NCBI GenBank assembly: GCA_035510735.1 | Contig: DATKGN010000002.1 | Span: 3,275 to 67,274, forward strand | From: Patescibacteria group bacterium | GTDB lineage: Bacteria; Patescibacteriota; Microgenomatia; UBA10105; UBA927 | DNA length: 64,000 nt | Direction: 5' to 3' | In this document: piece after piece, positions 1 through 64,000 of the stretch | How positions within the stretch are numbered: position 1 is the first letter of the stretch | Layout: each line of letters begins with the position of its first letter | Program-made: the position numbers and the translations under genes | The notes under the pieces: model-generated | Databases searched by the model: none | What the model saw: the letters and a program-made list of their open reading frames with translations, nothing else | Told to the model about the DNA's origin: nothing

Positions 1-479
1 AAGCATAAAATCCAACTCCTCGTACAGTGCAGGGGTAAAAAAATGGAATTGTTTGGATGGCAGCGTTTCCCCTTCTATGAATTGTTCCGTAATTATTTGA
101 GGATATTGAGCAACTTGATCCGCAAATAAAATCAGAAAACAATCAACCACAATTTGGCACCGGATACGAAACCCCTTCGACCGTTTTCTATCTTCCCGCA
201 ATCGGGCAAGATAGTGTTCTTGCCAACCGCCATATTCATTCCGAGTATAGTCTCTGCCTTTTCTGGCAAGAAAGTATACCGCTGGTTTAGTAAGGGTTCC
301 ATAAATCGGAGTAAAGTCTCGATCTATATATTCCTTCTCCACTAAATCTTTTAACCACGCATTAATTCGTCTGTGATCTTTATGCTGTAGAAATGTCTGT
401 AGTTGTTTACTGTTGATAAATCTGAAAGTAAAAATAAGGGTAAGTATTGTTTGTTGTTTTTTAGTTAGTATTTTAGCCA
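1..479 (-). CDS. Replication-relaxation family protein (plasmid/mobile-element type), N-terminal part only; gene runs off the window start
   Basis: Minus-strand ORF starting at ATG (complement of 477-479) with no stop before position 1, so it is absent from the ORF track. Hand translation MAKILTKKQQTILTLIFTFRFINSKQLQTFLQHKDHRRINAWLKDLVEKEYIDRDF... matches the N-terminal winged-helix pattern of replication-relaxation (PF13814-like) proteins. Confidence 0.45.
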
Positions 480-749
480 TATGAATATATAGACGAGCAG
501 GAGATAATGATTACTATGTGATTACGTAGAGAAGAGCAGAATGTATATGGTTTGTAACGCCAGGGAACCCCTTTCCCTATTACTTGTAAAGGATAATACC
601 ATGGCACCCCAATCTGAATCAAGGCTAGAACTGTTGTATATTCGCCTAAATTTGTCCCAGAAGGGTGGGACAAAAATACTAAACCGCTGATACTAATATT
701 GTAGTGAGTTTTTCCCTATTTCTCGTCCTTCATTTGTCCGTTCTGAAAA

Positions 750-1700
750 GTCTTGCTATAGTATGGGTATGGGAAAGATAACGCTCTCAAAGTTTCAAGA
801 GATTATCCAGGCAGCTGCACAACCCGTGAAAGAATCAGGGAAAAAAGTGGTTCGAGAGAAGAGCGGTGGTTATAGCGGTAGGAAAACTCGTCAACATACA
901 GCTGTAAGTACTTCGGGGAAACGGCGTGATATGTCCCATGAATAGACCGCTTAAGTTGTGACCAAAATCCCTCAATAGTGTTGGTGTGAACATTTCCTCG
1001 TACGTATTCTTTTAGGCCGTGACTAATCACGTCATGTTGATATCCTTCTCTTGTAAGGCTTCGATAGGGCAAGTACTCATCGCTCATGATGTGGGTTCCA
1101 ATTTGAATATGGCTTCGAATAATCGGCATGACGGTTTTCCGTTTCGTATCACCGGTCACTTTTGCTTGAACGATTCCCTTTCTTTCAACCATGCCAAACA
1201 CCGGCGTCTTATGTTCTGACCCGCGACCACGTTTGTTGTTTCCACCTTTACCTCCGACATAACTTTCATCCAGTTCGACTATTCCTGATAATAATTGTCT
1301 GTTTTGTTCAAAAAGCAATCGGATCTGTTTTGCCATTCTCCATGCACACTTATAGGTAACTCCTAATTGTCTTTGTAATTCCATAGCGGATACCCCGTTT
1401 TTCGAAGTTGAGAACAGATACAGAGCATAAAACCAGTTCTTAAGAGGCGTCTCCGATTTATGAAAAATAGTATGGGCAACGGGGTGTAATTGGAAACCAC
1501 AGAATTGACAACAATAACATTTACGCTCTTTAATCCGATTAAACTTTGTTTCTTTCTGACATTTAGGGCAAACTGTTATGCGTCCGTATCGCGCTTTAAA
1601 AATTTCATCGAGGCACACGTTATCATTGGGATATCGCTTATGGAAGTCATTGATGGTAAACTTCATAAGGCAAGTATAGCTTAAATACTAACTGTTGTCA
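750..1700 (-). mobile_element. IS1595-family insertion sequence (single transposase ORF; ends approximate)
   Basis: Contains only the 287-aa IS1595/ISXO2-like transposase. Candidate imperfect terminal inverted repeats lie near 754-770 (cttgctatagta) and 1671-1690 (caagtatagctt). The element abuts the truncated glycosyltransferase paralog. Confidence 0.55.
803..1666 (-). CDS. IS1595-family (ISXO2-like) DDE transposase with N-terminal zinc ribbon
   Basis: N-terminal CPKC...CCQFC zinc ribbon and C-terminal GFWSQLKRSIHGTYHAVSPKYLQLYVDEFSYRYNHR motif typical of IS1595 transposases. Confidence 0.85.
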   Translation of the reverse strand: MKFTINDFHKRYPNDNVCLDEIFKARYGRITVCPKCQKETKFNRIKERKCYCCQFCGFQLHPVAHTIFHKSETPLKNWFYALYLFSTSKNGVSAMELQRQLGVTYKCAWRMAKQIRLLFEQNRQLLSGIVELDESYVGGKGGNNKRGRGSEHKTPVFGMVERKGIVQAKVTGDTKRKTVMPIIRSHIQIGTHIMSDEYLPYRSLTREGYQHDVISHGLKEYVRGNVHTNTIEGFWSQLKRSIHGTYHAVSPKYLQLYVDEFSYRYNHRSSLEPLFSLILSRVVQLPG

Positions 1701-1735
1701 AGGGATAGTTACCTTTATTAATCCTCTCTTTTTTT

Positions 1736-2767
1736 GTCTTTTTAGGAACATTAACCAGATATGAAAACTGGGTAATAGCCATATCAATCGTTCTCGGAAT
1801 TATCCTAACATTTTATTCAAACAGGTCATTTAGCTGGATTAATTTCAAGAAACTTGAATCAAATTTAATCCTTTTCTCCTACTGCGCATTCTTTGGTATA
1901 GGACTTTGGTTTCTTTGGAATTTACTTATTTTTCACAACCCACTTTATTTTTTACATAGTGTCTGGTCCGCAGAAGCTTTTCAATTTGATTCTATTAAGA
2001 ACGGTTTAAACAAACCTTATCACAATGTCTATTATGCATTTATATATTATTTACATTCAGTTGCAGATGTAAGTTCATGGCTTTTGGTAGCAATGGGATT
2101 TATTGGAGCAATAACTATCCTCATCAGAAAAAGATCGTTAGAAGTACTTGCACTTATTGGGGTGTCTTTTTCGGTTTTTGTGTTTGAATCCTACTCGATA
2201 TTTAAAGGGAATACTACAATCTTTCTTCCAGAGTTATTTCCTTTTGACTACTACAATATTCGCTATGGTCTTTACTCTTTACCATTCTTTATTATGTTTA
2301 CCTCGTCTTTATTTATAATAAAAAATAAATTCATTAGTTTCCTAACCATATTAGTAATCATTTACGCTGTCGGCTTTCCTTTATATAAATTTAAACCCAT
2401 CACCTTAACAGATGCGATTGTATCCAGAAATGGTAATGCAGGGTATGAAAAAGTTGTACCAGAATATGTCACATTTTTTCATAAAAATTACTCTGGTGGC
2501 TTAATACTACTTTCATCGGGTGTCGCGAGTGATATATTACTCGAGGCAGATATAAATCTCAAAAATTATATAACAGAGGGTAATGGCAAATACTGGGATG
2601 GGTCACTTGTAAACCCTGAAAAATATGCATCGTGGGTTATATTAAATAAAGATACTTCAAATATAAGAAACCTTCTTGGAATAAAACTAATAAACTCACC
2701 GAAACTCGCAAAATATTACAACCTCATTTATAGCGATAACCAAATATTGATTTACAAAAGATTGTAA
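1736..2767 (+). pseudogene. 5'-truncated paralog of the GT-C glycosyltransferase at 2908..4416 (equivalent to residues ~170-502; first ~170 codons missing)
   Basis: Frame-2 reading is open from 1709 to 2767 (ORF track shows only the ATG-initiated part, 2084..2767). Its translation ...LGTLTRYENW...GIGLWFLWNLLIFHNPLYF...VTLTDAIVSRNG...GGLILLSSGVASD... aligns colinearly with ...LATLTRYDGW...GIALWLLWNLTIFHDALYF...VTLTDGILGLKN...GGLILTSLASHD... of the downstream gene. Homology begins abruptly next to the IS1595 element. Confidence 0.6.
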
Positions 2768-2907
2768 TAGGAACATGTTAACTTATATTTACCATCTTAG
2801 GTTCGAGTTGGTTTGTCCTATTTGGCTTTTTTTGTACAATTCATCTTTTCTCTACAATTGTAATTCAGTCTTGGGAATCCTAAAAACTCAATAGGAAATA
2901 AAACAAT

Positions 2908-4416
2908 ATGTGGGGCAACACAAGTAAAATAGAAAGAATATTATTTATCCTTCTCGTCTTGCTCTCAGTGGGAACATGGTTCGTTATCTTTCACGCCGGA
3001 TATGTGTTGACCTATAACGATGCCGCATCGCATCTCAATATCGCCCGTCGGGTTGTCGATAACCTCACTCCCGGTCTTGCTCAAATCGGGACGGTCTGGC
3101 TCCCGTTACCGCATGTTTTTATGCTTCTGTTTGCATGGAACGATATGCTTTGGCATACCGCCTTTGCCGGAAGCATTGTTTCTATGATTTCTTTTGTCGT
3201 ATGCGCATTTTTTGTCTATAAAACTCTGATGCTGCTTACAAAAAATAAATGGAGTGCTCTCATCGGCACTGCCATTGTCGCGTTCAATCCGAATTTGCTA
3301 TACCTGCAATCCACCCCCATGACAGAACCGTTATTTCTTGCAACATTCACACTGTCTATATATTTCTTTGTCCGCTATATGGAATTTGAGCAGATTGTCG
3401 ATCTTGTTCTCACCGGTGTCTGTGTCGCACTCGCAACGCTTACCCGGTATGACGGATGGTTCCTTTTTGTCGCCCTCCTTATAATTATTCCCCTACGGGC
3501 GTTGATAACCAAAAGTTCGAAGAAAGCAGAGGGTGCACTCTTTCTATTTGCCTGCATCGGCGGATTCGGAATCGCATTGTGGTTGCTATGGAACCTTACA
3601 ATTTTTCACGATGCCCTGTATTTCATCACAGGACCATATTCTGCGTATGCACAACAAAAAGTTCTTCGGAGTGTCGGCCAACTGCCGACACAGGGAAATC
3701 TGTTAACTGCTCTGTCTTACTTTACTTGGTCGGTTATCGATAATAACGGATTCATACTCACAGGGTTAAGCTTTATAGCAGTTTGTGTTCTTATCACACG
3801 GTTTAAAGACAAAAAGACGTGGTATCTTATATTGGCATTATCCTCTCCGTTTGTTTTTAACATCATTGCTCTTTTTACCGGCCAGTCCGCAATGAACGTC
3901 CCGCAAGCCGCCGCAAACCCCGGATATTTCAATATCCGCTACGGTATGTTGGTATTACCAAGTATCGCTATCCTAATCGGTATGCTTTCCGATCGACGAG
4001 TGTTCCGGTATATCGCTGTAATTGCAATTAGCATCCAGCTTATCTGGTTTGTTTTTTCCGGATATCCGGTCACACTGACCGACGGAATATTAGGGTTAAA
4101 AAATACGTATTATACGGTGGAAGCAAGCACGTGGTTACGCGAGCATTATGCCGGAGGACTGATATTAACAAGCCTGGCGTCTCATGATGCCTTTGTGGCC
4201 CGTGCAGGTCTCCCGATGCGTAACTATATCCATGAAGGGACACGCGAGTACTGGCAAAACGCATTACTTCATCCGTCTCATCAGGCACAATATATCGCGA
4301 CACTTTCGTATCCGCCTGATGTGGTCTATCGGGCGCTCGCGAAAAATCCGGATTTTATCAAAAATTACACCCTCGTCCACAGCTATGGAACGTTTGGGAT
4401 CTATGAACGCAAATGA
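2908..4416 (+). CDS. GT-C fold membrane glycosyltransferase (PMT/ArnT-like, GT39/GT83-type), ~11-13 TM helices
   Basis: 502 aa and highly hydrophobic. The first extracytoplasmic loop has the acidic motif YNDAASHL expected for the DE-type catalytic loop of PMT/ArnT-like enzymes. A truncated paralog lies just upstream. Confidence 0.55.
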   Translation: MWGNTSKIERILFILLVLLSVGTWFVIFHAGYVLTYNDAASHLNIARRVVDNLTPGLAQIGTVWLPLPHVFMLLFAWNDMLWHTAFAGSIVSMISFVVCAFFVYKTLMLLTKNKWSALIGTAIVAFNPNLLYLQSTPMTEPLFLATFTLSIYFFVRYMEFEQIVDLVLTGVCVALATLTRYDGWFLFVALLIIIPLRALITKSSKKAEGALFLFACIGGFGIALWLLWNLTIFHDALYFITGPYSAYAQQKVLRSVGQLPTQGNLLTALSYFTWSVIDNNGFILTGLSFIAVCVLITRFKDKKTWYLILALSSPFVFNIIALFTGQSAMNVPQAAANPGYFNIRYGMLVLPSIAILIGMLSDRRVFRYIAVIAISIQLIWFVFSGYPVTLTDGILGLKNTYYTVEASTWLREHYAGGLILTSLASHDAFVARAGLPMRNYIHEGTREYWQNALLHPSHQAQYIATLSYPPDVVYRALAKNPDFIKNYTLVHSYGTFGIYERK

Positions 4417-5705
4417 AACGGAACATTCCCTATTTTGTTATCGTATGTATTTCCGTTTTTCTCGGCATTTTATTTTTTTCACCGAAGCAGGTTGTTCGTT
4501 CTGAGGGGCAATCACCGGCGATATGGCCAGTACGGTCGGTCGATACGATGAAAACATCCCGTGATATGGCGCGCGTGAAACTCAATGACCCGTCGTACGA
4601 TACATCGATTCAAAAAGAACTCACGCGTATAAAGGAACTCGGCGCCAACTACGTCACTATTGACACCCCATATGATGACGAGTTTTATCCATATCTCCTG
4701 CGGTGGGTCACCTTAGCGAGAAAAACCGGCCTGCATGTGTGGTTTCGCGGTAATTTCTCCGGGTGGGAAGGATGGTTTGACTATCCAAAAAATATTGATC
4801 CGCAGGAGCACCAACGGAGAACTGCTGAATTTATCGCCACCCATAGTGAGTTATTTCAGGACGGGGATGCGTTCGATCCGTGTCCTGAATGCGAAAATGC
4901 CGGGTTTTGGAAGCAACCCGAGGGAAATACCGCATTTAACGAGTTTATCATGAATCAACAGGTGGTTTTAAAAAATTCTTTCGATCAAATCCATAAGAAT
5001 GTTCATATAAACTGGACCTCTATTATCGGGGGCAGGGCAAAAGAGGTCTTAGATACTCAAGCGGTACGTGCCTTGGGAAATCTCATAACCATAGATCACT
5101 ATGTAAAAACTCCAAAGGACATGGAAACCTACATCAATTATTTTTCTCAATCGATGAAATCCGATGTACTTATTGGTGAATTCGGTGCGCCGATTCCGGA
5201 TATCAACGGCCCGATGACTGAGGACCAACAGGCAAACTTTGTTGATTCAATTTTCAATGTACTTTATGCAAAAAAACAATATGTCGAGGGAGTTAATTAT
5301 TTTGCGTTATCAAACGGTACGACAGAAATAATTGATGCTCTGGGAAATGTAACGAAAGCATATAACGTCATTAAGAAATATTATATTCCTGGACAAATTA
5401 CGGGTGACGTTACAAATACACTGGGTGATTTCGTATCGAACGAACCCGTTAAAACTATTGATGGAACAAATCAAACCGTTACGGATGCAAAAGGGAAATT
5501 TTCGCTCGTCGGGCCGGCCGTACCCACGACCATAGTCGTTGGCGGAAAGATATATCAGTCGCTGCAGTATGCGTTTGATCTCACGAATGGCGATACTATA
5601 CATAGTAACATCCAGTTATCACCAATAAAACCAAATAGAATCTACATTATCCGTTTATGGCTCCGTAGCTTTATTAATACGCTAAAACAAAGATTTACTT
5701 CGTAG
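4413..5705 (+). CDS. Secreted/anchored glycoside-hydrolase-like protein (TIM-barrel, clan GH-A-like) with C-terminal carboxypeptidase-regulatory-like beta-sandwich domain
   Basis: N-terminal signal/TM anchor. Shares the conserved core GANYVTIDTPYDDEF...HVWFRGNFSGWEGWF...LIGEFGAPIPDINGPMTEDQQ with the paralog at 6247..7500. The GEFG/GEIG motif sits where the GH-A nucleophile Glu is expected. The C-terminus (ITGDVTNTLGDFV...TDAKGKFSL) looks like a CarboxypepD_reg domain. Start overlaps the upstream gene by 4 nt. Confidence 0.4.
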   Translation: MKRNIPYFVIVCISVFLGILFFSPKQVVRSEGQSPAIWPVRSVDTMKTSRDMARVKLNDPSYDTSIQKELTRIKELGANYVTIDTPYDDEFYPYLLRWVTLARKTGLHVWFRGNFSGWEGWFDYPKNIDPQEHQRRTAEFIATHSELFQDGDAFDPCPECENAGFWKQPEGNTAFNEFIMNQQVVLKNSFDQIHKNVHINWTSIIGGRAKEVLDTQAVRALGNLITIDHYVKTPKDMETYINYFSQSMKSDVLIGEFGAPIPDINGPMTEDQQANFVDSIFNVLYAKKQYVEGVNYFALSNGTTEIIDALGNVTKAYNVIKKYYIPGQITGDVTNTLGDFVSNEPVKTIDGTNQTVTDAKGKFSLVGPAVPTTIVVGGKIYQSLQYAFDLTNGDTIHSNIQLSPIKPNRIYIIRLWLRSFINTLKQRFTS

Positions 5706-5857
5706 TCAATGCTTCCGGAGCGCACCCGATACTCGGAAACCTTGAGTCGGCAATTCGGTTTCTGACTTCCGAAAATTCCTTATCCGTAAGATACATTACA
5801 TCATAATTAACGTATATCCTGTAGTATGTAATTCAGGCTTAACTATAAAACTGCGTT

Positions 5858-6133
5858 ATGCATATAAAACAAATTCTTCTCATATTGTTCACTTCAAGTG
5901 TATTATCTACGTTCGTTATTTTGATTGTCATAGCATCAGGTGCTTTCTCAGTAAAGAGAAGTAATGAACAGGTGTTTAACCAATGTGAGGATTTCGAGAA
6001 AGAGGGCGTGATTCCTGAGAATAGTTGTAACTGTACAAAACATCTTTTTAAAAACTTTTCGGATAGTTACGATTGGACTGATTCCTGTAAAATTGTTCAA
6101 TCATCGTCATCTTTAAACATAGCTTTTAATTAA
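5858..6133 (+). CDS. Small Cys-containing secreted or membrane-anchored hypothetical protein
   Basis: 91 aa with an N-terminal hydrophobic helix and four Cys in the mature part. Sits between the two hydrolase paralogs. No recognisable family. Confidence 0.3.
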   Translation: MHIKQILLILFTSSVLSTFVILIVIASGAFSVKRSNEQVFNQCEDFEKEGVIPENSCNCTKHLFKNFSDSYDWTDSCKIVQSSSSLNIAFN

Positions 6134-6246
6134 CTTCAAATATTTCTACTTTACCCTTTAGGGTATTACAGTAATACTTTGCTTTATCTCTACAATCTTG
6201 TTATAAAAGATTAGGAGCATTCAAACCTGATTACCACTATCACATC

Positions 6247-7500
6247 ATGAAATTCAGACAATTTATCTTCATTGTTATCCTTTTGGTTCTCGGCCTGACC
6301 GCATACCGGTTTATGCAAAAGAAGGCGAATCCGATCACGGCGACTCAGACGGGGTGGTGGCAGATACAATCGATTGATACGATGAAGTACTCGCGGGACA
6401 TGGCGCAAGTAGGCCTCGAAGACCCGAAGTTTGATACGACGATTGACCAACAGTTGAAGGCGATCGCCATGACCGGTGCTAACTATGTGGCTGTGGGCAC
6501 GCCGTATGATGAAAAATTTATCCCCATGCTCACGCGGTGGGTGACGATCGCGCGGAAATATAATCTCCACGTCTGGTTCCGCGGCAACTTCGCCGGGTGG
6601 GAAGGCTGGTTTGATATGCCCAAAATCTCGCGTGAACAGCATCTGGCCATGTTAACGGAATTCCTCGCCCGGCACGGCGACCTGTTTGAAAACGGGGATT
6701 TATTTACACCATGTCCGGAGTGCGAAAACGGCGGGCCCGGCGACCCCCGTCAGACCGGAGACATCGAAGGATACCGGTTATTTCTCACGACCGAATACCG
6801 GATGTCAGAAGATTCCTTCAAACAGATGGGGAAGGATATAAAGATCTATGATTCCATGAACTATGACGTTGCAAGCCAGGTGATGGACCCTAGGACGACT
6901 CAAGCCCTGGGAGGAGTGGTCACCATAGACCATTACGTGGCGTCTCCTGACCAATTAGTGCATGATGTCCGCGCAATTGCCGATGCTTCGGGGGGCAGAG
7001 TTTTCTTAGGTGAAATCGGCGCGCCGATTCCCGACATTAACGGCGATATGAGCGATGCCCAGCAGGCCGAGTGGCTCCGAAGCGCCTTATCCAAATTAAG
7101 CAGCATGCCGCAGGTTATCGGCATCAATTATTGGGTCAATGTCGGCGGATCGACGGCGATTTGGGATGACCAGGTAAATCCAAAGCCCGCGGTTCTCGCG
7201 ATAACAACATTTTTCTCTCCTGAAATAATTACGGGCTCAGTAAAAGATCAGTATAACAATCTTATAGCAAATGCCAAAGTGCGCACGATGGAAAAGGCGG
7301 TATACACCGACACCTCAGGCAACTTCTCCATACCGGCCCTGCCGACTGATACACTTCTCTACATCTCAGCAGATAAATATGTTGATAAATCAATCAAAAT
7401 ATACGATAACACAAAAAATATGGACATCGTTATCGAGCGTCCGACGCAGTCTTCCGTCCAATCATTTTTGGATTACCTCCGAGGTCTTCTTTCCCGATAG
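6247..7500 (+). CDS. Secreted glycoside-hydrolase-like protein, paralog of 4413..5705, with C-terminal CarboxypepD_reg-like domain
   Basis: Signal anchor followed by GANYVAVGTPYDEKF...HVWFRGNFAGWEGWF...LGEIGAPIPDINGDMSDAQQ. The C-terminus (ITGSVKDQYNNLIANAKVRTMEKAVYTDTSGNFSIPALPTDTLLYISADKY) fits carboxypeptidase-regulatory-like domains. Confidence 0.4.
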   Translation: MKFRQFIFIVILLVLGLTAYRFMQKKANPITATQTGWWQIQSIDTMKYSRDMAQVGLEDPKFDTTIDQQLKAIAMTGANYVAVGTPYDEKFIPMLTRWVTIARKYNLHVWFRGNFAGWEGWFDMPKISREQHLAMLTEFLARHGDLFENGDLFTPCPECENGGPGDPRQTGDIEGYRLFLTTEYRMSEDSFKQMGKDIKIYDSMNYDVASQVMDPRTTQALGGVVTIDHYVASPDQLVHDVRAIADASGGRVFLGEIGAPIPDINGDMSDAQQAEWLRSALSKLSSMPQVIGINYWVNVGGSTAIWDDQVNPKPAVLAITTFFSPEIITGSVKDQYNNLIANAKVRTMEKAVYTDTSGNFSIPALPTDTLLYISADKYVDKSIKIYDNTKNMDIVIERPTQSSVQSFLDYLRGLLSR

Positions 7501-7505
7501 GGGAT

Positions 7506-7534
7506 TTGACAAGCCCATAATAGTGTGTTAGAAT
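7506..7534 (+). promoter_or_regulatory. Candidate sigma70-type promoter TTGACA-17-TAGAAT
   Basis: TTGACA at 7506-7511 and TAGAAT at 7529-7534 with a 17-bp spacer, about 40 nt upstream of the sortase-substrate gene. Confidence 0.45.
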
Positions 7535-7575
7535 ACACCCTATAGCTAAAACTACCAGGACCAACTGAAAGTTCT

Positions 7576-8232
7576 ATGAAACGATCTATTTATTACGGAC
7601 TTATTGGAGTCGTTGCCTCTGCCTTTGTGGCAGTTCCCTCTGTGTTTGCATCCGTGAGCGTCCCGAATTTTCCCTCCTGTTTAAGCCCGCAAGGTTCGGC
7701 AATCGCCTCCTATAACGACGGCGACCACGGAATTGTGGGAAGCGATGCTACCTACACCGGGAGCGATGCAGTCTACCAAGCGAGCGATATTACCCTTATT
7801 CAGTGCTTCTGTTCGACAAGCGGGCAGGGGATTCAGACCAACTGGTGGAGGGCCTCTAGCCTTACAAATGACGAGATCAAGGAGCTGGAATCAGAAGGCT
7901 GGACGTATGTCCCCTCAGGCACACCGTGGGGATTGGACGACGGTTTTTACCTTACCCAAAACAGCTCGTACAGCTGCTTGGCACCGACGCCGACACCGGG
8001 TGGCGGAGATGGCGGCGGGGGCGGTGGTGGCGGATCTTCATCCGGCGGCAGTTCCTCGTCCAGTAATTCGAGTTCCAGTAACACGGTCGTTGCGGGAGCA
8101 GAAACCAGTGAGGGTCAGATTCTTGGCCTCGCATCAACCGGTGACATCGTCAAAGTCTACGGCGTTTTTGCAATCGCATTTTTCTCACTTATCACGGGGT
8201 TTGCTCTTCTTAAACGGCACGAAAGCCGGTAA
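7576..8232 (+). CDS. Cell-wall-anchored surface protein (sortase substrate) with LAxTG-type sorting signal
   Basis: Signal peptide, a ~130-aa Cys-containing domain, then a Gly/Ser-rich linker (GGGDGGGGGGGGSSSGGSSSSSNSSSSN). The C-terminal sorting signal is LASTG, followed by a hydrophobic helix (IVKVYGVFAIAFFSLITGFALL) and a basic tail (KRHESR). Confidence 0.7.
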   Translation: MKRSIYYGLIGVVASAFVAVPSVFASVSVPNFPSCLSPQGSAIASYNDGDHGIVGSDATYTGSDAVYQASDITLIQCFCSTSGQGIQTNWWRASSLTNDEIKELESEGWTYVPSGTPWGLDDGFYLTQNSSYSCLAPTPTPGGGDGGGGGGGGSSSGGSSSSSNSSSSNTVVAGAETSEGQILGLASTGDIVKVYGVFAIAFFSLITGFALLKRHESR

Positions 8233-8237
8233 CCCCT

Positions 8238-8801
8238 ATGGCACGCTTTGCTGCCATTATATTTCTCACAATCGGATGTAGTTTCCTCGCCCTTGGACTT
8301 TTTCTCATGTGGCAGCGGAATGACCCCAACAGTCTCGCATTTTACGGACCGGACATGGTCACTCTACAGACGGCATCAGCGAGTGCGCAAATGCCTGTTC
8401 GGTTTTCTATTCCTGCGGCCCGCATCAATTTACCCGTGTATCCTTCCGTTATAACGGAACATACGTGGGCTGATACGAAAAAAGGCGTATCATTTCTCAA
8501 AACTTCACCGCTCCCGGGCGAAATAGGGAACAGTATTATCTACGGACATAATTGGAATGTGCTGTTGGGACGATTGACGACGGTGAAACCCGGGGACAAA
8601 ATTTTTGTGACGTATCCTGATTCGCTCAAAGTTTTTACCGTGCGCTTTACGGCAACGATATCACCCAATGAAACGTTTATTTTAAAGCCAACCACGGATA
8701 GGAGAATCACTGTCTACACATGCACCGGATTTCTTGACTCTAAACGGTTTGTCGTGACGGCAACACTCGACGAGCCAAAGACCCTCTCAACGGCAAATTA
8801 A
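8238..8801 (+). CDS. srtE: Sortase (class E-like transpeptidase)
   Basis: N-terminal TM anchor. Catalytic His in IIYGHNW, catalytic Cys in the TLXTC-type motif ITVYTCTGF, and a downstream Arg. Lies immediately downstream of an LAxTG substrate. Confidence 0.75.
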   Translation: MARFAAIIFLTIGCSFLALGLFLMWQRNDPNSLAFYGPDMVTLQTASASAQMPVRFSIPAARINLPVYPSVITEHTWADTKKGVSFLKTSPLPGEIGNSIIYGHNWNVLLGRLTTVKPGDKIFVTYPDSLKVFTVRFTATISPNETFILKPTTDRRITVYTCTGFLDSKRFVVTATLDEPKTLSTAN

Positions 8802-9111
8802 ATCCAGCCGCGAAAAGGGGGGTATCCCTTCCTCGCTTCTTATGTATATAGAAGAAGCACGATCTATATTAACAGTACGTTGTGTAATCTACAGCACATA
8901 CAGATTATTTTATTACCCCTACAGTGATAATAGATACCGTATTTTGCTTGACAGGATATAGCTGCCCACACATCCTTTTATCTCGCTATTTGTCATGATT
9001 ACGATAAAAATAGTCTGCTTGAGGCGCCTGAGCACCCGGCGCAAGGTCCTTATTTTCAGTCTCCTTCGCAGATAACTGCCCGGCCCCGCGTCTTCAGGTA
9101 TAATAAGCCCT

Positions 9112-9630
9112 ATGAACGGTATCGAACTCTTTTTTATTCTTCTCCAGATCGGCTTCATTATATACATACTGTATTACATCATTGCGTTCCTCTCGGGCGC
9201 CCCGTTTGTCCCGTCAACCAGCGTAACAAGCAAATCAATGATCGAGCTTGCGGAACTTAAAAAAGGGAAAAAAGTGTATGACCTGGGGTCCGGAAATGGC
9301 AAACTGCTTCTTCTTGCAGCTCAAAAGGGGGCAATTGCGGTCGGATTTGAAATCAATCCTATTCTCGTACTTTTCTCCAATATCCGCACGTTCTTTTCAC
9401 CATATAAAGATAACGTTAGGACAATTCTCAAAGATTTCTGGCTCGCGGATATTCACGACGCTGATGTTGTATTCGTCTACTTACTCCCGTGGCGGATGGA
9501 AAAACTTGCACAAAAACTAAAAGAAGAAACACAACCGGGGACGGTTATCGTCTCCAACAGTTTTATATTCCCGAAATGGAAAGTGCTTCGCCAGGATGTG
9601 GATCATCATGTTTACGTATTCAAACGCTGA
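9112..9630 (+). CDS. Small class I SAM-dependent methyltransferase with N-terminal TM helix
   Basis: Motif I VYDLGSGNGKLLLLAA (GxGxG) and an acidic motif II loop (VGFEINP). The N-terminus is hydrophobic. The ATG lies ~10 nt after a TATAAT box, so the start is probably leaderless. Confidence 0.55.
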   Translation: MNGIELFFILLQIGFIIYILYYIIAFLSGAPFVPSTSVTSKSMIELAELKKGKKVYDLGSGNGKLLLLAAQKGAIAVGFEINPILVLFSNIRTFFSPYKDNVRTILKDFWLADIHDADVVFVYLLPWRMEKLAQKLKEETQPGTVIVSNSFIFPKWKVLRQDVDHHVYVFKR

Positions 9631-9670
9631 CGCATTGACAGGAGTGACACGTTAACGCAATAATCGGACT

Positions 9671-10243
9671 ATGACCAGCGAATTTGACGGACAGCAGGAA
9701 GGGGAACGGGTCCTCTACGTCATTACACCGCATCCGATTGCCAAACATCTCGCGATCGCGCGCATTGTATTTCTGGCTGTATTTTTCTTCGGTGTACTGT
9801 TTTTAATCGGAACTGTGGTACCCGCCCAGGCAATGATGCTTCAAGTCATCGGTTTCATTCTGTCAATTGTTCTTCTGCTCGTCGGCATATGGTGGAATCT
9901 GACGGTGTATAAAAAATCCAGATCATATATCACGGACCGGAGAATCATCCGGTTTGACGTCGTTTCTCCGTTTTTTATGACGAAGCGTGCACTATTCTGG
10001 AACGAGGCACTCAAAACCAAAGCGTACTCGCCGAATTTTCTTTTTAGGTCCTTGAAGATCGGCACGATTGACGTCGAACCACAGCTTGCAACAGGCGAGG
10101 ATGTCCGTGTGACCGACGTTTATTATTTTGAGGATTTGGGTAATTATATCGATAAAATCCTCTTCACCTTTAAAAATACGCCCTCTGAAGTCGCTGTTCT
10201 CCATCCCTTTGTCCCGAAACCCAAAGGCCAACGCGATACATAA
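9671..10243 (+). CDS. Membrane protein with bacterial PH domain (bPH_2/YdbT-like)
   Basis: Two TM helices followed by ...YITDRRIIRFDVVSPFFMTKRALFWNEAL...IGTIDVEP..., which fits the bPH_2 topology. Confidence 0.45.
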   Translation: MTSEFDGQQEGERVLYVITPHPIAKHLAIARIVFLAVFFFGVLFLIGTVVPAQAMMLQVIGFILSIVLLLVGIWWNLTVYKKSRSYITDRRIIRFDVVSPFFMTKRALFWNEALKTKAYSPNFLFRSLKIGTIDVEPQLATGEDVRVTDVYYFEDLGNYIDKILFTFKNTPSEVAVLHPFVPKPKGQRDT

Positions 10244-10280
10244 GTGTATGAGGCCTCCGACCGATGACTCCGCCGATCTT

Positions 10281-10306
10281 GTTATCATGTTCCGTTACAT
10301 GATAAC
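10281..10306 (+). promoter_or_regulatory. 26-bp palindrome GTTATCATGT-TCCGTT-ACATGATAAC (copy 1) overlapping the putative promoter of the TrpR-like regulator gene
   Basis: Perfect 10-bp inverted arms with a 6-bp spacer. The arms embed TTGTTA (-35-like) and GATAAC (-10-like) 17 bp apart. An extra half-site TATCATG at 10310-10317 overlaps the start codon. Confidence 0.55.
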
Positions 10307-10314
10307 GTAATATC

Positions 10315-10755
10315 ATGACACAAATATCAAGACGGCATCTCGATGCCAAAACGCAAAAACGTATATATGAAATATTTACCGACGTTATTGCGGATGTAAA
10401 AACGCCATCTGAAGTTCAGGCATTGCTCGAAGATTTTTTCACCCCAACCGAACGCGTGATGCTTCCTAAGCGCTTATGTATCGCCTTCTTATTACTAAAA
10501 GGCTACGATCACAGAACGATTGCATCATATTTGAAAGTAAGCTTCACCACAATCAATCGCGTTAGTACCTCATTAAAAGTCGGTGGAAAAGGATATACTC
10601 TTGTTCTTACCCGTTTACGCAAACGCAAACAATTTGAATCTGTACTTACACAAATTGAAAATGGAATCGTTTCGATGTTAGCTTCAATTGGCGGACCAAG
10701 CCGTTTATGGAAAACAGTTCAAAACACACAACATAACTCTAAGTATATAGACTGA
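10315..10755 (+). CDS. TrpR-like DNA-binding protein, YerC/YecD family
   Basis: FFTPTERVMLPKRLCIAFLLLKGYDHRTIASYLKVSFTTINRVSTSLKVGG matches the YerC/YecD (Trp-repressor-fold) helix-turn-helix pattern. The gene is flanked on both sides by the same palindrome. Confidence 0.6.
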   Translation: MTQISRRHLDAKTQKRIYEIFTDVIADVKTPSEVQALLEDFFTPTERVMLPKRLCIAFLLLKGYDHRTIASYLKVSFTTINRVSTSLKVGGKGYTLVLTRLRKRKQFESVLTQIENGIVSMLASIGGPSRLWKTVQNTQHNSKYID

Positions 10756-10770
10756 AGCCTCTTTCAATTT

Positions 10771-10796
10771 GCTATCATGTAACGGAACATGATAAC
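10771..10796 (+). promoter_or_regulatory. 26-bp palindrome GCTATCATGT-AACGGA-ACATGATAAC (copy 2, spacer reverse-complemented relative to copy 1)
   Basis: Lies 16 nt after the regulator stop and ~25 nt upstream of the thrS -35 box. Confidence 0.5.
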
Positions 10797-10820
10797 AACT
10801 AAATTCCATCATGAGTAGCA

Positions 10821-10849
10821 TTGACAAGAGCATCTATACCATTTAGACT
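10821..10849 (+). promoter_or_regulatory. thrS promoter candidate TTGACA-17-TAGACT
   Basis: TTGACA 10821-10826, 17-bp spacer, TAGACT 10844-10849. About 235 nt upstream of the thrS ATG, which implies a long leader. Confidence 0.5.
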
Positions 10850-10855
10850 ATGAAT

Positions 10856-11086
10856 ACTTCCCGTTTGCATGAGACGTAACGAACCTCAAAGAGAAGCGCG
10901 AGTCTCAGCGTAAAGAGAATAATTAAGTCACCATTGTTGGATGGAACCTCGAAGCGAAAGCTGAGATCCAACGAGAACGGGTGACTTTTTTGATGGACAG
11001 TTAACGATCCGTCAGTTTACGGAGAGTTTACTGCCATCAATCCTCCGAAGCCTTGGCGAAGGAGGATGTACAATAAGGAGGAATCT
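10856..11086 (+). promoter_or_regulatory. Structured thrS 5' leader; candidate T-box-like riboswitch/attenuator
   Basis: The ~230-nt untranslated leader holds a complex intrinsic terminator and a Stem-I-like hairpin TGAGAC...GTCTCA whose loop carries an ACC (Thr) triplet. The segment GGATGGAACCTCG resembles the T-box core AGGGTGGNACCGCG (10/13). An anti-SD hairpin ATCCTCC/GGAGGAT lies just before the SD AAGGAGG. Confidence 0.4.
10927..10991 (+). terminator. Intrinsic terminator/attenuator inside the thrS leader
   Basis: Outer stem GTCACC (10927-32)/GGTGAC (10980-85) and inner stem GTTGGAT (10936-42)/ATCCAAC (10966-72), followed by T6 (10986-91). Confidence 0.5.
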
Positions 11087-12841
11087 ATGAAAAACGAAGA
11101 ATATCTTGATCAAATTCGACACTCGTGTAGCCACTTACTGACGGCTGCAATTGAAGCCCTTTACCCAGGTGTCAAACAAACCATCGGTCCACCGATTGAA
11201 AACGGGTTTTACCATGATTACGATTTAGGTGACATGAAAATCTCGGAAGATGATTTCCCTAAAATTGAACAAAAAATGCACGAACTCGTGAAAAATTGGA
11301 AATCGTTTGAAGGACGGGAAGAGACGGAAAAGGAAGCACTCGCACAGTTTAAGGATAACGAGTACAAACAGGAATTGATCCGGGAATTCGCGAAAGACAA
11401 GCAAAAACTGACACTCTACACCTCCGGCGGGTTTATCGATTTGTGCCACGGTGGTCACACTGCTCACCCGGACGAGGAGCTCAAATACTTTAAGCTCCTC
11501 TCGGTTGCCGGTGCCTATTGGCGGGGAAGTGAAAAGAATAAGATGCTCACGAGAATTTATGGCACGTGTTTCCCGACACAAAAAAAATTGGATGACTATC
11601 TGGCGGCCCGCAAGCTTGCTGAGGAGTCTGATCACAGGAAAATCGGCAAGGATCTCAATCTCTTCGTTTTTTCCGATCTTGTCGGCCGCGGCTTGCCGCT
11701 CTTAACCCCGAAGGGAAGTATCATCCGGCGGATTCTTGAGCGCTTCGTCGTCGATACGGAAATTGCCTGGGGCTATTCGCACGTCTATACACCGCCGATT
11801 GCCAAAACAGATCTCTACAAAACATCGGGTCACTATCCGTACTATAAAGACACGATGTATCCCGTTATGAAAGTTGATGAGGATGAACTAATCCTGCGGC
11901 CCATGACGTGCCCGCATCATTTTATGCTCTACAAAAGCTCGCCCAGGAGTTATAAAGAGCTGCCGCTTAAACTCGCTGAGATCGCGCCGCAGTTCCGGTA
12001 CGAAAAGAGCGGTGAACTCTCCGGACTTATGCGGGTCAGGACGTTCATGCTGTCGGATTCCCATATATTTACCCAAAAAGAAAAGGCAAAAGACGTCATC
12101 CTCGAGGTTATCAAGTTAATCGATTACTTAAACGGTGCCCTTGGATTCAAAAAAGGTGAGGACTACCGTTTCCGGCTGTCGTTGGGCGAACGAAACGATG
12201 AGAAAAAATATTACAAAGACGATAAAGCGTGGGATGAGGCCGAGGAAGTCCTGCGTAGCGTTCTAAAGGAAATCGACGCGCCGTACTTTGAAGCTCCTAA
12301 CGAGGCGGCATTTTACGGGCCAAAAATTGACGTCCAGATAAAAAAGGTCAACGGCCAGGAAGAAACGGCCTTCACGGTACAATATGACTTTGTCATGCCC
12401 AAGCGGTTTGAACTGACCTACACAAATGATAAAGGTGAAAAAGAAGAACCGGTCGTCATCCACAGGGCATCAATCGGCGCTCTGGAGCGAACGATGGCAT
12501 TTCTTATCGAAAAGTACAAAGGCGCCATGCCGCTGTGGCTTTCCCCGGTGCAGGTAGCGCTCATTCCTATCGCCGAGCGGCATAATGAAGCAGCCAAAAA
12601 GACAGCGGAATTTCTGCGTAAACGTGGGGTTAGGGTCGATATTGACGACCGCAGTGAGTCTATGCAGGCCAAGATTCGGTATAACACTTTACAAAAAGTC
12701 CCCTATTTAGGTATAATAGGGGATCGAGAAGCAAGTTCTGACAGCATTTCTGTGAGAACTCGGAAAGGTGAAGATCTCAAGGCAATGAGCCGTGAGATAT
12801 TTGCTGACCGTCTTGGGAGCGAGATTGAGCACAAACTTTAG
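11087..12841 (+). CDS. thrS: Threonyl-tRNA synthetase (lacks the N-terminal TGS domain)
   Basis: HSCSHLL editing-domain zinc motif, class II core, DHRKIGKDLNLF motif and a C-terminal anticodon-binding domain. The start is set at the ATG 7 nt after the SD AAGGAGG; the ORF-track start at 11066 adds only 7 codons. Confidence 0.92.
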   Translation: MKNEEYLDQIRHSCSHLLTAAIEALYPGVKQTIGPPIENGFYHDYDLGDMKISEDDFPKIEQKMHELVKNWKSFEGREETEKEALAQFKDNEYKQELIREFAKDKQKLTLYTSGGFIDLCHGGHTAHPDEELKYFKLLSVAGAYWRGSEKNKMLTRIYGTCFPTQKKLDDYLAARKLAEESDHRKIGKDLNLFVFSDLVGRGLPLLTPKGSIIRRILERFVVDTEIAWGYSHVYTPPIAKTDLYKTSGHYPYYKDTMYPVMKVDEDELILRPMTCPHHFMLYKSSPRSYKELPLKLAEIAPQFRYEKSGELSGLMRVRTFMLSDSHIFTQKEKAKDVILEVIKLIDYLNGALGFKKGEDYRFRLSLGERNDEKKYYKDDKAWDEAEEVLRSVLKEIDAPYFEAPNEAAFYGPKIDVQIKKVNGQEETAFTVQYDFVMPKRFELTYTNDKGEKEEPVVIHRASIGALERTMAFLIEKYKGAMPLWLSPVQVALIPIAERHNEAAKKTAEFLRKRGVRVDIDDRSESMQAKIRYNTLQKVPYLGIIGDREASSDSISVRTRKGEDLKAMSREIFADRLGSEIEHKL

Positions 12842-13349
12842 ACACTATCGCCTAAATTATCAGATCACCAGCCCGACCCTGCGACTTTTAGATGAGACAG
12901 GAAAGCAGATCGGCGTGGTCAGTAAACTTGAAGCTTTACAGCTGGCTAAAGAACAGGGGCTCGATGTCGTTGAAATTGCCCAAAAGGCAGTTCCAGCAGT
13001 AGCGAAGCTTATCGATTTTAAAAAGTTTAAATATCAGGAAGCGAAAAAAGAACGGGAATCGAAGAAGAATCAGAAGAATGTGGGAGTGAAGGAAATCAGG
13101 TTACGTCCGTTTATCGGACAGCACGATTTCGATACGAGGAAAGCTCAGGCACAGGAATTTATTAAAGATGGGAATCAGGTCAAGATAGTCGTATTTTTCA
13201 GAGGCCGGGAGATCACGAGGAAAGAATTTGGATTTGACGTCATGAAGAGGTTCATAGGATCACTTGAAGCGGTTCGGACAGTCCGCGAAGCGCACATGGA
13301 GGGAAGGACACTCGTCGCCATGATCATAACGGACAAAAAAAGGGATTAA
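12792..13349 (+). CDS. infC: Translation initiation factor IF-3 (start uncertain; probably a non-ATG start at TTG 12825, or near 12864)
   Basis: ...TLRLLDETGKQIGVVSKLEALQLAKEQGLDVVEI... is the IF3 N-domain and ...IVVFFRGREITRKEFG... the C-domain. No in-frame ATG after the thrS stop; IF3 genes classically use atypical start codons. Confidence 0.85.
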   Translation: MRYLLTVLGARLSTNFRHYRLNYQITSPTLRLLDETGKQIGVVSKLEALQLAKEQGLDVVEIAQKAVPAVAKLIDFKKFKYQEAKKERESKKNQKNVGVKEIRLRPFIGQHDFDTRKAQAQEFIKDGNQVKIVVFFRGREITRKEFGFDVMKRFIGSLEAVRTVREAHMEGRTLVAMIITDKKRD

Positions 13350-13353
13350 ACAT

Positions 13354-13551
13354 ATGCCGAAAATGAAAACCAAAAAAATAGTGAGAAAACGCTTTAAGAT
13401 TACCAAGGGCGGTAAAGTGATGCACCGGGCCCAGGGCGCACGGCATCTTCGGAGCCGCAAAAACAAAGCGCGTCAACGCCGACAGGATGAGCCGAAACAA
13501 ATTATGAACATCAAATATAGCCGGATGATTAAACGGTATTTACAAACGTAA
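13354..13551 (+). CDS. rpmI: 50S ribosomal protein L35
   Basis: MPKMKTKKIVRKRFKITKGGKVMHR... is a canonical bL35 sequence; conserved infC-rpmI-rplT order. Confidence 0.9.
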   Translation: MPKMKTKKIVRKRFKITKGGKVMHRAQGARHLRSRKNKARQRRQDEPKQIMNIKYSRMIKRYLQT

Positions 13552-13561
13552 AGGAGATTCT

Positions 13562-13912
13562 ATGAGAGTTAAACGCGGAGTCACATCACACGCAAAACAC
13601 AAAAAATTATTCGCAGCCAACAAAGGCTATCGCATGACCAAGCGCAGGCTCACCCGCGTCGCAAAGCAGGCATTTCTTCACACCGGTGAATATGCTCGTG
13701 CTGGTCGAAGGATGCGGAAGCGCGATTTCAGACAATTGTGGATTACGAGAATATCAGAGAGCGTCAAACAGAATGGATTATCCTACGGATCGTTCATCAG
13801 CAAATTGAAATCGAATAACATCGAGGTTGACCGCAAGATGCTCGCAAATCTCATTCTCGAGAATCCCGACGCATTTGTAGCAATCCTAGATAAACTCAAA
13901 ACCGTTAACTAA
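13562..13912 (+). CDS. rplT: 50S ribosomal protein L20
   Basis: MRVKRGVTSHAKHKKLFAANKGYRMTKRRLTRVAKQAF... is a canonical bL20 sequence. Confidence 0.95.
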   Translation: MRVKRGVTSHAKHKKLFAANKGYRMTKRRLTRVAKQAFLHTGEYARAGRRMRKRDFRQLWITRISESVKQNGLSYGSFISKLKSNNIEVDRKMLANLILENPDAFVAILDKLKTVN

Positions 13913-13916
13913 TCAC

Positions 13917-13961
13917 ATGGTAAAGAACGTTTTTTTCGGATTCACATTTACAACCTCCTAA
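13917..13961 (+). CDS. pheM: pheST leader peptide MVKNVFFGFTFTTS (14 aa, 4 Phe codons)
   Basis: ATG at 13917, 5 nt after the rplT stop. Codons are ATG GTA AAG AAC GTT TTT TTC GGA TTC ACA TTT ACA ACC TCC TAA. Immediately followed by antiterminator and terminator structures upstream of pheS. Too short for the ORF track. Confidence 0.6.
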   Translation: MVKNVFFGFTFTTS

Positions 13962-13996
13962 ACGGTGGGGTTTTGTGAGTCGGCAATAGAACAAAA

Positions 13997-14018
13997 CCCC
14001 GCTAGCCGGGGTTTTTTT
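13997..14018 (+). terminator. Intrinsic terminator of the pheST attenuator
   Basis: CCCCG-CTAGC-CGGGG followed by T7 (14012-14018). The upstream GGGGTTTTG (13967-75) can pair with CAAAACCCC (13992-14000), which overlaps the terminator 5' arm, to form an antiterminator. Confidence 0.7.
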
Positions 14019-14075
14019 GTACAATGAAGTCATCGCTTGCCCGTGAGTAGCTTAAAAACGTACAATAACTATATT

Positions 14076-15167
14076 GGTATGGACGATACAAAAAATATAA
14101 AGGAACACACCGAGATTATCGGTGCATCAAACATCATCGGGCTCCTTTTGGAAACCCAACAGGACGCCCTTTCTGAGATAGAACGTGCCGAGAAAAACGA
14201 AAACGATTTGCGGCTCGAATTATTGGGAGGGAAAAGCGACCTTGCGCTCCTTGCCAAAAAAATTAAGAATGTCCCCCAGGCGGACCGTGCGCAGGTAGGT
14301 ACCGTTATTAACCAGGTAAAGCAAACAATTGAATCAGCATTAAGCTCTCTGAAAGCAAGAGAATCGGTTGCAACTGGCGCCAAAACAGATTTTGACGTCA
14401 CCATGCCCGGCATTTTGCCACCTGAAGGGCACCTTCATATCGTCTCGCAAGCCATAAGCGAGATCACTCACATTTTTGAAAAAATAGGATTCAGCCGCGT
14501 ACGGCACCCTGAGGTCGACTGGGATTGGTTTGCGTTTGAATCGTTAAACATGCCGGCAAATCACCCTGCCCGCGATGAATGGGAAACGTTCTTCATCGAC
14601 TATCCAGGACGCCCCGGGCACGATCCCCACAAACAAAGGATGGCGCTCACACCGCACACGAGTAACGGTCAGGTCCGGGAAATGGGTAAAAAGGTGTTGC
14701 CTATCAGGATGATCAACATTGCAAAATGTTATCGTCGTCAATCGGATGTTTCCCACGTTCCGATGTTTCACCAGTTCGAGGGCATGTATATTGATAAAAA
14801 CGTATCCATTGGCCACCTCAAAGGATTTATTAATTTTTTTATCAAGCAATATTTCGGTCCCGATAGAAAATTCCGGCTGAGACCGTTTCACTTTCAGTTT
14901 ACCGAACCGTCATTTGAAGTAGACATATCCTGTGATGTGTGCAAAGGACGTGGCTGCAGGCTATGCAAAGAAGGATGGCTTGAGCTTGCAGGTTCCGGCA
15001 TGATTCACCCTAATGTACTAAGAAACGGCGGGATTGACCCGAATCAGTATAACGGATTTGCCATCGGATGGGGAGTGGAACGGACCTATATGATGAAAGC
15101 AGGAACAAGGCTTGATGATATCCGGCTTTTATACAGTAATGACATCCGATTCTTGGAGCAATTTTAG
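14076..15167 (+). CDS. pheS: Phenylalanyl-tRNA synthetase alpha subunit
   Basis: Class II aaRS motifs (FRLRPFHFQFTEPSFEVD, GWLELAGSGMIHPNVL, GFAIGWGVERT). First ATG taken at 14076; the ORF track begins at an upstream TTG (14037). Confidence 0.9.
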   Translation, partial: GMDDTKNIKEHTEIIGASNIIGLLLETQQDALSEIERAEKNENDLRLELLGGKSDLALLAKKIKNVPQADRAQVGTVINQVKQTIESALSSLKARESVATGAKTDFDVTMPGILPPEGHLHIVSQAISEITHIFEKIGFSRVRHPEVDWDWFAFESLNMPANHPARDEWETFFIDYPGRPGHDPHKQRMALTPHTSNGQVREMGKKVLPIRMINIAKCYRRQSDVSHVPMFHQFEGMYIDKNVSIGHLKGFINFFIKQYFGPDRKFRLRPFHFQFTEPSFEVDISCDVCKGRGCRLCKEGWLELAGSGMIHPNVLRNGGIDPNQYNGFAIGWGVERTYMMKAGTRLDDIRLLYSNDIRFLEQF

Positions 15168-15224
15168 TTCGGTTTGTCATTTTCATGTAGGCGGGAATCG
15201 GTTTTACTTGCGTAAAGAAAGATG

Positions 15225-15245
15225 ATCCCCGATCAAGTCGGGGAT
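15225..15245 (+). other. Perfect GC-rich hairpin ATCCCCGA-tcaag-TCGGGGAT between pheS and pheT, no U-tract
   Basis: 8-bp perfect stem with a 5-nt loop, 15 nt upstream of the pheT ATG. The arms resemble the two hairpins at 28842-28908. Confidence 0.4.
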
Positions 15246-15260
15246 GACAGGAAAAAACAT

Positions 15261-17291
15261 ATGAATATATTAGTACCTGACAATTGGCTAAGAAGCTTTG
15301 TAAAAACGAAGGCCACAGCGCGGAAAATTAAGGAGTATTTATCGCTGTGCGGTCCGTCTGTCGAACGGATAAACGGGACGGGGAAAGACATCGTTTACGA
15401 TATAGAGATCACCACCAACAGGCCTGACGCCATGAGTGTCGTCGGCGTTGCACGTGAGGCTGCCGCGATTTTACCCCGCTTCGGTATTGGGGCAACACTT
15501 ATTAATGATCCCTATAAACTTGATGTTAAAAAATTCGTTGAAACCCACAAACGAGAAGGCGCAAAACGCCTGGAGATAACGACAAACGCTGATCTTAATC
15601 CCAGGTGGACATCCATCGTGCTAACCGGCGTAAAAATCGGACCATCGCCCGACTGGCTTAAGGAAAACCTCGAAGCATCCGGGATTCGATCACTTAATTC
15701 GGTCGTTGATATAACAAATTATCTTATGCGCGCATATGGTCAGCCGGCTCATGCATTTGATTTCGACCGCATCCGGATCGACGATATCACGGCGGTTATG
15801 AAACTGCGCGCGAGCCGCAAAGGCGAAACACTCACGACGCTCGACGGCAAGAAACATACGCTTCCGGGCGGCGACATCGTCATTGAGGACGGAAAAGGAA
15901 GACTTATTGACCTCGCCGGCATCATGGGCGGGCAAAACAGCAGCATTACGGACAAAACAACAACCGTCATTCTCTTCATGCAAACGTATAACCCTGTAAC
16001 TATCAGACGCACATCCATGGCGCTCGCTCACAGGACAGAAGCTTCCTCACTTTTTGAAAAAGGCCATGACAGTGAGCTCGTGCTTCCGGCAATCACAAGG
16101 GGAGTTGAGCTGTTAAAAGAACTTACCGGAGCGCAAACGGGAAGTAAATTGTATGATATCTATCCGTCTCCCTATAAACCATACCCGGTCACCGTCTCAA
16201 AAGCGAAAACGTTCGCGTATATCGGAAACGTATTAACTGACGGCGATATCGAACACATGCTCAAACCGCTTGGATTTACAACCAAACTCAATAAAACTGA
16301 AATTACCGCTCTTGTCCCGAGCTGGCGGAGTGACATTCAAATAGACGTTGATGTTATCGAGGAGGTTGCACGGATGTTCGGCTATCACAATATTACGCCA
16401 CGACTCCCTGAGACCGAACCGCCGATCGTAATACCTGACTCAACGCTCTTCTGGGAACAGGAAATAAAAATCAGATTGAGGGATTGGGGCTTCACGGAGC
16501 TATACACGTATTCAATGATCTCAGAGAATCAAATGGATATATTCGGCCTTGATACATCCAAAGCGTATAAAATTGCCAATCCGCTTTCGCAAGAATGGGT
16601 CTATATGCGGCCGAGCCTTTGGCCGAGCGTCCTTGCGTCAGTCCGTGAGAATCTCCATGTTACACAGTCACTCAAATTATTCGAATTGAGCCAGACGTAT
16701 CACTATCGGGAATATGAACTACCTGCGGAAGCGCCCACGCTCCTTGTGGCGTTTACCGGACACAAATTTCTCGAAGCAAAAGGCGTTGCGCAGGCATTAT
16801 TCACTATGTTTGGCATTCCGTTTCCGGCCACTCCGTCAATACATGATGAATATCCAAAAGATTGGACCGATGAAAAACAATTCTCCTTGGACAAATACGG
16901 CATAATCTGTGAAGTGCGAAAACAACTTCTCGGGATGGTCAGCATTACGCTGCCGGTTACCATCCTTGAACTCCATATTGATGAGCTCGTTAAACACGCC
17001 CACCCGATACCGACATATCTTCCCATTCCCAAATTCCCTCCGGCAGTCGAAGATCTTGCATTCATCGTCCCTTCGGGGTTTGCGGTCGGACCACTTACGG
17101 AAACCCTGAAAAAAGTCAGTAAATTAATTTATCGCGTAACCTTACTTGATGCACATAATGATACACGGACGTTTCATATTGAATATCTGGACCGCGATAA
17201 GAATTTAACAAGCGAAGATATACGGCCAGTGCGTGAAAAACTCATTGCAGCGGCCCGCAGCGCGTACGGAGTCGAATTAAAAACCGCATGA
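15261..17291 (+). CDS. pheT: Phenylalanyl-tRNA synthetase beta subunit
   Basis: Starts MNILVPDNWLRSFVK (classic PheT N-terminus) and contains B3/B4, B5 and anticodon-binding-like regions. The ORF-track start 15222 is an upstream extension. Confidence 0.9.
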   Translation: MNILVPDNWLRSFVKTKATARKIKEYLSLCGPSVERINGTGKDIVYDIEITTNRPDAMSVVGVAREAAAILPRFGIGATLINDPYKLDVKKFVETHKREGAKRLEITTNADLNPRWTSIVLTGVKIGPSPDWLKENLEASGIRSLNSVVDITNYLMRAYGQPAHAFDFDRIRIDDITAVMKLRASRKGETLTTLDGKKHTLPGGDIVIEDGKGRLIDLAGIMGGQNSSITDKTTTVILFMQTYNPVTIRRTSMALAHRTEASSLFEKGHDSELVLPAITRGVELLKELTGAQTGSKLYDIYPSPYKPYPVTVSKAKTFAYIGNVLTDGDIEHMLKPLGFTTKLNKTEITALVPSWRSDIQIDVDVIEEVARMFGYHNITPRLPETEPPIVIPDSTLFWEQEIKIRLRDWGFTELYTYSMISENQMDIFGLDTSKAYKIANPLSQEWVYMRPSLWPSVLASVRENLHVTQSLKLFELSQTYHYREYELPAEAPTLLVAFTGHKFLEAKGVAQALFTMFGIPFPATPSIHDEYPKDWTDEKQFSLDKYGIICEVRKQLLGMVSITLPVTILELHIDELVKHAHPIPTYLPIPKFPPAVEDLAFIVPSGFAVGPLTETLKKVSKLIYRVTLLDAHNDTRTFHIEYLDRDKNLTSEDIRPVREKLIAAARSAYGVELKTA

Positions 17292-18502
17292 AACGACATA
17301 TCGTCATCGGAATCACGGGCGGTATTGCGGCATTTAAGGTCATCGACCTCGTAGGTCATCTCGTTAAGAAGAATTTTGATGTAGACGTCATCATGACCAA
17401 GTCTGCGACGTTCATCGCAGACCCCCATGAGTTTGAGAAAATAACGGGACACAACGTGTTCGTTGATCTTTTCAATGCATCGTTCTTGCGAGAAACAATT
17501 CTCACGAACCGATCCGTCGACCATGTCCAGTTGGGACAAAAAGCGGATTTGTTCGTCATCGTACCGGGGACGGCGAACGTTATTGCAAAATTGGCACATG
17601 GCATCGCTGATGATTTTCTCACGACAGCGGCCCTCGCAGCGACGTGTCCCATCCTTGTATGCCCATCCATGAACGTATTTATGTGGAACAATCCGGCAAC
17701 ACAAAACAATGTAAGCCGGCTTCATGAATTAGGCATTCACACGTTCGGCCCCGATGAGGGGATGCTCGCATGCGGCTATGAAGGGAAAGGCAGACTTCCA
17801 GAAATCACATCCATCGAAATAGAAATAGACCGGTGGCTCACACGCCGCGATTTACTCAAAGGAAAAACAGTACTTGTGACTGCGGGCGGCACCGTGGAAC
17901 CAATTGATGACGTGCGCGTTATCACGAATAAAAGCTCAGGTAAAATGGGCGTCGCAATCGCCGAAAGCGCTATGCGGTGCGGGGCCAGCGTTATTCTTCT
18001 TCGCTCAGAAACAGCAGTTTCCTCACGCCTGGGACTTAACGAATATTTGTTTGATACAGCGGCAAGTTTAAAACAACTGCTTACACAGCATCTGCCGAAA
18101 ACAGATATCTGCGTTCACGCTGCTGCGGTTTCTGACTTTACCGTAAAACACACGATACAAGGCAAATCGTCTAGCGATAAACCGTTATCCCTTGAATTGG
18201 AACCGCAGATGAAAATACTGGACAACATAAAAACAATAAATCCGAAACTTTTTCTTGTCGCCTTCAAAGCAGAATATAATTTGCGGCCCAACGATCTTGT
18301 CACCATATCACAAGAACGCCTTAAACAGGCACATGCAGATATGATCGTGGCAAACGATATTGGAATTGAAGGCCAGGGGTTTGCCTCTGATTATAATGAA
18401 GTATATGTCATAGATAAGGGAGGCAGGGCCGTCCATATCGAACGATCGACCAAGTCTGACATCGCTGACCGCATTGTAGAACTCATCGCCTCTGAAATAT
18501 GA
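17288..18502 (+). CDS. coaBC: Bifunctional phosphopantothenoylcysteine decarboxylase / phosphopantothenate-cysteine ligase
   Basis: N-terminal flavoprotein domain (IVIGITGGIAAFK, PAMN-like) and C-terminal CoaB domain (LVTAGGTVEPIDDVRVITNKSSGKMG). Overlaps pheT by 4 nt. Confidence 0.9.
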   Translation: MKRHIVIGITGGIAAFKVIDLVGHLVKKNFDVDVIMTKSATFIADPHEFEKITGHNVFVDLFNASFLRETILTNRSVDHVQLGQKADLFVIVPGTANVIAKLAHGIADDFLTTAALAATCPILVCPSMNVFMWNNPATQNNVSRLHELGIHTFGPDEGMLACGYEGKGRLPEITSIEIEIDRWLTRRDLLKGKTVLVTAGGTVEPIDDVRVITNKSSGKMGVAIAESAMRCGASVILLRSETAVSSRLGLNEYLFDTAASLKQLLTQHLPKTDICVHAAAVSDFTVKHTIQGKSSSDKPLSLELEPQMKILDNIKTINPKLFLVAFKAEYNLRPNDLVTISQERLKQAHADMIVANDIGIEGQGFASDYNEVYVIDKGGRAVHIERSTKSDIADRIVELIASEI

Positions 18503-18539
18503 GACAAATGTATCAAAAATGGACATAACCGCTTCATTA

Positions 18540-21107
18540 CTATGTGGGAGTAGGGGTCGGGGTTGTATAGTCCTGGTTAATTGAAAAGTGTATATCATGA
18601 TCTGCGGATTGACCTTTGTCATCCGTCGCGTGAGCCCGTAATTCGTGGAGACCATTCCCCGGGATGTTTATGGTATCTGAGACGCTTTTATTCCCGTATT
18701 CCTTTACCTTATTTCCGTCGACATATAATTCTATTTTCGTAATATTTCCAAGGCTTGCAGAATCAATCTGAATCGGCACGTCATTGGTATTCACACGCGA
18801 TCCGTCCGACGGACTTTTAATCGATACGAAAATACTAGAGTCGCCGGTGTAGGTATCTTTCGGCGGATGAAACTTGGAGTCAGACTGACCATTCACCCAT
18901 GCATCAATGGCTTCCTGCCAGCGATTTTTACCATCACCCGATACCGGATCCTGTTCGGTAAATACAATATACTGTTTCGTATCATATTCCCCTTTGGTCA
19001 CTTCAACGGTATTTGCGAGTTTAGAGCTGTCCTTCCGGGAAATTTTCAGATTCTGATAGATGGGAGACGGACCGGTCGGTTCTGTGCCTTTAATGAACCG
19101 CTCTTTTCTCGTCGGCTGACCCGAAACTGGAAGTCCACCGCCATAGGCGTCTATATCCATTTCGACAATATCGCTCGGACGAACGAATGGCTCGTCTTTC
19201 CGTCCTTTGAGCGCCTCAACCATAATCCTGTTCCAGATGGGAGCAGCTCCTGTAATTCCTGAGGCAAGCGCCTGGTTCATTGGACTGTTATCGTTATTAC
19301 CGACCCATGTGCCCACAACGACGCTTGGCGTATAGCCCAACGTCCAATTGTCCCGTTTATCATCGGTCGTACCGGTTTTCGCGGCAACGGTATAGCCGGG
19401 AACATACAGTGATGAATGCGATCCGAATTCATCTTTCCGTGCGTCATTATCTGAGAGAACATCGGAAATCATATACGCAACGTCTGTCGGCAACACCTGT
19501 TGGGGCGGAATCGGATTATATTGGTAAAGCACATTCCCCTTGGCATCTTCAACTTTAAGAATCGAGACCGGCGGAACCCGCGCTCCGGCGTTAGCGAATA
19601 CCCCGTATGCGCTCGTGAGGTCAAGAAGAGTGACTTCACCGCCACCCAGGGTCATTGACAGGCCTAACCGGCTCAGGTTGTCCTGCGTCGGTTGGAGGGA
19701 ACTGATACCCATATCGTAAGCGGTCTGGAGCGCATCTTTAACGCCTACGAGCGCACTTACCTTAACCGCAATGGTATTAATGGAGTTACCCAGAGCATAT
19801 CGAAGCTGCATCGGACCCCGGAATTTACCGTCATAATTTTTCGGTTCATACTCAGGCTTCGTCGTATCACCGGAGGGATACTTTGTGTCAACATCCATAA
19901 GAAGAGTCGAAGCGGTATAGCCTTTTTTAAACGCCGTTGCGTACGTGAAGGGCTTTATGGAACTTCCGGGTTGCCGAAGTCCTTGTGTGGCCACATTAAA
20001 TTTATAGCCGCCGCTGTCGGTGGCCGAGTAATCCTTAGAGCCGATCATAGCCAAAATTTCACCTGTTTTTGGGTTTATGACGACAGCCGCGCCGTTACTG
20101 ACTTTTAATACTTTTGCTTTTGCCACTTCCTCCTTCACGATCTCTTGCGCTTTCTGCTGGAGCTGCCAGTCAAGGCTGGTCGTCACCTTAAGTCCACCGC
20201 CCTCAACCATCGTTGACCCGAATTTTTCAACCAGCTGATCTTTCACATATGCAACAAAGTGGGGAGCCCGCAGCCCGCCGGTGTCTTCTACAAACTGAAT
20301 CGTATTGAGTTGATTATTCGCCTGGGTTTCCTGACCCGATGTGATATATCCGTCCTCCGTCATCCTGCGCAATACCTGCTGCGTCCGCCAGACATATGCT
20401 TTCGGCTGGCCGGTGAACGGTGAATACACGGAGGGTGATTGGGGTAAACCCGCAAGTATTGCACATTCGATAAGGTTAAGACTTTTTACCGGTTTCCCGA
20501 AGTAATACTCCGCCGCCGACTCAACACCGACTGCCGTTCCACCATATGGTGCTTCATTGAGATACATCTGAAGAATCTCGTCTTTTGTATATTTCTTCTC
20601 AATTTGAATGGCAAGAATGGCTTCCTTAATTTTTCTCGGAAGCGTGCGCTCGTTCGTCAGTAACACGTTTTTCACAAGTTGTTGGGTAAGCGTCGAGCCG
20701 CCCTCAACACCACGGAAGGTGATAATATTGAGAATTGACCGTAAAATGCCTGTTGTCGATAAACCCTGATGCTGGTAAAAATTTTTATCCTCAATAGAGA
20801 TGGTTGCCTGTTTCAGATAATCTGGAATGTCGGCAAACGCAACCGGAAGCCTGTTTTGATTTTGATAGATGTCGTAGAGCGTCTCACCGTTTCGGTCTAA
20901 GATAACGGTCGATAATCCATTTGTGCGTTGCACCGTGTCAGGACGGGGCAAATCCCGTGCATACCATGCAAATAGAATGCCGGTTCCAAGAATCAAAACG
21001 ATAAGCCCGATGAACCCCGCCATGGCGATCGTCGCCCAGGTACTCGTCTTCAAACGCCGCGCACCGAATCTTCTTCTGAACTGCCGGTCATTGAAAATAT
21101 CGAGCAT
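18540..21107 (-). CDS. Class A penicillin-binding protein (PBP1A-type transglycosylase/transpeptidase) with C-terminal Ig-like extension
   Basis: N-terminal TM anchor, GT51 motifs (EDKNFYQHQG, RKIKEAILAIQIE), and transpeptidase motifs SxxK (SSIKP), SxN and KTGT (AAKTGTTDD). The C-terminal ~150 aa form an extra beta-rich domain ending in TPTPTPT. Start set at MLDIFNDRQF (21107); the ORF-track start 21185 is an unsupported extension. Confidence 0.9.
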   Translation of the reverse strand: MLDIFNDRQFRRRFGARRLKTSTWATIAMAGFIGLIVLILGTGILFAWYARDLPRPDTVQRTNGLSTVILDRNGETLYDIYQNQNRLPVAFADIPDYLKQATISIEDKNFYQHQGLSTTGILRSILNIITFRGVEGGSTLTQQLVKNVLLTNERTLPRKIKEAILAIQIEKKYTKDEILQMYLNEAPYGGTAVGVESAAEYYFGKPVKSLNLIECAILAGLPQSPSVYSPFTGQPKAYVWRTQQVLRRMTEDGYITSGQETQANNQLNTIQFVEDTGGLRAPHFVAYVKDQLVEKFGSTMVEGGGLKVTTSLDWQLQQKAQEIVKEEVAKAKVLKVSNGAAVVINPKTGEILAMIGSKDYSATDSGGYKFNVATQGLRQPGSSIKPFTYATAFKKGYTASTLLMDVDTKYPSGDTTKPEYEPKNYDGKFRGPMQLRYALGNSINTIAVKVSALVGVKDALQTAYDMGISSLQPTQDNLSRLGLSMTLGGGEVTLLDLTSAYGVFANAGARVPPVSILKVEDAKGNVLYQYNPIPPQQVLPTDVAYMISDVLSDNDARKDEFGSHSSLYVPGYTVAAKTGTTDDKRDNWTLGYTPSVVVGTWVGNNDNSPMNQALASGITGAAPIWNRIMVEALKGRKDEPFVRPSDIVEMDIDAYGGGLPVSGQPTRKERFIKGTEPTGPSPIYQNLKISRKDSSKLANTVEVTKGEYDTKQYIVFTEQDPVSGDGKNRWQEAIDAWVNGQSDSKFHPPKDTYTGDSSIFVSIKSPSDGSRVNTNDVPIQIDSASLGNITKIELYVDGNKVKEYGNKSVSDTINIPGNGLHELRAHATDDKGQSADHDIHFSINQDYTTPTPTPT

Positions 21108-21113
21108 AGAACT

Positions 21114-21142
21114 ATTGTACGTTGAATTGCACGAATTGACAA
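21114..21142 (-). promoter_or_regulatory. Candidate PBP1A promoter TTGTCA-17-TACAAT (minus strand), leaderless start
   Basis: On the minus strand TTGTCA (complement of 21137-21142), a 17-bp spacer, then TACAAT (complement of 21114-21119). The ATG follows 6 nt later. Interleaved with the divergent aro promoter. Confidence 0.4.
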
Positions 21143-21155
21143 CGAAGTGTATAAT
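21127..21155 (+). promoter_or_regulatory. Candidate aromatic-operon promoter TTGCAC-17-TATAAT
   Basis: TTGCAC 21127-32 and TATAAT 21150-55. The transcript would begin a few nt before the leader-peptide ATG at 21169. Confidence 0.5.
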
Positions 21156-21168
21156 ACGAATTCGTAGT

Positions 21169-21249
21169 ATGAAAACACAAAGCAACCAACAGTATTACTT
21201 TTATTTTACTCCATCCCTTGGAGGGGCTGCTCTTGTGGCACATACCTAA
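21169..21249 (+). CDS. Aromatic-pathway leader peptide MKTQSNQQYYFYFTPSLGGAALVAHT (26 aa; run of Tyr-Tyr-Phe-Tyr-Phe codons)
   Basis: ATG at 21169. Five consecutive aromatic codons TAT TAC TTT TAT TTT at 21193-21207. The peptide stops 24 nt before an intrinsic terminator that precedes the DAHP synthase gene. Confidence 0.6.
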   Translation: MKTQSNQQYYFYFTPSLGGAALVAHT

Positions 21250-21273
21250 ATAAAAGTATCGATCCACACTGAA

Positions 21274-21296
21274 CCCCGCCAAGGCGGGGTTTTTTT
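21274..21296 (+). terminator. Intrinsic terminator of the aromatic-operon attenuator
   Basis: CCCCGCC-aa-GGCGGGG then T7. No upstream co-directional gene, so it is not an operon-end terminator. The leader segment CCCTTGGAGGGG (21213-27) can pair with either terminator arm (antiterminator). Confidence 0.7.
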
Positions 21297-21381
21297 GTGG
21301 CTTAGTGGTTATTTAGCGAGTCGAGTCATCGAGACAAGCTTAATAACCACAATCCAGCAAAGCTGGATACATTAAAGATAT

Positions 21382-22146
21382 ATGAACATAAAAACAAAAT
21401 GCAAAAAACCAATAATTATCGCCGGTCCCTGTGCCGCCGAATCGAAAGCGCAAATCGCGTTGTCCCTGCGCGAGGCCAAAAAACGGGCTATCGACTTCGT
21501 GCGCATCAGCCTCTGGAAACCAAGGACCAAACCCGGATTTGAGGGCCTGGGATTTCGAGGAATTGACCTTCTCATTGAGGCCGCACGACTCGGCCTTTCC
21601 CCTGCCACTGAAGTCATTCTGCCTGAGCAGGCCCGCGCCGTCATGGATGCGGTATTAGGTGAAGTGCCGGAGACACGGCTCATGCTCTGGATTGGCGCGC
21701 GCAATCAAAATCACTACATCCAAAGGGAAATTGCGCGTGTTGCAGCGTCCGATAAGCGGGTCCTGCTGATGGTTAAAAACCAACCGTGGAGCAATGAGGA
21801 TCACTGGGAAGGCATTGTCGGACATGTATTAAGCGGTGGAATCGATAAGGCCCGCGTAATTCTCTGTCACCGTGGTTTTATACCCAACGGCGTTAATCCA
21901 TTCGGATACAAAAACGTGCCTGATTATGAGATGGCGATGAGAATAAAACATACATCAGGGTTACCAATGATATTTGACCCATCGCACACAGGCGGAACTG
22001 TTGATAAAGTTTTGCAAATTATGGACGAGGCCATGAAGCATGAGTTTGACGGGATTATCGTTGAGGTGCATCCCGATCCGACTCATGCGCTCACGGATGC
22101 GAAGCAACAATTGACATGGAAGGAATTTGATCAATTACGCGTATGA
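21382..22146 (+). CDS. aroG: 3-deoxy-7-phosphoheptulonate (DAHP) synthase, type I-beta (KDO8PS-like fold)
   Basis: IIAGPCAAES and the (beta/alpha)8 DAHPS/KDO8PS family signature, with no regulatory extension. First gene of the shikimate operon. Confidence 0.8.
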   Translation: MNIKTKCKKPIIIAGPCAAESKAQIALSLREAKKRAIDFVRISLWKPRTKPGFEGLGFRGIDLLIEAARLGLSPATEVILPEQARAVMDAVLGEVPETRLMLWIGARNQNHYIQREIARVAASDKRVLLMVKNQPWSNEDHWEGIVGHVLSGGIDKARVILCHRGFIPNGVNPFGYKNVPDYEMAMRIKHTSGLPMIFDPSHTGGTVDKVLQIMDEAMKHEFDGIIVEVHPDPTHALTDAKQQLTWKEFDQLRV

Positions 22147-23237
22147 ATACAATTATTTTGAACCAATCACAAAAAGAAAAAACTCAGGCGTGCCCGATTA
22201 TCATCGGGAATAATCTTGTGGGGAAAATTAATACGCTTTTTGACCTGTCCGTGTTTTCCCGGATAGTGGTTGTTACGGATACCAATACCGAGCGGCTCTT
22301 CCTTAAAACGCTTCTTTGTGCACTGCCAAAAAGTGCAGCGCGTGTCGTGTTACCCACGGGCGAGAAAGAAAAGAATTTCAAAAACGTTCAAAAAATATTG
22401 ATTGCGATGCACAAGGCATATTGTGATAGGGATACTCTCGTTATCAATCTTGGCGGCGGGGTCGTGAGCGATATCGGAGGATTTGCCGCAAGCATATTTA
22501 TGCGGGGCGTAAGTATACTCAACATTCCGACAACATTGCTTGCCCAGGCGGACGCAAGTATCGGAGGCAAAACCGGCATCAACTTTTTGGGAATTAAGAA
22601 TCTTGTTGGGACGTTTGCCCAACCGATAGGCGTCGTTATTGATGTGACAACGTTGCGGTCGCTTCCGGGGCGTGAATTGATCTCAGGGTTTGCCGAAATA
22701 ATTAAACACGGGCTCGTTGCTAATCGCACATTATTTCATTTAGCAACGTGCAAAACACCGCGGGATTTTACGAATAATAAACTCATCGCTATTATCACCA
22801 AATCATGCCGGGTAAAGGCCGACATCGTGAGTTGCGATCATACGGAACAACACGAGCGGAAACTCCTTAATTTCGGCCATACGATCGGACATGCCGTAGA
22901 AGCATTAAGCCAAACGTCCGTAAATCCCATTCTCCACGGAGAAGCGGTTGTCATCGGTATGATGGTCGAGGCAAAAATTTCAGAGCTCTCCGGTCTCCTG
23001 TCGCAAACCTCATGTTCTGTTATCGAAGAAGCTCTTACTTCACTTCCATTACCCAAATTACCGGAAGTAATACCGATTCAGAACATCATGGATGTGATCC
23101 GGTCGGATAAAAAAAGTAAAAACGGAATTATTCAGTGGACGCTCTTAACGGAAATCGGCAAAGGAATAATTAATCAGGTTGTCTGCGATAACACAGTTAT
23201 TGCAGCACTCAAACAAACGAAAGGAATAATCGTATGA
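22143..23237 (+). CDS. aroB: 3-dehydroquinate synthase
   Basis: NAD-binding GGGVVSDIGGFAAS motif and metal-binding NFGHTIGHAVE motif. Confidence 0.9.
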   Translation: MNTIILNQSQKEKTQACPIIIGNNLVGKINTLFDLSVFSRIVVVTDTNTERLFLKTLLCALPKSAARVVLPTGEKEKNFKNVQKILIAMHKAYCDRDTLVINLGGGVVSDIGGFAASIFMRGVSILNIPTTLLAQADASIGGKTGINFLGIKNLVGTFAQPIGVVIDVTTLRSLPGRELISGFAEIIKHGLVANRTLFHLATCKTPRDFTNNKLIAIITKSCRVKADIVSCDHTEQHERKLLNFGHTIGHAVEALSQTSVNPILHGEAVVIGMMVEAKISELSGLLSQTSCSVIEEALTSLPLPKLPEVIPIQNIMDVIRSDKKSKNGIIQWTLLTEIGKGIINQVVCDNTVIAALKQTKGIIV

Positions 23238-23668
23238 AAATATTAGTCGTCAATGGACCGAATTTGAATTTATTGGGTAAGCGCGATCACTCAAAGTACG
23301 GAACGATAACGCTTGGCCAACTCAATAACCAACTCAATCGTATAGCCAAAGAAACCGGCGTCAGTCTGACGTTTTTCCAATCGAATCACGAGGGAGCCAT
23401 TATTGATTTTCTCCAAAAAGATGCATCACGGGATGCGGACGGCGTCCTTATCAATCCGGGTGCTCTTGTGCGATACGGTTGGTCTTTGCGTCAAGCGCTC
23501 ATTGATCTTGGAAAACCGATTGTTGAAGTGCATATGTCTGACATTAATAGCACCGGCGTCAATAAAGCGGTTAACGTATTAGAAGGTATTCGCATAGATC
23601 AAATTGTCGGGTTAAAAGAGCAAAGTTACGAGTTGGGTCTTAAAAAATTATTACAAATAATTCTATGA
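23234..23668 (+). CDS. aroQ: 3-dehydroquinate dehydratase, type II
   Basis: MKILVVNGPNLNLLGKRD...INPGAL...HMSDI is the type II DHQase pattern. Confidence 0.9.
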   Translation: MKILVVNGPNLNLLGKRDHSKYGTITLGQLNNQLNRIAKETGVSLTFFQSNHEGAIIDFLQKDASRDADGVLINPGALVRYGWSLRQALIDLGKPIVEVHMSDINSTGVNKAVNVLEGIRIDQIVGLKEQSYELGLKKLLQIIL

Positions 23669-24972
23669 ACTTACACGTCCTACCGGCACAATCAATAAAA
23701 GGGGAAGTGGCAATGCCAAGAAGTAAAACCCACTCATTCAGGGCGCTCGTTCTTGCGGCCCTTGCAGATGGCACATCGACTATCCGAAAGCCCAAAATAA
23801 GTAATGATTGGAATATCGCAGTGGGTGGACTTCAACAGTTCGGCGCAACGATTAAAGAAACAGAGCCGAATGTCTTTCGTGTCACCGGCGTCGGGGGCAA
23901 TCTGCAAACCCCCAAGGAAGTTATTCATGTCGGAAACTCGGGGACGATGCTCTTCTTCCTCGCGGGTGTTGCAGCCGCTTGTCCGGGTATTTCTATCATC
24001 ACGGGGGATGAATCGATTAGATTACTGAGGATAATATCACGAAATCTATTTCAACCGTTTGAAGAACTCGGCGTGAGCATTACCTCGTCAAAGAATGACG
24101 GTATGGCCCCGCTCATCATCAAGGGGAACGTGAACGGTGGAGTCGCGCATATGGACGGCACCGGTTGCCAGCCCGTATTCAGCATTCTTATCGCGTCGGC
24201 CCTTTCATCAAAACCTGTTGAACTATTCGTTACAAGCCCGGGTGAAACGGCGTATATTGATTTACTTCTATTCTGGTTCAAAAAGGCAGGGATTGAGTGT
24301 CAAAACGTCGGGGGGACCCACTCGCATTATGTTTTTCCGGGAAACCAGCTGGCCAAAGCGTTCGATGAAACAATACCGCTCGAATGGTCAGCCTCCGCGT
24401 ATCCGCTTCTTGCGGCTCTTATTCTGCCGAATTCAAAAATGACGGTAAAGAATATGGACTTTGCCGATCCGTATGGAGATAAATTTGTTATCGATGTTCT
24501 GCGGCAAATGGGCGGAGACATTAGAGTGCATGATGGTAACCTGACTGCACAATCAAGCAGGCTTCATGGCATTGAAGTCGACATGAATCTGCTCCCTGAT
24601 CAAGTGCCCACGGTTGCGGTTGCCGCGTGTTTTGCGAAAGGAGCAACTGTTATCACAAATGCGCTAACAGCCCGATGGAAAGAGTGCGACCGTATTTCGG
24701 CTATTTGCAAGGAACTTAAAAAAATGGGAGCCGATATTCGCGAAAAGAGCGACGGACTCGTCATCCATGGCATCGAGGGAAAGAACATGCACGGCGCATC
24801 CATTGACGGTCATAAGGATCATCGTATGGTTTTGTCGTTAGCTGTCGCGGGAATGCAAGCCACTGGGGAAACAGTAATCACAGATGCCGAGATGGTCGAA
24901 AAATCATTTGAGACATTTATCCCGGACATGACACATGCAGGTGCTCTATTTGCACTGAAGGAGAGAACATGA
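23665..24972 (+). CDS. aroA: 3-phosphoshikimate 1-carboxyvinyltransferase (EPSP synthase)
   Basis: 435 aa with MPRSKTHSFRALVLAALADG...GNSGTMLFFLAG... and the EPSPS two-domain architecture. Confidence 0.9.
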   Translation: MNLHVLPAQSIKGEVAMPRSKTHSFRALVLAALADGTSTIRKPKISNDWNIAVGGLQQFGATIKETEPNVFRVTGVGGNLQTPKEVIHVGNSGTMLFFLAGVAAACPGISIITGDESIRLLRIISRNLFQPFEELGVSITSSKNDGMAPLIIKGNVNGGVAHMDGTGCQPVFSILIASALSSKPVELFVTSPGETAYIDLLLFWFKKAGIECQNVGGTHSHYVFPGNQLAKAFDETIPLEWSASAYPLLAALILPNSKMTVKNMDFADPYGDKFVIDVLRQMGGDIRVHDGNLTAQSSRLHGIEVDMNLLPDQVPTVAVAACFAKGATVITNALTARWKECDRISAICKELKKMGADIREKSDGLVIHGIEGKNMHGASIDGHKDHRMVLSLAVAGMQATGETVITDAEMVEKSFETFIPDMTHAGALFALKERT

Positions 24973-25496
24973 AAAATATAATTCTTATCGGCATGAAAGG
25001 ATGCGGCAAATCGACCGTAGGCCGAGTGTTATCAAAAAAACTCGGTATGCGTTTTGTGGAACTTGATGATGAAATATCAATGCTTTATGAAAAGAAAACG
25101 GGAAAACGACTGTCGTGCCGGAAAATATTTAGAAACATCGGCGAAGAAGACTTTCGTCAACTCGAAACGGACGCGCTAAATAATGTGAAACGTATACAAA
25201 ATATGGCTCTATCCTGCGGCGGCGGCACGCCGTTATCGGAAACAAATCAGGGAATGCTCCGATCTATGGGCACGGTCGTATTTCTTGATACCGACGAAGA
25301 CATTCTATTAAAACGAATAAAAACAGGCGGTATCCCTTCGTTTTTTAAAAAAAATGAAGACCATAAAACATCGCTCCATCAAGTGTTGGAAACGCGTTTT
25401 CCGGTGTACGAAAAAATTGCGGGCGTTCGTCTCGCACTTCGTGATGAATCACCCGAAGAAATAGCAACGCATATTTCTGAAAGGATTGGACTATGA
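24969..25496 (+). CDS. aroK: Shikimate kinase
   Basis: Walker A GMKGCGKSTVG, a small NMP-kinase fold and operon context. Confidence 0.85.
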   Translation: MKNIILIGMKGCGKSTVGRVLSKKLGMRFVELDDEISMLYEKKTGKRLSCRKIFRNIGEEDFRQLETDALNNVKRIQNMALSCGGGTPLSETNQGMLRSMGTVVFLDTDEDILLKRIKTGGIPSFFKKNEDHKTSLHQVLETRFPVYEKIAGVRLALRDESPEEIATHISERIGL

Positions 25497-26320
25497 ATAT
25501 AAACGGGGAAACAAAAATTATCGGTTTTTTGGGTGCAACGTTCAAAACAAGCAGAATATACGCGTTGTACAATGCCGCGTTTGCCGCATTACATCTCAAT
25601 TTTGTCTATATACCGCTTCCCTTTGGTGACGTTGAAAAGGCGGTAGAGGGAATACGAAACATGCGGATAGCTGCCGTAGGCGTAACCGTGCCGTTTAAAA
25701 TATCGATCCTGCCGTTTTTAGACGGTCTGGATAGACAAGCAAAACGAGTACGAGCCGTAAATGTCGTTATCAACGATAACGGAAAACTAATCGGCGGCAA
25801 CACCGACGGCGAAGGCGGCGTGCTTGCGCTCAAAGAAAAAACGGCTCTAGGTGGTAAAGGCGTTTTGTTGTTAGGTGCAGGCGGAGCAGCGCGGGCGATT
25901 GCTTTTTCGCTCATTGATAATGGCGCAGACGTGACGATTGTTAATAGAACAGTTGCTGCAGCCGGGGAGTTGGCCACCTCAGCAGGTTGCCGTTTCGATC
26001 AACTTACATCGTTATCAAGACATATAAAAAATGCAGACATTCTCATTAATGCAACAACTGTGGGTATGGGGCCGAATACGGATAAATCGTTAGTTCCTAA
26101 AGCATTACTCCGTCCTGATCTAACCGTATTGGATGTCGTAAGTAATCCCAAAGAAACACAGCTTGTTAGCGATGCACGAAGCGCGGGTTGCACGGTAGTC
26201 AGTGCCGACAGGATGCTTCTCTGGCAGGCGGCATTGAAGTTCAAACTATTTACAGGAGTTGAAGCGCCTATTTCTGTTATGGAAACGGCACTCAAGGAAA
26301 CGGAGGCTTATGGCAGGTAA
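25493..26320 (+). CDS. aroE: Shikimate 5-dehydrogenase
   Basis: NADP-binding LLLGAGGAARAIAF, N-terminal substrate domain and operon context. Confidence 0.85.
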   Translation: MNINGETKIIGFLGATFKTSRIYALYNAAFAALHLNFVYIPLPFGDVEKAVEGIRNMRIAAVGVTVPFKISILPFLDGLDRQAKRVRAVNVVINDNGKLIGGNTDGEGGVLALKEKTALGGKGVLLLGAGGAARAIAFSLIDNGADVTIVNRTVAAAGELATSAGCRFDQLTSLSRHIKNADILINATTVGMGPNTDKSLVPKALLRPDLTVLDVVSNPKETQLVSDARSAGCTVVSADRMLLWQAALKFKLFTGVEAPISVMETALKETEAYGR

Positions 26321-27395
26321 TACGTTTGGTCAATTATTTCGTATCACAACCTTCGGCGAATCCCATGGAGGGGCCGTCGGCGTGGTCGTTGACGGATGTC
26401 CGCCGGGTTTGGAGCTTTCAACCGAAGACGTACAAAAAGAACTGGACCGGAGAAAACCCGGACAAAGCGCCATTACATCACCACGAAAAGAACAGGACGA
26501 AATCCATATTATGTCGGGAGTTCACGACGGCAAAACAACGGGGACGCCGATTATGCTCATGGCATTGAATACCGATGCAAAACCCGAGGATTATCTCACA
26601 CTGAAAGATCTCTATCGGCCGGGTCACGCGGATTTTACATTTGAAAAAAAATTCGGTATCCGTGATTGGAGAGGTTCCGGCCGGGCATCAGCAAGAGAAA
26701 CGCTTGGAAGAGTAGCGGCAGGGGCCATAGCAAAGAAATTCCTTAAGGAAAAATTACATATCGAAATCTTCAGTTTCGTCGAACAGGTTGGTAATATAAA
26801 GACGGGCGTTGATTTTAACACTGTCAGTTTAGCCGAAATAGAATCGAACATCGTCCGTTGTCCAGACCCGAAAGTGGCCAAAAGGATGATTGCACTTATC
26901 GAAAAAGTTAGAGACGAGGGTGATTCCGTCGGTGGTGTTATCCGCGGCGTTATAAAGAACGTACCCGTGGGCTTAGGCGAACCGGTGTTTGATAAGTTAT
27001 CTGCCGATTTAGGAAAAGCAATGCTCTCAATTAACGCCGTCAAAGGTTTTGATATCGGATCGGGATTTGACGGAGTCACGATGCAGGGGAGCAGACATAA
27101 TGACGAATTCGTTACCAATAAGAACGGCACGATACGTACAAAAACAAACAATGCAGGCGGAACATTGGGCGGTATTTCCAACGGCGAGACAATCTATTTC
27201 CGTGTCGGGATGAAACCTGTCTCAACGATACGCAAAAAGCAACGAACGGTAAATGCCCAAGGCAAACCCGTTGACCTTGAGGCGACCGGTCGTCATGATC
27301 CGTGTGTGTTGCCGCGGGCGGTTCCGATCGTAGACGCGATGGCAGCGCTTGTCGTTATGGATCATTATTTACGGCACAAAGCGCAAAACGGATAA
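26310..27395 (+). CDS. aroC: Chorismate synthase
   Basis: Starts MAGNTFGQLFRITTFGESHG, the canonical AroC N-terminus, preceded by SD AAGGAAACGGAGG. The ORF-track start 26259 is an extension overlapping aroE. Confidence 0.9.
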   Translation: MAGNTFGQLFRITTFGESHGGAVGVVVDGCPPGLELSTEDVQKELDRRKPGQSAITSPRKEQDEIHIMSGVHDGKTTGTPIMLMALNTDAKPEDYLTLKDLYRPGHADFTFEKKFGIRDWRGSGRASARETLGRVAAGAIAKKFLKEKLHIEIFSFVEQVGNIKTGVDFNTVSLAEIESNIVRCPDPKVAKRMIALIEKVRDEGDSVGGVIRGVIKNVPVGLGEPVFDKLSADLGKAMLSINAVKGFDIGSGFDGVTMQGSRHNDEFVTNKNGTIRTKTNNAGGTLGGISNGETIYFRVGMKPVSTIRKKQRTVNAQGKPVDLEATGRHDPCVLPRAVPIVDAMAALVVMDHYLRHKAQNG

Positions 27396-27399
27396 TCAT

Positions 27400-27675
27400 A
27401 TGCAAAACGCATCCCTTAACCATTGGCGAGACCAAATCGATAAGCTTGATAATGAGCTTCTGTCTCTATTGGCAAAACGGATGGAGATCGTACAAAAAAT
27501 CGGAAGAATAAAACAATCATCGCATGCCTCCATCCTCGATAAAAAACGCTGGCAACAAGTACTTGAGGGAATCGACGCAAAAGCGAAAAAACTTAAACTT
27601 CCCAAAAAATTCGTTCATGAATTATTTACCCGTATTCACCAGCAAGCTTTGGAGACAGAAAGGAAAGACCTATGA
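27400..27675 (+). CDS. Chorismate mutase (AroQ class, monofunctional)
   Basis: ~91 aa helical protein (DKLDNELLSLLAKRMEIVQKIGRIK) in the aro operon. Start chosen at the ATG just after the aroC stop. Confidence 0.65.
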   Translation: MQNASLNHWRDQIDKLDNELLSLLAKRMEIVQKIGRIKQSSHASILDKKRWQQVLEGIDAKAKKLKLPKKFVHELFTRIHQQALETERKDL

Positions 27676-28823
27676 AAGCGTTTCAACTCTCCAATCGTCT
27701 TAACCAATTTCCGGAATATATTTTTTCTGCACTCAATAAACAAGTTGTTGAGGTAGAAAAAAAATCGGGCCGCAAGGTACTTAATTTAGGCATCGGGTCA
27801 CCCGATTTCCCCCCGAGCCGGATGTACCTCAATAAACTCAAAGAATATATTGATGAGAAGGGGAGTCATTTATATCCGGGCAATGGTGCAATCCCTGAGT
27901 TAGAAGAAGGACTGCAACATTGGTACAACTCGCGGTTTAACGTGACGCTCGCACAAAATGAGCTCTACCCATTATTGGGCAGCAGGGACGGCGTTGCCCA
28001 CTTACCACTGGCCCTCTGCAATAGGGGAGACGAGATAGTGGTTCCCGATCCTGGGTACCCTGCATTTACCGGTCCCGCTCTCATGATCGGCGTTAAACCA
28101 ATATATTACAATCTCGTGGCCGCAAACAATTTCAAAATTAACCTTAAGGAATTGGAAAGGAAAATCACACGAAAAACAAAATACATGTGGGTTAACTTTC
28201 CTTCAAACCCGACGGGGCAGGTTGCCACCATTGAAGAATTGCGAACTCTTGTCGCGTTCGCAAAAAATCACAATATCTGGCTTCTCTACGATAATGCGTA
28301 TGCAGAAATTACGTTTGACGGTTTTGTCGCACCGAGCATTCTTCAAATCGAGGGCGCGAAAGACATCGCGGTCGAAATCGGATCATTTTCCAAAACATTT
28401 TCATTTGCCGGTTTTCGCATGGGCTGGATTGTTGGAAATAGTGAGATTATTGCTGCCTTAGCAAAAATTAAATCTCAGATGGATTCAGGATTGTCTCTAC
28501 CGTTTCAAAAACTGGGCGGATTCGCGCTCACGCATCCGGATCGCGCTTGGCATGCTGAAATGATTGCAGCGTACCAACTCCGACGGGATATCATTATCAA
28601 GGCCCTGAAAACTATTGGTCTTGACGCCAATAAAACTAAGGGAAGCCTGTATCTTTGGGTTAACATACCGGATCGGTTTTCTGACTCGAAACACTACGCA
28701 CAAACGGTGTTGAGAGAAAAACAAATACTCCTGACTTCCGGAACGGCATTCGGAAAAAACGGAACAAGATATGTTCGTGTGAGTGTTTGCGCTAATATAG
28801 ATTCAATTGCCGAATATTTATAA
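27672..28823 (+). CDS. Class I PLP-dependent aminotransferase (probably aromatic/prephenate aminotransferase)
   Basis: NPTGQV motif, PLP-lysine region SFSKTFSFAGFRMGW and operon context. Confidence 0.8.
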   Translation: MKAFQLSNRLNQFPEYIFSALNKQVVEVEKKSGRKVLNLGIGSPDFPPSRMYLNKLKEYIDEKGSHLYPGNGAIPELEEGLQHWYNSRFNVTLAQNELYPLLGSRDGVAHLPLALCNRGDEIVVPDPGYPAFTGPALMIGVKPIYYNLVAANNFKINLKELERKITRKTKYMWVNFPSNPTGQVATIEELRTLVAFAKNHNIWLLYDNAYAEITFDGFVAPSILQIEGAKDIAVEIGSFSKTFSFAGFRMGWIVGNSEIIAALAKIKSQMDSGLSLPFQKLGGFALTHPDRAWHAEMIAAYQLRRDIIIKALKTIGLDANKTKGSLYLWVNIPDRFSDSKHYAQTVLREKQILLTSGTAFGKNGTRYVRVSVCANIDSIAEYL

Positions 28824-28841
28824 TACGATACACACCTTGTC

Positions 28842-28867
28842 ATCCTCGGGCCGAAGGACCCGAGGAT
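28842..28867 (+). other. Perfect hairpin ATCCTCGGG-ccgaagga-CCCGAGGAT, no U-tract
   Basis: 9-bp perfect stem located 19 nt after the aminotransferase stop. Confidence 0.45.
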
Positions 28868-28888
28868 CAAGGCTAAATGAAAAAATGG

Positions 28889-28908
28889 ATTCCCGCCTTC
28901 GCGGGAAT
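28889..28908 (+). other. Perfect hairpin ATTCCCGC-cttc-GCGGGAAT, no U-tract
   Basis: 8-bp perfect stem, 18 nt upstream of the tyrA-pheA fusion gene. Confidence 0.45.
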
Positions 28909-28925
28909 GACAAATACAAAATTAT

Positions 28926-30257
28926 ATGAAAAAAATAAGTATTGTCGGTTTCGGAAGATTCGGAAAAGTCTTATATCGTTTAGTAAAGGACGATTTCGTT
29001 GTCACGGTCTATACCAGAAAACCAATTAATTCAGGAACGGAAATATCACCTAATACAGTATTAACCAATTCCATACAAGATATTTACAAAAGCGATGTCA
29101 TATTTTTCGCTGTTCCGATTGATGCATTTGAAAGCGTCATAAAAGCGCATAAAAAATACTTTATACCGGGACACCTTCTTATTGATGTGTTGTCGGTAAA
29201 GCTGCATCCGCGAAGCGTATTTGAGAAACACCTCAAAGGCAGTAAAACACAGGTTCTGTTAACGCACCCTATGTTCGGGCCTGACAGCAGCCGTAATGGC
29301 TTTGATGGCTTACCCATTATCATGGACCGGTTCAAAGCGGATGAAACGAACTATGTTTTCTGGAAGAATTACTTCACCAATAAACATCTGCATGTTATTG
29401 AGATGTCAGCGCGGGATCATGACAGGCTTGCGGCAAATTCCCAGGGGTTGACGCATTTCGTCGGGCGCTTATTGGATTCCTATGGCCTACGACCGACTCA
29501 AATTGACTCATTAGGTACAAAAAAATTATTGGAAGTCATTGACCAAACGTGTAATGACTCGTGGCAGTTATTTACGAATTTGCAGCATTTTAATCCCTAC
29601 ACCAAACGGATGCGGATGGAACTTGGCGATACGTATGACCGGCTATACAATAAATTATTGCCGAAGCAGCATAATCCGCATTACATAACGTTCGGCATCC
29701 AGGGCGGAAAAGGAAGCTTTAATGAACAGGCGATACACGATTACGTAGAAAAAGAAGAGATTAAGCACTATAGAATCAAATATCTATACACGACAGCCGC
29801 GGTGATGCGTGCGCTCCACACTGGAGAAATCGATTTCGGACAATTCGCTATCCATAATTCGGTGGGTGGGATTGTGGGTGAATCGATTAACGCGATGGCG
29901 GACTACAGATTTACAATCGTAAAAGAGTTCGCTATCAAAATTTCGCATGCACTTATGATCCGGAAGGACGCCACATTAGAGGACGCGACGACAATTATGA
30001 CCCATCCGCAGGTTCTCGCGCAGTGCAAAGCAACGCTTGCCCGAAAGTATCCGCAATTGGCGCAAACGTCAGGGACGGGAATCCTATTGGATCATGCTGT
30101 GGTTGCAAGGCAATTGGGTTGCGGTAAACTACCGAAAGAAATTGCGACCATGGGGAGCAGAATCCTCGCTACGCTTTATGGTTTGAAAATTGTCGAGGTC
30201 AATCTGGAGGACGCCAAGGAAAACTTTACGATCTTTCTCATTGTCACACGCACATAA
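28926..30257 (+). CDS. Fusion protein: prephenate dehydrogenase (TyrA, N-terminal) - prephenate dehydratase (PheA, C-terminal)
   Basis: The N-terminus MKKISIVGFGRFGKV is a Rossmann NAD-binding fold typical of TyrA. From ~residue 255, ITFGIQGGKGSFNEQA...TRFLIV-like begins a PDT domain. Confidence 0.7.
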   Translation: MKKISIVGFGRFGKVLYRLVKDDFVVTVYTRKPINSGTEISPNTVLTNSIQDIYKSDVIFFAVPIDAFESVIKAHKKYFIPGHLLIDVLSVKLHPRSVFEKHLKGSKTQVLLTHPMFGPDSSRNGFDGLPIIMDRFKADETNYVFWKNYFTNKHLHVIEMSARDHDRLAANSQGLTHFVGRLLDSYGLRPTQIDSLGTKKLLEVIDQTCNDSWQLFTNLQHFNPYTKRMRMELGDTYDRLYNKLLPKQHNPHYITFGIQGGKGSFNEQAIHDYVEKEEIKHYRIKYLYTTAAVMRALHTGEIDFGQFAIHNSVGGIVGESINAMADYRFTIVKEFAIKISHALMIRKDATLEDATTIMTHPQVLAQCKATLARKYPQLAQTSGTGILLDHAVVARQLGCGKLPKEIATMGSRILATLYGLKIVEVNLEDAKENFTIFLIVTRT

Positions 30258-30269
30258 TCCAACCATTTT

Positions 30270-30295
30270 GTTATCATGTACCGTTACATGATAGC
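30270..30295 (+). promoter_or_regulatory. 26-bp palindrome GTTATCATGT-ACCGTT-ACATGATAGC (copy 3) upstream of tyrS
   Basis: Same arms as copies 1 and 2; sits 63 nt upstream of the tyrS ATG, overlapping a -35/-10-like pair. Confidence 0.5.
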
Positions 30296-30357
30296 AAAGA
30301 TAAAAAAAGGAAATTACTGAGAAAATGCGAAAAACATGATATAGTAAAGAAGCTCAT

Positions 30358-31572
30358 ATGGATCAAATAGAACAATTATTAACCCGCGGGGTGGACAGTA
30401 TTTATCCCTCCAAAGAGGCACTTGAAAAAGTGCTTCGGTCAGGGAAAAAATTAACGCTGTATCAGGGTTTTGATCCAACGGGAACACAGCTCCATATCGG
30501 ACACGCAGTCGGATTCCGGAAACTCCGTCAGTGGCAGGATCTTGGACACCATGTGATTTTCCTTATCGGAGACGGCACGGGGCTTGCCGGCGATCCGTCG
30601 GGAAAAATGAAAGCCCGCGGCCGCTTCATGAGCCGGCAGGAACTCAGAGATAACGCGGTCTCCTATCTTAAGCAGGCCTCTAAAATCGTACGTTTTGAGG
30701 GGGAAAATCCTATTGAAATCCGATATAACGGCGACTGGCTAACGAAATTAAAATTAGAAGATATCCTTAACATCGCTCAAAATTTCACGGTGCAGCAGAT
30801 GATCGAACGGGATATGTATCAAACCCGAATAAAAGCAGGCGATCCGATAAATTTGCGTGAATTTTTATACCCAATTTTGCAGGGATATGATTCCGTAGTT
30901 ATGAAAGTAGATCTAGAACAGGGTGGAACTGATCAGACCTTTAATATGCTCGCAGGCCGAACGTTAGTAAAAGCGATGCTCGGAAAGGAAAAATTTGTGA
31001 TGACCGTGCCGCTTCTTGCCGATTCCAAGGGTGTGAAAATTGGAAAGACAGAAGGAAACGTCATTGGCTTGACCGACGCGCCGAACGATTTATACGCAAA
31101 AATCATGTCTTTAAGCGATGACGCGATCGTCCCGTGCTTTAAATTTCTGACCGATTTGCCAATGGAAGAAATTGAATCAATGAAACAAGAAATGAAGAAC
31201 GGAATAAACCCAATGAATTTCAAAAAGAAGCTCGCATTTGAACTTACAAAATATCTACATGCCGAAAAGGAAGCACAAGAAGCTCAGGAGCAATTCGTAC
31301 AAACTTTTCAGAAAAAAGATTTATCAAAAGTCCACATCGAGGAAACTCCGATTGCCGTAGTCCCTAACGCTAATAATGTTAACATTGTTGACTTAGTGTC
31401 TCTCGGCGATTTAAGATTAGCGTCAAGTAGATCAGAGGCTAAACGCCAAATAATTGGGGGCGCAGTAGAAATTAATGGTAAAAAAATCTTAGATACAAAT
31501 GCTATAATAAAACTTAATCCTGGAGATATTATTAAGGTTGGCAAGGTAAGATTCAAGAAATTTATTAAATAG
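30358..31572 (+). CDS. tyrS: Tyrosyl-tRNA synthetase
   Basis: HIGH motif (HIGHAVG), KMSKS-like KIGKTEG and a C-terminal S4-like domain. Confidence 0.9.
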   Translation: MDQIEQLLTRGVDSIYPSKEALEKVLRSGKKLTLYQGFDPTGTQLHIGHAVGFRKLRQWQDLGHHVIFLIGDGTGLAGDPSGKMKARGRFMSRQELRDNAVSYLKQASKIVRFEGENPIEIRYNGDWLTKLKLEDILNIAQNFTVQQMIERDMYQTRIKAGDPINLREFLYPILQGYDSVVMKVDLEQGGTDQTFNMLAGRTLVKAMLGKEKFVMTVPLLADSKGVKIGKTEGNVIGLTDAPNDLYAKIMSLSDDAIVPCFKFLTDLPMEEIESMKQEMKNGINPMNFKKKLAFELTKYLHAEKEAQEAQEQFVQTFQKKDLSKVHIEETPIAVVPNANNVNIVDLVSLGDLRLASSRSEAKRQIIGGAVEINGKKILDTNAIIKLNPGDIIKVGKVRFKKFIK

Positions 31573-31573
31573 T

Positions 31574-31678
31574 ATGAACTTTTTTAGGAAACATGAAAAA
31601 TTCTGGAAAATAATTGTCGTTATCGCGTCGGTTGCATTAATAGCAAGTTCTTTCCTACCACTTCTTTCACTTCGGTAA
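31574..31678 (+). CDS. Possible 34-aa single-TM micro-protein MNFFRKHEKFWKIIVVIASVALIASSFLPLLSLR
   Basis: ATG 1 nt after the tyrS stop codon, with one hydrophobic helix. Too short for the ORF track and may be spurious. Confidence 0.25.
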   Translation: MNFFRKHEKFWKIIVVIASVALIASSFLPLLSLR

Positions 31679-31713
31679 GCTCAGCGTAAACCCCTCGATA
31701 ATTTCGGGCGTAC

Positions 31714-33813
31714 GTGTATAATCGGGTCATGGAACTGTCCCTGGAAACCTCAATTCGATACCTGCCTCATGTCGGCCCCGTCATGGCTTCACGGCTCACG
31801 AAATTAGGTATTGAAACGGTCGAACAACTTCTCTTTCACATCCCATTCCGCTACGATGATTTCTCGCTTGTTTCAACGATCGGGGAGGTGCAACCGGGGG
31901 AAACGGTGACAGTGAAAGGAACGGTCGAAAAATTCAGTGCTTTTTTTACTAAAACCGGCAAGAAAATACAGGAAGCGCGGGTCGCAGATGACACGGGGAA
32001 ACTATCGGTTGTCTGGTTCAACCAGCCCTATCTCCGGAGTGTCATTCGAGAAGGGCTAACGGTACGACTTTCAGGCAACATCACGTGGTTCGGGCATAAA
32101 CTGGTCATGAATTCACCGCAATATGAAATCGTAACTGATGAGGGAGCATCGTCGCTTCACACCGGACGGCTTGTCCCCGTATACCCGGAAACGGAGGGAG
32201 TTTCATCCAAATGGCTCCGAGGGCGGATTGCATTTATTCTAGAAAGTATCGCAAAAGATGTCGTGGATTACATGCCGAAGGAAATTCTTGCAAACGAGCA
32301 TTTTATGCCACTCAAAAACGCTATTGAGACCATCCATTTCCCGCAATCTCTTGAAAAAGCCGGAGAAGCGCGTGATCGGCTTGCCTTTGACGAAATGTTA
32401 ACGCTCCAGGTACGCGCGTACGAACAGAAGTACGAGAGGTTGAAGCACGAACGGGCGCACTCATTTTCCATTCCGAAAAAAGAAATAGCTGCACTTATTT
32501 CCTCTCTCCCATTTAGGCTTACCGATGATCAGGATAATGCACTTGCCGATATTTTCTCGGATTTAGAGCACACATATCCTATGAACCGATTGCTTGAGGG
32601 AGACGTCGGATCAGGAAAAACAGTCGTTGCAGCAATCGCAATGTACGTGGCGTTTAAAAACGGTTTCCAGTCTGTTCTCATGGCCCCAACACAGATTCTC
32701 GCACAGCAGCATTTTAAAACTATTTCGGCCCTTCTTCACCCTCTATCCATCCGTGTCGACTTAGTTACCGGAGACGTTAAAACACTGCCGCAGGCGCATC
32801 CGAAAAATCAGACGACGATTACGGGAGACACTCAAACAGCTCCGTCGGTGATTATCGGAACGCATGCACTTCTTACGGATTCGCTCATGATCGACAACCT
32901 GGGTCTCGTCGTCATTGATGAACAGCACCGTTTTGGTGTCACACAACGGGCGACCCTCATGAAAAAAAGTGAAACTGGTAAAATTCCGCACCTTCTCACG
33001 ATGACGGCAACGCCGATCCCGCGGACGATAGCAAAAACAATTCTGGGTCATTTGGATCTTTCGGCACTCAATATGATGCCGCAAGGGCGTCAAAAAATAA
33101 AAACGTGGGTCGTTCCAAATGAAAAAAGAAAATCAGCCTATGCATGGATAACGAAACAAATTAAGGAAACCGGCGGCCAGGTATTTGTCATTTGTCCACT
33201 TATCGAAGAGTCGGAAAGCCTCACAACGGTTAAAGCGGTCACAAAGGAATTTGAACACCTTAAAAAGGTTTTCCCGAAACTGTCCCTTGGATTACTCCAT
33301 GGCAGGATGAAACCCGCTCAAAAAACGAACGTTCTTGAGGATTTCCGGAAGAAAAAACTTGAGATACTTGTTGCTACTCCCGTTGTTGAAGTAGGTATTG
33401 ATATCCCAAACGCCACGATCATGCTCATTGAAGCCGCAGACCGTTTTGGCTTGGGACAGCTGCATCAGATGCGGGGGCGGGTAGGCCGCGGATCGCTTGC
33501 CTCCTACTGCTTACTGTTTACGGAATCAGACGATGAGAAGACCCGCGAACGCCTGAAAGCTCTTGAAACGGTACACAGCGGTCCGGAGCTTGCGGAAATT
33601 GATCTTACCCTCCGAGGTGCGGGTGAGCTACTGGGAACCAGACAGCACGGCATTCCCAGTCTTAAAATCGCCTCATTCACGGACACGAAGACTATTACAA
33701 AAACGCAACATGCTATGGCAACGCTGACCGCCATTGATCCGAGCCTTAAAGCGTTTGGCCCCTTGAGACAACACGCAAAACAGGGTATAATAAAACCTAT
33801 TACGCAGGATTAA
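31714..33813 (+). CDS. recG: ATP-dependent DNA helicase RecG
   Basis: N-terminal wedge/OB domain, Walker A DVGSGKTVVAA, DEQH box (VIDEQHRFG) and a C-terminal helicase domain. ATG lies 12 nt after a TATAAT box. Confidence 0.9.
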   Translation: MYNRVMELSLETSIRYLPHVGPVMASRLTKLGIETVEQLLFHIPFRYDDFSLVSTIGEVQPGETVTVKGTVEKFSAFFTKTGKKIQEARVADDTGKLSVVWFNQPYLRSVIREGLTVRLSGNITWFGHKLVMNSPQYEIVTDEGASSLHTGRLVPVYPETEGVSSKWLRGRIAFILESIAKDVVDYMPKEILANEHFMPLKNAIETIHFPQSLEKAGEARDRLAFDEMLTLQVRAYEQKYERLKHERAHSFSIPKKEIAALISSLPFRLTDDQDNALADIFSDLEHTYPMNRLLEGDVGSGKTVVAAIAMYVAFKNGFQSVLMAPTQILAQQHFKTISALLHPLSIRVDLVTGDVKTLPQAHPKNQTTITGDTQTAPSVIIGTHALLTDSLMIDNLGLVVIDEQHRFGVTQRATLMKKSETGKIPHLLTMTATPIPRTIAKTILGHLDLSALNMMPQGRQKIKTWVVPNEKRKSAYAWITKQIKETGGQVFVICPLIEESESLTTVKAVTKEFEHLKKVFPKLSLGLLHGRMKPAQKTNVLEDFRKKKLEILVATPVVEVGIDIPNATIMLIEAADRFGLGQLHQMRGRVGRGSLASYCLLFTESDDEKTRERLKALETVHSGPELAEIDLTLRGAGELLGTRQHGIPSLKIASFTDTKTITKTQHAMATLTAIDPSLKAFGPLRQHAKQGIIKPITQD

Positions 33814-33826
33814 TCGGGATTACTAT

Positions 33827-34027
33827 ATGGCTCCATTACCAAAACGAAGACATAGCACACGGCGAGGCGGCAAAAGAAAAGCTGCTATTAAATTAACGCT
33901 CCTTGGGCTCACCAAGTGCAGTAATTGCGGCGTTCTAAGGCCCGCTCACCAGGTCTGTCCGTCGTGTGGCTATTACAACGGGAAGGAAGTAGTGAAGCAA
34001 AAAGTAAAGAAAGAAAAGAAGTCATAG
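33827..34027 (+). CDS. rpmF: 50S ribosomal protein L32
   Basis: Short basic protein with the bL32 zinc motif CSNCG...CPSCGYYNGK. Confidence 0.75.
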   Translation: MAPLPKRRHSTRRGGKRKAAIKLTLLGLTKCSNCGVLRPAHQVCPSCGYYNGKEVVKQKVKKEKKS

Positions 34028-34067
34028 AGTTAAGAATTAGGAATTAAACCGACTCTGACGGTCTTAA

Positions 34068-34445
34068 TTGATAATTCGTAATTCTTCACAAATGAAGACA
34101 GCAAACGATCCCCGACACCAAAAACGAATTGACCGCATGCAGAAACTCTTCGCCTACAGTTTCAGAGAGGAACTGGTAGACCGCGATATATCAGATATAG
34201 TAAAAGTACTGCCTACAGTCGACGCGAAAATCCAAAAAGCGGCGCCCGAATGGCCTTTGCCAAAAATCGCCCACATCGATCTAGCGATCCTCCGACTCGC
34301 CGTCTATGAACTCACGACAACGAAAAGTGAGCCTCCAAAAGTCGTAATTGATGAGGCGGTAGAGCTTGCAAAATCATACGGGAATGAAAACAGCGCCAAG
34401 TTCGTGAACGGTGTGTTGGGAACAATTCTCAAGGAGGAAGCATGA
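34068..34445 (+). CDS. nusB: Transcription antitermination factor NusB
   Basis: All-helical ~125 aa protein; LAILRLAVYEL and IDEAVELAKSYG are NusB family motifs. Confidence 0.85.
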   Translation: MIIRNSSQMKTANDPRHQKRIDRMQKLFAYSFREELVDRDISDIVKVLPTVDAKIQKAAPEWPLPKIAHIDLAILRLAVYELTTTKSEPPKVVIDEAVELAKSYGNENSAKFVNGVLGTILKEEA

Positions 34446-35128
34446 CACTTACGGATCTTTCCTCAACCATTAAAATCAATTTCCATAACGATGAACTTCT
34501 CAAACGTGCGTTTATTCACCGTTCGTACCTCAACGAGGCAAAACATCTGCAGTCATCAAATGAACGCTTGGAATTTTTAGGCGACTCCGTATTGTCGTTT
34601 TTGACATCCCATTTTCTCTATGAGCGCTACCCGGATTTTCCCGAGGGGACGCTGACCAATATCAGATCAAGCCTTGTGAAAACTCAGAGTTTGGCCGAAG
34701 TCGCCAAAAAACTGGATCTTGGGAATCTTCTCCAGTTAAGTCATGGAGAGGAAGCCTCAGGAGGCCGTCAGAATTCCTCACTTCTTGCCGATGCATTTGA
34801 GGCGCTGTTGGGGGCAATTTTCCTTGACCAGGGTGTCGAGACGGCCCGCACGTTTCTCGCGACCTATCTTTTCCCGAACGCACAGGATATTGTTGATAAT
34901 AAATCCTATATCGACTATAAAAGTCTGCTTCAGGAGATTATCCAGAAAGAATCGCGGGTGTCTCCGACGTACCAGGTCGTCAAAAGCGAAGGACCCGACC
35001 ACGCTAAAACGTTCTGGGTAGAAGCAACAACGGGGAGTACGGTCCTCGGGAACGGGTCCGGTAAGTCAAAACAGGAAGCCGAACAGATGGCAGCGGCTTC
35101 GGCGCTTGAGAAGATCGGCAAAACATGA
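34442..35128 (+). CDS. rnc: Ribonuclease III
   Basis: RNase III signature ERLEFLGDSVL and a C-terminal dsRBD. Confidence 0.9.
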   Translation: MTLTDLSSTIKINFHNDELLKRAFIHRSYLNEAKHLQSSNERLEFLGDSVLSFLTSHFLYERYPDFPEGTLTNIRSSLVKTQSLAEVAKKLDLGNLLQLSHGEEASGGRQNSSLLADAFEALLGAIFLDQGVETARTFLATYLFPNAQDIVDNKSYIDYKSLLQEIIQKESRVSPTYQVVKSEGPDHAKTFWVEATTGSTVLGNGSGKSKQEAEQMAAASALEKIGKT

Positions 35129-35143
35129 TATTATATAGCCTCA

Positions 35144-35368
35144 ATGCTTAAAATCAGACTCGCACAAACAGGCACAACAAACCGCAAAACCTACAGAATC
35201 GTCGCGATCGAGGAGGGGAAGCGCCGTGACGGAAAACAGGTTGAAATTCTCGGATTTTATAATCCACTGGTGAAACCACCGCAGATTCAGATAAAAAAGG
35301 ACCGTGTTGACTATTGGGTAAAAAACGGCGCACAGATTACTGACGCTGTTCAAAAACTCTTGTCATAA
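35144..35368 (+). CDS. rpsP: 30S ribosomal protein S16
   Basis: MLKIRLAQTGTTNRKTYRIVA... is a canonical bS16 sequence. Confidence 0.9.
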   Translation: MLKIRLAQTGTTNRKTYRIVAIEEGKRRDGKQVEILGFYNPLVKPPQIQIKKDRVDYWVKNGAQITDAVQKLLS

Positions 35369-35371
35369 TTC

Positions 35372-35623
35372 ATGAAAGATACCTTACTTTTTCTCCTTCA
35401 AAAAATCGTCGATCACCCTGATGACATCGTTATCGATGAAAGTCATGAAGATACACGGATGCTTCTGACTATTCACGCGAATCAGGAGGATATCGGTAAG
35501 ATCATCGGAAAAAACGGCAGAATCATAAAGGCCCTCCGTGATCTACTCAAACTGATGGCTACGAAGGAAAACGTCTACGTCGATCTTGTGCTTGCTGAAG
35601 AAGTAACAGAGGAACAGTCCTAA
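35372..35623 (+). CDS. KH-domain RNA-binding protein (YlqC/UPF0109 family)
   Basis: GKIIGKNGRIIKALRDLL is a KH GXXG motif. Conserved position between rpsP and trmD. Confidence 0.7.
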   Translation: MKDTLLFLLQKIVDHPDDIVIDESHEDTRMLLTIHANQEDIGKIIGKNGRIIKALRDLLKLMATKENVYVDLVLAEEVTEEQS

Positions 35624-35636
35624 ATCATCTCCCGAT

Positions 35637-36317
35637 ATGCTCCATATCAGTATATTGACGCTTTTCCCCGACATGTTCGAAGGCCCATTTAATCAGTCAA
35701 TCATCCATCGTGCAATTGAAAAAAAAATAGCTTCGATAGAGTACATTGATCTTAGAAACTACGCGGCTGACAAGTATAAAAGCGTCGATGACCACCCGTA
35801 CGGCGGGGGACACGGCATGATTTTACGGGTAGATGTCATAGACCACGCAATTATAGATATAAAACGGCGTTTTCACGAAAAGGCCCATGCCATCCTTCTG
35901 GATCCGCAGGGAATTACCTATTCGCAATCAAAAGCAAAGGAATTAAGCCGCAAAAACCATATTATTCTTATCTGTGGCCACTATGAAACCTTTGATGAAC
36001 GCGTGCGAAATCTCGTTGATGAAGAGATATCAATCGGAGATTATATTGTGACCGGCGGAGAAATACCTGCAATGGCCGTTGTCGACAGCGTCATACGGCT
36101 TCTCCCGAATGCCCTTTCAAAAACACAGGCAACGAACGACGAATCTTTTTCAAAACCGGTCCTCGAATACCCGCAATACACGCGGCCTCTCGTCTATGAA
36201 AACCGTAAAGTCCCCGCAATATTATTATCGGGAGATCATAAGAAAATTGACTCCTGGAGACAAACCCAGGCTCTTGCCCGCACCAAAAAGCGACGGCCGG
36301 ATCTACTCAAAGGTTAA
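35637..36317 (+). CDS. trmD: tRNA (guanine37-N1)-methyltransferase
   Basis: SPOUT-fold TrmD motifs (ILTLFPDMFEGP..., GGYEGIDERV-like region, ISIGDYIVTGGE). Confidence 0.9.
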   Translation: MLHISILTLFPDMFEGPFNQSIIHRAIEKKIASIEYIDLRNYAADKYKSVDDHPYGGGHGMILRVDVIDHAIIDIKRRFHEKAHAILLDPQGITYSQSKAKELSRKNHIILICGHYETFDERVRNLVDEEISIGDYIVTGGEIPAMAVVDSVIRLLPNALSKTQATNDESFSKPVLEYPQYTRPLVYENRKVPAILLSGDHKKIDSWRQTQALARTKKRRPDLLKG

Positions 36318-36329
36318 AACAATAATCTG

Positions 36330-37073
36330 CTAAGGTGAAAACGGGTCCGAGCGGGTTTCATTCGAAGTCGGAGATATTACAGCTTGCCCTTCGGTTGCGA
36401 CACTGAGAATAGGCATTTTTTCCACCGTTGCAATTATCTGATTTTCTTTCGCGGAAAGAGGCTGTAATTGCGACTCTGTGGCGCCTATAGTGACGGTTAA
36501 GGGTGAATAAAATGCATCCATCCCCATACGCACGGAAATGTTTGATGGGTCTAAAAATGAAATCTCAAAATTTCGGACACGGAAGAACCGTCGGACAGAA
36601 ATTGACTGAGCAAGAAAATCATGTATCTGCTGGTAGTTTCCTACAACGGTTACTTCAAACGGTAAAAGACTCGAACCTATCTGACGTTCCTCATTCGTCA
36701 GTTTTTGAGCCGATTGGCTTGCGATGGATCCTGGTTTGGAAAGCGACACATCCGTAACGGCGACGCCACTTTGTGCAGCAAGTGCATCAAGCGTGGTAAA
36801 AAGCGTCGTTAACGACTTATCAGCAGGGACTGCAGCAATAAGTTGCTGAAGCTGATTTTTATACGTTGCTTCATCTTCGCTGTCGAGAACTGTTACTTTT
36901 GTCTGCAATTGAGCAATACTCTCGGAAAGCGCAACAGAGTCGCTCCGGATCTGAATAATTTTCCCAATGATGGGGATGATCCCGAAAACAGTTCCGAGTA
37001 TCGATATGAGTATCATCGCTCCCGATATACTGATACCCTGATACTTGCGTAAATATTTAGAATAGGGTTGCAT
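36330..37073 (-). CDS. pilO: Type IV pilus assembly protein PilO-like
   Basis: N-terminal TM helix plus coiled-coil, immediately downstream of pilN in the pilMNO arrangement. Confidence 0.6.
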   Translation of the reverse strand: MQPYSKYLRKYQGISISGAMILISILGTVFGIIPIIGKIIQIRSDSVALSESIAQLQTKVTVLDSEDEATYKNQLQQLIAAVPADKSLTTLFTTLDALAAQSGVAVTDVSLSKPGSIASQSAQKLTNEERQIGSSLLPFEVTVVGNYQQIHDFLAQSISVRRFFRVRNFEISFLDPSNISVRMGMDAFYSPLTVTIGATESQLQPLSAKENQIIATVEKMPILSVATEGQAVISPTSNETRSDPFSP

Positions 37074-37078
37074 AGTAA

Positions 37079-37627
37079 TTAAAAAACAGCAAAAAATGTA
37101 ACGGACGCCAGTATACCGCCGTTCGCCTGAATCTGTATTGATGTCAATTGAGGATTTACCAAATGATTGGATTGCGTCTGGGTGATTATCGCATTGACCA
37201 CTTGGAGGAGCGCCTCAAAAGAAGAAACGTTCATTGAAAGTGAAATTTTATCCTGATCATCTACTACGATATCCGTCAGTGACCCAGCTGGTACAAATAT
37301 ATTTATTCTATCAAGCAGGTCAGCCCACGGCCGTTGATTTTGCATGGCGTTCCCGACAATGAACGTACGATTCTTAATAGAGACGAAAAGACCTTCCTTT
37401 TTTGCATCGCCCGTAACTTCATTAATCAAATTCCGTTTTGAGGACTGTAAATTCTGTTTACTTTGATTAAAGAGGATATAGATTACTGCACAGACAAGAC
37501 TCACGCATAGAAATCCGACAACGCCGACATATCCCGTTCGTCTGAGACTGGTTTCGATGGCATCGAGCTGTGGAGACGTACCGGTCTTTGTTCGTATAAG
37601 GTTTATACTACTTTGAAGTGGTGCCAT
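37079..37627 (-). CDS. pilN: Type IV pilus assembly protein PilN
   Basis: N-terminal INLI motif, a single TM helix and its position after pilM. Confidence 0.7.
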   Translation of the reverse strand: MAPLQSSINLIRTKTGTSPQLDAIETSLRRTGYVGVVGFLCVSLVCAVIYILFNQSKQNLQSSKRNLINEVTGDAKKEGLFVSIKNRTFIVGNAMQNQRPWADLLDRINIFVPAGSLTDIVVDDQDKISLSMNVSSFEALLQVVNAIITQTQSNHLVNPQLTSIQIQANGGILASVTFFAVF

Positions 37628-37637
37628 ATGTGGAATA

Positions 37638-38660
37638 TTATTGACGCAGTGCCAAACCTACGGCAATACAGAAATTCGGCCCTTCGGTACTTAAGACGTT
37701 AAACCGCTTATCACGTACGATTCCGATCCAGGGATTTGCCATTTGAACCTCCACATTGATGCTTTCGGCAATATACACGACCATGCCGGGTAAGCGGGCC
37801 GTGCCGCCGCTTAACATAATCGTTTCGACATGCTGATCTTTATATTTCTCCTCATAAAACGCAACCGCGCGTTTCATTTCATTTATAATCGTATCCATGA
37901 TCGGCTTTGTCGCATTCACGATTTTCCCTTCAAGCTTGTCTTTCTGAAGCCCGTAGGTCCGTTTATACTCTTCTCCCTGAGTCATGGTAAAATCTAAATT
38001 CTGAGAGATAGCGCGGGTGATCGCTTCTCCGCCGGCGCTGACTGACCTCGTAAATACTAAAATGCCGCTTCGTAAAATCGCGATGTCTGTCGTTTGAGCG
38101 CCGAGTGAAACAACCATAACGGTCCTGACATTCGGTATGGACCTCGCTATGGCTCTGGAGGTCGCAATAATTTCTGTTTCAGCTGCAATTGCTGTGAGGC
38201 CGGACATCTCTAAAATTGTTAAATACTTATCCATAAGCGCTTTGGGAGCTGCGACCAATAACACCTCCATTTTATTCGTTCCAGTATCTTTGCTCTCCCG
38301 AAGAACCGTAAAATCCACATTTACCTGATCGAGCGGTAACGGAATATATTGCTCCGCCTCCCATTTAATGGCTGAAGTCAGCTCACGCGCAGACAACTGG
38401 GGAACTTCTATCACCCTCGTAAATACTTTCGATTCAGGAAGCGCGATATTCACCTCATGGGATTTAGTGCCGGTATCTTTCACTAATTGTTTCAGTGCAA
38501 CCGACACGGCCTCTAAATCTGCCTGGACCGATGATGTTAAGGCTTTCGGGGGAGTCGGCACGCTTCCAGCAGCCATGAGCGCAATCTGATTTCCTTCTTT
38601 TGCAAATTCAATGAGTTTGATGCTGTGCGAACCTATATCAATGCCGACGGATGTATTCAT
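37638..38660 (-). CDS. pilM: Type IV pilus assembly ATPase-fold protein PilM
   Basis: Actin-like fold starting GIDIGSHSIKLIEF..., ~340 aa. Confidence 0.8.
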   Translation of the reverse strand: MNTSVGIDIGSHSIKLIEFAKEGNQIALMAAGSVPTPPKALTSSVQADLEAVSVALKQLVKDTGTKSHEVNIALPESKVFTRVIEVPQLSARELTSAIKWEAEQYIPLPLDQVNVDFTVLRESKDTGTNKMEVLLVAAPKALMDKYLTILEMSGLTAIAAETEIIATSRAIARSIPNVRTVMVVSLGAQTTDIAILRSGILVFTRSVSAGGEAITRAISQNLDFTMTQGEEYKRTYGLQKDKLEGKIVNATKPIMDTIINEMKRAVAFYEEKYKDQHVETIMLSGGTARLPGMVVYIAESINVEVQMANPWIGIVRDKRFNVLSTEGPNFCIAVGLALRQ

Positions 38661-38716
38661 ATGGGCAGAAAATTTTCAAAAACTTCCTCATATTATATTG
38701 TATATCATTCCCCGGG

Positions 38717-39562
38717 CTACTGCGTTAATGATCCCTGACTGTATAGCGCCGCATCGAAAATTGTAGACGGAGAACGGTATTGTTGATAAACGACAATTTT
38801 CCTGTTCATACCGGTCGTCGTAGTGCCTGTCGATTCTATTCGGTGTCCCTGAAGCGGTAGCTGATTGGTACCCGCGTCAACGGCAATCGTCGCATCGTTA
38901 TAGACCGGTCGGATACGAAGCTCCATTAGCGTATCCGTGAGACGATTTATTCCTAAATCATTAAACGTCAATGTCGCCCTATAATCAGTGCCTGTATTGC
39001 CGCCGCATCCTCCGGAGGCAACTACTGTCGAAAAATTATCCGTTTGTGCACGGTCGCTGCTGGGATCAAATGCAGTATGCGCCACCTGATACGTTCCGTC
39101 GCTTTTTTTATAGAGTAAGGTCACGGCAAGCGCCGGTATCGTCGTCGCATCAGTGTTCCAACAAATATCAATCGATGGCGCATTATACCGGCCCGGATCG
39201 TTAGGATCTTCAATCGGAACATTATTCGCATCGTGATTCACCAGCCACACCGTGCCTGTTGAGCCGCGTTCTACTTTTGTCGGAAACTCAAATACCCCTG
39301 TTGAACTATTAATCGGTGATACTGTGACAGTATATGAAACGCCCGCGGTCAATTCATTTGCGCTATTGCTCGCGCTTTTCAGTGCTTCTTCAACGCCTGC
39401 CTCGGCTGCGCTGAACGCCCGGGATGATTCTACAACCTGGCTCGTTATCGTCGTATCCGTGGTTGTACGGGCAATGAGTGAAAGCGCCACTGTTGTAGCT
39501 ATGGTTAACACAAGAAGCGTTATCAAAACAACCTGACCGCTTGACCGTACAGTACCTTTCAT
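38717..39562 (-). CDS. Pilus-associated protein with N-terminal membrane anchor (PilX-like, Ser/Thr-rich)
   Basis: N-terminal hydrophobic anchor followed by a Thr/Ser-rich secreted domain. Last gene of the minor-pilin block. Confidence 0.4.
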   Translation of the reverse strand: MKGTVRSSGQVVLITLLVLTIATTVALSLIARTTTDTTITSQVVESSRAFSAAEAGVEEALKSASNSANELTAGVSYTVTVSPINSSTGVFEFPTKVERGSTGTVWLVNHDANNVPIEDPNDPGRYNAPSIDICWNTDATTIPALAVTLLYKKSDGTYQVAHTAFDPSSDRAQTDNFSTVVASGGCGGNTGTDYRATLTFNDLGINRLTDTLMELRIRPVYNDATIAVDAGTNQLPLQGHRIESTGTTTTGMNRKIVVYQQYRSPSTIFDAALYSQGSLTQ

Positions 39563-39604
39563 AATCTATTATTATTGTAGAGTCTGATACAAGCTTTGAC
39601 AAGC

Positions 39605-40147
39605 CTAGTTTCTCGGGGAAACTATAGTTTCAAAATTGGTATCTGCATTTTGAAATTGCCCTGACGGCACTCCGGCTTGACTTAACTGAAATTGAATCGA
39701 TATCTTTGACGGTTCGTCCGTATATGACGTACAGAAAAATACGAGTGTACTGTCGTTACAGGTCGTGCCTCCGAGTGAAACATTTGAGCTTGTCAGGAAA
39801 TCCGAAGCTCCCGAGGCAGCGCTCGTTGAGGCAATCCTTGTCACCCCGCTATCGGCAACACACCCGAATGTCGTATCAACCTCGTCAGCGTTTTTAATTT
39901 GCACGTAATTAAGAGTTGTTCCGGCTGGTGAACAATCTGATTCAACGCCCAGAGAATTTCGAATCATCCGCGTCATGCTTTCGACGGCAAAATCACCATT
40001 TTGTTTCACATCCTTTAACAGTTCCGATTTTGTATTTGACCTTGTTGTGGTAAAAAACACCTGGGTAATAAGAATACCGACGGATGCAATAATCGTCATA
40101 GCGACCAAAATTTCTAACAATGTATACCCTTCGCGTGTATGCTTCAT
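39605..40147 (-). CDS. Minor pilin / pseudopilin (class III signal peptide)
   Basis: Prepilin motif MKHTREGYTLLEILVAM (G|YTLLE, Glu+5). Confidence 0.7.
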   Translation of the reverse strand: MKHTREGYTLLEILVAMTIIASVGILITQVFFTTTRSNTKSELLKDVKQNGDFAVESMTRMIRNSLGVESDCSPAGTTLNYVQIKNADEVDTTFGCVADSGVTRIASTSAASGASDFLTSSNVSLGGTTCNDSTLVFFCTSYTDEPSKISIQFQLSQAGVPSGQFQNADTNFETIVSPRN

Positions 40148-40161
40148 ATATATGCGGCCGA

Positions 40162-40626
40162 CTACTTCCACTGTGTAAAATACGTCGTCAGAACGACAGG
40201 ATCGACCAAACTCCCGTCGACGCTGCCAACCGACGCCGTCACAACAGTAACATTTGGATCGGATTCTGACCCTGAAAATTGGATGCTCCGTGAATAAGTT
40301 CCGTCAGACAACACGATATTCCCAACACAATTATTATTAATTTGAGGCGTTAACGTGTTGTTACTGCCCATACAATACTGTCCGCTGTTTGTATCGCGGT
40401 ACGTGGTGAACGTATCCCAGCTATTGTCACGTATCGACCGAGCTGTCTCCAAAGCCTCCTGGGCAAATTTGACCGCTTCGGTCTTTTCACGGTCAACTCT
40501 TGCCGCTTTAAGCGATGCGGTCGTTCCCGCAATAAGTCCTGTTGACAAGAGGACGACAATGCCGATAACGACAATCGCCTCAACGAGTGTTTGTCCAAAC
40601 GAGTCGCGGGACCAAAATTTGTTCAT
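40162..40626 (-). CDS. Minor pilin / pseudopilin
   Basis: Prepilin-like N-terminus MNKFWSRDSFGQTLVEAIVVIGIV (G|QTLVE, Glu+5). Confidence 0.6.
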   Translation of the reverse strand: MNKFWSRDSFGQTLVEAIVVIGIVVLLSTGLIAGTTASLKAARVDREKTEAVKFAQEALETARSIRDNSWDTFTTYRDTNSGQYCMGSNNTLTPQINNNCVGNIVLSDGTYSRSIQFSGSESDPNVTVVTASVGSVDGSLVDPVVLTTYFTQWK

Positions 40627-40639
40627 ATTGTTACAACCA

Positions 40640-41104
40640 TTACTGCAATCCCAGATCACTTATGTCGCCGCTGGGACTTACGTCAAGCACATATTGTTTT
40701 GCGAATCCTACCAATGTTATCGTCGCGACAGCGGGAAGTGTCGTTCCACGGGAGAGTACGTTAAACGTTATGGTTGGAGGTGGTGGAGAGAACATAACAC
40801 CTGCTGGTAACGTCACATTTTGCGCAGCACCCTCCAATCCCTCAGGATTGCACAGCGCCCGTATTGAATAGTCTGAAGCATCGGTAAATGTCACAGAATA
40901 GCCTGAAAGTTGCGTACATTGTGAGGGTTTGTCTCCGGACATTGCTTTTGACTGTGCGAACCGAAAGTTATTTTTCAGCGTTAAAGCAGCCTGTTTTAAT
41001 ACCTGAATATCATTGTATGAATTATAATTTGCGATAATAAGGCCGGTTAAAAGCAGACCGATTGCAATAGAAACAACCAATTCTATAAGGGTAAATCCCT
41101 TCAT
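40640..41104 (-). CDS. Minor pilin / pseudopilin
   Basis: MKGFTLIELVVSIAIGLLL is a class III signal peptide. Confidence 0.75.
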   Translation of the reverse strand: MKGFTLIELVVSIAIGLLLTGLIIANYNSYNDIQVLKQAALTLKNNFRFAQSKAMSGDKPSQCTQLSGYSVTFTDASDYSIRALCNPEGLEGAAQNVTLPAGVMFSPPPPTITFNVLSRGTTLPAVATITLVGFAKQYVLDVSPSGDISDLGLQ

Positions 41105-41595
41105 GGATTTTTGAGGTAATAATTACAATTCTGATTCAGATCACTCGGATCACAGGAGTTTGAGATAAGATTCGTGCTGTTGGTCCCGTCGCATGCCGCT
41201 GTTGCTTCCAGACATCCACAGACACAATACCCATAATAGGAAGATCCTGACAATGTTTCGGCTTTATAATAATACGTCGCAGATGACCCGAGCGGATCGA
41301 CCGGAACTGCGGGCAAATAACTGTTCACCAAACCGGTGGTTTTATCTCCGGTATCAAGTCCGGATGCACTATTCCAATTTCCGCTTCCGACTGCCGGATA
41401 CGCTGCATAATCAGACCGATACATTTCAAGAGCTGATCGTATTTGTTCTAAATCGCTTTTTCTTTTCACATCACGGGACCGCTTATTGACTGCAGAATAG
41501 GAGACAACACCAATGACGGTCAGAACCGCAATGATGGTCGCCGTCACCAGAAGCTCAAGGAGGGTAAAACCGGATGTGTGGTTACGCTTTTCCAT
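41101..41595 (-). CDS. Minor pilin / pseudopilin
   Basis: MEKRNHTSGFTLLELLVTATIIAVL is a prepilin motif. Confidence 0.75.
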   Translation of the reverse strand: MEKRNHTSGFTLLELLVTATIIAVLTVIGVVSYSAVNKRSRDVKRKSDLEQIRSALEMYRSDYAAYPAVGSGNWNSASGLDTGDKTTGLVNSYLPAVPVDPLGSSATYYYKAETLSGSSYYGYCVCGCLEATAACDGTNSTNLISNSCDPSDLNQNCNYYLKNP

Positions 41596-41612
41596 ACTAT
41601 ATAACCCCCATG

Positions 41613-42044
41613 TTATTGCAAATTACTCACACAAAAATATGAATCACCGGATTTTCCCGACTCATAGACGCAACTTGTGTTAGAAGCATTTCCTGAAGTG
41701 TTTCCTGCCGGTTCCAGCTGTCCACAAAAACAATAATTGGTCACAGAAGGACAGGAAAACGTATAGTCCAATGCCGGATGTTTGGGATCCTGCGGTAAAC
41801 CGGCCGGCAAATACTTTGTCGTTGTGGTTAATGCGTCACACGTGCCATTTGGTGGATATTGACCATTATTATCCGCATAATACTGTTCTATCGCGCTTTG
41901 TGCCGCTTTCATATCGCCCTGACGACGGGCATTTCTGGATTTTATCTGCGCCTGTGCATAGGAGGCCACACCTATCGATATAAGAATGCCGATGATGGCG
42001 ATAACGATGAGAAGTTCGATTAACGTAAACGCACTTTTTTTCAT
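41613..42044 (-). CDS. Pilin-like protein (type IV pilin family)
   Basis: MKKSAFTLIELLIVIAIIGILISI is a prepilin motif; Cys pairs in the C-terminal region. The ORF-track start 42104 is an extension. Confidence 0.75.
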   Translation of the reverse strand: MKKSAFTLIELLIVIAIIGILISIGVASYAQAQIKSRNARRQGDMKAAQSAIEQYYADNNGQYPPNGTCDALTTTTKYLPAGLPQDPKHPALDYTFSCPSVTNYCFCGQLEPAGNTSGNASNTSCVYESGKSGDSYFCVSNLQ

Positions 42045-42048
42045 ATAG

Positions 42049-42798
42049 TTATAAATATATACTCCACAAATGCAACAGCTGTGTATGGAATACAAACACA
42101 ACACCTGTAGCGCCTATAAGAAACGGACCAAATGCAATCTTGCTTTTGAGTGTTTTTCGACCTCTAGCAATCAGTATGACACCGACCATTGCACCAGTCA
42201 AGAATGCGATATAGAGCGCTATAATAGCTTCAGGAAACCCAAGTAATAATCCGAGAACAAAGGACAATTTAACATCACCGAACCCGATTCCGCGGCCGTG
42301 AGTTAACAGCCATAACAGATAAAAAAAGAACATAATCCCAAAGGCCATTCCCAGATGAATCAGCGTATATATACCTATAGATTGAGATGTCAACAGTAAC
42401 CCGATGCCAATAATCGCGGTCACAATCATGCTGTCGGGTATTATTTGAAATTTGTAATCTGCAACGATCATAACCACAAACGTTGAATAAATAATACAGC
42501 TTGCAATAATAGACAGCGCCCCTGATTGATACGCAGCGATGCTGACAAATCCAATTGCAGTTACTACTTCTATAATCGGATATTGCCAGGATAATTTTTT
42601 GTCGCACCGCCTGCACGCCCCGACCTGAAGAACAAATGAAATAACCGGAACGAGTTCATACCAACGAAGCGTTTTTTTGCAATAATCACAATGAGAACGC
42701 CCCCAAAGGACATTCTGTCCTTTGGGCAAACGATCCGCAAGCACGTTGAGAAAAGATCCGACAAGAAGACCTAAAATGAACACGTATAAAAGGACCAT
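42049..42798 (-). CDS. pilD: Prepilin peptidase (A24 family)
   Basis: Zinc-binding CDYC...CRRC tetracysteine, multiple TM helices and conserved Asp regions. Confidence 0.85.
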   Translation of the reverse strand: MVLLYVFILGLLVGSFLNVLADRLPKGQNVLWGRSHCDYCKKTLRWYELVPVISFVLQVGACRRCDKKLSWQYPIIEVVTAIGFVSIAAYQSGALSIIASCIIYSTFVVMIVADYKFQIIPDSMIVTAIIGIGLLLTSQSIGIYTLIHLGMAFGIMFFFYLLWLLTHGRGIGFGDVKLSFVLGLLLGFPEAIIALYIAFLTGAMVGVILIARGRKTLKSKIAFGPFLIGATGVVFVFHTQLLHLWSIYL

Positions 42799-42895
42799 AT
42801 AGTATCAGTGTCGATGGTCTTGTGCCGACTGTCAAGCTCGGGAAAAGAGTACGTTATCCCTTGCGCCGATACTATAAACCGGCTACACTTTTGTC

Positions 42896-45070
42896 ATGAA
42901 ATTCCGTAGGGGGGATGTGCTTGCATTACTCGTGATTGTTATCATTATCGGCATATTTTTCATCCCGCTTTTTTACCCGATGGCGAAACTGGTCGTCACG
43001 CCGGATATCGGTGAAAGTGATTCGCTTTTGAATTTTGAATCCAAATATTTACTATGGCAGGGATTACAGCACAATCAAATTCCACTTTGGACCGAAACCA
43101 TGGGCGGAGGATTTCCACTATACGCAACTGGAGCGCTCGGCGTATTTTTTCTACCCAACCTCGTATTGTATAAATTATTTGATGCCGTGTCTGCGTATAA
43201 TCTTACGATCGTCGTATCATTTGTAACGCTCGCGTGGGGGACGTATCTCTGGCTCAGACTGTTGCGGCACAGTCAGTTCGCATCATTTTTCGGTGCTATG
43301 ACGCTCGCATTATCGGGCTATATGATCGTCCAAATTCCCCACAATACGGTTATCCAATCACTCAGTATCTTCCCGTTAGTATGTATATTTGTACTATTAT
43401 TAGTGAGAAAAAACTCCTGGATCTACTCAGGTCTATTGGCTTTTACCATAGGAGAGCAAATCCTTATTGGATTTCCGCAAACGGTATTTATTACGCTGCT
43501 TTTTGCCACAGCCTATGTTGTTTGGCTTCTGAAATCAGTTGAGGAGAGGGTGGGAATAACCGTAAAATACATTGTTGCATGCATCCTAGGTTTCGGAATC
43601 TCAGCAATTCAGTTGTTGCCTTCCCGCGAATTTCTATCCACCGTTGCAAACGGAACCGGATTTTCCCTACCCGATGCAACATTTTACTCATACCCACTTG
43701 CTCACCTAAAAACACTTCTTGACCCGTTTCTATTAGGCAATCCTAAATACGGTACCTATCCAACGTATATTCAGTTTTCTGGAAGTCTTTTTTGGGAAAA
43801 TACGGCGTATATCGGCATCATCCCCTTGATTCTTATGGCGGCAGCCCTCGTTATCGCTAAAGCGAAGAAAACCAAAAAGAACGTTTTTTCCGTCTCATCG
43901 GATGTACTCTTTTATGTTGCGATGACGGCAATTGCTTTTCTTTTGATGACGGGGAGTCATTCGCCATTGTATCTTGTCTATTCGTTTTGGCCATTCAATA
44001 TTTTCCGCGTACCTTCGAGATTTATATGGGTATTTATCGTCGGGCTTGTTCTCCTGAGCGTTGCGGCATTCGATTACATCAAAACGACAGTGAAGGGAAA
44101 TCGCATGATATCTGCCATGCTTATCTGTATTATCGGGATCCATATATTTCAGATTATTGTCATCTGGAGAGGATATCACGCGATAGAACCCGCAGGTACG
44201 TGGATATCAAAGCCGACACTCGCAAATCTCGTACCGCCCCATAACCGCATCTATACGATCGGCGCCGAACAGGCGCACGATAACATATTTTTCACCAAAG
44301 GCTGGATCGACATGAAGCCGTACATCATTCTTCAAAACATGCTCACGCCTGACAGAAGCGCGCTCTGGAATATTGCCAATGTCGATGAAAAAGTTGGCAG
44401 ATTTCTCAAACGATCGCTTATTGTGGACGACTATCTCTCAACTACTATAACGGAATCAACACATGAAGCAACAGTGAGTGCGACCGGTGAAAAATTATTA
44501 AATATTATCGCCATATCAGACCTCATAAGCGCCCTGCCGCTCACTCAATCCGGCCTGACACAAAACGCCATGTTATCGTATAAAAACGGCGCCATTACCC
44601 TTTACACCAATCCGAACGCCCCTGCGCGTATCTATTTAGCAACACGACCGGTTCTTGCATCGACTGCCGAAGACGCCTTAGGAGCCATAACTGCCGTTTC
44701 ATTTATACCTGGATCATCCGTCATTGTCGAAAGACCGATCAAACTCAGGGGCAGCGGAAACGTTGGGATACTCCGTATAAGCAAGTGGCAGGATGAGGAT
44801 ATTGTTATTCACGTCAACAAAAATACGCGGAGCTCAATTCTCGTTTACGCAGATTCCTATTTCCCCGGATGGATCGCAACCATAGACGGTAAACAAACGC
44901 AAATTATTCCGGTCAATATAAACCAAAAAGGAGTAATTGTGTCGCAGGGTGATCACATCATTCATCTGTATTATGCACCCGGCAGCCTTAAACAGGGCGC
45001 GATTATATCAGCTATCTCAATTCTATTAACCGTTATTGTAATGGCGTTTGCTCATTTTTTACCAGAGTAG
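42896..45070 (+). CDS. YfhO-family GT-C membrane glycosyltransferase
   Basis: 724 aa polytopic protein. The N-terminal ...HNQIPLWTETMGGGFPLYATGALGVFFLPN... fits the YfhO family (PF09586-like). Embedded in the pilus locus and convergent with the DUF2723 gene (3' ends overlap 45033-45070). Confidence 0.6.
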   Translation: MKFRRGDVLALLVIVIIIGIFFIPLFYPMAKLVVTPDIGESDSLLNFESKYLLWQGLQHNQIPLWTETMGGGFPLYATGALGVFFLPNLVLYKLFDAVSAYNLTIVVSFVTLAWGTYLWLRLLRHSQFASFFGAMTLALSGYMIVQIPHNTVIQSLSIFPLVCIFVLLLVRKNSWIYSGLLAFTIGEQILIGFPQTVFITLLFATAYVVWLLKSVEERVGITVKYIVACILGFGISAIQLLPSREFLSTVANGTGFSLPDATFYSYPLAHLKTLLDPFLLGNPKYGTYPTYIQFSGSLFWENTAYIGIIPLILMAAALVIAKAKKTKKNVFSVSSDVLFYVAMTAIAFLLMTGSHSPLYLVYSFWPFNIFRVPSRFIWVFIVGLVLLSVAAFDYIKTTVKGNRMISAMLICIIGIHIFQIIVIWRGYHAIEPAGTWISKPTLANLVPPHNRIYTIGAEQAHDNIFFTKGWIDMKPYIILQNMLTPDRSALWNIANVDEKVGRFLKRSLIVDDYLSTTITESTHEATVSATGEKLLNIIAISDLISALPLTQSGLTQNAMLSYKNGAITLYTNPNAPARIYLATRPVLASTAEDALGAITAVSFIPGSSVIVERPIKLRGSGNVGILRISKWQDEDIVIHVNKNTRSSILVYADSYFPGWIATIDGKQTQIIPVNINQKGVIVSQGDHIIHLYYAPGSLKQGAIISAISILLTVIVMAFAHFLPE

Positions 45071-47006
45071 CATATTCATCAAATAATTTTTTTGCGCTAC
45101 CCTTATCCTTTAAACAATCCCGATATGTCGTCGCTTCATCAAAGATTATTTGTTTATCCTGTGTGAACGAAACTTTTTTTGCTTCCTCAAATGATTGAAT
45201 TGCGTTTTGACATTCTTTCAGTTCCAATTCGCTAATACCTTTATCTTTGAGAGCCGTAGCCGTGTCTGAGTCTCCGCCATACGCGAGTGCAGCAATAAAT
45301 TGACCCTTCGCTGTCATAAAATCACCGCCGCGTAACAGTGTCTCCCCAAATGAAATCCTTGCTGCCTCATAGACATTTCTGACATCTGAGAGCATGAGAT
45401 GATTATAACGGGATAGAATACCTGCTGTCGGATTATGTGCCGTTTTCCAGAAACGTACATTGGTATCACGCATAACTTGGGTGCTCGGTAATCGATCTTT
45501 GGACACAAGCTCATACACAATCCCATAGGGCACCCAATACCAGGAGGAGCCAATTGAATATTTTGTGTATGAAAATAGACGAGTTTTCGCGGCATTGAGT
45601 ATAAGAAATTCCGGCAAAAATGAGGGGGACGCAAGAGGCGGCATCGGAAGGGAGGGATAATTACGATGAACGATTTGTTGATAATCCCCATAGGTGAGGC
45701 GGCTGCCATGAAGTACGACAATATCGCTTCGGAAATGTTCCACATACCGTACATATTGCGTTGTGAAAAGAACGGTATCACGATCCAAAAGAAGCACGCT
45801 GCCGTAGGGCAAATCCGCCAAAACATCATGCCCCAAATTCTCTGCGGTCCTATCGTTTGCGTAACCGGTAAATTTCAAAAGAGTAATGGTCAGAAGCGTG
45901 AATGTAAACATAAAGCACAAACATATAAACCCATTCGTTAAAATGGTATGAAATCGGTAGGTTCTCGTCAAAGACACAATATGATCGACGACAAACGAAA
46001 ATCCGATTCCCGCTCCTATCGCAATAATAACGTATGACGGCAGTAAAAACCGTTCAAACGTCCCAAGCGTGAAGTGGCTGATGAGCGGGAAACTTGCGTA
46101 AAAAAGAAACACCGGCCCCATACCCGCTAACGAAAGTATAAAGAGCCAAAAGACGTGTCGGTTCTTTTGCCATAATGAAACAAATCCGACTACCATAAAA
46201 CCCAACCCAAACCATTTGAAATCTTCAAAAAGATATTGAACGAATGCCTGTAATTCCAAAAACCGCTGAAACGGCAATTGCCCGTATGCGCCACTTGATT
46301 GAAACGTGCCGTAATCCGCCCGCGTCACGAGCTTTATAACATTGGTAATACTCGTTGCACTATCCCAAATAATCATTGAGTGTCCGTGAGTTGCCAAAAA
46401 GATATAGAGGTAGGGGAGTAATCCGCTAATAAAAAAAAGGGCGACCCATAGGACAGATATACGTTTCAGGTGTTTTCTCTCAAGCCACAAAAAATAGGCG
46501 ATCGCGGGGGTCAGAAACAATATAACCTGGTGATGAGTGAGTGATAAACCGCCGATAAAACTCAAAAGGTAAAACGTCTGTAATCGTCCGGATTCCTGCC
46601 ACCTGATGAGAAGCAAAAGCAACACAACGACGAATGCATCAAGGAGTGCGAATACCTCAGGGGTAATGCTATATAAAAAAAAGAGATAATTACCAAGGAT
46701 GAGGAGTGATGCAAATATGCCGGCTATGCGGCTTCGTGTCATCCTGACAACGAGTACATATACGATAGCTATAACAACTGCATGCGGGACAGAAGATAAT
46801 AGCCCGACGCGCCAGCTCACCGTAAAGACTGGAATACGGCTTGTTAACCAGCCCAAAAATGTATAAAACGGATAACCCGGAGGATGAGCAACACCGAACG
46901 TTGACGCCGCAGTCACTATATCGCCACTATCGCCTGCGGGTATACCCTGCGATTGAAATAATAGAAATAGAGCTACGCTTATGAAACCTAAAAGTGTCGC
47001 GATCAT
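45033..47006 (-). CDS. DUF2723/TMEM260-like GT-C protein O-glycosyltransferase with C-terminal TPR-like soluble domain
   Basis: The N-terminal hallmark GIPAGDSGDIVTAASTFGVAHPPGYPFYTFLGWL is the DUF2723 signature. ~11 TM helices, then a ~200-aa soluble alpha-helical tail. Starts 32 nt downstream of pilA on the same strand. Confidence 0.6.
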   Translation of the reverse strand: MIATLLGFISVALFLLFQSQGIPAGDSGDIVTAASTFGVAHPPGYPFYTFLGWLTSRIPVFTVSWRVGLLSSVPHAVVIAIVYVLVVRMTRSRIAGIFASLLILGNYLFFLYSITPEVFALLDAFVVVLLLLLIRWQESGRLQTFYLLSFIGGLSLTHHQVILFLTPAIAYFLWLERKHLKRISVLWVALFFISGLLPYLYIFLATHGHSMIIWDSATSITNVIKLVTRADYGTFQSSGAYGQLPFQRFLELQAFVQYLFEDFKWFGLGFMVVGFVSLWQKNRHVFWLFILSLAGMGPVFLFYASFPLISHFTLGTFERFLLPSYVIIAIGAGIGFSFVVDHIVSLTRTYRFHTILTNGFICLCFMFTFTLLTITLLKFTGYANDRTAENLGHDVLADLPYGSVLLLDRDTVLFTTQYVRYVEHFRSDIVVLHGSRLTYGDYQQIVHRNYPSLPMPPLASPSFLPEFLILNAAKTRLFSYTKYSIGSSWYWVPYGIVYELVSKDRLPSTQVMRDTNVRFWKTAHNPTAGILSRYNHLMLSDVRNVYEAARISFGETLLRGGDFMTAKGQFIAALAYGGDSDTATALKDKGISELELKECQNAIQSFEEAKKVSFTQDKQIIFDEATTYRDCLKDKGSAKKLFDEYATLVKNEQTPLQ

Positions 47007-47038
47007 TCACTATGCCCGTCTCAGGCAGGATGCAAATC

Positions 47039-47566
47039 TTACTGGACACAGAAATAACAGGGGCTAGTCCCTCCGGATGCATTGGCGCTTGTATCTGATT
47101 TACAATATCCCTGGGCCGGACTACTCCCATCCTTATTATACTGGGTATACCCGTCAACTTGAAAGCTCTTCGATTGGGGCTCATAGCAAACGATGATGCT
47201 ATCAGCAGATGTCGAGTTCACGAAAATCTGTCCGAGATTTGCGGTCCCCGCCAATTCCATAAATCCCGTCTTTAATTCCCCCCCGCCAATGAGTAAATTT
47301 ACCGCATCAGTCATGGTATTAAGCTGGGTTGCTGTAGCCAGACCCGTTCCGCCCCAGGGTAATACACCTTTATTCGCGTAATACCGAAGTGCCGCATTAT
47401 AAAACTCGGATACGGTATTTTTGGTTGAAGTATCACGGCCTTTTTTCAATTGTTCAAACGGGTCAATCGTCGCTAAAAGTCCGACAGCAAGTGCACCAAG
47501 AAGAGCGATAACGATAAGAAGTTCAATAAGTGTAAAACCTTTACGGAACTGAGCAGTGTTTTTCAT
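47039..47566 (-). CDS. pilA: Major type IVa pilin
   Basis: MKNTAQFRKGFTLIELLIVIALLGALAVGLLA has G|F cleavage and Glu+5. C-terminal Cys pairs and a Ser/Thr-rich C-terminal region. First gene after pilC with its own promoter-like TTGACA upstream. Confidence 0.85.
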   Translation of the reverse strand: MKNTAQFRKGFTLIELLIVIALLGALAVGLLATIDPFEQLKKGRDTSTKNTVSEFYNAALRYYANKGVLPWGGTGLATATQLNTMTDAVNLLIGGGELKTGFMELAGTANLGQIFVNSTSADSIIVCYEPQSKSFQVDGYTQYNKDGSSPAQGYCKSDTSANASGGTSPCYFCVQ

Positions 47567-47632
47567 AAAATAATACCTCTATCTATGTGTTTATCATCTT
47601 CAAAGAGGGGTTGTCAAGCACCGGAAAAATCA

Positions 47633-48844
47633 TTACTTGAACTGACTCGTCAGATTGTAAATCGGTGTGATAACAGAGATGACGATAAATCCCACGCCGA
47701 CGCCCAAAAAGACCATAATAATGGGCTCGATTGCCGTCGTGAGGCCCTTCACAAGATGCTCAGATTCGGATTCAAAATATTTGGACAATTTAAGAAGGGT
47801 ATCATCAAGCCTGCCGGTCTCTTCACCGACTTTCATCATCTGGGATACAATCGTGGGGAATACGTCATATTGCGCGAACGTATCACCCAGCGGAAACCCC
47901 TTTTCAACCTTTTTAGCAATTTCTGATATTGCATTCCGGAAAACCACGTTATCAAGTGAATCCCGCAGAATGCGTAAACCCTCTAATATATGTATGCCTG
48001 ATGCCACAAGCATTCCAAGCGTCCGCGTGAATTCAACGAGCATTATTTTCTTCTGCAGTTCGCCGAAAAGCGGCACTTTTAATATCAGGGTGTCAACAAT
48101 GAGTTGACCTTCGGGAGTCTTACGCCACGCGCGGAAAGCCGCAACCACACCAATTCCGCCGAAAATCATGAGCCACCACCAATGGACGAAAAATCCCGAT
48201 GTCGCCATAAGAATTTTCGTCGACATCGGTAAATCGATATTGAAGTCCTTATACAAATCAGTCAGTTTCGGAACGACAACTGTCATCATGATAAACACGA
48301 CAACCGCCATACCGATAAGAATAATAACCGGATAAATCATCGCACCCTGTACTTTTCCGTTGAATTCCCGCTGGGACTCAAGTATATCGGCGAGCCGCGC
48401 AAGCACACGGTCCATGGTGCCTGAGGATTCCCCGGCCCGAACAAGGGCAATATAGGTCGTACTAAACATGGCAGGATATTTCGACAATGCGTCAGCGAGC
48501 GTCCCGCCACTCACTATCTGATGTTCAACATCCTGCAACATCGCAATAAATATTTTATTGGTCGACTGTGTACGAAGAATTGTAAGGGCCTCGGGGAGCG
48601 ACAAGCCGGCAACCATCATGGTCGCAAGTTGTCTTGTAAAGTTCACGATGTCATTAAATCCAACGCGCTGAAACCGCTCGGTGAGGCCGGCAAACGACAT
48701 CTGTTCATTTGACTGAGTAAGCCCGATCACAAAAAGCTGTTTCTCATGGAGGAGCCTGGACGCAGTAGTTTCATTGGGTGCTTCAACCAAGCCGGTCAGA
48801 ATTTTTCCGTCAAGTCCCCTCGCTTTGTAGTGAAATAACGCCAT
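47633..48844 (-). CDS. pilC: Type IV pilus inner-membrane platform protein PilC
   Basis: GspF/PilC family with two repeated T2SSF domains; 403 aa. Confidence 0.85.
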   Translation of the reverse strand: MALFHYKARGLDGKILTGLVEAPNETTASRLLHEKQLFVIGLTQSNEQMSFAGLTERFQRVGFNDIVNFTRQLATMMVAGLSLPEALTILRTQSTNKIFIAMLQDVEHQIVSGGTLADALSKYPAMFSTTYIALVRAGESSGTMDRVLARLADILESQREFNGKVQGAMIYPVIILIGMAVVVFIMMTVVVPKLTDLYKDFNIDLPMSTKILMATSGFFVHWWWLMIFGGIGVVAAFRAWRKTPEGQLIVDTLILKVPLFGELQKKIMLVEFTRTLGMLVASGIHILEGLRILRDSLDNVVFRNAISEIAKKVEKGFPLGDTFAQYDVFPTIVSQMMKVGEETGRLDDTLLKLSKYFESESEHLVKGLTTAIEPIIMVFLGVGVGFIVISVITPIYNLTSQFK

Positions 48845-48854
48845 ACACGCCTCG

Positions 48855-49907
48855 CTATAGTTTTAATATGCGTCCTAATTCCTCAGGATGGACGGAGTAG
48901 GATATTGCCATTTCAACGCTTATTTTTCCTTCTTTCACTGCATTTGCAAGTGCTGTTTCAAGCGGCATCATCCCAAGTTCAGCGGAGGTTTGAATAATAT
49001 TATCGATAAGATGCGTTTTACCGTCCCGTATCGTCGTCCGTATGGCAGGCGTTCCGGTCATAATTTCTCCGACCACGATCCGCCCTCCCGAAATGGCAGG
49101 TATGAGCCGAAGCGACAACACGCCTTCGATTACCGTTGCAAGTTGTAGGCGGACCTGAATCTGCTGATTTTCCGGAAACACGTCAACGATACGGTCAACC
49201 GTTTGCGCTGCCGAGTTCGTGTGAAGCGTCGCAAAGACCAAGTGACCGGTCTCAGCAATCGTGAGCGCCGCCTGAATGGTCTCAAGATCCCGCATCTCCC
49301 CGATAAGAACAACATCAGGGTCTTCCCGAAGCACACTCCGGAGCGCTATGTTCCACGAGTGACTATCCTGATGCATCTCACGCTGAGAGATAATAGAGAG
49401 TCCCTTTGGGTAAATATATTCAATCGGATCCTCAATGGTTACAATATGATGGGCTTTTGTCTCGTTGATCTCATTTATAATAGAAGCGAGTGTCGTTGAT
49501 TTACCATGGCCAGTCGGTCCAGTAACTAAGATAAATCCCTGCCTGAGTTTCGCAAAATCATGACAAATAGAAGGCAGACCGAGCTGATCGATCGTCCGAA
49601 TCGTATTGGGGATAAGCCGGAAGTCGGCGGCAATTGAGCCTTTCTGGTAGTACACATTCGCCCGAAATCGGCCCGTGTCCGCGTCGATTGAAAAATCAAC
49701 TTCCTTATTCGTGAGCAGGAGCTCTTTTTGTGCAGAGTTAAGAATCTGATAAATAAGCGCCTCTGTATCCTCTCTAGTTAGCGTCTGGGACCCCGCAACA
49801 GGCGCCAATTTTCCGTCGACACGGAGCATCGGAGGATACCCGAAGATCAGATGTAAATCCGAGGCTTTGAGCCGCATTGTTTCCGCAAATAGTTGGTGTA
49901 TATCCAT
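48855..49907 (-). CDS. pilT: Type IV pilus retraction ATPase PilT
   Basis: Walker A VTGPTGHGKSTTLASIINEIN, Asp box and His box; 350 aa. Confidence 0.85.
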   Translation of the reverse strand: MDIHQLFAETMRLKASDLHLIFGYPPMLRVDGKLAPVAGSQTLTREDTEALIYQILNSAQKELLLTNKEVDFSIDADTGRFRANVYYQKGSIAADFRLIPNTIRTIDQLGLPSICHDFAKLRQGFILVTGPTGHGKSTTLASIINEINETKAHHIVTIEDPIEYIYPKGLSIISQREMHQDSHSWNIALRSVLREDPDVVLIGEMRDLETIQAALTIAETGHLVFATLHTNSAAQTVDRIVDVFPENQQIQVRLQLATVIEGVLSLRLIPAISGGRIVVGEIMTGTPAIRTTIRDGKTHLIDNIIQTSAELGMMPLETALANAVKEGKISVEMAISYSVHPEELGRILKL

Positions 49908-49909
49908 AG

Positions 49910-51631
49910 TTAATCCTGCGCGACGCGCAACACTTCCTCTATCGACGTTAACCCCTCAAGCGCCTTCATATACCCGTCCTGTTTCATAGTCATCATACCC
50001 TCCTCAACCGCCTGAGTCTCAATCTCGGTATTGGATGCGCGCTTCAATACCAGTTTACCTATCGCATCGGAAACGGGGAACACCTCAAAAATTCCGAGGC
50101 GTCCGTAATACATCGAACCCCCGCAGGTCTGACACGACTGCCCGTTCAGTGTCCCTTTTCCACGATACAGCTTCATCACGCGGTCAGCGGGTATTAACGG
50201 CCCTAACACTTTACGGATATCTGCTACCACTGGCTCTTCCGGCGTATATTCCTCCTTACACTGCGGACAGACTTTCCTCGCGATTCGTTGACCGACAATT
50301 CCCGTGAGCGCTGATGTCACAAGAAACGGTTCGGCCCCGAGGTCGATAAGACGGGGGATAGCGCCTGATGCATTATTCGTATGCAGTGTAGAAAACACCA
50401 AATGTCCGGTAAGCGCAGCCTGAATGGCAAGCTCTGTCGTTTCCCGATCGCGGATTTCTCCGACCAGAATAATGTTCGGGTCTTGCCGCAGAAAAGACCG
50501 CAAACCGGTTGCGAACGTCAATCCCGCCTGTTGATTAATCTGGACCTGGTTGACGCCTGATATCTGATACTCAACCGGGTCCTCAAGCGTCATGATATTC
50601 ACTTTCGAGTTATTTAATTTTGACAGAACCGAATAGAGCGTCGTCGTTTTACCGGAGCCGGTAGGGCCGGTCACAAGTATGATGCCGTGAGGCTTCATAA
50701 TACACGACTCGAGATTTTTAAGAGCCAGACCCCGGAGCCCTAAATCGTTAAGTGTGGGAATTCCGCCGGATTTTTTGAGAAGCCGCATAACGATCTTTTC
50801 TCCGTTGACCGTCGGCAATGTCGAGACACGGAGATCAACCTCCTGATCTCCCATCTTAAAATTGAAGCGGCCATCCTGAGGCACACGCTTTTCATCTATC
50901 TTCATGTTGCCTAAAATTTTTATACGGGAAACGACGGCGTCATGGAGTCGTTTCGGGAGCACTAACCGCTCCTGAAGAATACCGTCAACGCGATAACGAA
51001 TTCTCGTATCGCCGTCCTGCGGCTCAATATGAATATCTGACGCCCGAAGCTGCATCGCCTGCTCGAGTGTTGCCGATACGATCTGAGCAATAGGCGCTTC
51101 ACGAATTACTTCACCGAGACGGCCTGCTTCATACGTCTTAATCTCCGATGTCTCAGTTTCCTTAAGAGCAGCAGTCACGTCTTCACCAAGATTCTGCGTA
51201 TAGGATGTATCGATTGCCGCAAGGATATCATCTTTAACGCCCATAAATGCTCTGATCGTTTTGCCTGATTTTTTCTCCAAAAATTCAATGACCTGAAAGT
51301 CGAGAGGATCAAGCATCGCAACGGACAATTCATTGGTCTGGTTGTCAAACTGAAAGGGGAGAAGCGTATACCGGCGGATCACGGGTTCAGGAATGTAGCT
51401 CACAATATCCGGTGCAATCGCCCGGCCTGCAAGCGTTATAAACGGGATACCCAGTGATTTTGCGCGGGCTTTGGCAAAATCAAGATCACTGATCACGTGC
51501 TTCTTTCGAAGAATATCCTCTACTGACTCGCCGCTTGAAAGTGATTGGGTCATGACACTGTCCGCTTCCGCTTGACTTAAACGGCGGTCAGTGACAAGAA
51601 TAGCTAAAATTTCCTGGGCAGTACCGGGCAT
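49910..51631 (-). CDS. pilB: Type IV pilus extension ATPase PilB
   Basis: GspE/PilB family with N-terminal GSPII domain, Walker A VTGPTGSGKTTTLYS and the tetracysteine CPQC...CQTC. Confidence 0.85.
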   Translation of the reverse strand: MPGTAQEILAILVTDRRLSQAEADSVMTQSLSSGESVEDILRKKHVISDLDFAKARAKSLGIPFITLAGRAIAPDIVSYIPEPVIRRYTLLPFQFDNQTNELSVAMLDPLDFQVIEFLEKKSGKTIRAFMGVKDDILAAIDTSYTQNLGEDVTAALKETETSEIKTYEAGRLGEVIREAPIAQIVSATLEQAMQLRASDIHIEPQDGDTRIRYRVDGILQERLVLPKRLHDAVVSRIKILGNMKIDEKRVPQDGRFNFKMGDQEVDLRVSTLPTVNGEKIVMRLLKKSGGIPTLNDLGLRGLALKNLESCIMKPHGIILVTGPTGSGKTTTLYSVLSKLNNSKVNIMTLEDPVEYQISGVNQVQINQQAGLTFATGLRSFLRQDPNIILVGEIRDRETTELAIQAALTGHLVFSTLHTNNASGAIPRLIDLGAEPFLVTSALTGIVGQRIARKVCPQCKEEYTPEEPVVADIRKVLGPLIPADRVMKLYRGKGTLNGQSCQTCGGSMYYGRLGIFEVFPVSDAIGKLVLKRASNTEIETQAVEEGMMTMKQDGYMKALEGLTSIEEVLRVAQD

Positions 51632-51672
51632 AGTATATATCCATTATTGATAGTTTGCAGTAATATTGCAAT

Positions 51673-52323
51673 ATGCACGCATATTACATTGTCGGAGCTG
51701 ACGAAGAGGATCGTAAAAACAAAGTTAAGAATCTTCTCACCGATTGGTCCGTCGCCGCACCTGATCAAATAACCATATACGATGAAGAAGAGCATATCGG
51801 CATCGGTGCCGTACGGGAATTTCAAAAAAGACTCATGCTCACGCCGTTTCAGTCGGATCGCACTGTCGGTGTTATCATGCACGCAGAACGCCTGACAACA
51901 GAGGCCCAGAATGCGCTCCTCAAACTCCTGGAAGAACCTCCTCCCCATGCATATATCATCCTCGCGGGTCAAACAGTTGATGCGGTTCTTCCGACGATCA
52001 TCTCCCGATGCGAAGTGATGCTTATAACGGAAAAAATGAACGATGCGACCCGCGAAGAAGCCAAAATAATCACGGATCTTTTCAACTACACGGTCGTACA
52101 AAAATTGTCTTATGTTGATACGGTCGCCGATGACCGGTTAAAGGCAAAAAACTGGACATACAACACAATAAAAACCGGAAGTCAGCTTCTCCTTAAGTCC
52201 ACAACTCCGGGGGAACGATTGCGATATTCAAAATTGTTACGACTTCTCACAACCGCTTTAAGACAGCTTGAAGTAAATGTCAATCCGCGCCTTGTTCTTG
52301 ATTGTGCACTTCTGGATCTTTAA
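51673..52323 (+). CDS. holB: DNA polymerase III delta-prime subunit
   Basis: Short AAA+-like clamp-loader subunit with the SRC motif (PTIISRC). Confidence 0.65.
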   Translation: MHAYYIVGADEEDRKNKVKNLLTDWSVAAPDQITIYDEEEHIGIGAVREFQKRLMLTPFQSDRTVGVIMHAERLTTEAQNALLKLLEEPPPHAYIILAGQTVDAVLPTIISRCEVMLITEKMNDATREEAKIITDLFNYTVVQKLSYVDTVADDRLKAKNWTYNTIKTGSQLLLKSTTPGERLRYSKLLRLLTTALRQLEVNVNPRLVLDCALLDL

Positions 52324-52961
52324 TCGGCAGCATGCCGCGATTCACGCGAAACAACGGCTCCTGCGGAGTCAATATGATAGAGAACAAGCTCCCCTGTAGC
52401 AAGTTCAACGTTACATATCTGTTCATCCGATACGTGATCAAGATATTTTATGAGCGCCCGGAGACTATTGCCATGCGCTACAACGAGCACATGTTTCTCC
52501 TCTCTGAGTAATGGCGCAATGTGTTCCATGTAGTAGGGGATAACCCGCCCATATACCTGTTTGAGACTTTCACCTGAAGGAATCGGATAATCCCAGCCCC
52601 GCCGAAGCTTTAAAAACTCACGGTCACCAAGGCTCGCATGTATCTCAAGTTTATTTTTACCCGTATAGATGCCGTAGTCACGCTCATTGAGCGCAGCGTT
52701 TCTGGTGACGGTGACACCGGTTTGACCGAGCGTTTCTAACACAATACGCAGCGTTTCGTTGGCCCGTTTTAGATTTGATGTAAAAGCAGAATTAAACTGA
52801 ATATCCGTTAATTTCCCCGCACATGCACGCGCCTCATCTTCACCTTTTGGGGTAAGTCCGATATCTGTGAGGCCTGTCCAGATATTTTTTGCGTTCCACT
52901 CAGATTCCCCGTGACGGATAAGCACGAGCATACCGTCACCGTGTTGGGTTTCGTTATCCAT
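52320..52961 (-). CDS. gpmA: 2,3-bisphosphoglycerate-dependent phosphoglycerate mutase
   Basis: LVLIRHGESEWN catalytic His motif and the histidine phosphatase fold. Confidence 0.9.
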   Translation of the reverse strand: MDNETQHGDGMLVLIRHGESEWNAKNIWTGLTDIGLTPKGEDEARACAGKLTDIQFNSAFTSNLKRANETLRIVLETLGQTGVTVTRNAALNERDYGIYTGKNKLEIHASLGDREFLKLRRGWDYPIPSGESLKQVYGRVIPYYMEHIAPLLREEKHVLVVAHGNSLRALIKYLDHVSDEQICNVELATGELVLYHIDSAGAVVSRESRHAAD

Positions 52962-52971
52962 ATCTTCTATC

Positions 52972-54165
52972 CTACGCCGAATGGAATCCGTTTTTCAATG
53001 CGGCAATTGCCGGAAGCGTTCCCTTTTCGATAAATTCAAGCATCGCCCCGCCGCCGGTCGAAATAAGATCAATGCTTTTAAGTGCCTGCTCGTCGGTTAT
53101 CGTGGTAATCGTATCACCGCCCCCGACGATGCTCACGGATTTTGATTTGGCGATACTCTCACACGTTTTAATAGTCCCGGCGGCAAATCGTGCATCCTCG
53201 TAGAGTCCCATCGGGCCGTTCCAAATAATAGTACCGGCCTTTTGGATGATGCCATTAAGCTCCTCTTGGGCGCACGGGCCGATGTCATAAATCCCCAGTC
53301 CCATCGGCACCTGATTATAGGGGAGGACCATGGGTTTAGTTGTCCTCTCCGCATTACTCACAATCACATCGGCGGGTAATAACAATTGGGCGGGGACGCG
53401 GGTTGCTTTCCAGAGCACGTTCCTTGCCATTTCAATCATCTCATGATCGACCTTTGAAACGCCGACACCGATGCCCCAGGTTGCAAAGAACGTGTTGGCG
53501 ATTGCGCCCCCCAAATAAATTGTATTTGCCGTTTCCAGCAATTTCTCAATCACCCGTATTTTTTCCGGCGTCTTACCACCGCCGATGACGACCACAAGCG
53601 GACGCTTCGGTTTTGTGACAGCGTCGCCGATCATCGATATCTCCCGCCAAAAAAGTAAACCGGCATAGGACGGAAGAAATGCAGTAATACCGACCGTTGA
53701 TGCATGAGCTCGATGTGCGGTGCCAAATGCATCATTCACGAAAATGTCGCCCAACTGCGAAAGTTGTTTTGCAAACGCAACGTCGTTGAGTTCTTCGCCC
53801 GGATTGAACCGCAAATTTTCACACAACACGACGCTACCTGGTGCTAGCGCATTCATGGCTTGTGAGGCATGAGGGTCCAAGTAAGAATCAACGAACGACA
53901 CTTGTTTAGCTAAAAGCTCACTCAGTCGTTTCGCGACGCCGGAAAGCGTTAATGCAGGATCAACTTCGCCATTGGGTCTTCCTAAGTGAGAAAGAAGTAT
54001 TATTTTTGCATGTTGTTTGAGAAGATAGTGAATTGTGGGAACCGCGGCTCTTATGCGGCTGTCATTGGCAATTGCCTTATCTGCCGTGAGCGATACGTTA
54101 AAGTCAACGCGGACAATCACCCGTTTTCCGTTAACCTCTGCATCCTTAAGTTGCGGAATAGACAT
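52972..54165 (-). CDS. pgk: Phosphoglycerate kinase
   Basis: Starts MSIPQLKDAEVNGKRVIVRVDFNV, the canonical PGK N-terminus. The ORF-track start 54252 is an extension. Confidence 0.9.
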   Translation of the reverse strand: MSIPQLKDAEVNGKRVIVRVDFNVSLTADKAIANDSRIRAAVPTIHYLLKQHAKIILLSHLGRPNGEVDPALTLSGVAKRLSELLAKQVSFVDSYLDPHASQAMNALAPGSVVLCENLRFNPGEELNDVAFAKQLSQLGDIFVNDAFGTAHRAHASTVGITAFLPSYAGLLFWREISMIGDAVTKPKRPLVVVIGGGKTPEKIRVIEKLLETANTIYLGGAIANTFFATWGIGVGVSKVDHEMIEMARNVLWKATRVPAQLLLPADVIVSNAERTTKPMVLPYNQVPMGLGIYDIGPCAQEELNGIIQKAGTIIWNGPMGLYEDARFAAGTIKTCESIAKSKSVSIVGGGDTITTITDEQALKSIDLISTGGGAMLEFIEKGTLPAIAALKNGFHSA

Positions 54166-54167
54166 AA

Positions 54168-55166
54168 TTAGTACGACGAAATATAGAGCGCAAGTTCGAC
54201 GAGCCGGTTTGCATATCCCCATTCGTTGTCGTACCAGGCGGTCACATGACACAGCGTGCCCTCAACAACATCAGTAAGATATGGATCAACAATCGCGGAA
54301 TTCGGATTGCCGATATAATCAGAAGATACTAATTCATCCATTGCGACAGATAAAATTCCTTTTAGCGTCGACGAAGCGGCTTTTCGAAACGCGGTGTTCA
54401 CATCATCAATCGTGGTTTTCTTTTTTACCTCACAAACAAGTTCGATTAGGGAAACCGTTGGTGTCGGCACCCTTATAGACCTGCATGGCAATTTTCCTTT
54501 CAAATGAGGGAATAGTTTCGCGACATCGCGGGCACTGCCGCTCGTTGCTGGAATCAGATTTACAAGCGCACTCCTTCTAGAACGCACTTCTTTCCGGTGC
54601 GAATTATCCAATAAATTCTGTGAATCGGTGACAGCATGGACGGTCGTCATACTTCCTCGTATTACTCCAAGTTCATCATCAAGAACTTTTAACACGGTGG
54701 CGACACAATTGGTCGTACATGAGGAATTGGAGACAATCGGCTCTTCGGCATACTTCGTATGATTGACTCCCATAATATAGGTTGGTGTATCATCTTTGAC
54801 GGGCGCGGAAATAACTACGTGCTTTACATTTCCTTGAAGGTGACCTTGAACATCCTCAGTCGCCCGGAATTTGCCCGTGCATTCAAGAACGAGGTCGACA
54901 TCTGCATCACTCCAGGGAATTTCAGAAACCTCTTTTTTTTGGAAACAGGCAATCTTCGTTTTACCGGCAAGTATCGTTTGACCCTCTGCCGTAATATCCA
55001 TCGGAAACGTTCCCTGGCTTGAATCGTGTTTCAAAAGATATGCATGGGAAGCGGCATCAGAGTTACTGTTGATCGCGGCAAATACGACATCTTTCGACTC
55101 AAGAATAATCCGTGCGGCATTCCGGCCTATCCTCCCAAATCCGTTTATCCCGATTCGTACTGCCAT
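54168..55166 (-). CDS. gap: Glyceraldehyde-3-phosphate dehydrogenase
   Basis: Starts MAVRIGINGFGRIGRN, with the catalytic SCTTNC motif. Confidence 0.9.
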   Translation of the reverse strand: MAVRIGINGFGRIGRNAARIILESKDVVFAAINSNSDAASHAYLLKHDSSQGTFPMDITAEGQTILAGKTKIACFQKKEVSEIPWSDADVDLVLECTGKFRATEDVQGHLQGNVKHVVISAPVKDDTPTYIMGVNHTKYAEEPIVSNSSCTTNCVATVLKVLDDELGVIRGSMTTVHAVTDSQNLLDNSHRKEVRSRRSALVNLIPATSGSARDVAKLFPHLKGKLPCRSIRVPTPTVSLIELVCEVKKKTTIDDVNTAFRKAASSTLKGILSVAMDELVSSDYIGNPNSAIVDPYLTDVVEGTLCHVTAWYDNEWGYANRLVELALYISSY

Positions 55167-55260
55167 ATAAATACTATAACACTCTACAGAAACAATTCGT
55201 GGAATGCTTGACACTAAACTGACAAATAGTCGGGGCGCTAAAATGGCTCCTACAACGGTC

Positions 55261-55289
55261 TGGACAAGAAAAAGATGATAGTGTATGAT
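55261..55289 (+). promoter_or_regulatory. Candidate gyrB promoter TGGACA-17-TATGAT
   Basis: Hexamers with 17-bp spacing, ~45 nt upstream of the gyrB ATG. Confidence 0.35.
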
Positions 55290-55304
55290 GATTTGAAGAG
55301 CTGA

Positions 55305-57251
<1,947 letters not shown>

Positions 57252-57260
57252 CTAAGAATT

Positions 57261-57398
57261 GGCACTCGAAGTCCTGAGACACGAAGTGCGAAGGACCAAC
57301 GTGCTACCTTAGATATATAATGAAGTTTTAGCACACGAAGTCCCGAGCGAATACGAGGGGCAAAGTTATATTTGAAATAGATATATAATAGAGAGTGG
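57261..57398 (+). repeat. Imperfect tandem direct repeat (~70 bp x2), each unit ending in TAGATATATAAT
   Basis: Unit 1 is gcacTcgaagtccTgag...tagatatataatG and unit 2 is gcacAcgaagtccCgag...tagatatataatA. Located in the hppA upstream region. Confidence 0.5.
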
Positions 57399-57463
57399 AT
57401 TTGTGTTTTTGAGGCTATAATTTGGTACAATCTTGTAATAACCGGTAAAGAAGGAGGAATTAT

Positions 57464-59467
57464 ATGAATTATGTAGCTCTGTCAATTATTTCTGGATTTG
57501 CAGCTGTCGTGTACGGACTTATTTTGTCGCAAAACATCATTAAACTCCCCATGGGCACACCGGATATGAACGAAATTGCCCATGCAATTGCCGAAGGAGC
57601 CCAGGCGTTTCTCCGACGCCAATATAAGACCATCGGTCTGTTATCGGTGTTTATCGTTATTCTTCTCGGATTCTCGCTCGGCTGGGTGTCGGCGCTTGCA
57701 TTTGCCCTAGGCGCCGCCTGTTCTGCCACGGCCGGATTTATCGGCATGAATATAGCGGTACGGGCAAACATCAGAACGTCACAGGCTGCCAAAAAGGGTC
57801 TCGCGCAGGCGCTTTCCGTCGCATTCTCAGGAGGAGCGGTTACCGGCCTTATGGTTGCGGGTCTTGCGCTCCTTTCGGTTTCCGTTATGTATCTTATTCT
57901 TACCCATGTCGGAGGCGCGGTCCTTGACCTTAAGCCGCTTGTTGCTTTGGGATTCGGAGGGTCGCTTATTTCTGTATTTGCCCGTTTGGGCGGCGGCATA
58001 TACACAAAAGGCGCCGATGTCGGGACTGATATGGTAGGCAAAATTGAAAAAGGAATCCCCGAAGATGATCCACGGAATCCCGGAGTTATAGCCGATCTTG
58101 TCGGTGATAATGTCGGAGACGATGCCGGGATGGCCGCGGACTTATTTGAAACCTATGTCGTCACTGCAGTTGCCGCCATTCTTTTGGGACATCTCCTTAT
58201 GCCGACGTTTGGCAATGCTCTGCTTTTCCCCCTGGTCGTAGGCGCAGGCGGCATCGTCGCATCAATCATCGGCACGTTCGCCGTGCGACTCGGGAAAGAC
58301 AAAAAAATCATGCCCGCATTGTACCGAGGGTTACTCGCGGCATCGGGCATCTCCGCTGTGTTATTTTATTTCATTACACACAGTCTGATGGCGGCAAATG
58401 GCGTATACCCAACGTTTAATCTGTTCCTCGCGAGTCTTATAGGTATCGTTGTGACGGTCGGGATGGTCGGCATTACGGAATTTTACACATCCAAAAGCTA
58501 CGCTGCAGTGAAGCACCTTGCGGATGCATCAAATACCGGCCACGGGACAAACATCATCGCGGGGCTTGCCCTTTCGATGAAATCGACGTTTGCACCGGTT
58601 ATTCTCATTTCTGCGGCCATCTTTGTCGCATTCGGATTGGCAGGGCTCTATGGTGTCGCGGTTGCTGCGATGGCCATGTTGTCCTTAACCGCGATCGTCG
58701 TCTCAATTGACGCGTTCGGTCCTATTACGGATAATGCCGGGGGCATCGCAGAGATGACCAATCAACCCGCAGCGGTGCGGGATATTACCGACGCTCTTGA
58801 TGCCGTCGGCAATACGACAAAAGCTGTTACAAAGGCCTATGCCATCGCGTCCGCTGGCCTTGCAGCGCTTGTCTTATTTGCTAGCTACACGCAGGAATTG
58901 CATGGCCGGGCGGTATTTAAGCTTGACGACCCGATGGTGTTAATCGGATTATTCATCGGCGCGTCGCTTCCGTACGTTTTCGGAGCACTTGCCATGGAGG
59001 CTGTTGGAAAAGCGGCAGGAGCAGTCGTTATCGAGGTCCGCCGTCAATTTAAGACCATTAAGGGAATTATGGAGGGCAAAGCAAAACCGGAATACGGCAA
59101 AGCGGTCGATATCGTAACGCAAGCCGCACTCCACGAGATGATCGTGCCGGCGCTTATCCCGGTTGTCGCACCTATTCTCGTCGGATTCCTCCTTGGCTCA
59201 GCAGCCCTGGGCGGAATGCTGGTCGGAACCATCACGACCGGTCTTTTTGTCGGACTGTCTATGACGACCGGCGGAGCCGCGTGGGATAATGCGAAAAAGT
59301 ATATTGAGGAAGGCCACTTCGGAGGGAAAGGATCTCCTGCCCATCAGGCAGCAGTCACGGGAGACACCGTCGGAGACCCGTACAAAGATACAGCGGGTCC
59401 TGCCATCAACCCGATGATCAAAGTGGTCAACATCGTGGCGCTCTTGATCGCAGGGTTTATTCACTAA
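57464..59467 (+). CDS. hppA: Membrane-bound proton-translocating pyrophosphatase (K+-independent type)
   Basis: 667 aa with ~16 TM helices. The GNTTKA motif has Lys where K+-dependent enzymes have Ala. Strong SD GAAGGAGG. Confidence 0.9.
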
Positions 59468-59555
59468 AATACTTCGCGTGGGCGGTGCACGATTTGACAG
59501 CACCGTCACGTAGGGTATGGATCACGAAGCCGGAATATATAATGTTACTTGACGG

Positions 59556-59572
59556 GTGCGCAAATTGCGCAC
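59556..59572 (+). promoter_or_regulatory. 17-bp palindrome GTGCGCAA-A-TTGCGCAC in the gyrA 5' region
   Basis: Perfect 8-bp arms, ~13 nt downstream of a TATAAT box and 26 nt upstream of the gyrA ATG. Confidence 0.4.
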
Positions 59573-59597
59573 TGACCGAAGCGAATAATTATTAACT

Positions 59598-62117
59598 ATG
59601 GATATTGGAAAAATTAACCAATCGGAAGTCGTCGCTGAGATGCAGAAGTCGTATCTCGACTATGCTATGAGCGTCATCGTCGCGAGGGCGCTTCCCGACG
59701 TACGAGACGGCATGAAACCCGTCCACAGGCGCATCCTCTTCGCGATGCACCAGATGGGACTTCATCACACGTCAAAGTATAAAAAAAGTGCATCTGTTGT
59801 CGGAGAAGTGTTGGGTAAATACCATCCGCACGGTGACGCGCCGGTCTACGAGGCATTGGTCCGGCTTGCACAGGAATTTTCCATGCGCTATCGGCTCGTT
59901 GACGGCCAGGGAAACTACGGTTCCATTGACGGCGATCCTCCGGCAGCTATGCGGTACACCGAATGTCGGCTCGCAAGTATTGCCGATGAAATGCTTTTTG
60001 ACATCGAAAAGGAAACCGTCGACTTTATCCCGAACTTTGACGGCGCCATCGATGAGCCGGTCTATCTCCCAGCAAAGCTCCCAAATCTATTATTAATGGG
60101 CAGCGAGGGTATCGCCGTCGGTATGGCCACAAAAATTCCGCCGCATAACCTTTCCGAAGTCGTGGACGCCATCGTCCACCTTATCGCCAAAACAAAAGTT
60201 GAAAAACCGCAGAATTCGGCGAAAGCCGGCGATACAGCGTATGGAAAACCGGTCATGTCGTTTGATATCACGGTCGATGAGCTCATGGAACACATCCAGG
60301 GACCGGATTTCCCGACCGGCGGCGCGATCTATGACATCAATGAAATTAAAGCAGCCTACACGACCGGTCGCGGTAAAATCGTCATGCGGGGGAAGGCTGA
60401 AATCGAAGACATCGGAAACGGCAAGTCAGCAATAGCTATCACGGAGCTTCCGTATCAGGTCAATAAAGCGGTGTTGGTCGCACGAATCGCAGACCTTGTC
60501 CATGAGAAAAAACTCGAAGGCATATCAGACCTCCGGGATGAATCAGACCGCCGCGGTATCCGCGTGTACATAGAGCTTAAGCGCGACGCACGGCCAAAAC
60601 AAGTACTTAACAACCTATTTAAATATACGGCGCTCCAGACGACCTTCCCCGTCAATACTGTGGCACTTGTCGACAACACACCGCAAACCTGCTCCCTTAA
60701 ATTAATTTTGGAAGAATATGTGAAACATCGCCATGATGTCATACGGCGCCGGAGTGAATTTGAACTGCGTGAAGCCAAGGCCCGCGAACATATTCTTGAG
60801 GGATTAAAAATCGCTGTTGATCACATTGATGAAGTCATCGCCATTATCAAAAAGAGCAAAGATGCCGACGAAGCCAAACAGAAATTGATGAAGCGGTTCG
60901 GTCTCTCCGACATCCAGACCACCGCCATTTTGGACATGCAGCTCCGGAAGCTCGCAGCCCTTGAGCGCCAGAAAATCGAGGACGAACTTGCCATGATCCG
61001 CGAAACTATTGCGTACCTTAACGACCTTCTTTCCCACCCCGAAAAAATTCTCAAAGTCATAAAAGATGAAATCCTAAAGCTCAAAGAAAAATACGGCGAT
61101 GTCAGGAAAACCAAAGTCTATAAAAGCAAAGTCGGCGAATTCAGCGAGGAACAGCTTATTGCAAACGAAGATGTCATCATCACCATGAGCGAATCCGGCT
61201 ACATCAAGCGCCTTCCGCGAACGACATTTAAGATGCAGGAGCGGGGCGGTAAAGGCGTCATCGGCATGACGACCAAGGAAGAGGATACGATCGACAAGAT
61301 CATTACGGCGCAGACGCACGATAACATGCTCTTCATTACGGACAAGGGCCGGGTTTATCAGGTCCGCGTCTGGGATATCCCGGAGACATCGCGCCAGGCC
61401 AAGGGCCAGGCGGTTATAAACCTCATCAACACTGAATCAGGTGAGAAAGTGACCTCCGTATTAGCCTACACGCTCAAACGGCAGGAACAGAAGGAAAAGG
61501 GCGTCGGATTTATCATCATGGCCACGAAAAACGGGACGATCAAGAAATCCAAACTGTCAGAATATGAGAATATCAGACGAAGTGGCATCGTCGCTATCAA
61601 ACTGGAAAAGGGTGATGAGCTTGCGTGGGCAAAACTCACAAGCGGCGCAGATGACCTCCTTATCGTTTCGCATGACGGCAAGTCGATAAGATTCTCCGAG
61701 TCCGAGGTTCGTCCGACAGCGCGTGACACGATGGGCGTACGGGGAATACTCCTCAAGAGCCCGGACTTTGTCGTGAGCGTTGACGTCATAAATGATGAAA
61801 CCAGAAAAGGCGATTTCCTGACGGTCATGGAGAAGGGGATCGGCAAAAAAACGGCAATCAAGGACTTCCCGAAGCAGAAGCGGGGCGGTCAGGGCGTGAA
61901 AGTCGCGGAGGTGAAGGATAAGACGGGTAAAGTCGTCGTTTCCCAAATTGTCCCTGCGGAAACCGATAGTGTCATCCTCACGTCTATCAAAGGCCAGGTC
62001 GTGAAGCTTCCGATTAATTCAGTGCCGCGTCTCGGCCGGGCCACAAGCGGCGTCATCCTCATGCGCTTCGCCGATAAGGGCGACACTATTGCCGCCGCCA
62101 CCTGCCTCACAAAATAA
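59598..62117 (+). CDS. gyrA: DNA gyrase subunit A
   Basis: Active-site Tyr region, the QRDR-like motif ([11 protein letters not shown]) and a C-terminal beta-pinwheel. Confidence 0.95.
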
Positions 62118-62128
62118 TCCGCTTATCT

Positions 62129-62797
62129 ATGACGTATATAGAGCAGCTGGAAAAAATGCCCATAATCAAAAAAGAGTTGGAAGATCCGGGGGGTGAGTAT
62201 TCCAGATTAGTGAATGAGGTGAAACAAATGGAGATTCACGAGCAATACCTCGCGGGAAACATAATAGTGATGGGTCAAGATAATGCGTTTCCTGAACGGT
62301 GTCTGTTATGTACCCCCGAAACGCGTTTTCAAAAACTGAACGAGGATGTTTCGAAACTCGTCTACGTTAGTCCCAGATCATCTAACTATAGCCCGGAGCC
62401 ATTTCTGCAACCAAAAACGCATATAGAAAACTTCCCTTCGCAAGAAGAATTGAAGGCGCTACCACACGGAGGAGTCGCATATTACTCGCTCGATACTATC
62501 GAATATGTCTTTAGAAACTACCTTCCTTCATCTTCTTTCAACGCCATTTTTGAATTCCAGTCCAAGGAAATCGGTGAACAGCTACGCACCGGCGTACTAG
62601 AATTCTCGTTGTGTTCCAAACTGAAACCCGGCGGAGTGTTTGTCGGCTCAGGTCACATGGACGAAAACTTGTATCGAGATCTGCAACAAAAAGGTATTCA
62701 AGGCATGGATGTTATTCAAGCCACACATTTGTCGGCTCTCTTCGGACACCCATTTCCCAACTACGTGGGAGTAATCTTACAAAAACCCCTCCAATAA
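62129..62797 (+). CDS. Hypothetical protein (paralog A of a duplicated gene pair)
   Basis: 222 aa with no recognisable family. Homologous along its whole length to the frameshifted gene 62917..63637 (IIVMGQDNAFPERCLLC, GGVAYYSL, GVFVGSGH). Confidence 0.55.
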   Translation: MTYIEQLEKMPIIKKELEDPGGEYSRLVNEVKQMEIHEQYLAGNIIVMGQDNAFPERCLLCTPETRFQKLNEDVSKLVYVSPRSSNYSPEPFLQPKTHIENFPSQEELKALPHGGVAYYSLDTIEYVFRNYLPSSSFNAIFEFQSKEIGEQLRTGVLEFSLCSKLKPGGVFVGSGHMDENLYRDLQQKGIQGMDVIQATHLSALFGHPFPNYVGVILQKPLQ

Positions 62798-62862
62798 CCG
62801 GCGGCGCCGTCCTCATGCACTTCGGCGATAAAGGATATACGATAGCCGCAGGACTTGCCTCA
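62794..62862 (+). repeat. Degenerate duplicate of the gyrA 3' end (~70 nt, ~75% identical to 62045-62117)
   Basis: Reads ITGGAVLMHFGDKGYTIAAGLAS against gyrA C-terminal [24 protein letters not shown], and keeps a shifted ...ctcaccaaataa ending. Confidence 0.55.
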
Positions 62863-62916
62863 CCAAATAACCCCGTAAGTTAGTCTAGGCTCACACAAAG
62901 GAAGAAAAGACACTCT

Positions 62917-63637
62917 TTGATGGATAATTCATTCAAAACCTATAATAATGATATGATCTTCTCCATGTCCATAAAACAGGAGGGTCAAACATACGTTCAG
63001 CAACTTTACGATAAGATTCAAGATGAGCCATACAAGGAGCAGTTCACGGATTTTTTAGGAACGATCGCCCGATTGAATATTGAGCCGTCACATATTCAGG
63101 GACCAATCGCCGTTATCGGTCAAGCACAATTTTTCCCGGAACGATCACTTCTGTGTTATGACGACAACTATGAAAACCTCAAACCTGAAATATCGTTTCT
63201 TGCATGTATAGATAGTTCATTTTTCAGCAACCCTGAACGCTCGCTGAACACACAAGTAACCATTCACCCAAATAGCAAAAAAAATTGAGTCTCTTCCTTA
63301 TGGGTCAGTAGCATATTACTCTTGGGGGGCAAAATATATTTTTGATACAGACCCCGGTATTGCTGATAATTCTTTTCATACTATTACGGCATTCCAAATA
63401 CAAAACCTTGGAGAACAGTTGGAAAACGGTTTACTAGAATCAATTAGTAGGGTATTACAATCAAACGGAGTCTTTATTGGATCGGGCGGGACACATGGGG
63501 ATTATTATCAGCGTATACAGCAACAAAATAACTTTCCCCTTCATTTTACTCAAATAGTTAATCTTCCGAATCCCGGCTATTCAGGCTATCTGTTTAACGA
63601 ACATATCGGAATAATAATGCAAAAAGGTAAAGAATAA
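62917..63637 (+). pseudogene. Frameshifted paralog of 62129..62797 (split into ORFs 62917..63288 and 63419..63637; shift inside the A8 tract at 63277-63284)
   Basis: The frame-1 ORF ends HPNSKKN*. Frame 2 continues open from 63260 as ...KKIESLPYGSVAYYSWGAKYIFDTDPGIADNSFHTITAFQIQNLGEQLENGLLESISRVLQSNGVFIGSGG..., colinear with paralog A (PHGGVAYYSL...IGEQLRTGVLEFSL...GGVFVGSGH). Confidence 0.6.
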
Positions 63638-63664
63638 CGGAGAGCCTCTATTGTATACTAGTGA

Positions 63665-64000
63665 TATGCGCATCGACGGAAAAGCACTTTCAGAGACCAT
63701 CATTACAAAGCTGACGGATACGGTAGCCAGGATAAAGAGCACCGGAGTAACGCCAACACTTGCGGTCATCCTTGTTGGGAATGATGAGGGGTCTGTTTCC
63801 TATATCCGCCAAAAGCAGAAGGCGGCCGAGAGAATAGGCGCCAAAGTGATCTTTGATCAGATGGAAAAAAGTACGACACCGGAAATTCTCGCTTCAGCGG
63901 TCGCCCACTATAATAATGACACGTCGGTTCACGGGCTTATCGTCCAGCGGCCGGTGCCCGTCGCGGGAGTAGGGGACATCCTTAATTCTGTAGCACCCGC
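63665..64000 (+). CDS. folD: Bifunctional methylenetetrahydrofolate dehydrogenase/cyclohydrolase, N-terminal part (runs off window end)
   Basis: MRIDGKALSETIITKLTDTVARIKSTGVTPTLAVILVGNDEGSVSYIRQKQKAAERIGAKV... is the canonical FolD N-terminus. Confidence 0.85.

What the first reader, a model, noticed from the sequence alone, without database searches (positions are those of the whole stretch)
10281..10796. TrpR-fold (YerC/YecD-family) regulator gene bracketed by two copies of a 26-bp palindrome
GTTATCATGT-N6-ACATGATAAC, with 10-bp perfect inverted arms, occurs at 10281-10306, overlapping the putative leaderless promoter of the regulator gene. An extra half-site overlaps the ATG. The motif occurs again at 10771-10796, just after the regulator stop and ~25 bp upstream of the thrS -35 box. 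A search by eye found the motif only at one further site in 64 kb, in front of tyrS. The size and symmetry fit a dimeric HTH operator. Two copies bracketing its own gene suggest autoregulation by the Trp-repressor-like protein, a family whose function and DNA targets in monoderms are essentially uncharacterised. The second copy also sits at the thrS promoter.
Basis: seen in the sequence. Interest (0 to 1): 0.62.

Follow-up and report, generated by a model that had tools for sequence, protein, structure and literature searches.

The report
Palindrome-bracketed TrpR-like regulator gene cassette
In an uncultured candidate-phyla-radiation bacterium, the gene for a small Trp-repressor-fold DNA-binding protein sits between two copies of a 26-bp palindrome that is very probably its own binding site; the arrangement recurs across the radiation with lineage-specific palindromes, and a few more near-identical copies lie elsewhere, some inside genes, so it is not the amino-acid repressor of thrS/tyrS first proposed.

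Summary
GTTATCATGT-N6-ACATGATAAC occurs three times in 64 kb (0.01 expected): at 10281-10306 (perfect), 10771-10796 and 30270-30295 (one mismatch each). The gene between the first two encodes a 146-aa TrpR-fold protein of a Patescibacteria (CPR) genome.

New evidence: in 21 of 26 related CPR genome loci, and in every complete metagenome locus, the orthologous gene is bracketed the same way. The palindrome sequence changes with the protein lineage, whatever gene lies downstream. In this clade the upstream copy ends exactly 8 nt before the start codon and supplies an extended -10 (TGATARCNT) for a leaderless mRNA, which points to autorepression.

The second copy belongs to the regulator's own cassette and is not a thrS operator. 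thrS has its own promoter and a T-box-like leader. YerC is no longer uncharacterised: it is HisR. This protein falls below the YerC/YecD threshold.

Further copies are rare (about one per 100-170 kb) and all-or-none perfect. They are kept at orthologous positions between genomes whose proteins are only 46-76% identical. They lie in convergent, divergent, co-directional and even coding DNA, next to unrelated housekeeping genes.

So this is a high-specificity genome-wide DNA-binding protein, not an amino-acid regulon. What the solo sites do is unresolved.

The parts
10280..10306 (.). Upstream copy of the palindrome (T + GTTATCATGT-TCCGTT-ACATGATAAC); putative operator overlapping the regulator's promoter
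   Evidence: Exact match. The same position (8 nt before the start codon) holds in all Gottesman-clade orthologues. Lineage-specific equivalents lie 0-14 nt before the start in most of the 26 CPR loci.
10300..10308 (+). Extended -10-like element TGATAACGT (TG 10300-10301, hexamer TAACGT 10303-10308) inside and just beyond the right arm; predicted TSS = A10315 (leaderless mRNA)
   Evidence: Read directly from the sequence. TGATARCNT with a fixed 8-nt gap to ATG/GTG is conserved in the large majority of the orthologues examined; a few end in A instead of T (TAACAA). No SD is present. Other genes here show TAnnnT 5-8 nt before the ATG. This is inference; no TSS data exist.
10315..10755 (+). Gene for the 146-aa TrpR-fold protein: conserved N-terminal arm MTQISRR, TrpR core at residues 11-103, two C-terminal helices at 105-145 with a GGPSxxW motif
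   Evidence: Pfam PF01371, 56.8 bits. NCBIfam YerC/YecD 37.7 bits, below the 42.2 cut-off. PDB profile hits 3FRW/3KOR/3G1C. AF2 pLDDT 80.6. Foldseek top hits are the same structures, TMt 0.72-0.83. 1202 family representatives at E<=1e-10; the best-scoring ones listed are mostly about 145-150 aa.
10770..10797 (.). Downstream copy of the palindrome (T + GCTATCATGT-AACGGA-ACATGATAAC + A), 15 nt after the stop codon; second site of the regulator cassette
   Evidence: Orthologous copies lie about 5 nt after the stop in 21 of 26 genome loci and in all complete metagenome loci, regardless of the downstream gene.
10821..10849 (+). thrS promoter TTGACA-17-TAGACT (separate from the palindrome)
   Evidence: Promoter scan, 10/12 matches. 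Conserved in relatives at variable distance from the palindrome.
10857..10991 (+). T-box-like thrS leader: specifier ACG 10879-10881, TTGGATGGAACC 10937-10948, terminator stem 10927-10985 plus T6 at 10986-10991
   Evidence: Alignments: the specifier varies only among Thr codons (ACG/ACC/ACT). Fold z-score is -5.9. Rfam's T-box model does not hit.
11087..12841 (+). thrS (threonyl-tRNA synthetase); SD AAGGAGG at 11075-11081; the listed ORF starts at 11066
   Evidence: Pfam tRNA-synt_2b, HGTP_anticodon, tRNA_SAD; sequence.
30269..30296 (.). Third (solo) copy of the palindrome (T + GTTATCATGT-ACCGTT-ACATGATAGC + A), between the aromatic amino-acid operon and tyrS
   Evidence: A copy sits 56 nt before tyrS in L037, although the two TyrRS are only 46% identical and the upstream neighbour differs.
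30337..30345 (+). tyrS extended -10 TGATATAGT, 12 nt before the ATG at 30358; it resembles a right half-site
   Evidence: Sequence; conserved in L037. Inference.

Best explanation
The palindrome is a 28-bp unit, T-GYTATCATGT-WCCGTT-ACATGATARC-A. It is the cognate DNA site of the adjacent 146-aa TrpR-fold protein, which belongs to a large CPR-specific family of about 150-aa proteins. Each has a conserved N-terminal arm, a TrpR/HisR-like helix-turn-helix core and a C-terminal two-helix extension.

The protein binds as a dimer or a dimer of dimers. The upstream copy overlaps the extended -10 (TGATAACGT) of the gene's own leaderless promoter, whose start site is the A of the ATG, 8 nt past the palindrome. 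Occupancy therefore shuts off the gene (negative autoregulation).

The downstream copy, a few nucleotides after the stop codon, is a fixed part of the same self-contained cassette and is not an operator of thrS. It most likely cooperates with the upstream copy. It could do so by raising local occupancy or looping across about 490 bp through the C-terminal extension. Alternatively it could block transcription from running out of or into the gene.

The same near-invariant site occurs at a handful of other places per genome, including in front of tyrS here. The protein is therefore a low-copy, very high-specificity genome-wide DNA-binding protein and not an amino-acid-specific repressor.

Status of each step: the bracket, the co-variation, the fixed geometry at the start codon and the selection on solo sites are shown. 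Binding, repression, looping or roadblock, and any ligand are inferred.
For: The three sites are non-random. The protein has a TrpR fold.

The bracket is present in 21 of 26 CPR genome loci and in all metagenome loci that hold a complete regulator. Upstream and downstream copies within a genome share 23.4 of 26 positions. Copies from genomes whose proteins are under 50% identical share 14.4 of 26. Protein identity and motif identity correlate (Spearman 0.345; 0 of 2000 permutations reach it). Recognition-helix variants track motif classes.

The gap to the start codon is a fixed 8 nt and carries TGATARCNT.

The downstream copy is retained with unrelated or convergent neighbours.

Sites show no degenerate tail: 12 sites with at most 1 mismatch in 150 kb, none with 2-4, and background frequency from 5 mismatches up. 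Solo sites are retained at orthologous positions where the proteins are 46-76% identical and the flanks only about 60%.

At the variable arm position, U.G (5) and C.A (4) are equally common in the sense strand. This argues for DNA-level rather than RNA-level recognition.
Against: There is no binding or expression data of any kind.

28 bp is long for one TrpR-type dimer.

The absence of weaker sites, the in-frame copies inside real genes (rsmI, pepP, ATP-dependent DNA ligase, a tyrS linker) and sites between convergent genes are all atypical for a transcription-factor regulon.

The spacer asymmetry is strictly conserved and is oriented relative to the local gene direction (28:10 independent contexts, p=0.005). 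A symmetric dimer-operator model does not explain this.

The C-terminal helices are modelled with low confidence, so oligomerisation through them is a guess.
Confidence: 0.55

Rival explanations
1. The protein is an amino-acid-responsive (Trp/Tyr/Phe-type) repressor that autoregulates and also controls aminoacyl-tRNA synthetase genes (thrS, tyrS) through the palindrome.
For: Sites lie next to thrS and tyrS in the window, before tyrS again in L037 and before alaS in L041/L061. Site 3 follows a complete aromatic amino-acid operon. By my reading of the aligned sequences, TrpR ligand-contact residues T44/R54/R84 have equivalents (T43/R53/R82) in this clade.
Against: The downstream copy persists where the next gene is gyrA (convergent), a P-type ATPase, TatD or an unknown gene. 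thrS has its own promoter and a T-box-like Thr leader. The site-to-promoter distance varies: the palindrome end lies 7 to 24 nt from the thrS -35, and its centre lies 52-78 nt before other start codons with no helical phasing. Other sites flank dcd, thyA, folD, glyA, pyrE/F, uppS, a Mur ligase, trmD and glycosyltransferases, or lie inside genes. The R84 equivalent is not conserved across the family.
Confidence: 0.12
2. A chromosome-level site system rather than promoter control. A few long, invariant sites are bound by a dedicated protein whose gene sits at its own sites. It would be comparable to Tus-Ter or RTP-Ter (fork or RNA-polymerase barriers) or to MatP-matS and ParB-parS (chromosome organisation).
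For: Copy number is low and sites are all-or-none perfect. Sites are tolerated and conserved inside coding sequences without any length change. Sites occur in every intergenic configuration. The conserved asymmetric spacer is biased in orientation relative to gene direction. The gene lies next to its own sites and appears autoregulated, as for tus/TerB and rtp/TerI (established knowledge). The C-terminal extension could bridge dimers as in MatP (inference).
Against: The genome-wide distribution could not be examined, because only 20-kb loci were available. Several other CPR lineages have perfectly symmetric spacers such as TTCGAA, TTTAAA, TACGTA and ATTAAT, so polarity is not a family-wide property. 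The two copies around the gene are inverted in some genomes and direct in others. No origin or terminus signal was found near the window's sites.
Confidence: 0.15
3. A selfish or once-mobile short palindromic repeat with an associated gene. It would resemble REP elements with their flanked RAYT gene, or Rickettsia palindromic elements that sit in frame inside genes.
For: The gene is flanked by the repeat. Copies are near-identical with no intermediates. In-frame copies encode CYHVPLHDSK or AIMFRYMIT in four unrelated proteins. A site is present or absent at a syntenic position: after trmD in L033/L054 but not in the window. The spacer is flipped between orthologous sites.
Against: The protein has only a TrpR-type HTH and no nuclease or transposase domain. 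Copies are kept at the same positions between genomes with 46-76% identical proteins while their flanks have diverged. Density is only about 1 per 100-170 kb. Intragenic copies replace sequence without changing length. There is no link to phages or plasmids.
Confidence: 0.08
4. An RNA-level element. The transcribed palindrome forms a 10-14-bp hairpin in 3' UTRs that ends, stabilises or processes mRNAs.
For: Predicted hairpins are stable, -9.4 to -15.7 kcal/mol. In co-directional and convergent contexts the site usually lies 1-28 nt after a stop codon. The loop reads WCCGUU in the sense strand in most contexts.
Against: The 3' flank is A-rich and the 5' flank T-rich on both strands, so there is no U-tract in either direction. 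In L033 a canonical terminator follows the site. C.A mismatches are as frequent as U.G in the sense strand. Sites also occur between divergent genes. The regulator's upstream copy would not be transcribed if the mRNA is leaderless. The idea does not explain co-variation with the protein.
Confidence: 0.06
5. A promoter element. Each arm read inwards is a near-consensus extended -10 (TGYTATCAT), so the palindrome is a pair of overlapping promoters rather than an operator.
For: T precedes the palindrome in 63/66 sites, giving TGYTATCAT on both strands.
Against: Downstream genes carry their own TATAAT-like -10 just before the ATG. Sites occur inside genes and between convergent genes. Arms in other lineages are poor -10 matches.
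Confidence: 0.04

Closest known systems
HisR (B. subtilis YerC; YerC/YecD family, structures 3G1C, 3FRW, 3KOR)
   Same: It is the closest sequence and structure relative. Both are TrpR-fold proteins with a palindromic operator, and the regulator's own gene is often preceded by a site (PMC9413887).
   Different: HisR is about 100 aa. Its operator is a 20-bp cacTTTAnnnnnnTAAAgtg upstream of his biosynthesis and transport genes, and histidine is the corepressor. The protein here is about 150 aa with a C-terminal extension and scores below the YerC/YecD cut-off. Its site is an unrelated 26-28-bp sequence. No his genes are nearby. Sites bracket the gene and occur outside promoters.
E. coli TrpR and the trp/aroH/trpR operators
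   Same: Same fold. The recognition helix is similar in this clade (TTINRVSTSLK versus ATITRGSNSLK). Both autoregulate through an operator at their own promoter. TrpR binds in tandem to long operators.
   Different: The protein scores far below the TrpR equivalog cut-off (28 versus 67 bits). The operator sequence differs. There are no trp genes among the neighbours. A second site lies after the stop codon, and intragenic sites exist.
Tus-TerB and RTP-TerI/II (replication terminator proteins)
   Same: A small site-specific protein whose gene lies at one or two of its own 23-30-bp sites and is autoregulated by them. A handful of further highly conserved, oriented sites are scattered in the chromosome irrespective of promoters.
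   Different: The folds are unrelated. Ter sites are asymmetric throughout and cluster around the terminus; here the arms are symmetric and the distribution is unknown. This is an analogy only; nothing was tested.
MatP-matS, ParB-parS, Noc-NBS
   Same: Few, nearly invariant palindromic sites that may lie in coding DNA. The roughly 150-aa MatP bridges two sites through a C-terminal coiled coil.
   Different: The folds differ. There is no evidence of regional clustering, spreading or bridging here.
REP elements with RAYT genes (REPtrons); Rickettsia palindromic elements
   Same: The gene is flanked by the palindromic repeat, which is also dispersed in the genome. Some copies lie in frame within coding sequences.
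   Different: There is no HUH transposase. The copy number is very low. Copies are positionally conserved over deep divergence. No length change accompanies intragenic copies.

Membership tests
Pfam Trp_repressor (PF01371) / TrpR-like fold | Profile match above the gathering score | tested here: met
   56.8 bits against a cut-off of 27, E 2.5e-15, residues 20-101.
Pfam Trp_repressor (PF01371) / TrpR-like fold | Three-dimensional fold like solved TrpR/YerC structures | tested here: met
   The AF2 model has pLDDT 80.6. Foldseek top hits are 3KOR, 3FRW, 3G1C and then E. coli TrpR, with probability 1.0 and TM (target) 0.72-0.83.
YerC/YecD (TIGR02531) = HisR | Score at or above NCBIfam's curated cut-off | tested here: not met
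   37.7 bits against a cut-off of 42.2. Three other CPR members score 33.5-36.0.
YerC/YecD (TIGR02531) = HisR | Protein of about 100 aa without extra domains | tested here: not met
   146-150 aa with two extra C-terminal helices. The best-scoring representatives listed are mostly 145-150 aa and align over nearly their full length.
YerC/YecD (TIGR02531) = HisR | 20-bp operator cacTTTAnnnnnnTAAAgtg upstream of his genes or histidine transporters (PMC9413887) | tested here: not met
   The flanking palindromes are GYTATCATGT-N6-ACATGATARC or lineage variants built on ATG(A/T)-N6-(T/A)CAT. None of the neighbouring proteins that were scanned matched a his biosynthesis or histidine-transporter family.
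TrpR (TIGR01321 equivalog) | Score at or above the curated cut-off | tested here: not met
   28.3 bits against a cut-off of 67.25.
Autoregulated HTH repressor with operator at its own promoter | Conserved palindrome overlapping the core promoter of the regulator gene and co-varying with the protein | tested here: met
   The promoter assignment itself is inferred from sequence.
Autoregulated HTH repressor with operator at its own promoter | Protein binds the site and represses transcription | not testable with these tools
   Needs EMSA, DAP-seq or reporter assays.
Intrinsic (Rho-independent) terminator | G+C-rich hairpin followed by a U-tract | tested here: not met
   The stem has 3-4 G-C pairs out of 10. 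The 3' flank is A-rich and the 5' flank T-rich on both strands. The terminator scan finds nothing at the sites.
REP/RAYT-type or other mobile palindromic element | Associated transposase or nuclease; many copies; insertion polymorphism | tested here: not met
   Only an HTH domain is present. Density is about 1 solo copy per 100-170 kb. Copies are positionally conserved at 46-76% protein identity. One presence/absence case exists at a syntenic position.
T-box riboswitch (for the thrS leader, not the palindrome) | Match to Rfam RF00230 | tested here: not met
   No hit at the gathering threshold or at E<=10.
T-box riboswitch (for the thrS leader, not the palindrome) | Specifier codon for the cognate amino acid, T-box sequence with UGGN, terminator/antiterminator | tested here: met
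   The ACG/ACC/ACT + A specifier varies only synonymously across 8 lineages. TTGGATGGAACC is invariant. The hairpin is followed by a T-run. Judged by eye against the consensus as I recall it.
Replication-terminator or chromosome-organising site systems (Tus/RTP, MatP, ParB) | Sites clustered and oriented with respect to origin or terminus | not testable with these tools
   Only the 64-kb window and loci of up to 20 kb could be read. The orientation bias relative to gene direction is 28:10.

The most novel reading that the evidence does not exclude
CPR bacteria carry a previously unrecognised, radiation-wide 'protein plus invariant site' system built on the TrpR fold. About 5-10 strictly conserved, oriented 28-bp sites per genome (two of them enclosing the protein's own gene) would act at the chromosome level. 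They could serve as barriers to replication forks or RNA polymerase, or as anchoring or bridging points, in the manner of Tus-Ter, RTP-Ter or MatP-matS, rather than as promoter operators.
Probability: 0.18. Interest if true: 0.85.

Novelty: new variant of a known kind. Interest (0 to 1): 0.68.

Why it matters
CPR/Patescibacteria make up a large share of bacterial diversity, have very few recognisable regulators, and have almost no experimentally defined regulator-DNA pairs.

This work gives a concrete, testable pair. The family has over 1200 representatives at 50% identity, and its cognate site can be read directly from each genome because it brackets the gene. That makes DAP-seq, EMSA or co-crystallisation straightforward. 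It also offers natural specificity variants for studying HTH-DNA co-evolution.

The features that do not fit a normal regulon are perfect sites only, sites inside genes, sites between convergent genes, a conserved oriented spacer, and a second site after the stop codon. They suggest the protein does more than repress promoters. If so, it could reveal how these minimal cells insulate genes or organise their chromosomes.

The work also corrects the annotation logic. 'Trp operon repressor' or 'YerC' labels on these proteins should not be read as tryptophan or histidine control.

Tried and rejected
Rfam on the whole window, on the locus and on 8 related loci found nothing at or near the palindromes and no T-box hit. 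tRNA and tmRNA scans found none near the sites.

The intrinsic-terminator idea was rejected because of flank composition and the scan result.

The activator-site idea was rejected. Palindrome centres lie 52-78 nt before start codons with no helical phasing, and many sites have no promoter nearby.

The Xer/dif-like recombination-site idea (11+6+11 architecture) was considered. It was set aside because direct and inverted pairs around the same gene are both stably inherited and no recombinase gene was noted among the neighbours that were scanned. It was not tested further.

An origin of replication in the 54.3-55.3 kb gap was not supported: there is no DnaA-box cluster and the GC skew is weak and tracks gene strand.

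There is no phage or plasmid connection; the only hits are S. aureus YerC.

Four literature searches for a described CPR TrpR-like regulator found nothing relevant.

One contig look-up (P0004) returned genes but no DNA.
Full report
OBSERVATION. The motif GTTATCATGT-N6-ACATGATAAC, allowing up to 3 mismatches, occurs exactly three times in the 64-kb window. The sites are 10281-10306 (perfect), 10771-10796 (GCTATC..., one mismatch) and 30270-30295 (...GATAGC, one mismatch). Shuffles give 0.01 expected. Site 1 ends 8 nt before the ATG (10315) of a 146-aa ORF. Site 2 starts 15 nt after that ORF's stop and ends 24 nt before the -35 of a TTGACA-17-TAGACT promoter. Site 3 lies 12 nt after a fused prephenate dehydrogenase/dehydratase gene, which closes a complete shikimate/aromatic operon, and 62 nt before tyrS. 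The 'extra half-site' over the ATG has three mismatches and is not conserved in orthologues.

THE PROTEIN. The ORF matches Pfam Trp_repressor (56.8 bits). It scores below NCBIfam's cut-offs for YerC/YecD (37.7 against 42.2) and for TrpR (28.3 against 67.25). A family profile finds the HisR-type structures 3FRW, 3KOR and 3G1C first and E. coli TrpR weakly. An AlphaFold model (pLDDT 80.6) shows a TrpR core at residues 11-103 plus two lower-confidence C-terminal helices at 105-145. Foldseek returns the same structures. Homologues are all from Patescibacteria/CPR and are about 150 aa, with an invariant N-terminal Q3/S5 arm and a C-terminal GGPSxxW motif. The family has 1202 representatives at 50% identity with E<=1e-10. 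B. subtilis YerC has been identified as HisR, a histidine-dependent repressor with a 20-bp operator (PMC9413887).

THE BRACKET IS CONSERVED AND CO-VARIES. Twenty-six related loci were fetched from species-representative genomes: Gottesman-, Levy-, Roizman-, Giovannoni-, Sungbacteria and others. In 21 of them a 26-bp palindrome lies 0-14 nt before the start codon (31-48 nt in three lineages), and the same palindrome lies about 5 nt after the stop. The sequence is lineage-specific. Examples are ACTTCAATGATTCGAATCATTGAAGC, GTCATAATGTATTAATACATTATGAC and GCTACAATGTATTAATACATTGTAGC, built around a common ATG(A/T)-N6-(T/A)CAT core. Upstream and downstream copies within a genome share 23.4 of 26 positions. 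Between genomes whose proteins are under 50% identical the figure is 14.4 of 26. Protein and motif similarity correlate, and 0 of 2000 permutations reach the observed value. Recognition-helix variants track motif classes. This is the main evidence that the protein binds the palindrome.

THE UPSTREAM COPY. In all members of the window's clade the palindrome ends exactly 8 nt before ATG/GTG. The right arm plus two bases reads TGATARCNT, an extended -10 whose predicted start site is the A of the start codon. No Shine-Dalgarno sequence is present. Other genes in these genomes carry TATAAT-like hexamers 5-8 nt before the ATG, so leaderless mRNAs are plausible here. A bound protein would occlude this promoter. 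Autorepression is therefore the best-supported mechanistic step, though it is inferred.

THE DOWNSTREAM COPY IS NOT A thrS OPERATOR. thrS follows the regulator only in the closest relatives, where the order is regulator-thrS-infC-rpmI-rplT-pheST. Elsewhere the next gene is a convergent gyrA, a P-type ATPase, TatD, a solute-binding protein or an unknown gene, and the copy is still there. The distance from the palindrome to the thrS -35 ranges from 7 nt (L085) to 24 nt (window). thrS has its own control: a strongly structured leader (z = -5.9) with a terminator and T-run. The leader also carries the invariant TTGGATGGAACC and a specifier that varies only among Thr codons (ACG, ACC, ACT) across eight lineages. 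This is a T-box-like attenuator that Rfam misses. The second copy is therefore part of the regulator's own cassette. I infer that it cooperates with the upstream copy by looping or by raising local concentration, perhaps through the C-terminal helices, or that it blocks read-through.

SOLO SITES. A metagenome scan with YTATCATGTNNCGNNACATGATAR returned 58 loci holding 77 sites. Only 14 of these loci contain the regulator. Site quality is all-or-none. In 150 kb of unbiased sequence there are 12 sites with at most 1 mismatch, none with 2-4, and background frequency from 5 mismatches up. Only one of those 12 is a solo site, and a further 20-kb locus adds none. That gives roughly one solo site per 100-170 kb. 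The conserved unit is 28 bp (T + 26 + A) with a T-rich 5' flank and an A-rich 3' flank. The spacer is always WCCGTT and never symmetric.

Contexts among the 75 near-perfect sites in these loci (regulator-flanking copies included) are: co-directional intergenic (24), convergent (4), divergent (5), intragenic (9), and one flank unknown (33). Neighbouring genes are heterogeneous housekeeping genes: tyrS, alaS, trmD, a miaB-like gene, tsaD, dcd, thyA, tdk, folD, glyA, pyrE/F, uppS, a Mur ligase, glycosyltransferases, fpg, AlkZ and pfkB. Intragenic copies lie in frame in rsmI (AIMFRYMIT) and in pepP, an ATP-dependent DNA ligase and a tyrS linker (CYHVPLHDSK). They cause no length change relative to orthologues that lack the site. 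Sites are kept at orthologous positions although the adjacent proteins are only 46% (tyrS), 50%, 58%, 64% (intragenic pepP) and 76% identical and the flanks only about 60%. This indicates strong purifying selection and argues against recent mobility.

At the variable arm position, U.G and C.A occur equally in the sense strand (5 against 4), which argues against selection on an RNA stem. The spacer is oriented relative to local gene direction in 28 of 38 independent contexts (p = 0.005). Around the regulator the two copies are inverted in some genomes and direct in others.

INTERPRETATION. The simplest account is a dedicated, very high-specificity DNA-binding protein that autoregulates at a leaderless promoter and occupies a few further sites. 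The aaRS or aromatic regulon reading fails on context. Four other readings were weighed.
- Terminator: fails on flank composition.
- Mobile repeat: fails on the lack of a catalytic domain, the low copy number and the positional conservation.
- Promoter element: fails on the intragenic and convergent sites.
- Chromosome-level role: not excluded. The long invariant oriented sites, their presence in coding DNA and the site after the stop codon are not explained by ordinary promoter control. These features leave room for a Tus/RTP- or MatP-like role, which I could not test without whole-genome site maps.

No paper describing this CPR family was found. There is no phage or plasmid link.

VERDICT. 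The conserved palindrome-gene-palindrome cassette and its sparse invariant satellite sites are a new variant of the autoregulated HTH theme. They are worth experimental follow-up.

Noticed in passing
window 10857-10991: The thrS leader looks like a T-box attenuator that Rfam's model misses. The specifier ACG (10879-10881) is replaced only by ACC or ACT in relatives. TTGGATGGAACC (10937-10948) is invariant. A terminator stem (10927-10985) is followed by T6. This would be a divergent short-Stem-I T-box in CPR.
   Followed up: partly
window 11000-11060; L022 15153-15215; L057 1606-1636 (- strand): A conserved element of about 60 nt, GTTAACGATCCGyCAG..CGGAGAGTTTAC..TCAATCC, with compensatory changes in two short stems. 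It lies between the T-box terminator and the thrS SD. In the distant genome L022 it sits in a 1.2-kb ORF-free stretch. An anti-SD CCTCC (11042-11046) can pair either with GGAGG at 11061-11065 or with the SD. It is not in Rfam and its function is unknown.
   Followed up: partly
L022 14630-15860: A 1.2-kb stretch with no credible ORF, tRNA or Rfam hit. It contains three lineage-type palindromes (14775, 14804, 15384) that bracket the structured RNA-like region.
   Followed up: no
window 21382-30257: A complete shikimate and Phe/Tyr branch operon in a CPR genome: DAHP synthase, DHQ synthase, DHQase II, EPSP synthase, shikimate kinase, chorismate synthase, chorismate mutase, an aminotransferase and a fused prephenate dehydrogenase-dehydratase. 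This is unusual for a group generally considered to lack amino-acid biosynthesis. A gap of about 760 nt with no credible ORF (25497-26258) lies inside it.
   Followed up: partly
window, e.g. 9112, 21382, 37627 (- strand), 51673; related loci L041, L048, L064: Many genes carry a TATAAT-like hexamer ending 5-8 nt before the start codon and no SD. This suggests widespread leaderless mRNAs in this lineage (10 of 56 window genes by a crude test).
   Followed up: partly
L045/L069 (rsmI), L053/L068 (pepP), L073/L078 (ATP-dependent DNA ligase), L076 (tyrS linker), L055: The 26-bp palindrome lies in frame inside real coding sequences. It encodes CYHVPLHDSK, CYHVTEHDSK or AIMFRYMIT, with no length difference from orthologues that lack it. 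In L078 the ligase ORF appears split at the site.
   Followed up: partly
window 36317-36330 versus L033 4267-4420 and L054 2518-2708: At the same syntenic position after trmD, two related genomes have the palindrome (in opposite spacer orientations) plus extra structured DNA. The window has only a 12-nt intergenic gap and no site.
   Followed up: partly
window 54252-55335: A 1.1-kb gap without credible genes lies upstream of gyrB, at a gene-strand switch and a local minimum of cumulative GC skew. No DnaA-box cluster was found, so its nature is open.
   Followed up: partly
L003, L005, L006 and other TPA MAG loci: Record titles call these MAGs 'uncultured Gammaproteobacteria'. Their gene content and the regulator family are CPR-like, so the labels look wrong.
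   Followed up: no

What the first reader, a model, noticed from the sequence alone, without database searches (positions are those of the whole stretch)
13913..14036. pheM-like Phe-rich leader peptide attenuator upstream of pheST
Five nt after the rplT stop a 14-codon ORF MVKNVFFGFTFTTS contains 4 Phe codons. The segment GGGGTTTTG (13967-75) can pair with CAAAACCCC (13992-14000), which overlaps the 5' arm of a strong terminator (CCCCG-CTAGC-CGGGG-T7) placed ~60 nt before pheS. A ribosome that reaches the stop codon would cover GGGGTTTTG and allow termination. A ribosome stalled at the Phe codons leaves it free to form the antiterminator. This architecture is the same as the E. coli pheST attenuator. 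Monoderm lineages usually use T-box leaders for pheST, so a leader-peptide mechanism here is notable. It also pairs with the second aromatic-codon attenuator in the window.
Basis: seen in the sequence. Interest (0 to 1): 0.65.

Follow-up and report, generated by a model that had tools for sequence, protein, structure and literature searches.

The report
Phenylalanine leader-peptide attenuator before pheST
Between the ribosomal protein gene rplT and the phenylalanyl-tRNA synthetase genes of this uncultured Microgenomates (candidate phyla radiation) bacterium lies a 14-codon, phenylalanine-rich mini-gene with a switchable RNA terminator, the E. coli way of sensing phenylalanine supply, apparently not described before in this group.

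Summary
rplT stops at 13910-12. Four bases later an ORF (ATG 13917 to TAA 13959-61) encodes MVKNVFFGFTFTTS, with 4 Phe codons.

Segment 13964-76 can pair over 13 bp with 13991-14003. That second segment contains the 5' arm of the terminator (stem 13993-14015, T-run to 14018).

Constrained folding gives the three classical states:
- Free RNA forms 1:2 plus the terminator.
- A ribosome at the Phe codons allows the antiterminator.
- A ribosome at the stop codon allows only the terminator.

The genome belongs to Patescibacteria (Microgenomates, Gottesmanbacteria-like). Fifty distinct related loci carry a Phe-rich mini-ORF with an antiterminator and terminator at the same place. Helix sequences change in concert between lineages (0 of 5000 permutations reach the observed complementarity).

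No T-box was found. The Rfam Phe_leader match is below threshold.

Two things differ from E. coli pheM. The leader has no promoter or Shine-Dalgarno sequence of its own and abuts the rplT stop, which suggests translational coupling. A conserved -10-like box just upstream of pheS suggests a second, independent promoter, so the attenuator probably gates only read-through.

This is a known mechanism in a new lineage with a coupling variant. Nothing has been tested experimentally.

The parts
13562..13912 (+). rplT (ribosomal protein L20), last gene of the thrS-infC-rpmI-rplT cluster. Its TAA stop is at 13910-12.
   Evidence: NCBIfam TIGR01032 rplT_bact, 117.8 bits against a cut-off of 65.65. ORF list.
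13917..13961 (+). Leader ORF of 14 codons plus stop, encoding MVKNVFFGFTFTTS. It starts 4 nt after the rplT stop and has no Shine-Dalgarno sequence.
   Evidence: Sequence. Chance 0.3%. Homologous position and design in 50 distinct relatives.
13932..13949 (+). Regulatory Phe codons: TTT TTC at 13932-37, TTC at 13941-43, TTT at 13947-49.
   Evidence: Sequence. Across 50 leaders Phe makes up 22% of codons in frame 0, against 9.7% and 13.4% TTY in the other two frames.
13939..13959 (+). Segment 1 (anti-antiterminator strand). It lies inside the 3' half of the leader ORF and pairs with segment 2 in free RNA.
   Evidence: MFE of free RNA.
13964..13981 (+). Segment 2. Bases 13964-76 (GGTGGGGTTTTGT) form the 5' arm of the antiterminator. 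It starts 2 nt after the leader stop codon.
   Evidence: Constrained folds. Shuffle test z = -3.6.
13991..14003 (+). Segment 3 (ACAAAACCCCGCT). It pairs with segment 2 as a 13-bp antiterminator, or with segment 4 as the terminator.
13993..14018 (+). Intrinsic terminator: 9-bp stem AAAACCCCG / CGGGGTTTT with a 5-nt loop, and a T-run at 14012-18.
   Evidence: The scan reports the same hairpin on the minus strand.
14018..14025 (+). TGTACAAT, a -10-like box abutting the terminator T-run. It is a possible promoter for pheS.
   Evidence: The motif occurs 4 times in the window, 3 times between genes and once at the thrS start.
14037..14066 (+). TTGCCC-18-TACAAT, a promoter-like site. The -10 box ends 12 nt before the pheS ATG.
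   Evidence: Promoter scan, 9 of 12 matches. TA[ACT]AAT lies within 40 nt of the pheS ATG in 76 of 157 loci, against 4.4% of random windows.
14079..15167 (+). pheS (phenylalanine--tRNA ligase alpha subunit). The likely start is ATG 14079. The in-frame TTG at 14037 is unlikely to be the start.
   Evidence: NCBIfam TIGR00468, 251.3 bits against a cut-off of 237.45. Read by eye: the N-termini of relatives fit a start at 14079, and all window/L001 differences between 14037 and 14078 would be non-synonymous.
15222..17291 (+). pheT (phenylalanine--tRNA ligase beta subunit).
   Evidence: NCBIfam TIGR00472, 437.1 bits against a cut-off of 402.65.

Best explanation
This is a classical ribosome-mediated (leader-peptide) transcription attenuator that responds to charged tRNA-Phe. 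It sits at the end of the thrS-infC-rpmI-rplT transcription unit and gates read-through into pheST.

Proposed sequence of events:
1. RNA polymerase leaves rplT and transcribes about 100 nt of leader.
2. A ribosome that has just finished rplT (stop at 13910-12) most likely re-initiates at ATG 13917 and translates 14 codons. This step is inferred.
3. When Phe-tRNA is plentiful, the ribosome reaches the stop at 13959-61. Its footprint, about 12 nt downstream, covers segment 2 (13964-76). Segment 3 then pairs with segment 4, and the terminator (13993-14015 plus U7) releases the transcript.
4. When Phe-tRNA is scarce, the ribosome stalls on the Phe codons (13932-49). It covers segment 1 (13939-59) but leaves segment 2 free. 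Segment 2 pairs with segment 3 (13 bp, -20 kcal/mol) before segment 4 is made, the terminator cannot form, and transcription continues into pheS-pheT.
5. With no translation at all, 1:2 and 3:4 form and transcription terminates.

Shown here: the sequence elements, the three mutually exclusive fold states, and their conservation and covariation in relatives.

Inferred, not shown: that the ORF is translated, that it is coupled to rplT, that the response is to Phe, and how much read-through contributes relative to a probable pheS-proximal promoter.
For: Anatomy and fold states:
- Free RNA forms 1:2 plus the terminator (-31.9 kcal/mol).
- With a ribosome masked at the Phe codons, a 13-bp antiterminator forms and stays the MFE even at full length (-20.0 to -25.4).
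- With a ribosome at the stop codon, only the terminator forms (-14).
- The 12-nt ribosome reach is taken from PMC4833913.

Chance: the ORF has probability 0.3%. The antiterminator gives z = -3.6, with 0 of 300 shuffles reaching it.

Gene identity: the neighbours are rplT, pheS and pheT.

Comparative evidence:
- The same design occurs after rplT or before pheS in 58 Microgenomates loci, 50 of them distinct. Leaders have a median of 19 codons and 4 Phe.
- Of 328 terminator-like sites in the genome-set loci and the window, 44 have a Phe-rich ORF upstream, and 21 of those are at this one position.
- Antiterminator median z is -3.9 for 20 leaders and -3.55 for 28.
- Segments 2, 3 and 4 change in concert between lineages (GCGGGG/CCCCGC, GGAGG/CCUCC, GGGAG/CUCCC, GGAGA/UCUCC). 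Within a sequence, 6.3 of 7 positions pair; across sequences, 4.6 of 7. None of 5000 permutations reach the observed value.

A paralogous YYFYF leader precedes the aro operon in the same window. A covariance model built without window sequences scores it 40.6 bits, E = 3e-5.

Coupling: the leader ATG lies -4 to +19 nt from the upstream stop in 45 of 47 cases, including 11 ATGA overlaps. Only 4 of 50 leaders have an SD-like motif.

No T-box or any other Rfam family reaches threshold, either here or at 20 relatives' pheS loci.
Against: - There is no experimental evidence. The organism is uncultured.
- The leader has no SD and no recognisable promoter of its own, so its translation is inferred.
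- -10-like boxes between the terminator and pheS (14018-25, 14061-66) suggest that pheS is also, perhaps mainly, transcribed independently.
- pheS itself has no obvious SD, so it is uncertain how well read-through transcripts would be translated.
- The closest relative, L001 (90% PheS identity), has lost one Phe codon. Its antiterminator is weakened (z = -1.5).
- The covariance model of the core family scores this leader only 19.2 bits, E = 0.44. That is no better than its score for the E. coli pheM region, 21.5 bits. Sequence homology to the core family is therefore unproven.
- Support from the other 49 leaders is partly by analogy of position and design.
- The loci were selected for having at least 3 Phe, which inflates the frame-0 statistic.
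- The whole-region fold z is only -1.58.
Confidence: 0.8

Rival explanations
1. It is a plain intrinsic terminator of the rplT operon followed by an independent pheS promoter. The Phe-rich ORF and the upstream complementarity are by-products of U-rich, G-rich terminator-flanking sequence and do nothing.
For: - -10-like boxes lie directly after the T-run (TGTACAAT, 14018-25) and 12 nt before the pheS ATG (TACAAT, 14061-66, with TTGCCC 18 nt upstream).
- The motif is enriched before pheS in 76 of 157 loci, against 4.4% of random windows and 15% of other genes.
- The hairpin has an A-tract and a T-tract, like a bidirectional terminator.
- L001 shows some decay of the Phe codons and the antiterminator.
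Against: - An open ATG-started ORF with 3-6 Phe codons is kept at this position in 50 distinct sequences, although the nucleotide sequence diverges.
- Antiterminator complementarity is far above shuffled controls and tracks lineage-specific terminator sequences.
- In several relatives the terminator is followed by an SD and a gene with no -10 box. That gene can only be expressed by read-through.
- An independent promoter is compatible with an attenuator and does not replace it.
Confidence: 0.07
2. It is a general sensor of transcription-translation coupling, not specific for Phe. Any delay of the ribosome finishing rplT and the mini-ORF leaves the antiterminator free, so pheST read-through reports overall translation capacity.
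For: - In 7 of 10 related loci without a mini-ORF, the antiterminator 5' arm starts 0-3 nt after, or overlaps, the rplT stop codon (z from -2.3 to -5.7).
- In L084 and L101 the arm lies in the last rplT codons. There the only ORF available to sense translation is rplT.
- The window leader has no initiation signals of its own.
Against: - The window element does have a separate ORF. Its 4 Phe codons in 14 sit exactly where stalling frees segment 2 and covers segment 1.
- Phe enrichment is family-wide at 22% of codons.
- The downstream genes are the Phe-tRNA ligase.
- The paralogue before the aro operon carries Tyr and Phe codons.
Confidence: 0.08
3. The mini-ORF encodes a functional small hydrophobic peptide, and the hairpins are ordinary mRNA structure.
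For: The core family keeps a recognisable peptide pattern, M-T-T-Q-K...FFFTS..GGSLG.
Against: - The conserved C-terminal residues are encoded by the very nucleotides that form helices 1:2 and 2:3 (ACCTCGC...GCGGGG..CTTTGGGT).
- Length varies from 11 to 28 codons, and the stop codon moves relative to the helices.
- The window peptide shares only the Phe-rich core.
- Between the window and L001, substitutions are non-synonymous at non-Phe positions.
Confidence: 0.02
4. It is a trans-factor-controlled antiterminator, through tRNA binding as in a T-box or protein binding such as L20 feedback, rather than a ribosome-controlled one.
For: pheST is T-box-controlled in Firmicutes (PMC1262725). L20 autoregulates its operon through RNA structures in E. 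coli and Bacillus (own knowledge).
Against: - No T-box, L20_leader or other Rfam family reaches threshold in the window or in 20 relatives' loci.
- The leader is only about 100 nt, too short for a T-box.
- The conserved in-frame Phe codons have no role in such models.
Confidence: 0.03

Closest known systems
E. coli pheM, the pheST-ihfA operon leader peptide and attenuator (b1715, NC_000913.3 1799226-1799270)
   Same: - It lies between rplT and pheS in the same thrS-infC-rpmI-rplT-pheST gene order.
- It is a 14-codon leader ([14 protein letters not shown], 5 Phe, against MVKNVFFGFTFTTS, 4 Phe).
- Segment 2 is a copy of the terminator 3' arm and sits a few nt after the leader stop (7 nt in E. 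coli, 2-3 nt here).
- It is followed by a GC-rich hairpin and a U-run.
   Different: - E. coli has a separate rplT terminator and a promoter in the 121 nt between rplT and pheM, plus an SD-like AAGG before pheM. These elements were read by eye from the sequence and from my own knowledge; annotates genes only. Here the leader starts 4 nt after the rplT stop with neither.
- The E. coli terminator lies about 215 nt before pheS. Here it lies 60 nt before, with -10-like boxes in between.
- There is no demonstrable sequence homology. The covariance model of the Microgenomates family scores the E. coli element 21.5 bits, driven by U-rich codons and the terminator.
Rfam RF01859 Phe_leader. By its consensus peptide this appears to be the enterobacterial pheL leader of pheA; that reading is my own, not something the tool states.
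   Same: The full-length alignment (model positions 1-125) covers 13916-14021 and aligns the ATG, the Phe-codon run, the CCUCCUAA region and the terminator.
   Different: The score is 24.2 bits against a gathering threshold of 55, with E = 0.03-0.14 in small searches. It is not a member by Rfam's criterion. The regulated gene is a tRNA ligase, not a biosynthetic enzyme.
Classical attenuators upstream of aminoacyl-tRNA synthetase genes in Streptomyces (trpS, leuS), from Seliverstov et al. 2005, PMC1262725
   Same: This is leader-peptide attenuation controlling an aaRS gene outside the gamma-proteobacteria.
   Different: The amino acid, the genes and the phylum differ. Those leaders were described upstream of the regulated gene; their relation to a preceding gene was not checked here.
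T-box riboswitch upstream of pheS in Firmicutes
   Same: It has the same regulatory goal, sensing tRNA-Phe charging to control pheST by transcription antitermination.
   Different: It uses a different sensor, direct tRNA binding rather than a translating ribosome. No T-box was detected here or in relatives.
Microgenomates pheST/aro leader family, defined here by covariance model R1
   Same: It has the same position (after rplT or a small inserted gene, before pheS) and the same four-segment design. The aro-operon leader in this window (21169-21297) is a clear member at 40.6 bits.
   Different: The pheST leader of this window and of L001 is a divergent short form. Its stop codon falls in the 1:2 hairpin loop and it has no TTTGGGT/ACCCAA helix. 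It scores only 19.2 bits, E = 0.44.

Membership tests
Classical leader-peptide (ribosome-mediated) transcription attenuator | Short ORF enriched in codons for the cognate amino acid | tested here: met
   4 Phe in 14 codons. 0.3% of dinucleotide shuffles reach this. The feature is conserved in 50 distinct relatives with a median of 4 Phe.
Classical leader-peptide (ribosome-mediated) transcription attenuator | Intrinsic terminator between the leader ORF and the regulated genes | tested here: met
   9-bp stem at 13993-14015 plus U7, 60 nt before pheS.
Classical leader-peptide (ribosome-mediated) transcription attenuator | Antiterminator helix mutually exclusive with the terminator | tested here: met
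   13 bp between 13964-76 and 13991-14003, -20.0 kcal/mol, z = -3.6. It co-varies with the terminator across the family; 0 of 5000 permutations reach the observed value.
Classical leader-peptide (ribosome-mediated) transcription attenuator | Segment 1 inside the ORF pairs with segment 2. A stalled ribosome covers segment 1, and a ribosome at the stop codon covers segment 2. | tested here: met
   The 1:2 helix joins 13939-59 and 13964-81 in free RNA. Segment 2 starts 2 nt after the stop. Constrained folds give the three expected states.
Classical leader-peptide (ribosome-mediated) transcription attenuator | The leader is translated, and termination responds to charged tRNA level | not testable with these tools
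   This needs term-seq, ribosome profiling or reporter assays.
E. coli-type pheM attenuator | Located between rplT and pheS, with a leader of about 14 codons and a run of Phe codons | tested here: met
E. coli-type pheM attenuator | The leader is the first cistron of its own transcription unit: a promoter and ribosome-binding site of its own, with the rplT terminator upstream | tested here: not met
   Only 4 nt separate the rplT stop from the ATG. There is no SD, and no promoter-like site on the + strand between 12717 and 14037. Across the family, 45 of 47 leaders lie within -4 to +19 nt of the upstream stop.
E. coli-type pheM attenuator | Detectable sequence or structure homology | tested here: inconclusive
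   Model R1 scores E. coli pheM 21.5 bits and the window leader 19.2 bits. Both scores are explained by generic features.
Rfam RF01859 Phe_leader | Score at or above the gathering threshold of 55 bits | tested here: not met
   24.2 bits. There is no hit at gathering threshold.
T-box riboswitch (RF00230) | Match to the T-box covariance model upstream of the aaRS gene | tested here: not met
   No Rfam family reaches gathering threshold in the 64-kb window or in 20 relatives' pheS loci. No T-box appears among sub-threshold hits either.
   The pheST leader at 13917-14019 scores 19.2 bits, E = 0.44, with exact end-to-end boundaries. The aro leader at 21169-21297 scores 40.6 bits, E = 2.8e-5.

The most novel reading that the evidence does not exclude
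The leader may be translated only by ribosomes that have just terminated on rplT, through termination and re-initiation. The spacing is 4 nt here and an ATGA overlap in 11 relatives, and there is almost never an SD.

If so, the attenuator needs no promoter, no ribosome-binding site and no pause-synchronisation of its own. It would combine two signals, translation of the ribosomal-protein operon and tRNA-Phe charging, to set read-through into pheST on top of a constitutive pheS-proximal promoter.

In related genomes the mini-ORF has been lost or fused, and rplT itself acts as the sensing ORF.

The family would then be direct sequence-level evidence that tight transcription-translation coupling operates in CPR bacteria.
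Probability: 0.45. Interest if true: 0.65.

Novelty: new variant of a known kind. Interest (0 to 1): 0.5.

Why it matters
Almost nothing is known about gene regulation in candidate phyla radiation bacteria, which are mostly uncultured.

A conserved leader-peptide attenuator would show four things:
1. These small-genome organisms regulate an aminoacyl-tRNA synthetase operon, and through a paralogue the shikimate pathway, in response to amino-acid supply.
2. They do so with the ribosome-sensing solution known from proteobacteria and actinobacteria, not with the T-box solution of Firmicutes.
3. Their ribosomes must follow RNA polymerase closely, because this mechanism only works with coupled transcription and translation.
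4. A leader ORF can be driven by translational coupling to the preceding ribosomal protein gene instead of by its own start signals.

The 50 sequence variants collected here give a ready-made covariation set. They also provide a compact element that could be tested in E. coli or in cell-free systems.

Tried and rejected
- **Rfam at gathering threshold:** nothing on the whole window or on 20 relatives' loci. The T-box, L20_leader and other curated leaders are rejected.
- **Rfam at relaxed E-value:** only sub-threshold hits. Phe_leader scored 24.2 bits. The asX2, rnk and Leu_leader hits come from the terminator alone. Not membership.
- **Whole-region MFE significance:** z = -1.58, uninformative for a switch.
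- **MAFFT plus RNAalifold on 13 core leaders:** only 10 pairs were recovered, because loop-length differences put the helices out of register.
- **CM-based realignment:** it did not fix the register. I therefore extracted the helix strands per sequence from folds and used cross-sequence permutation as the control. That alignment is fitted to the structure, so the permutation result, not the percentage paired, is the evidence.
- **The built-in terminator scan** did not list the + strand terminator, because it counts the A-U extension as stem and then finds too few T after it. My own scan with the T-run counted from the last G-C pair finds it.
- **TTG 14037 as the pheS start:** rejected by eye. 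All window/L001 differences in 14037-14078 would be non-synonymous, and the N-termini of relatives fit ATG 14079.
- **The minus-strand ORF 13905-14033 (42 aa):** treated as spurious. It has no support.
- **Metagenome scan for closer relatives of this particular leader variant:** it found none with upstream sequence. L137 is a truncated AlaX-PheS fusion.
- **Literature searches** for leader-peptide attenuation or T-boxes in CPR/Patescibacteria returned nothing relevant.
Full report
**1. What is in the sequence**

The window carries thrS (about 11087-12841), infC (to 13349), rpmI (13354-13551), rplT (13562-13912), pheS (14079-15167) and pheT (15222-17291). All six score at or near the curated NCBIfam cut-offs; rpmI, at 46.4 bits against 51.2, falls just short.

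The rplT stop codon is TAA at 13910-12. After four bases (TCAC), an ATG at 13917 opens a 14-codon ORF, MVKNVFFGFTFTTS, ending with TAA at 13959-61. Phe codons lie at 13932-37, 13941-43 and 13947-49.

So is the terminator: CCCCG-CTAGC-CGGGG followed by T7, extended by A-U pairs to a 9-bp stem at 13993-14015. The T-run ends 60 nt before the pheS ATG.

**2. Is it more than chance?**

- An ATG ORF of 8-35 codons with at least 4 Phe appears in 0.3% of 20,000 dinucleotide shuffles of 13913-13992.
- Only 7 of 549 small ATG ORFs in the whole window have at least 4 Phe.
- Only two strong + strand terminators exist in the 64 kb, this one and one at 21271-21292.
- The stability of the whole region is unremarkable (z = -1.58). 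That is expected for a switch and is not evidence either way.

**3. Alternative structures**

I masked the RNA up to 12 nt downstream of the A-site codon. That reach is taken from PMC4833913. Folding then gives three states:

- **Free RNA.** Segment 1 (13939-59, inside the ORF) pairs with segment 2 (13964-81), and the terminator forms (-31.9 kcal/mol).
- **Ribosome at any Phe codon.** Segment 2 (13964-76) pairs over 13 bp with segment 3 (13991-14003). This sequesters the whole 5' arm of the terminator (-20.0 to -25.4 kcal/mol) and remains the minimum-energy fold even when segment 4 is present.
- **Ribosome at the stop codon.** Segment 2 is covered and only the terminator forms (-14 kcal/mol).

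Shuffling the spacer gives -10.4 +/- 2.6 kcal/mol against the observed -20.0 (z = -3.6, 0 of 300 shuffles). This is the full logic of a classical attenuator.

**4. Whose genome is it?**

PheS relatives in the species-representative genome collection are Patescibacteria MAGs of the Microgenomates group: Gottesmanbacteria, Woesebacteria and Amesbacteria. The best match, L001, is 90% identical. Records titled 'uncultured Gammaproteobacteria' in the same list are evidently mislabelled bins.

rplT lies upstream of pheS on the same strand in 48 of 80 loci.

**5. Comparative test**

*Occurrence.* In the genome set I found a Phe-rich mini-ORF followed by a terminator, after rplT or directly before pheS, in 28 loci besides the window. 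A scan of metagenome contigs added 30 of 80 loci. Together these are 58 loci and 50 distinct sequences. Leaders have a median of 19 codons (range 11-28) and a median of 4 Phe (range 3-6). Phe makes up 22% of codons in frame, against 9.7% and 13.4% TTY in the other two frames. That last comparison is inflated by my selection criterion.

*Specificity of position.* Across all genome-set loci and the window, both strands, 328 terminator-like sites exist. Of these, 44 have a Phe-rich ORF upstream, and 21 of the 44 are at this single position. The rest are mostly weak hairpins antisense to coding sequence.

*Close relatives.* Among the 22 closest PheS relatives, 20 have the leader.

*Antiterminator.* Complementarity exceeds shuffled spacers with median z = -3.9 in 20 genome-set leaders and -3.55 in 28 metagenome leaders, 89% of which fall below -2.

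*Covariation.* The helix sequences differ between lineages and change together. Segments 2, 3 and 4 read GCGGGG/CCCCGC/GCGGGG, GGAGG/CCUCC/GGAGG, GGGAG/CUCCC/GGGAG, GGAGA/UCUCC/GGAGAG, and UGGGGUU/AACCCCG/CGGGGUU in the window. Within a sequence, 6.3 of 7 positions pair in 2:3 and 6.9 of 7 in 3:4. When partners are exchanged between sequences, the values drop to 4.6 and 4.9. None of 5000 permutations reach the observed value. These strands were extracted from folds, so the percentage paired is biased. The permutation contrast is the evidence.

**6. Limits of the comparative support for this particular copy**

A covariance model built from 13 core relatives, with no window sequence, finds the window leader end to end (13917-14019) but at only 19.2 bits, E = 0.44. 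L001 scores 19.3 bits. The same model scores the E. coli pheM attenuator 21.5 bits. Such scores therefore reflect generic features: the ATG, the U-rich codons and the terminator.

The window/L001 form is a short, divergent variant. Its stop codon falls in the 1:2 hairpin loop. L001 has lost one Phe codon (TTC to TCC), and its antiterminator is weakened by two non-compensated changes (z = -1.5). The window copy itself is intact.

**7. What it is not**

No Rfam family reaches gathering threshold in the window or in 20 relatives' pheS loci, so there is no T-box and no L20 leader.

The only suggestive sub-threshold hit is RF01859 Phe_leader, by my reading the enterobacterial pheA leader. It scores 24.2 bits against a threshold of 55, with a full-length alignment over 13916-14021. 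This is a resemblance, not membership.

**8. Comparison with E. coli pheM**

Shared features:
- The same gene order.
- The same 14-codon length.
- Segment 2 is a copy of the terminator 3' arm just after the leader stop.

Differences:
- In E. coli, 121 nt with a terminator and a promoter separate rplT from pheM, and pheM has an SD-like AAGG. I read these from the sequence and from my own knowledge; the record annotates genes only.
- In the window the leader starts 4 nt after the rplT stop, with no SD and no promoter-like site upstream.

The second difference is a family property. The leader ATG lies -4 to +19 nt from the stop of the upstream gene in 45 of 47 cases. Eleven of those are ATGA overlaps, for example L120, L134 and L158. 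Only 4 of 50 leaders have an SD-like motif.

I infer that the leader is translated by ribosomes terminating on rplT, or on a small gene inserted after it. This would also keep the sensing ribosome close to the polymerase.

**9. A probable second promoter**

TGTACAAT abuts the T-run at 14018-25. TTGCCC-18-TACAAT ends 12 nt before the pheS ATG.

- TGTACAAT occurs four times in the window, three times between genes and once at the thrS start.
- TA[ACT]AAT lies within 40 nt of the pheS ATG in 76 of 157 loci, against 4.4% of random windows and 15% of other long ORFs. The preferred spacing is 6-12 nt.

So pheS very likely also has a proximal promoter giving a short-leader or leaderless mRNA.

It does not meet the other half, since the terminator is not merely a terminator.

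The most economical reading is basal pheST transcription from the proximal promoter plus Phe-responsive read-through from the strongly expressed rplT operon. In several relatives the terminator is followed at 10-25 nt by AAAGGAGGTGAT plus an ATG of a small gene, with no -10 box. There, read-through is the only route to expression.

An open point is that pheS in the window has no obvious SD. How well read-through transcripts are translated is therefore unknown.

**10. Literature**

Full-text searches found no report of leader-peptide attenuation, attenuators or T-boxes in CPR/Patescibacteria.

Classical attenuators before aaRS genes are documented for gamma-proteobacterial pheST and for Streptomyces trpS and leuS. 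Firmicutes use T-boxes (PMC1262725).

**11. Verdict**

The element works like the E. coli pheST attenuator. It meets every sequence-level criterion of a classical leader-peptide attenuator.

It is not a member of any curated RNA family. It differs from pheM in being joined to rplT without start signals of its own, and in being followed by a probable pheS promoter.

It is a known mechanism in a lineage where it apparently had not been described, with a coupling variant that rests on inference. Translation of the leader, the response to Phe and the share of read-through remain untested. Confidence in the mechanism is 0.8 and interest is 0.5.

Noticed in passing
window 21169-21299 (+), upstream of 21382-24972: A second leader ORF, MKTQSNQQYYFYFTPSLGGAALVAHT (ATG 21169, stop 21247-49), is followed by the terminator GAACCCCGCCAAGGCGGGG plus a T-run (stem 21271-92). 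It lies downstream of a TTGCAC-17-TATAAT promoter-like site (about 21127-55, read by eye) and upstream of the DAHP synthase-aroB-aroQ-aroA operon. Model R1, built from relatives' pheST leaders, scores it 40.6 bits (E = 3e-5). It is a paralogue of the pheST leader family with Tyr/Phe codons. In equilibrium folds its terminator always wins. Its antiterminator was not analysed in detail.
   Followed up: partly
L026, L029, L048, L056, L059, L064, L069 (first 60 nt after rplT); L084 1230-1320; L101 2380-2470: These Microgenomates loci have no Phe mini-ORF but keep an antiterminator. Its 5' arm starts 0-3 nt after, overlaps, or lies in the last codons of rplT (z from -2.3 to -5.7 against shuffled spacers). 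This suggests that rplT itself acts as the sensing ORF and that read-through into pheS reports ribosome arrival.
   Followed up: partly
window 14018-25, 14060-66, 11067-74, 2833-40, 25566-73; the pheS upstream regions of 157 loci: TGTACAAT/TACAAT boxes lie 6-16 nt upstream of start codons (pheS, probably thrS). This suggests extended -10 promoters that give leaderless or very short-leader mRNAs in this lineage. Enrichment before pheS is 48%, against 4.4% in random windows.
   Followed up: partly
L002, L004, L006, L007, L010, L013, L014, L016, L018, L019, L022, L062, L137: In many relatives PheS is a fusion of about 600 aa. Its N-terminal domain of about 250 aa (…IFYPQGGGQPSD…HSAGH…HEAV…) looks like an AlaX / tRNA_SAD editing domain. 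PheS in the window is unfused. No domain search was run on these.
   Followed up: no
L003 2510-2833, L005 2625-2849, L011 2657-2878, L006 398-604, L007 1541-1810, L009 2012-2173, L017 2270-2533: A small gene that looks coiled-coil (…DWL.GKY..HEEEHTLLNGKVSEHSD…) is inserted between rplT and the leader. The leader ATG then overlaps or abuts this gene's stop, with ATGA overlaps in L005 and L011.
   Followed up: no
L007 1961-2212, L009 2315-2920, L010 1919-2158, L016 1841-2128, L017 2701-2949, L018 1915-2139, L045 2695-2922, L066 2601-2867, L068 2603-2902: Unrelated small hypothetical genes, some Cys-rich, sit directly after the attenuator terminator. They have a strong AAAGGAGGTGAT ribosome-binding site and no -10 box, so they would be expressed only by Phe-dependent read-through. 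Their function is unknown.
   Followed up: no
Record titles of L001, L003-L007, L009-L012 and others: Many of the closest genomes are titled 'MAG TPA_asm: uncultured Gammaproteobacteria bacterium (binchicken…)'. Yet their PheS, RplT and leader sequences cluster with Patescibacteria/Gottesmanbacteria MAGs. The titles look like mislabels.
   Followed up: no
window 12688-12717 (+): The best sigma-70-like match in the region (TTTACA-18-TATAAT, 11 of 12) lies inside the 3' end of thrS, just upstream of infC. This is where E. coli has its infC promoters (own knowledge). It is a candidate origin of the transcripts that reach the attenuator.
   Followed up: no

What the first reader, a model, noticed from the sequence alone, without database searches (positions are those of the whole stretch)
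21114..21296. Leader-peptide attenuator with five consecutive Tyr/Phe codons controlling the entire shikimate and aromatic amino acid operon
Between the divergent PBP1A gene and the DAHP synthase gene lies a promoter (TTGCAC-17-TATAAT). It is followed by a 26-codon ORF MKTQSNQQYYFYFTPSLGGAALVAHT whose codons 9-13 are TAT TAC TTT TAT TTT. An intrinsic terminator (CCCCGCC-aa-GGCGGGG-T7) sits 24 nt after its stop, about 85 nt before the first gene of a 10-gene aromatic biosynthesis operon. The leader segment CCCTTGGAGGGG is nearly identical to the reverse complement of the terminator sequence (revcomp CCCCGCCTTGGCGGGG), so it can pair with either terminator arm and gives the alternative antiterminator fold. 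This is the classic ribosome-stalling attenuation architecture known from pheA and trp, but applied to the common pathway with mixed Tyr/Phe control codons. No co-directional gene lies upstream, so the terminator is not an operon-end terminator.
Basis: seen in the sequence. Interest (0 to 1): 0.72.

Follow-up and report, generated by a model that had tools for sequence, protein, structure and literature searches.

The report
Aromatic leader-peptide attenuator in a CPR bacterium
A short upstream reading frame rich in tyrosine and phenylalanine codons, followed by a switchable terminator, very probably lets this tiny uncultured bacterium turn on its aromatic amino-acid pathway only when those amino acids run short; the mechanism is textbook, but this conserved RNA family in the Patescibacteria matches no Rfam family and no paper I could find.

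Summary
Window 21169-21249 encodes MKTQSNQQYYFYFTPSLGGAALVAHT. A strong intrinsic terminator follows at 21271-21296, 84 nt before a tightly packed shikimate/Phe/Tyr operon. The upstream gene (PBP1A) is divergent.

The interpretation as a ribosome-mediated attenuator is strongly supported by comparison:
- The window is from a Patescibacteria (CPR) MAG.
- 70 of 82 related loci (DAHP synthase 51-83% identical) carry a match to a model of this leader and terminator, upstream of the gene or of its operon. Each of the 54 distinct leaders studied in detail has a short ORF with 4-6 (all but two 5-6) aromatic residues in six, consensus YFWFYF.
- A hairpin starts right after the aromatic codons. Its GGGAGG-type strand (region 2) also pairs with the terminator 5' arm and flank.
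- This antiterminator pairing covaries between loci (0/5000 permutations).
- In at least 31 of 54 leaders the first gene starts within 25 nt of the U-tract, so it can only be expressed by read-through.

The novelty claim is overstated. Corynebacterium glutamicum aroR (Phe-Tyr-Phe) already controls a DAHP synthase by attenuation, and Bacteroidota and Planctomycetota loci have their own Phe/Tyr leaders. This is a new, uncurated member of a known kind. No experiment exists, and the switch must be kinetic.

The parts
21127..21155 (+). Probable sigma-70-type promoter, TTGCAC-17-TATAAT. The -10 ends 13 nt before the leader ATG, so the 5' UTR is only about 6-7 nt and has no Shine-Dalgarno sequence.
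   Evidence: Sequence read. It is identical in L001. 77% of homologous leaders have a >=10/12 promoter match within 75 nt upstream, against 2% of control windows, and the -10 mostly ends 7-13 nt before the ATG.
21169..21249 (+). Leader peptide ORF, 26 codons plus stop: MKTQSNQQYYFYFTPSLGGAALVAHT.
   Evidence: Short ORFs with 4-6 (all but two 5-6) aromatic residues in a 6-residue window lie upstream of DAHP synthase in 54 distinct related leaders. Ten further hits found only by the covariance model, not by the ORF criterion, were examined: nine carry such an ORF, though one (L137, minus strand) has only 3 aromatic residues, and L147 is cut by the contig end.
21193..21207 (+). Control codons 9-13, TAT TAC TTT TAT TTT (Tyr Tyr Phe Tyr Phe). 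This is the proposed ribosome stall site.
   Evidence: The family consensus is Y-F-W-F-Y-F. Codons in the runs are TTT 147, TAT 76, TAC 39, TGG 38, TTC 15, and only 16 non-aromatic.
21196..21206 (+). 5' strand of helix P1 (UACUUUUAUUU, inside the control codons). It pairs with 21248-21258.
   Evidence: Perfect 11-bp complement (-8.7 kcal/mol). Relatives have UGGUUUUAUUU paired with AAAUAAAACCA, so UAC/GUA in place of UGG/CCA is compensatory. Own versus cross-locus energy is -8.35 versus -6.68, with 0/5000 permutations reaching the own value. On A4, 7 of the 9 P1 pairs show a change on both sides in some sequence.
21209..21217 (+). Region 1 (CUCCAUCCC), directly after the control codons. CUCCA pairs with UGGAG of region 2 and acts as the anti-antiterminator.
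   Evidence: A local hairpin of -7.0 kcal/mol that is part of the MFE fold. An equivalent hairpin is present in all 54 leaders. Lineage-specific covariation was not significant (1211/5000).
21218..21238 (+). Region 2: core UUGGAGGGG (21218-21226) plus extension UC.UUGUGG (21231-21238). It is the 5' strand of the antiterminator.
   Evidence: It pairs with 21264-21283 in the co-transcriptional fold (-18 to -20 kcal/mol with a ribosome on codons 9-13). RNAduplex gives -13.1. In the family, region 2 starts 6-14 nt (mostly 9-11) after the last aromatic codon.
21248..21258 (+). 3' strand of helix P1 (AAAUAAAAGUA). It overlaps the last two bases of the stop codon.
21264..21283 (+). Region 3: CCACA (21264-21268) plus the terminator 5' arm and loop, GAACCCCGCCAAG (21271-21283). 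It is the 3' strand of the antiterminator.
   Evidence: One search gives the partners (21271 with 21232, through 21283 with 21217). Own versus cross-locus tests: core 0/5000, extension 0/5000. On alignment A4, 81.9% of cells are paired against 46-65% for slid controls, and the covariation score is 0.221 against 0.136, 0/500.
21271..21296 (+). Intrinsic terminator: GAACCCCGC / CAAG / GCGGGGUUU, with a U7 tract at 21290-21296.
   Evidence: -16.5 kcal/mol. All 54 homologous leaders have a canonical hairpin plus U-run. In A4 the terminator helix is 86.5% paired and all 7 pairs show changes on both sides.
21382..28823 (+). Regulated operon core of nine overlapping or abutting genes: DAHP synthase, aroB, aroQ, aroA, aroK, aroE, aroC, chorismate mutase and an aminotransferase.
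   Evidence: Pfam assignments; coordinates.
28926..30257 (+). Probable tenth gene, a prephenate dehydrogenase / prephenate dehydratase fusion. It follows a 102-nt gap with no plus-strand terminator.
   Evidence: Co-transcription is inferred, not shown.

Best explanation
This is a classical ribosome-mediated transcription attenuator for the aromatic amino-acid operon of a Patescibacteria (CPR) bacterium.

Proposed mechanism:
1. Transcription starts about 6-7 nt before the leader AUG, and a ribosome begins translating the 26-codon leader.
2. If charged tRNA-Tyr or tRNA-Phe is scarce, the ribosome stalls on codons 9-13 (YYFYF). Its footprint melts helix P1 (control codons with the segment at the stop codon) and covers region 1.
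3. Region 2 (UUGGAGGGG..UGUGG) is then free to pair with region 3 (CCACA..CCCCGCCAA) as region 3 emerges.
4. This antiterminator occupies the 5' arm of the terminator, so RNA polymerase reads through into DAHP synthase and the rest of the pathway.
5. If the aromatic tRNAs are charged, the ribosome runs through region 2 to the stop codon. Region 2 is covered, or is recaptured by region 1 and P1 behind the ribosome. The terminator hairpin then forms and transcription stops at the U7 tract.

Shown here: all sequence elements, their conservation, covariation of P1, the antiterminator and the terminator, and the dependence of the downstream gene on read-through in relatives.

Inferred: translation of the ORF, stalling, the kinetic order of folding, and the response to Tyr/Phe supply.
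For: Anatomy of the window.

Operon content (DAHP synthase through aminotransferase, then the PDH/PDT fusion). Divergent upstream gene. Organism is a Patescibacteria MAG. The DAHP synthase relatives named by their sources are Roizman-, Levy- and Daviesbacteria.

Conservation:
- 54 distinct leaders carry aromatic-run ORFs upstream of DAHP synthases of 51-83% identity.
- Covariance model R1 finds the element in 70 of 82 related loci that have upstream sequence. The 76 Bacteroidota/other outgroup loci give only weak hits of <=35 bits.
- Ten further hits found by the model alone were examined. Nine have an in-frame ORF over the motif; one of these (L137, minus strand) has only 3 aromatic residues, and L147 is cut by the contig end.
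- Background: 2 of 1180 small ORFs in the window reach 5/6 aromatic.

Structure:
- Every leader has a terminator.
- Region 2 starts 6-14 nt after the last aromatic codon and pairs with the terminator 5' arm plus flank at -12 to -22 kcal/mol (one leader, L114, only -8.0).
- Own versus cross-locus antiterminator energy is -17.0 versus -12.8, 0/5000 permutations; shuffled sequence gives -6.9.
- The core alone, the extension alone and P1 each give 0/5000.
- Termination-state structure on A4: 81% paired against 54-64% for slid controls, and 20 of 23 pairs change on both sides.
- Antiterminator core on the same alignment: 81.9% against 46-65%, covariation 0/500.

Geometry in the window: with a ribosome mask on codons 9-13, the transcript ending at 21283 folds into the antiterminator. 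With the mask on codons 14-20 it cannot.

Dependence on read-through: in at least 31 of 54 leaders the next gene starts <=25 nt after the U-run.

A sub-threshold match to Rfam Phe_leader with the same overall layout (31.1 bits, E = 0.004) and a second, pheM-like attenuator in the same window show that the organism uses this mode of control.
Against: - There is no experimental or transcriptomic evidence. Translation, stalling and regulated termination are all inferred.
- Equilibrium folding does not discriminate the two states. The full-length leader folds into the terminator whatever the ribosome position. The transcript truncated before region 4 prefers the antiterminator even with no ribosome. 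The switch therefore has to be kinetic, as in trp.
- In this window the stop codon lies 20 nt beyond the region 2 core. A terminating ribosome would cover only the extension, and a shortened antiterminator is still the computed optimum (-14.8 kcal/mol).
- The region 1:region 2 hairpin is conserved but shows no lineage-specific covariation (1211/5000).
- The leader has no Shine-Dalgarno sequence.
- The permutation tests do not correct for relatedness among loci.
- The window, unlike 38 of 54 relatives, has no Trp codon in its leader.
- 84 nt with two further hairpins separate the terminator from the first gene, and their role is unexplained.
Confidence: 0.85

Rival explanations
1. The small ORF and its terminator form an independent unit, either a small-protein gene or a constitutive terminator insulating the divergent promoters. 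The aro operon would then be transcribed from its own promoter in the 84 nt downstream of the terminator.
For: In this window there are 84 nt between the U-tract and the DAHP synthase ATG, enough room for a promoter. The segment is an insertion relative to the closest relative, L001.
Against: The scan lists no plus-strand promoter-like site between 21297 and 21381. That segment folds into two stable hairpins (-29.9 kcal/mol). In L001 and in at least 31 of 54 relatives the first gene starts <=25 nt after the U-run, leaving no room for a promoter. The peptide is conserved only in its aromatic run and in residues that encode the RNA helices. The antiterminator covaries, which a simple terminator would not need.
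Confidence: 0.05
2. The switch acts mainly on translation. The G-rich 3' arm of the terminator is the ribosome-binding site of the first gene, and the alternative folds expose or hide it. Termination would be secondary.
For: In many relatives GGGAGGUUUUUUUAUG places the 3' arm (GGGAGG) 7-8 nt before the start codon of the first gene. There the hairpin would sequester a Shine-Dalgarno-like sequence.
Against: In the window the arm lies about 90 nt from the DAHP synthase ATG, so it cannot be the gene's ribosome-binding site. Every member has a full U5-U9 tract after a G+C-rich stem, the signature of an intrinsic terminator. In relatives the two effects could be additive rather than alternative.
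Confidence: 0.05
3. Read-through is controlled by a trans-acting factor (an RNA-binding protein of the TRAP or PyrR type, a tRNA as in T-boxes, or a small ligand) that binds the leader. The ORF would be incidental.
For: Aromatic pathways are controlled this way in Firmicutes (TRAP, T-box; established knowledge). Equilibrium folding alone does not show a ribosome-dependent switch.
Against: No riboswitch, T-box or other Rfam family reaches its gathering score in the window or in 20 homologous loci. In 53 of the 54 distinct leaders, and in nine of the ten further model-only hits examined, the conserved U-rich motif is in frame with an upstream ATG (a GTG in L120) and reads as Phe/Tyr/Trp; the exceptions are cut by contig ends or reach only 3-4 aromatic residues. 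Substitutions within the run stay within TTT/TTC/TAT/TAC/TGG. The N-terminal part varies freely in length and sequence, as expected for a leader peptide and not for a binding site.
Confidence: 0.04

Closest known systems
Escherichia coli pheL-pheA attenuator (Rfam RF01859, Phe_leader)
   Same: Both have a short leader ORF with a run of aromatic codons. In both, the control codons pair with a downstream A-rich segment, a small internal hairpin is present, and a G+C-rich terminator with a U-tract follows. The Rfam model aligns end to end with that layout.
   Different: The score is 31.1 bits against a gathering score of 55, and no homolog reaches it. The codons are mixed Tyr/Phe (plus Trp in most relatives) instead of Phe only. 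The element controls the whole common pathway plus the Phe/Tyr branch, not pheA alone. The host is a Patescibacterium, not a gammaproteobacterium. The 5' UTR is very short and has no Shine-Dalgarno sequence.
Corynebacterium glutamicum aroR leader upstream of aroF (DAHP synthase)
   Same: A leader-peptide attenuator in front of a DAHP synthase operon with mixed Phe and Tyr control codons (Phe-Tyr-Phe). Read-through is reported to rise under Phe limitation (PMC11802643, citing Neshat et al. 2014; PMC4046766).
   Different: It is in a different phylum. It has three control codons rather than 5-6. It sits in front of an operon containing aroF, not the nine-to-ten-gene pathway operon seen here.
Escherichia coli pheM leader of pheST
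   Same: A 14-residue Phe-rich leader between rplT and pheS (established knowledge; PMC11802643 cites Springer 1985). The window has exactly this at 13917-14020, with MVKNVFFGFTFTTS, in the same thrS-infC-rpmI-rplT-leader-pheS-pheT order. In 12 related loci (two of them near-duplicates, so 11 distinct) the aro leader itself sits directly after rplT. The short aro leaders end in ...FYFTS*, like the window's pheS leader.
   Different: The aro leader of the window is not next to rplT; it lies beside a divergent PBP1A. It controls biosynthesis, not the tRNA synthetase. Common descent of the two leaders is only suggested: model R1 scores the pheS leader at 32 bits, E = 0.03.
Escherichia coli trpL attenuator
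   Same: The same four-segment logic (1:2, 2:3, 3:4). The terminator is more stable than the antiterminator, and control is kinetic and depends on coupling of the ribosome to RNA polymerase (established knowledge).
   Different: The control codons here are Tyr/Phe, not Trp Trp. Across the family the stop codon position relative to region 2 varies by about 40 nt, so masking of region 2 by the terminating ribosome cannot be the universal off-switch.

Membership tests
Classical ribosome-mediated (leader-peptide) transcription attenuator | A short ORF upstream of a biosynthetic operon, with a cluster of codons for the amino acid(s) the operon makes. | tested here: met
   The ORF has YYFYF at codons 9-13 and the operon makes chorismate, Phe and Tyr. 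The feature is conserved in 54 distinct leaders, against 2 of 1180 background ORFs.
Classical ribosome-mediated (leader-peptide) transcription attenuator | An intrinsic terminator between the leader ORF and the first structural gene. | tested here: met
   The terminator helix covaries.
Classical ribosome-mediated (leader-peptide) transcription attenuator | An antiterminator helix that shares a strand with the terminator, making the two mutually exclusive. | tested here: met
   21217-21238 pairs with 21264-21283, which overlaps the terminator 5' arm. Covariation of core and extension is 0/5000 each, and 0/500 on A4.
Classical ribosome-mediated (leader-peptide) transcription attenuator | An anti-antiterminator pairing that a ribosome stalled on the control codons would disrupt. 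| tested here: met
   Region 1 lies 1-10 nt after the last control codon, inside a stalled ribosome's footprint, and P1 uses the control codons themselves. P1 covaries. Covariation of the 1:2 hairpin is not significant.
Classical ribosome-mediated (leader-peptide) transcription attenuator | The leader ORF is translated, and read-through responds to the supply of the cognate charged tRNAs. | not testable with these tools
   Only indirect support: the reading frame, the start codon and the aromatic codon identity are conserved.
Rfam RF01859 Phe_leader | A covariance-model score at or above the curated gathering score of 55 bits. | tested here: not met
   31.1 bits, E = 0.0042. There is no gathering-level hit in the window or in 20 homologous loci.
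T-box or metabolite riboswitch | A match to a curated Rfam model for such an element upstream of the operon. | tested here: not met
   none.
pheM-type leader of pheST | Located between rplT and pheS, with a Phe-rich leader of about 14 codons. | tested here: not met
   The aro leader of the window lies between PBP1A and DAHP synthase. A separate element at 13917-14020 does meet this definition.

The most novel reading that the evidence does not exclude
The element represents a previously uncurated attenuator RNA family that is widespread in Microgenomates-type Patescibacteria. In this reading:
- It reads the supply of all three aromatic aminoacyl-tRNAs through one leader peptide (consensus YFWFYF).
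- It is translated from a nearly leaderless mRNA.
- In many members it combines termination with sequestration of the first gene's ribosome-binding site.
- It arose from the pheM-type leader that follows rplT.

It would be the first evidence that transcription-translation coupling is used for regulation in the CPR, and it shows that these reduced genomes keep a regulated, complete aromatic pathway.
Probability: 0.5. Interest if true: 0.55.

Novelty: new member of a known kind. Interest (0 to 1): 0.42.

Why it matters
Patescibacteria (CPR) are usually described as ultra-small, host-dependent cells with little biosynthetic or regulatory capacity. Here one of them carries a complete, single-operon shikimate/Phe/Tyr pathway under a conserved leader-peptide attenuator, plus a second pheM-like attenuator before pheST.

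This implies that ribosomes follow RNA polymerase closely enough in these organisms for attenuation to work. It also gives annotators a recognisable RNA element: a covariance model was built here and detects it in 70 of 82 related loci. In addition, it offers a simple heterologous test system for CPR gene regulation. The mechanism itself is textbook, so the gain is in distribution and evolution, not in principle.

Tried and rejected
1. MAFFT alignment plus RNAalifold of the 54 leaders gave no consensus structure at all, because the helices were out of register. I replaced it with a covariance-model alignment and alignment-free duplex permutation tests.
2. Equilibrium folding of the full leader with ribosome masks always returned the terminator, so it cannot show the switch. 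Only truncated, co-transcriptional folds are informative.
3. The covariation test for the region 1:region 2 hairpin was not significant (1211/5000). Both strands are too conserved to tell.
4. Rfam at permissive thresholds gave only sub-threshold leader matches (Phe, Leu, Trp leaders) and terminator-driven noise.
5. Literature searches for attenuators or leader peptides in CPR/Patescibacteria, for the shikimate pathway in Microgenomates, and for Bacteroides Phe/Tyr leaders found nothing relevant. The comparative-genomics paper most likely to cover other phyla (Lopatovskaya et al. 2010) is cited in PMC4833913 but is not held in the library.
6. I considered that TAGT just before the ATG might be a -10 box. 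I rejected this because a stronger TTGACA-17-TATAAT-type promoter lies 7-13 nt upstream in most loci.
7. I considered that the leader overlaps the PBP1A gene, since the mechanical ORF runs to 21185. I rejected this because the called gene in identical contigs is 855 aa, which puts its start at 21107.

Full report
**Observation.** The sequence is as described.
- A 26-codon ORF at 21169-21249 reads MKTQSNQQYYFYFTPSLGGAALVAHT, with TAT TAC TTT TAT TTT at codons 9-13 (21193-21207).
- TTGCAC-17-TATAAT lies at 21127-21155.
- A canonical intrinsic terminator, GAACCCCGC/CAAG/GCGGGGUUU with a U7 tract, lies at 21271-21296. It is 84 nt before the DAHP synthase ATG at 21382.
- The only upstream gene is a divergent class A penicillin-binding protein. 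Judging by the gene called on identical contigs, its real start is 21107, so nothing co-directional ends here.
- The leader folds better than shuffled versions (z = -3.55).
- Only 2 of 1180 small ATG ORFs in the whole window have 5 aromatic residues in any window of 6.

**Context.** Nine genes from 21382 to 28823 overlap or abut: DAHP synthase, aroB, aroQ, aroA, aroK, aroE, aroC, chorismate mutase and an aminotransferase. After a 102-nt gap comes a prephenate dehydrogenase/dehydratase fusion gene, and then tyrS. The gaps hold hairpins but no plus-strand terminator. 'Ten genes' is therefore plausible but only nine are tightly coupled.

Exact protein look-ups place the window in a 225-kb contig of a 'Patescibacteria group bacterium' MAG. 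The DAHP synthase relatives that their sources name are from Roizman-, Levy- and Daviesbacteria.

**Comparison.**
- One genome scan and one metagenome scan with the DAHP synthase gave 84 related loci at 51-83% identity.
- A mechanical search of the 400 nt upstream found a short ATG ORF with 4-6 (all but two 5-6) aromatic residues in six, followed by a T-run, in 54 distinct leaders. The consensus is ..N-Y-F-W-F-Y-F-T-[SP]...
- All runs mix Phe and Tyr, and 38 of 54 also hold one Trp codon. The window has none.
- A covariance model built from these leaders detects the element in 70 of 82 loci that have upstream sequence.
- Some of these are loci where another gene, a pfkB-like kinase, precedes DAHP synthase. 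Ten further hits found by the model alone were examined: nine carry an in-frame ORF over the motif, one of them (L137, minus strand) with only 3 aromatic residues, and L147 is cut by the contig end.
- Seventy-six more distant loci, mostly Bacteroidota, give only weak hits.
- Upstream neighbours differ between loci: divergent PBP1A in 9 loci, rplT in 12 loci (two near-duplicates, so 11 distinct), and tRNAs in one. The element therefore travels with the aro operon, not with its neighbour.

**Structure.**
- Every leader ends in a G+C-rich hairpin plus U-run.
- Directly after the aromatic codons comes a small hairpin, region 1 (ACYUCCCC) with region 2 (GGGAGGU).
- Region 2 begins 6-14 nt, mostly 9-11, after the last aromatic codon. 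Together with the bases that follow it, it is complementary to the terminator 5' arm and the bases preceding that arm, at -12 to -22 kcal/mol in all but one leader (L114, -8.0).
- This antiterminator follows the terminator sequence from lineage to lineage. GGGG or GCGGGG goes with CCCCGC, GGAAGG with CCUUCC, and GGGAGU with ACUCCC.
- Own-locus energy is -17.0 against -12.8 for cross-locus partners and -6.9 for shuffles, with 0 of 5000 permutations reaching the own value.
- The core alone and, more tellingly, the extension outside the terminator each give 0/5000.
- On the model-based alignment the antiterminator core is 81.9% paired against 46-65% for slid controls, and the covariation score exceeds all 500 shuffles.
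- The termination-state structure is 81% paired against 54-64%, and 20 of 23 pairs change on both sides.
- A further helix, P1, pairs the control codons with an A-rich segment at the stop codon. In the window this is UACUUUUAUUU with AAAUAAAAGUA, and in most relatives UGGUUUUAUUU with AAAUAAAACCA, which is a compensatory change. The own versus cross test gives 0/5000.
- The 1:2 hairpin is always possible but is too conserved to show covariation (1211/5000).

**Mechanism.** The layout is that of a classical attenuator.
- With a 28-nt ribosome mask on codons 9-13, the transcript ending just before region 4 folds into the antiterminator 21217-21238:21264-21283 (-18 to -20 kcal/mol).
- With the mask on codons 14-20, region 2 is covered and no antiterminator forms.
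- In at least 31 of 54 leaders the first structural gene starts within 25 nt of the U-run, often as GGGAGGUUUUUUUAUG. That gene can then be transcribed only by read-through, and the terminator 3' arm doubles as its ribosome-binding site.
- Promoters of the TTGACA-17-TATAAT type precede 77% of leaders, against 2% of control windows. The -10 ends 7-13 nt before the AUG, so the leader mRNA has almost no 5' UTR and no Shine-Dalgarno sequence.

**Caveats.**
- The full-length leader always prefers the terminator at equilibrium.
- The truncated transcript prefers the antiterminator even without a ribosome. The decision must therefore be kinetic.
- In this window a ribosome at the stop codon covers only the extension of region 2.
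- Nothing has been tested experimentally.

**Known relatives.**
- The best Rfam match is Phe_leader, which aligns end to end with the same layout but scores only 31.1 bits against a gathering score of 55.
- No Rfam family reaches its threshold in the window or in 20 homologous loci.
- The claim that attenuation of the common pathway with mixed Phe/Tyr codons is new does not hold. The C. glutamicum aroR leader (Phe-Tyr-Phe) upstream of aroF is an established case (PMC11802643, PMC4046766).
- Among the outgroup loci, Paludibacter, Dysgonamonadaceae, Phocaeicola, a Flavobacteriales MAG and a Thermoguttaceae MAG have their own Phe/Tyr-rich leaders with terminators.
- I found no paper on attenuators in the CPR.

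**Verdict.** It is a new, uncurated member of a well-known kind of regulator. It is notable mainly for its host group and wide conservation there, for the three-amino-acid consensus of the family, and for the likely link to the pheM-type leader found 7 kb upstream in the same window.

Noticed in passing
window 13917-14020 (+): A second attenuator. The ORF MVKNVFFGFTFTTS* (13917-13961) is followed by GGUGGGGUUUUGUG and the terminator AAAACCCCG-cuag-CCGGGGUUUUUUU. It lies between rplT (13562-12 to 13912) and pheS (start 14079), in the order thrS-infC-rpmI-rplT-leader-pheS-pheT as in E. coli pheM-pheST. The aro-leader model scores it at 32 bits (E = 0.03) and Rfam Phe_leader at 24 bits.
   Followed up: partly
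L002, L101, L104, L105, L106, L108, L118, L119, L126/L127, L135, L149: In these relatives the aromatic leader and DAHP synthase lie directly downstream of rplT, the position pheM occupies in the window and in E. coli. The short leaders end in ...FYFTS*. This suggests that the aro leader and the pheST leader share an origin.
   Followed up: partly
window 21299-21381 (+): The 84 nt between the terminator and DAHP synthase hold two stable hairpins: GUGGUUAUU...AAUAACCAC at 21305-21350 and AUCCAGC-aaa-GCUGGAU at 21352-21368 (-29.9 kcal/mol together). The segment is absent from the closest relative, L001, where the gene starts 16 nt after the U-run, and it is not repeated elsewhere in the window. 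L085 has a different insertion at the same place. The function is unknown.
   Followed up: partly
window 28926-30257 (+): A single 443-aa protein combines a prephenate dehydrogenase N-domain (PF02153) with a prephenate dehydratase domain (PF00800). This joins the Tyr and Phe branch enzymes in one polypeptide.
   Followed up: no
window 28836-28908: Two G+C-rich hairpins lie in the gap before the PDH/PDT gene: CAUCCUCGGG..CCCGAGGAUC and AUUCCCGC-cuuc-GCGGGAAU. The second reads as a terminator only on the minus strand, where no gene ends.
   Followed up: no
L163 400-514 and 539-629: Two aromatic attenuators in tandem, each with its own terminator, precede one DAHP synthase gene: MQTTQKAYFAFYFTS, then MELKQIFSLFYFFYPN.
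   Followed up: no
L003 1922-2035, L004 1856-1980, L100 569-677, L154 91-209, L137 100-218 (-): In these loci the leader is followed first by a gene that begins like a pfkB-family sugar kinase (M[KR]ILG[IV]GE[SA]V[IV]D); in L003, L004, L100 and L154 DAHP synthase comes only after it. The L137 copy, on the minus strand, has a degenerate leader with only three aromatic residues.
   Followed up: no
L045 520-638, L068, L065, L056, L060, L062, L027; L030 2728-2851: Bacteroidota loci carry their own Phe/Tyr-rich leader ORFs (for example MTRFFTYFYFYFYFKR), with Bacteroidetes-type promoters and terminators, about 2.4 kb upstream of DAHP synthase. A Thermoguttaceae MAG has MNHNSVNFYFSYYQFYWFYTNNAPVKLC. 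Aromatic leaders in front of operons that contain DAHP synthase therefore occur in several phyla.
   Followed up: partly
window 21114-21142 (-): A minus-strand promoter-like site, TTGTCA-17-TACAAT (10/12), for the divergent PBP1A gene overlaps the leader promoter back to back.
   Followed up: no
L001, L003 (record titles): The public records of the two relatives L001 and L003 are labelled 'uncultured Gammaproteobacteria'. Their DAHP synthase, PBP1A and leader match Patescibacteria sequences, so the labels look like binning or classification errors.
   Followed up: no
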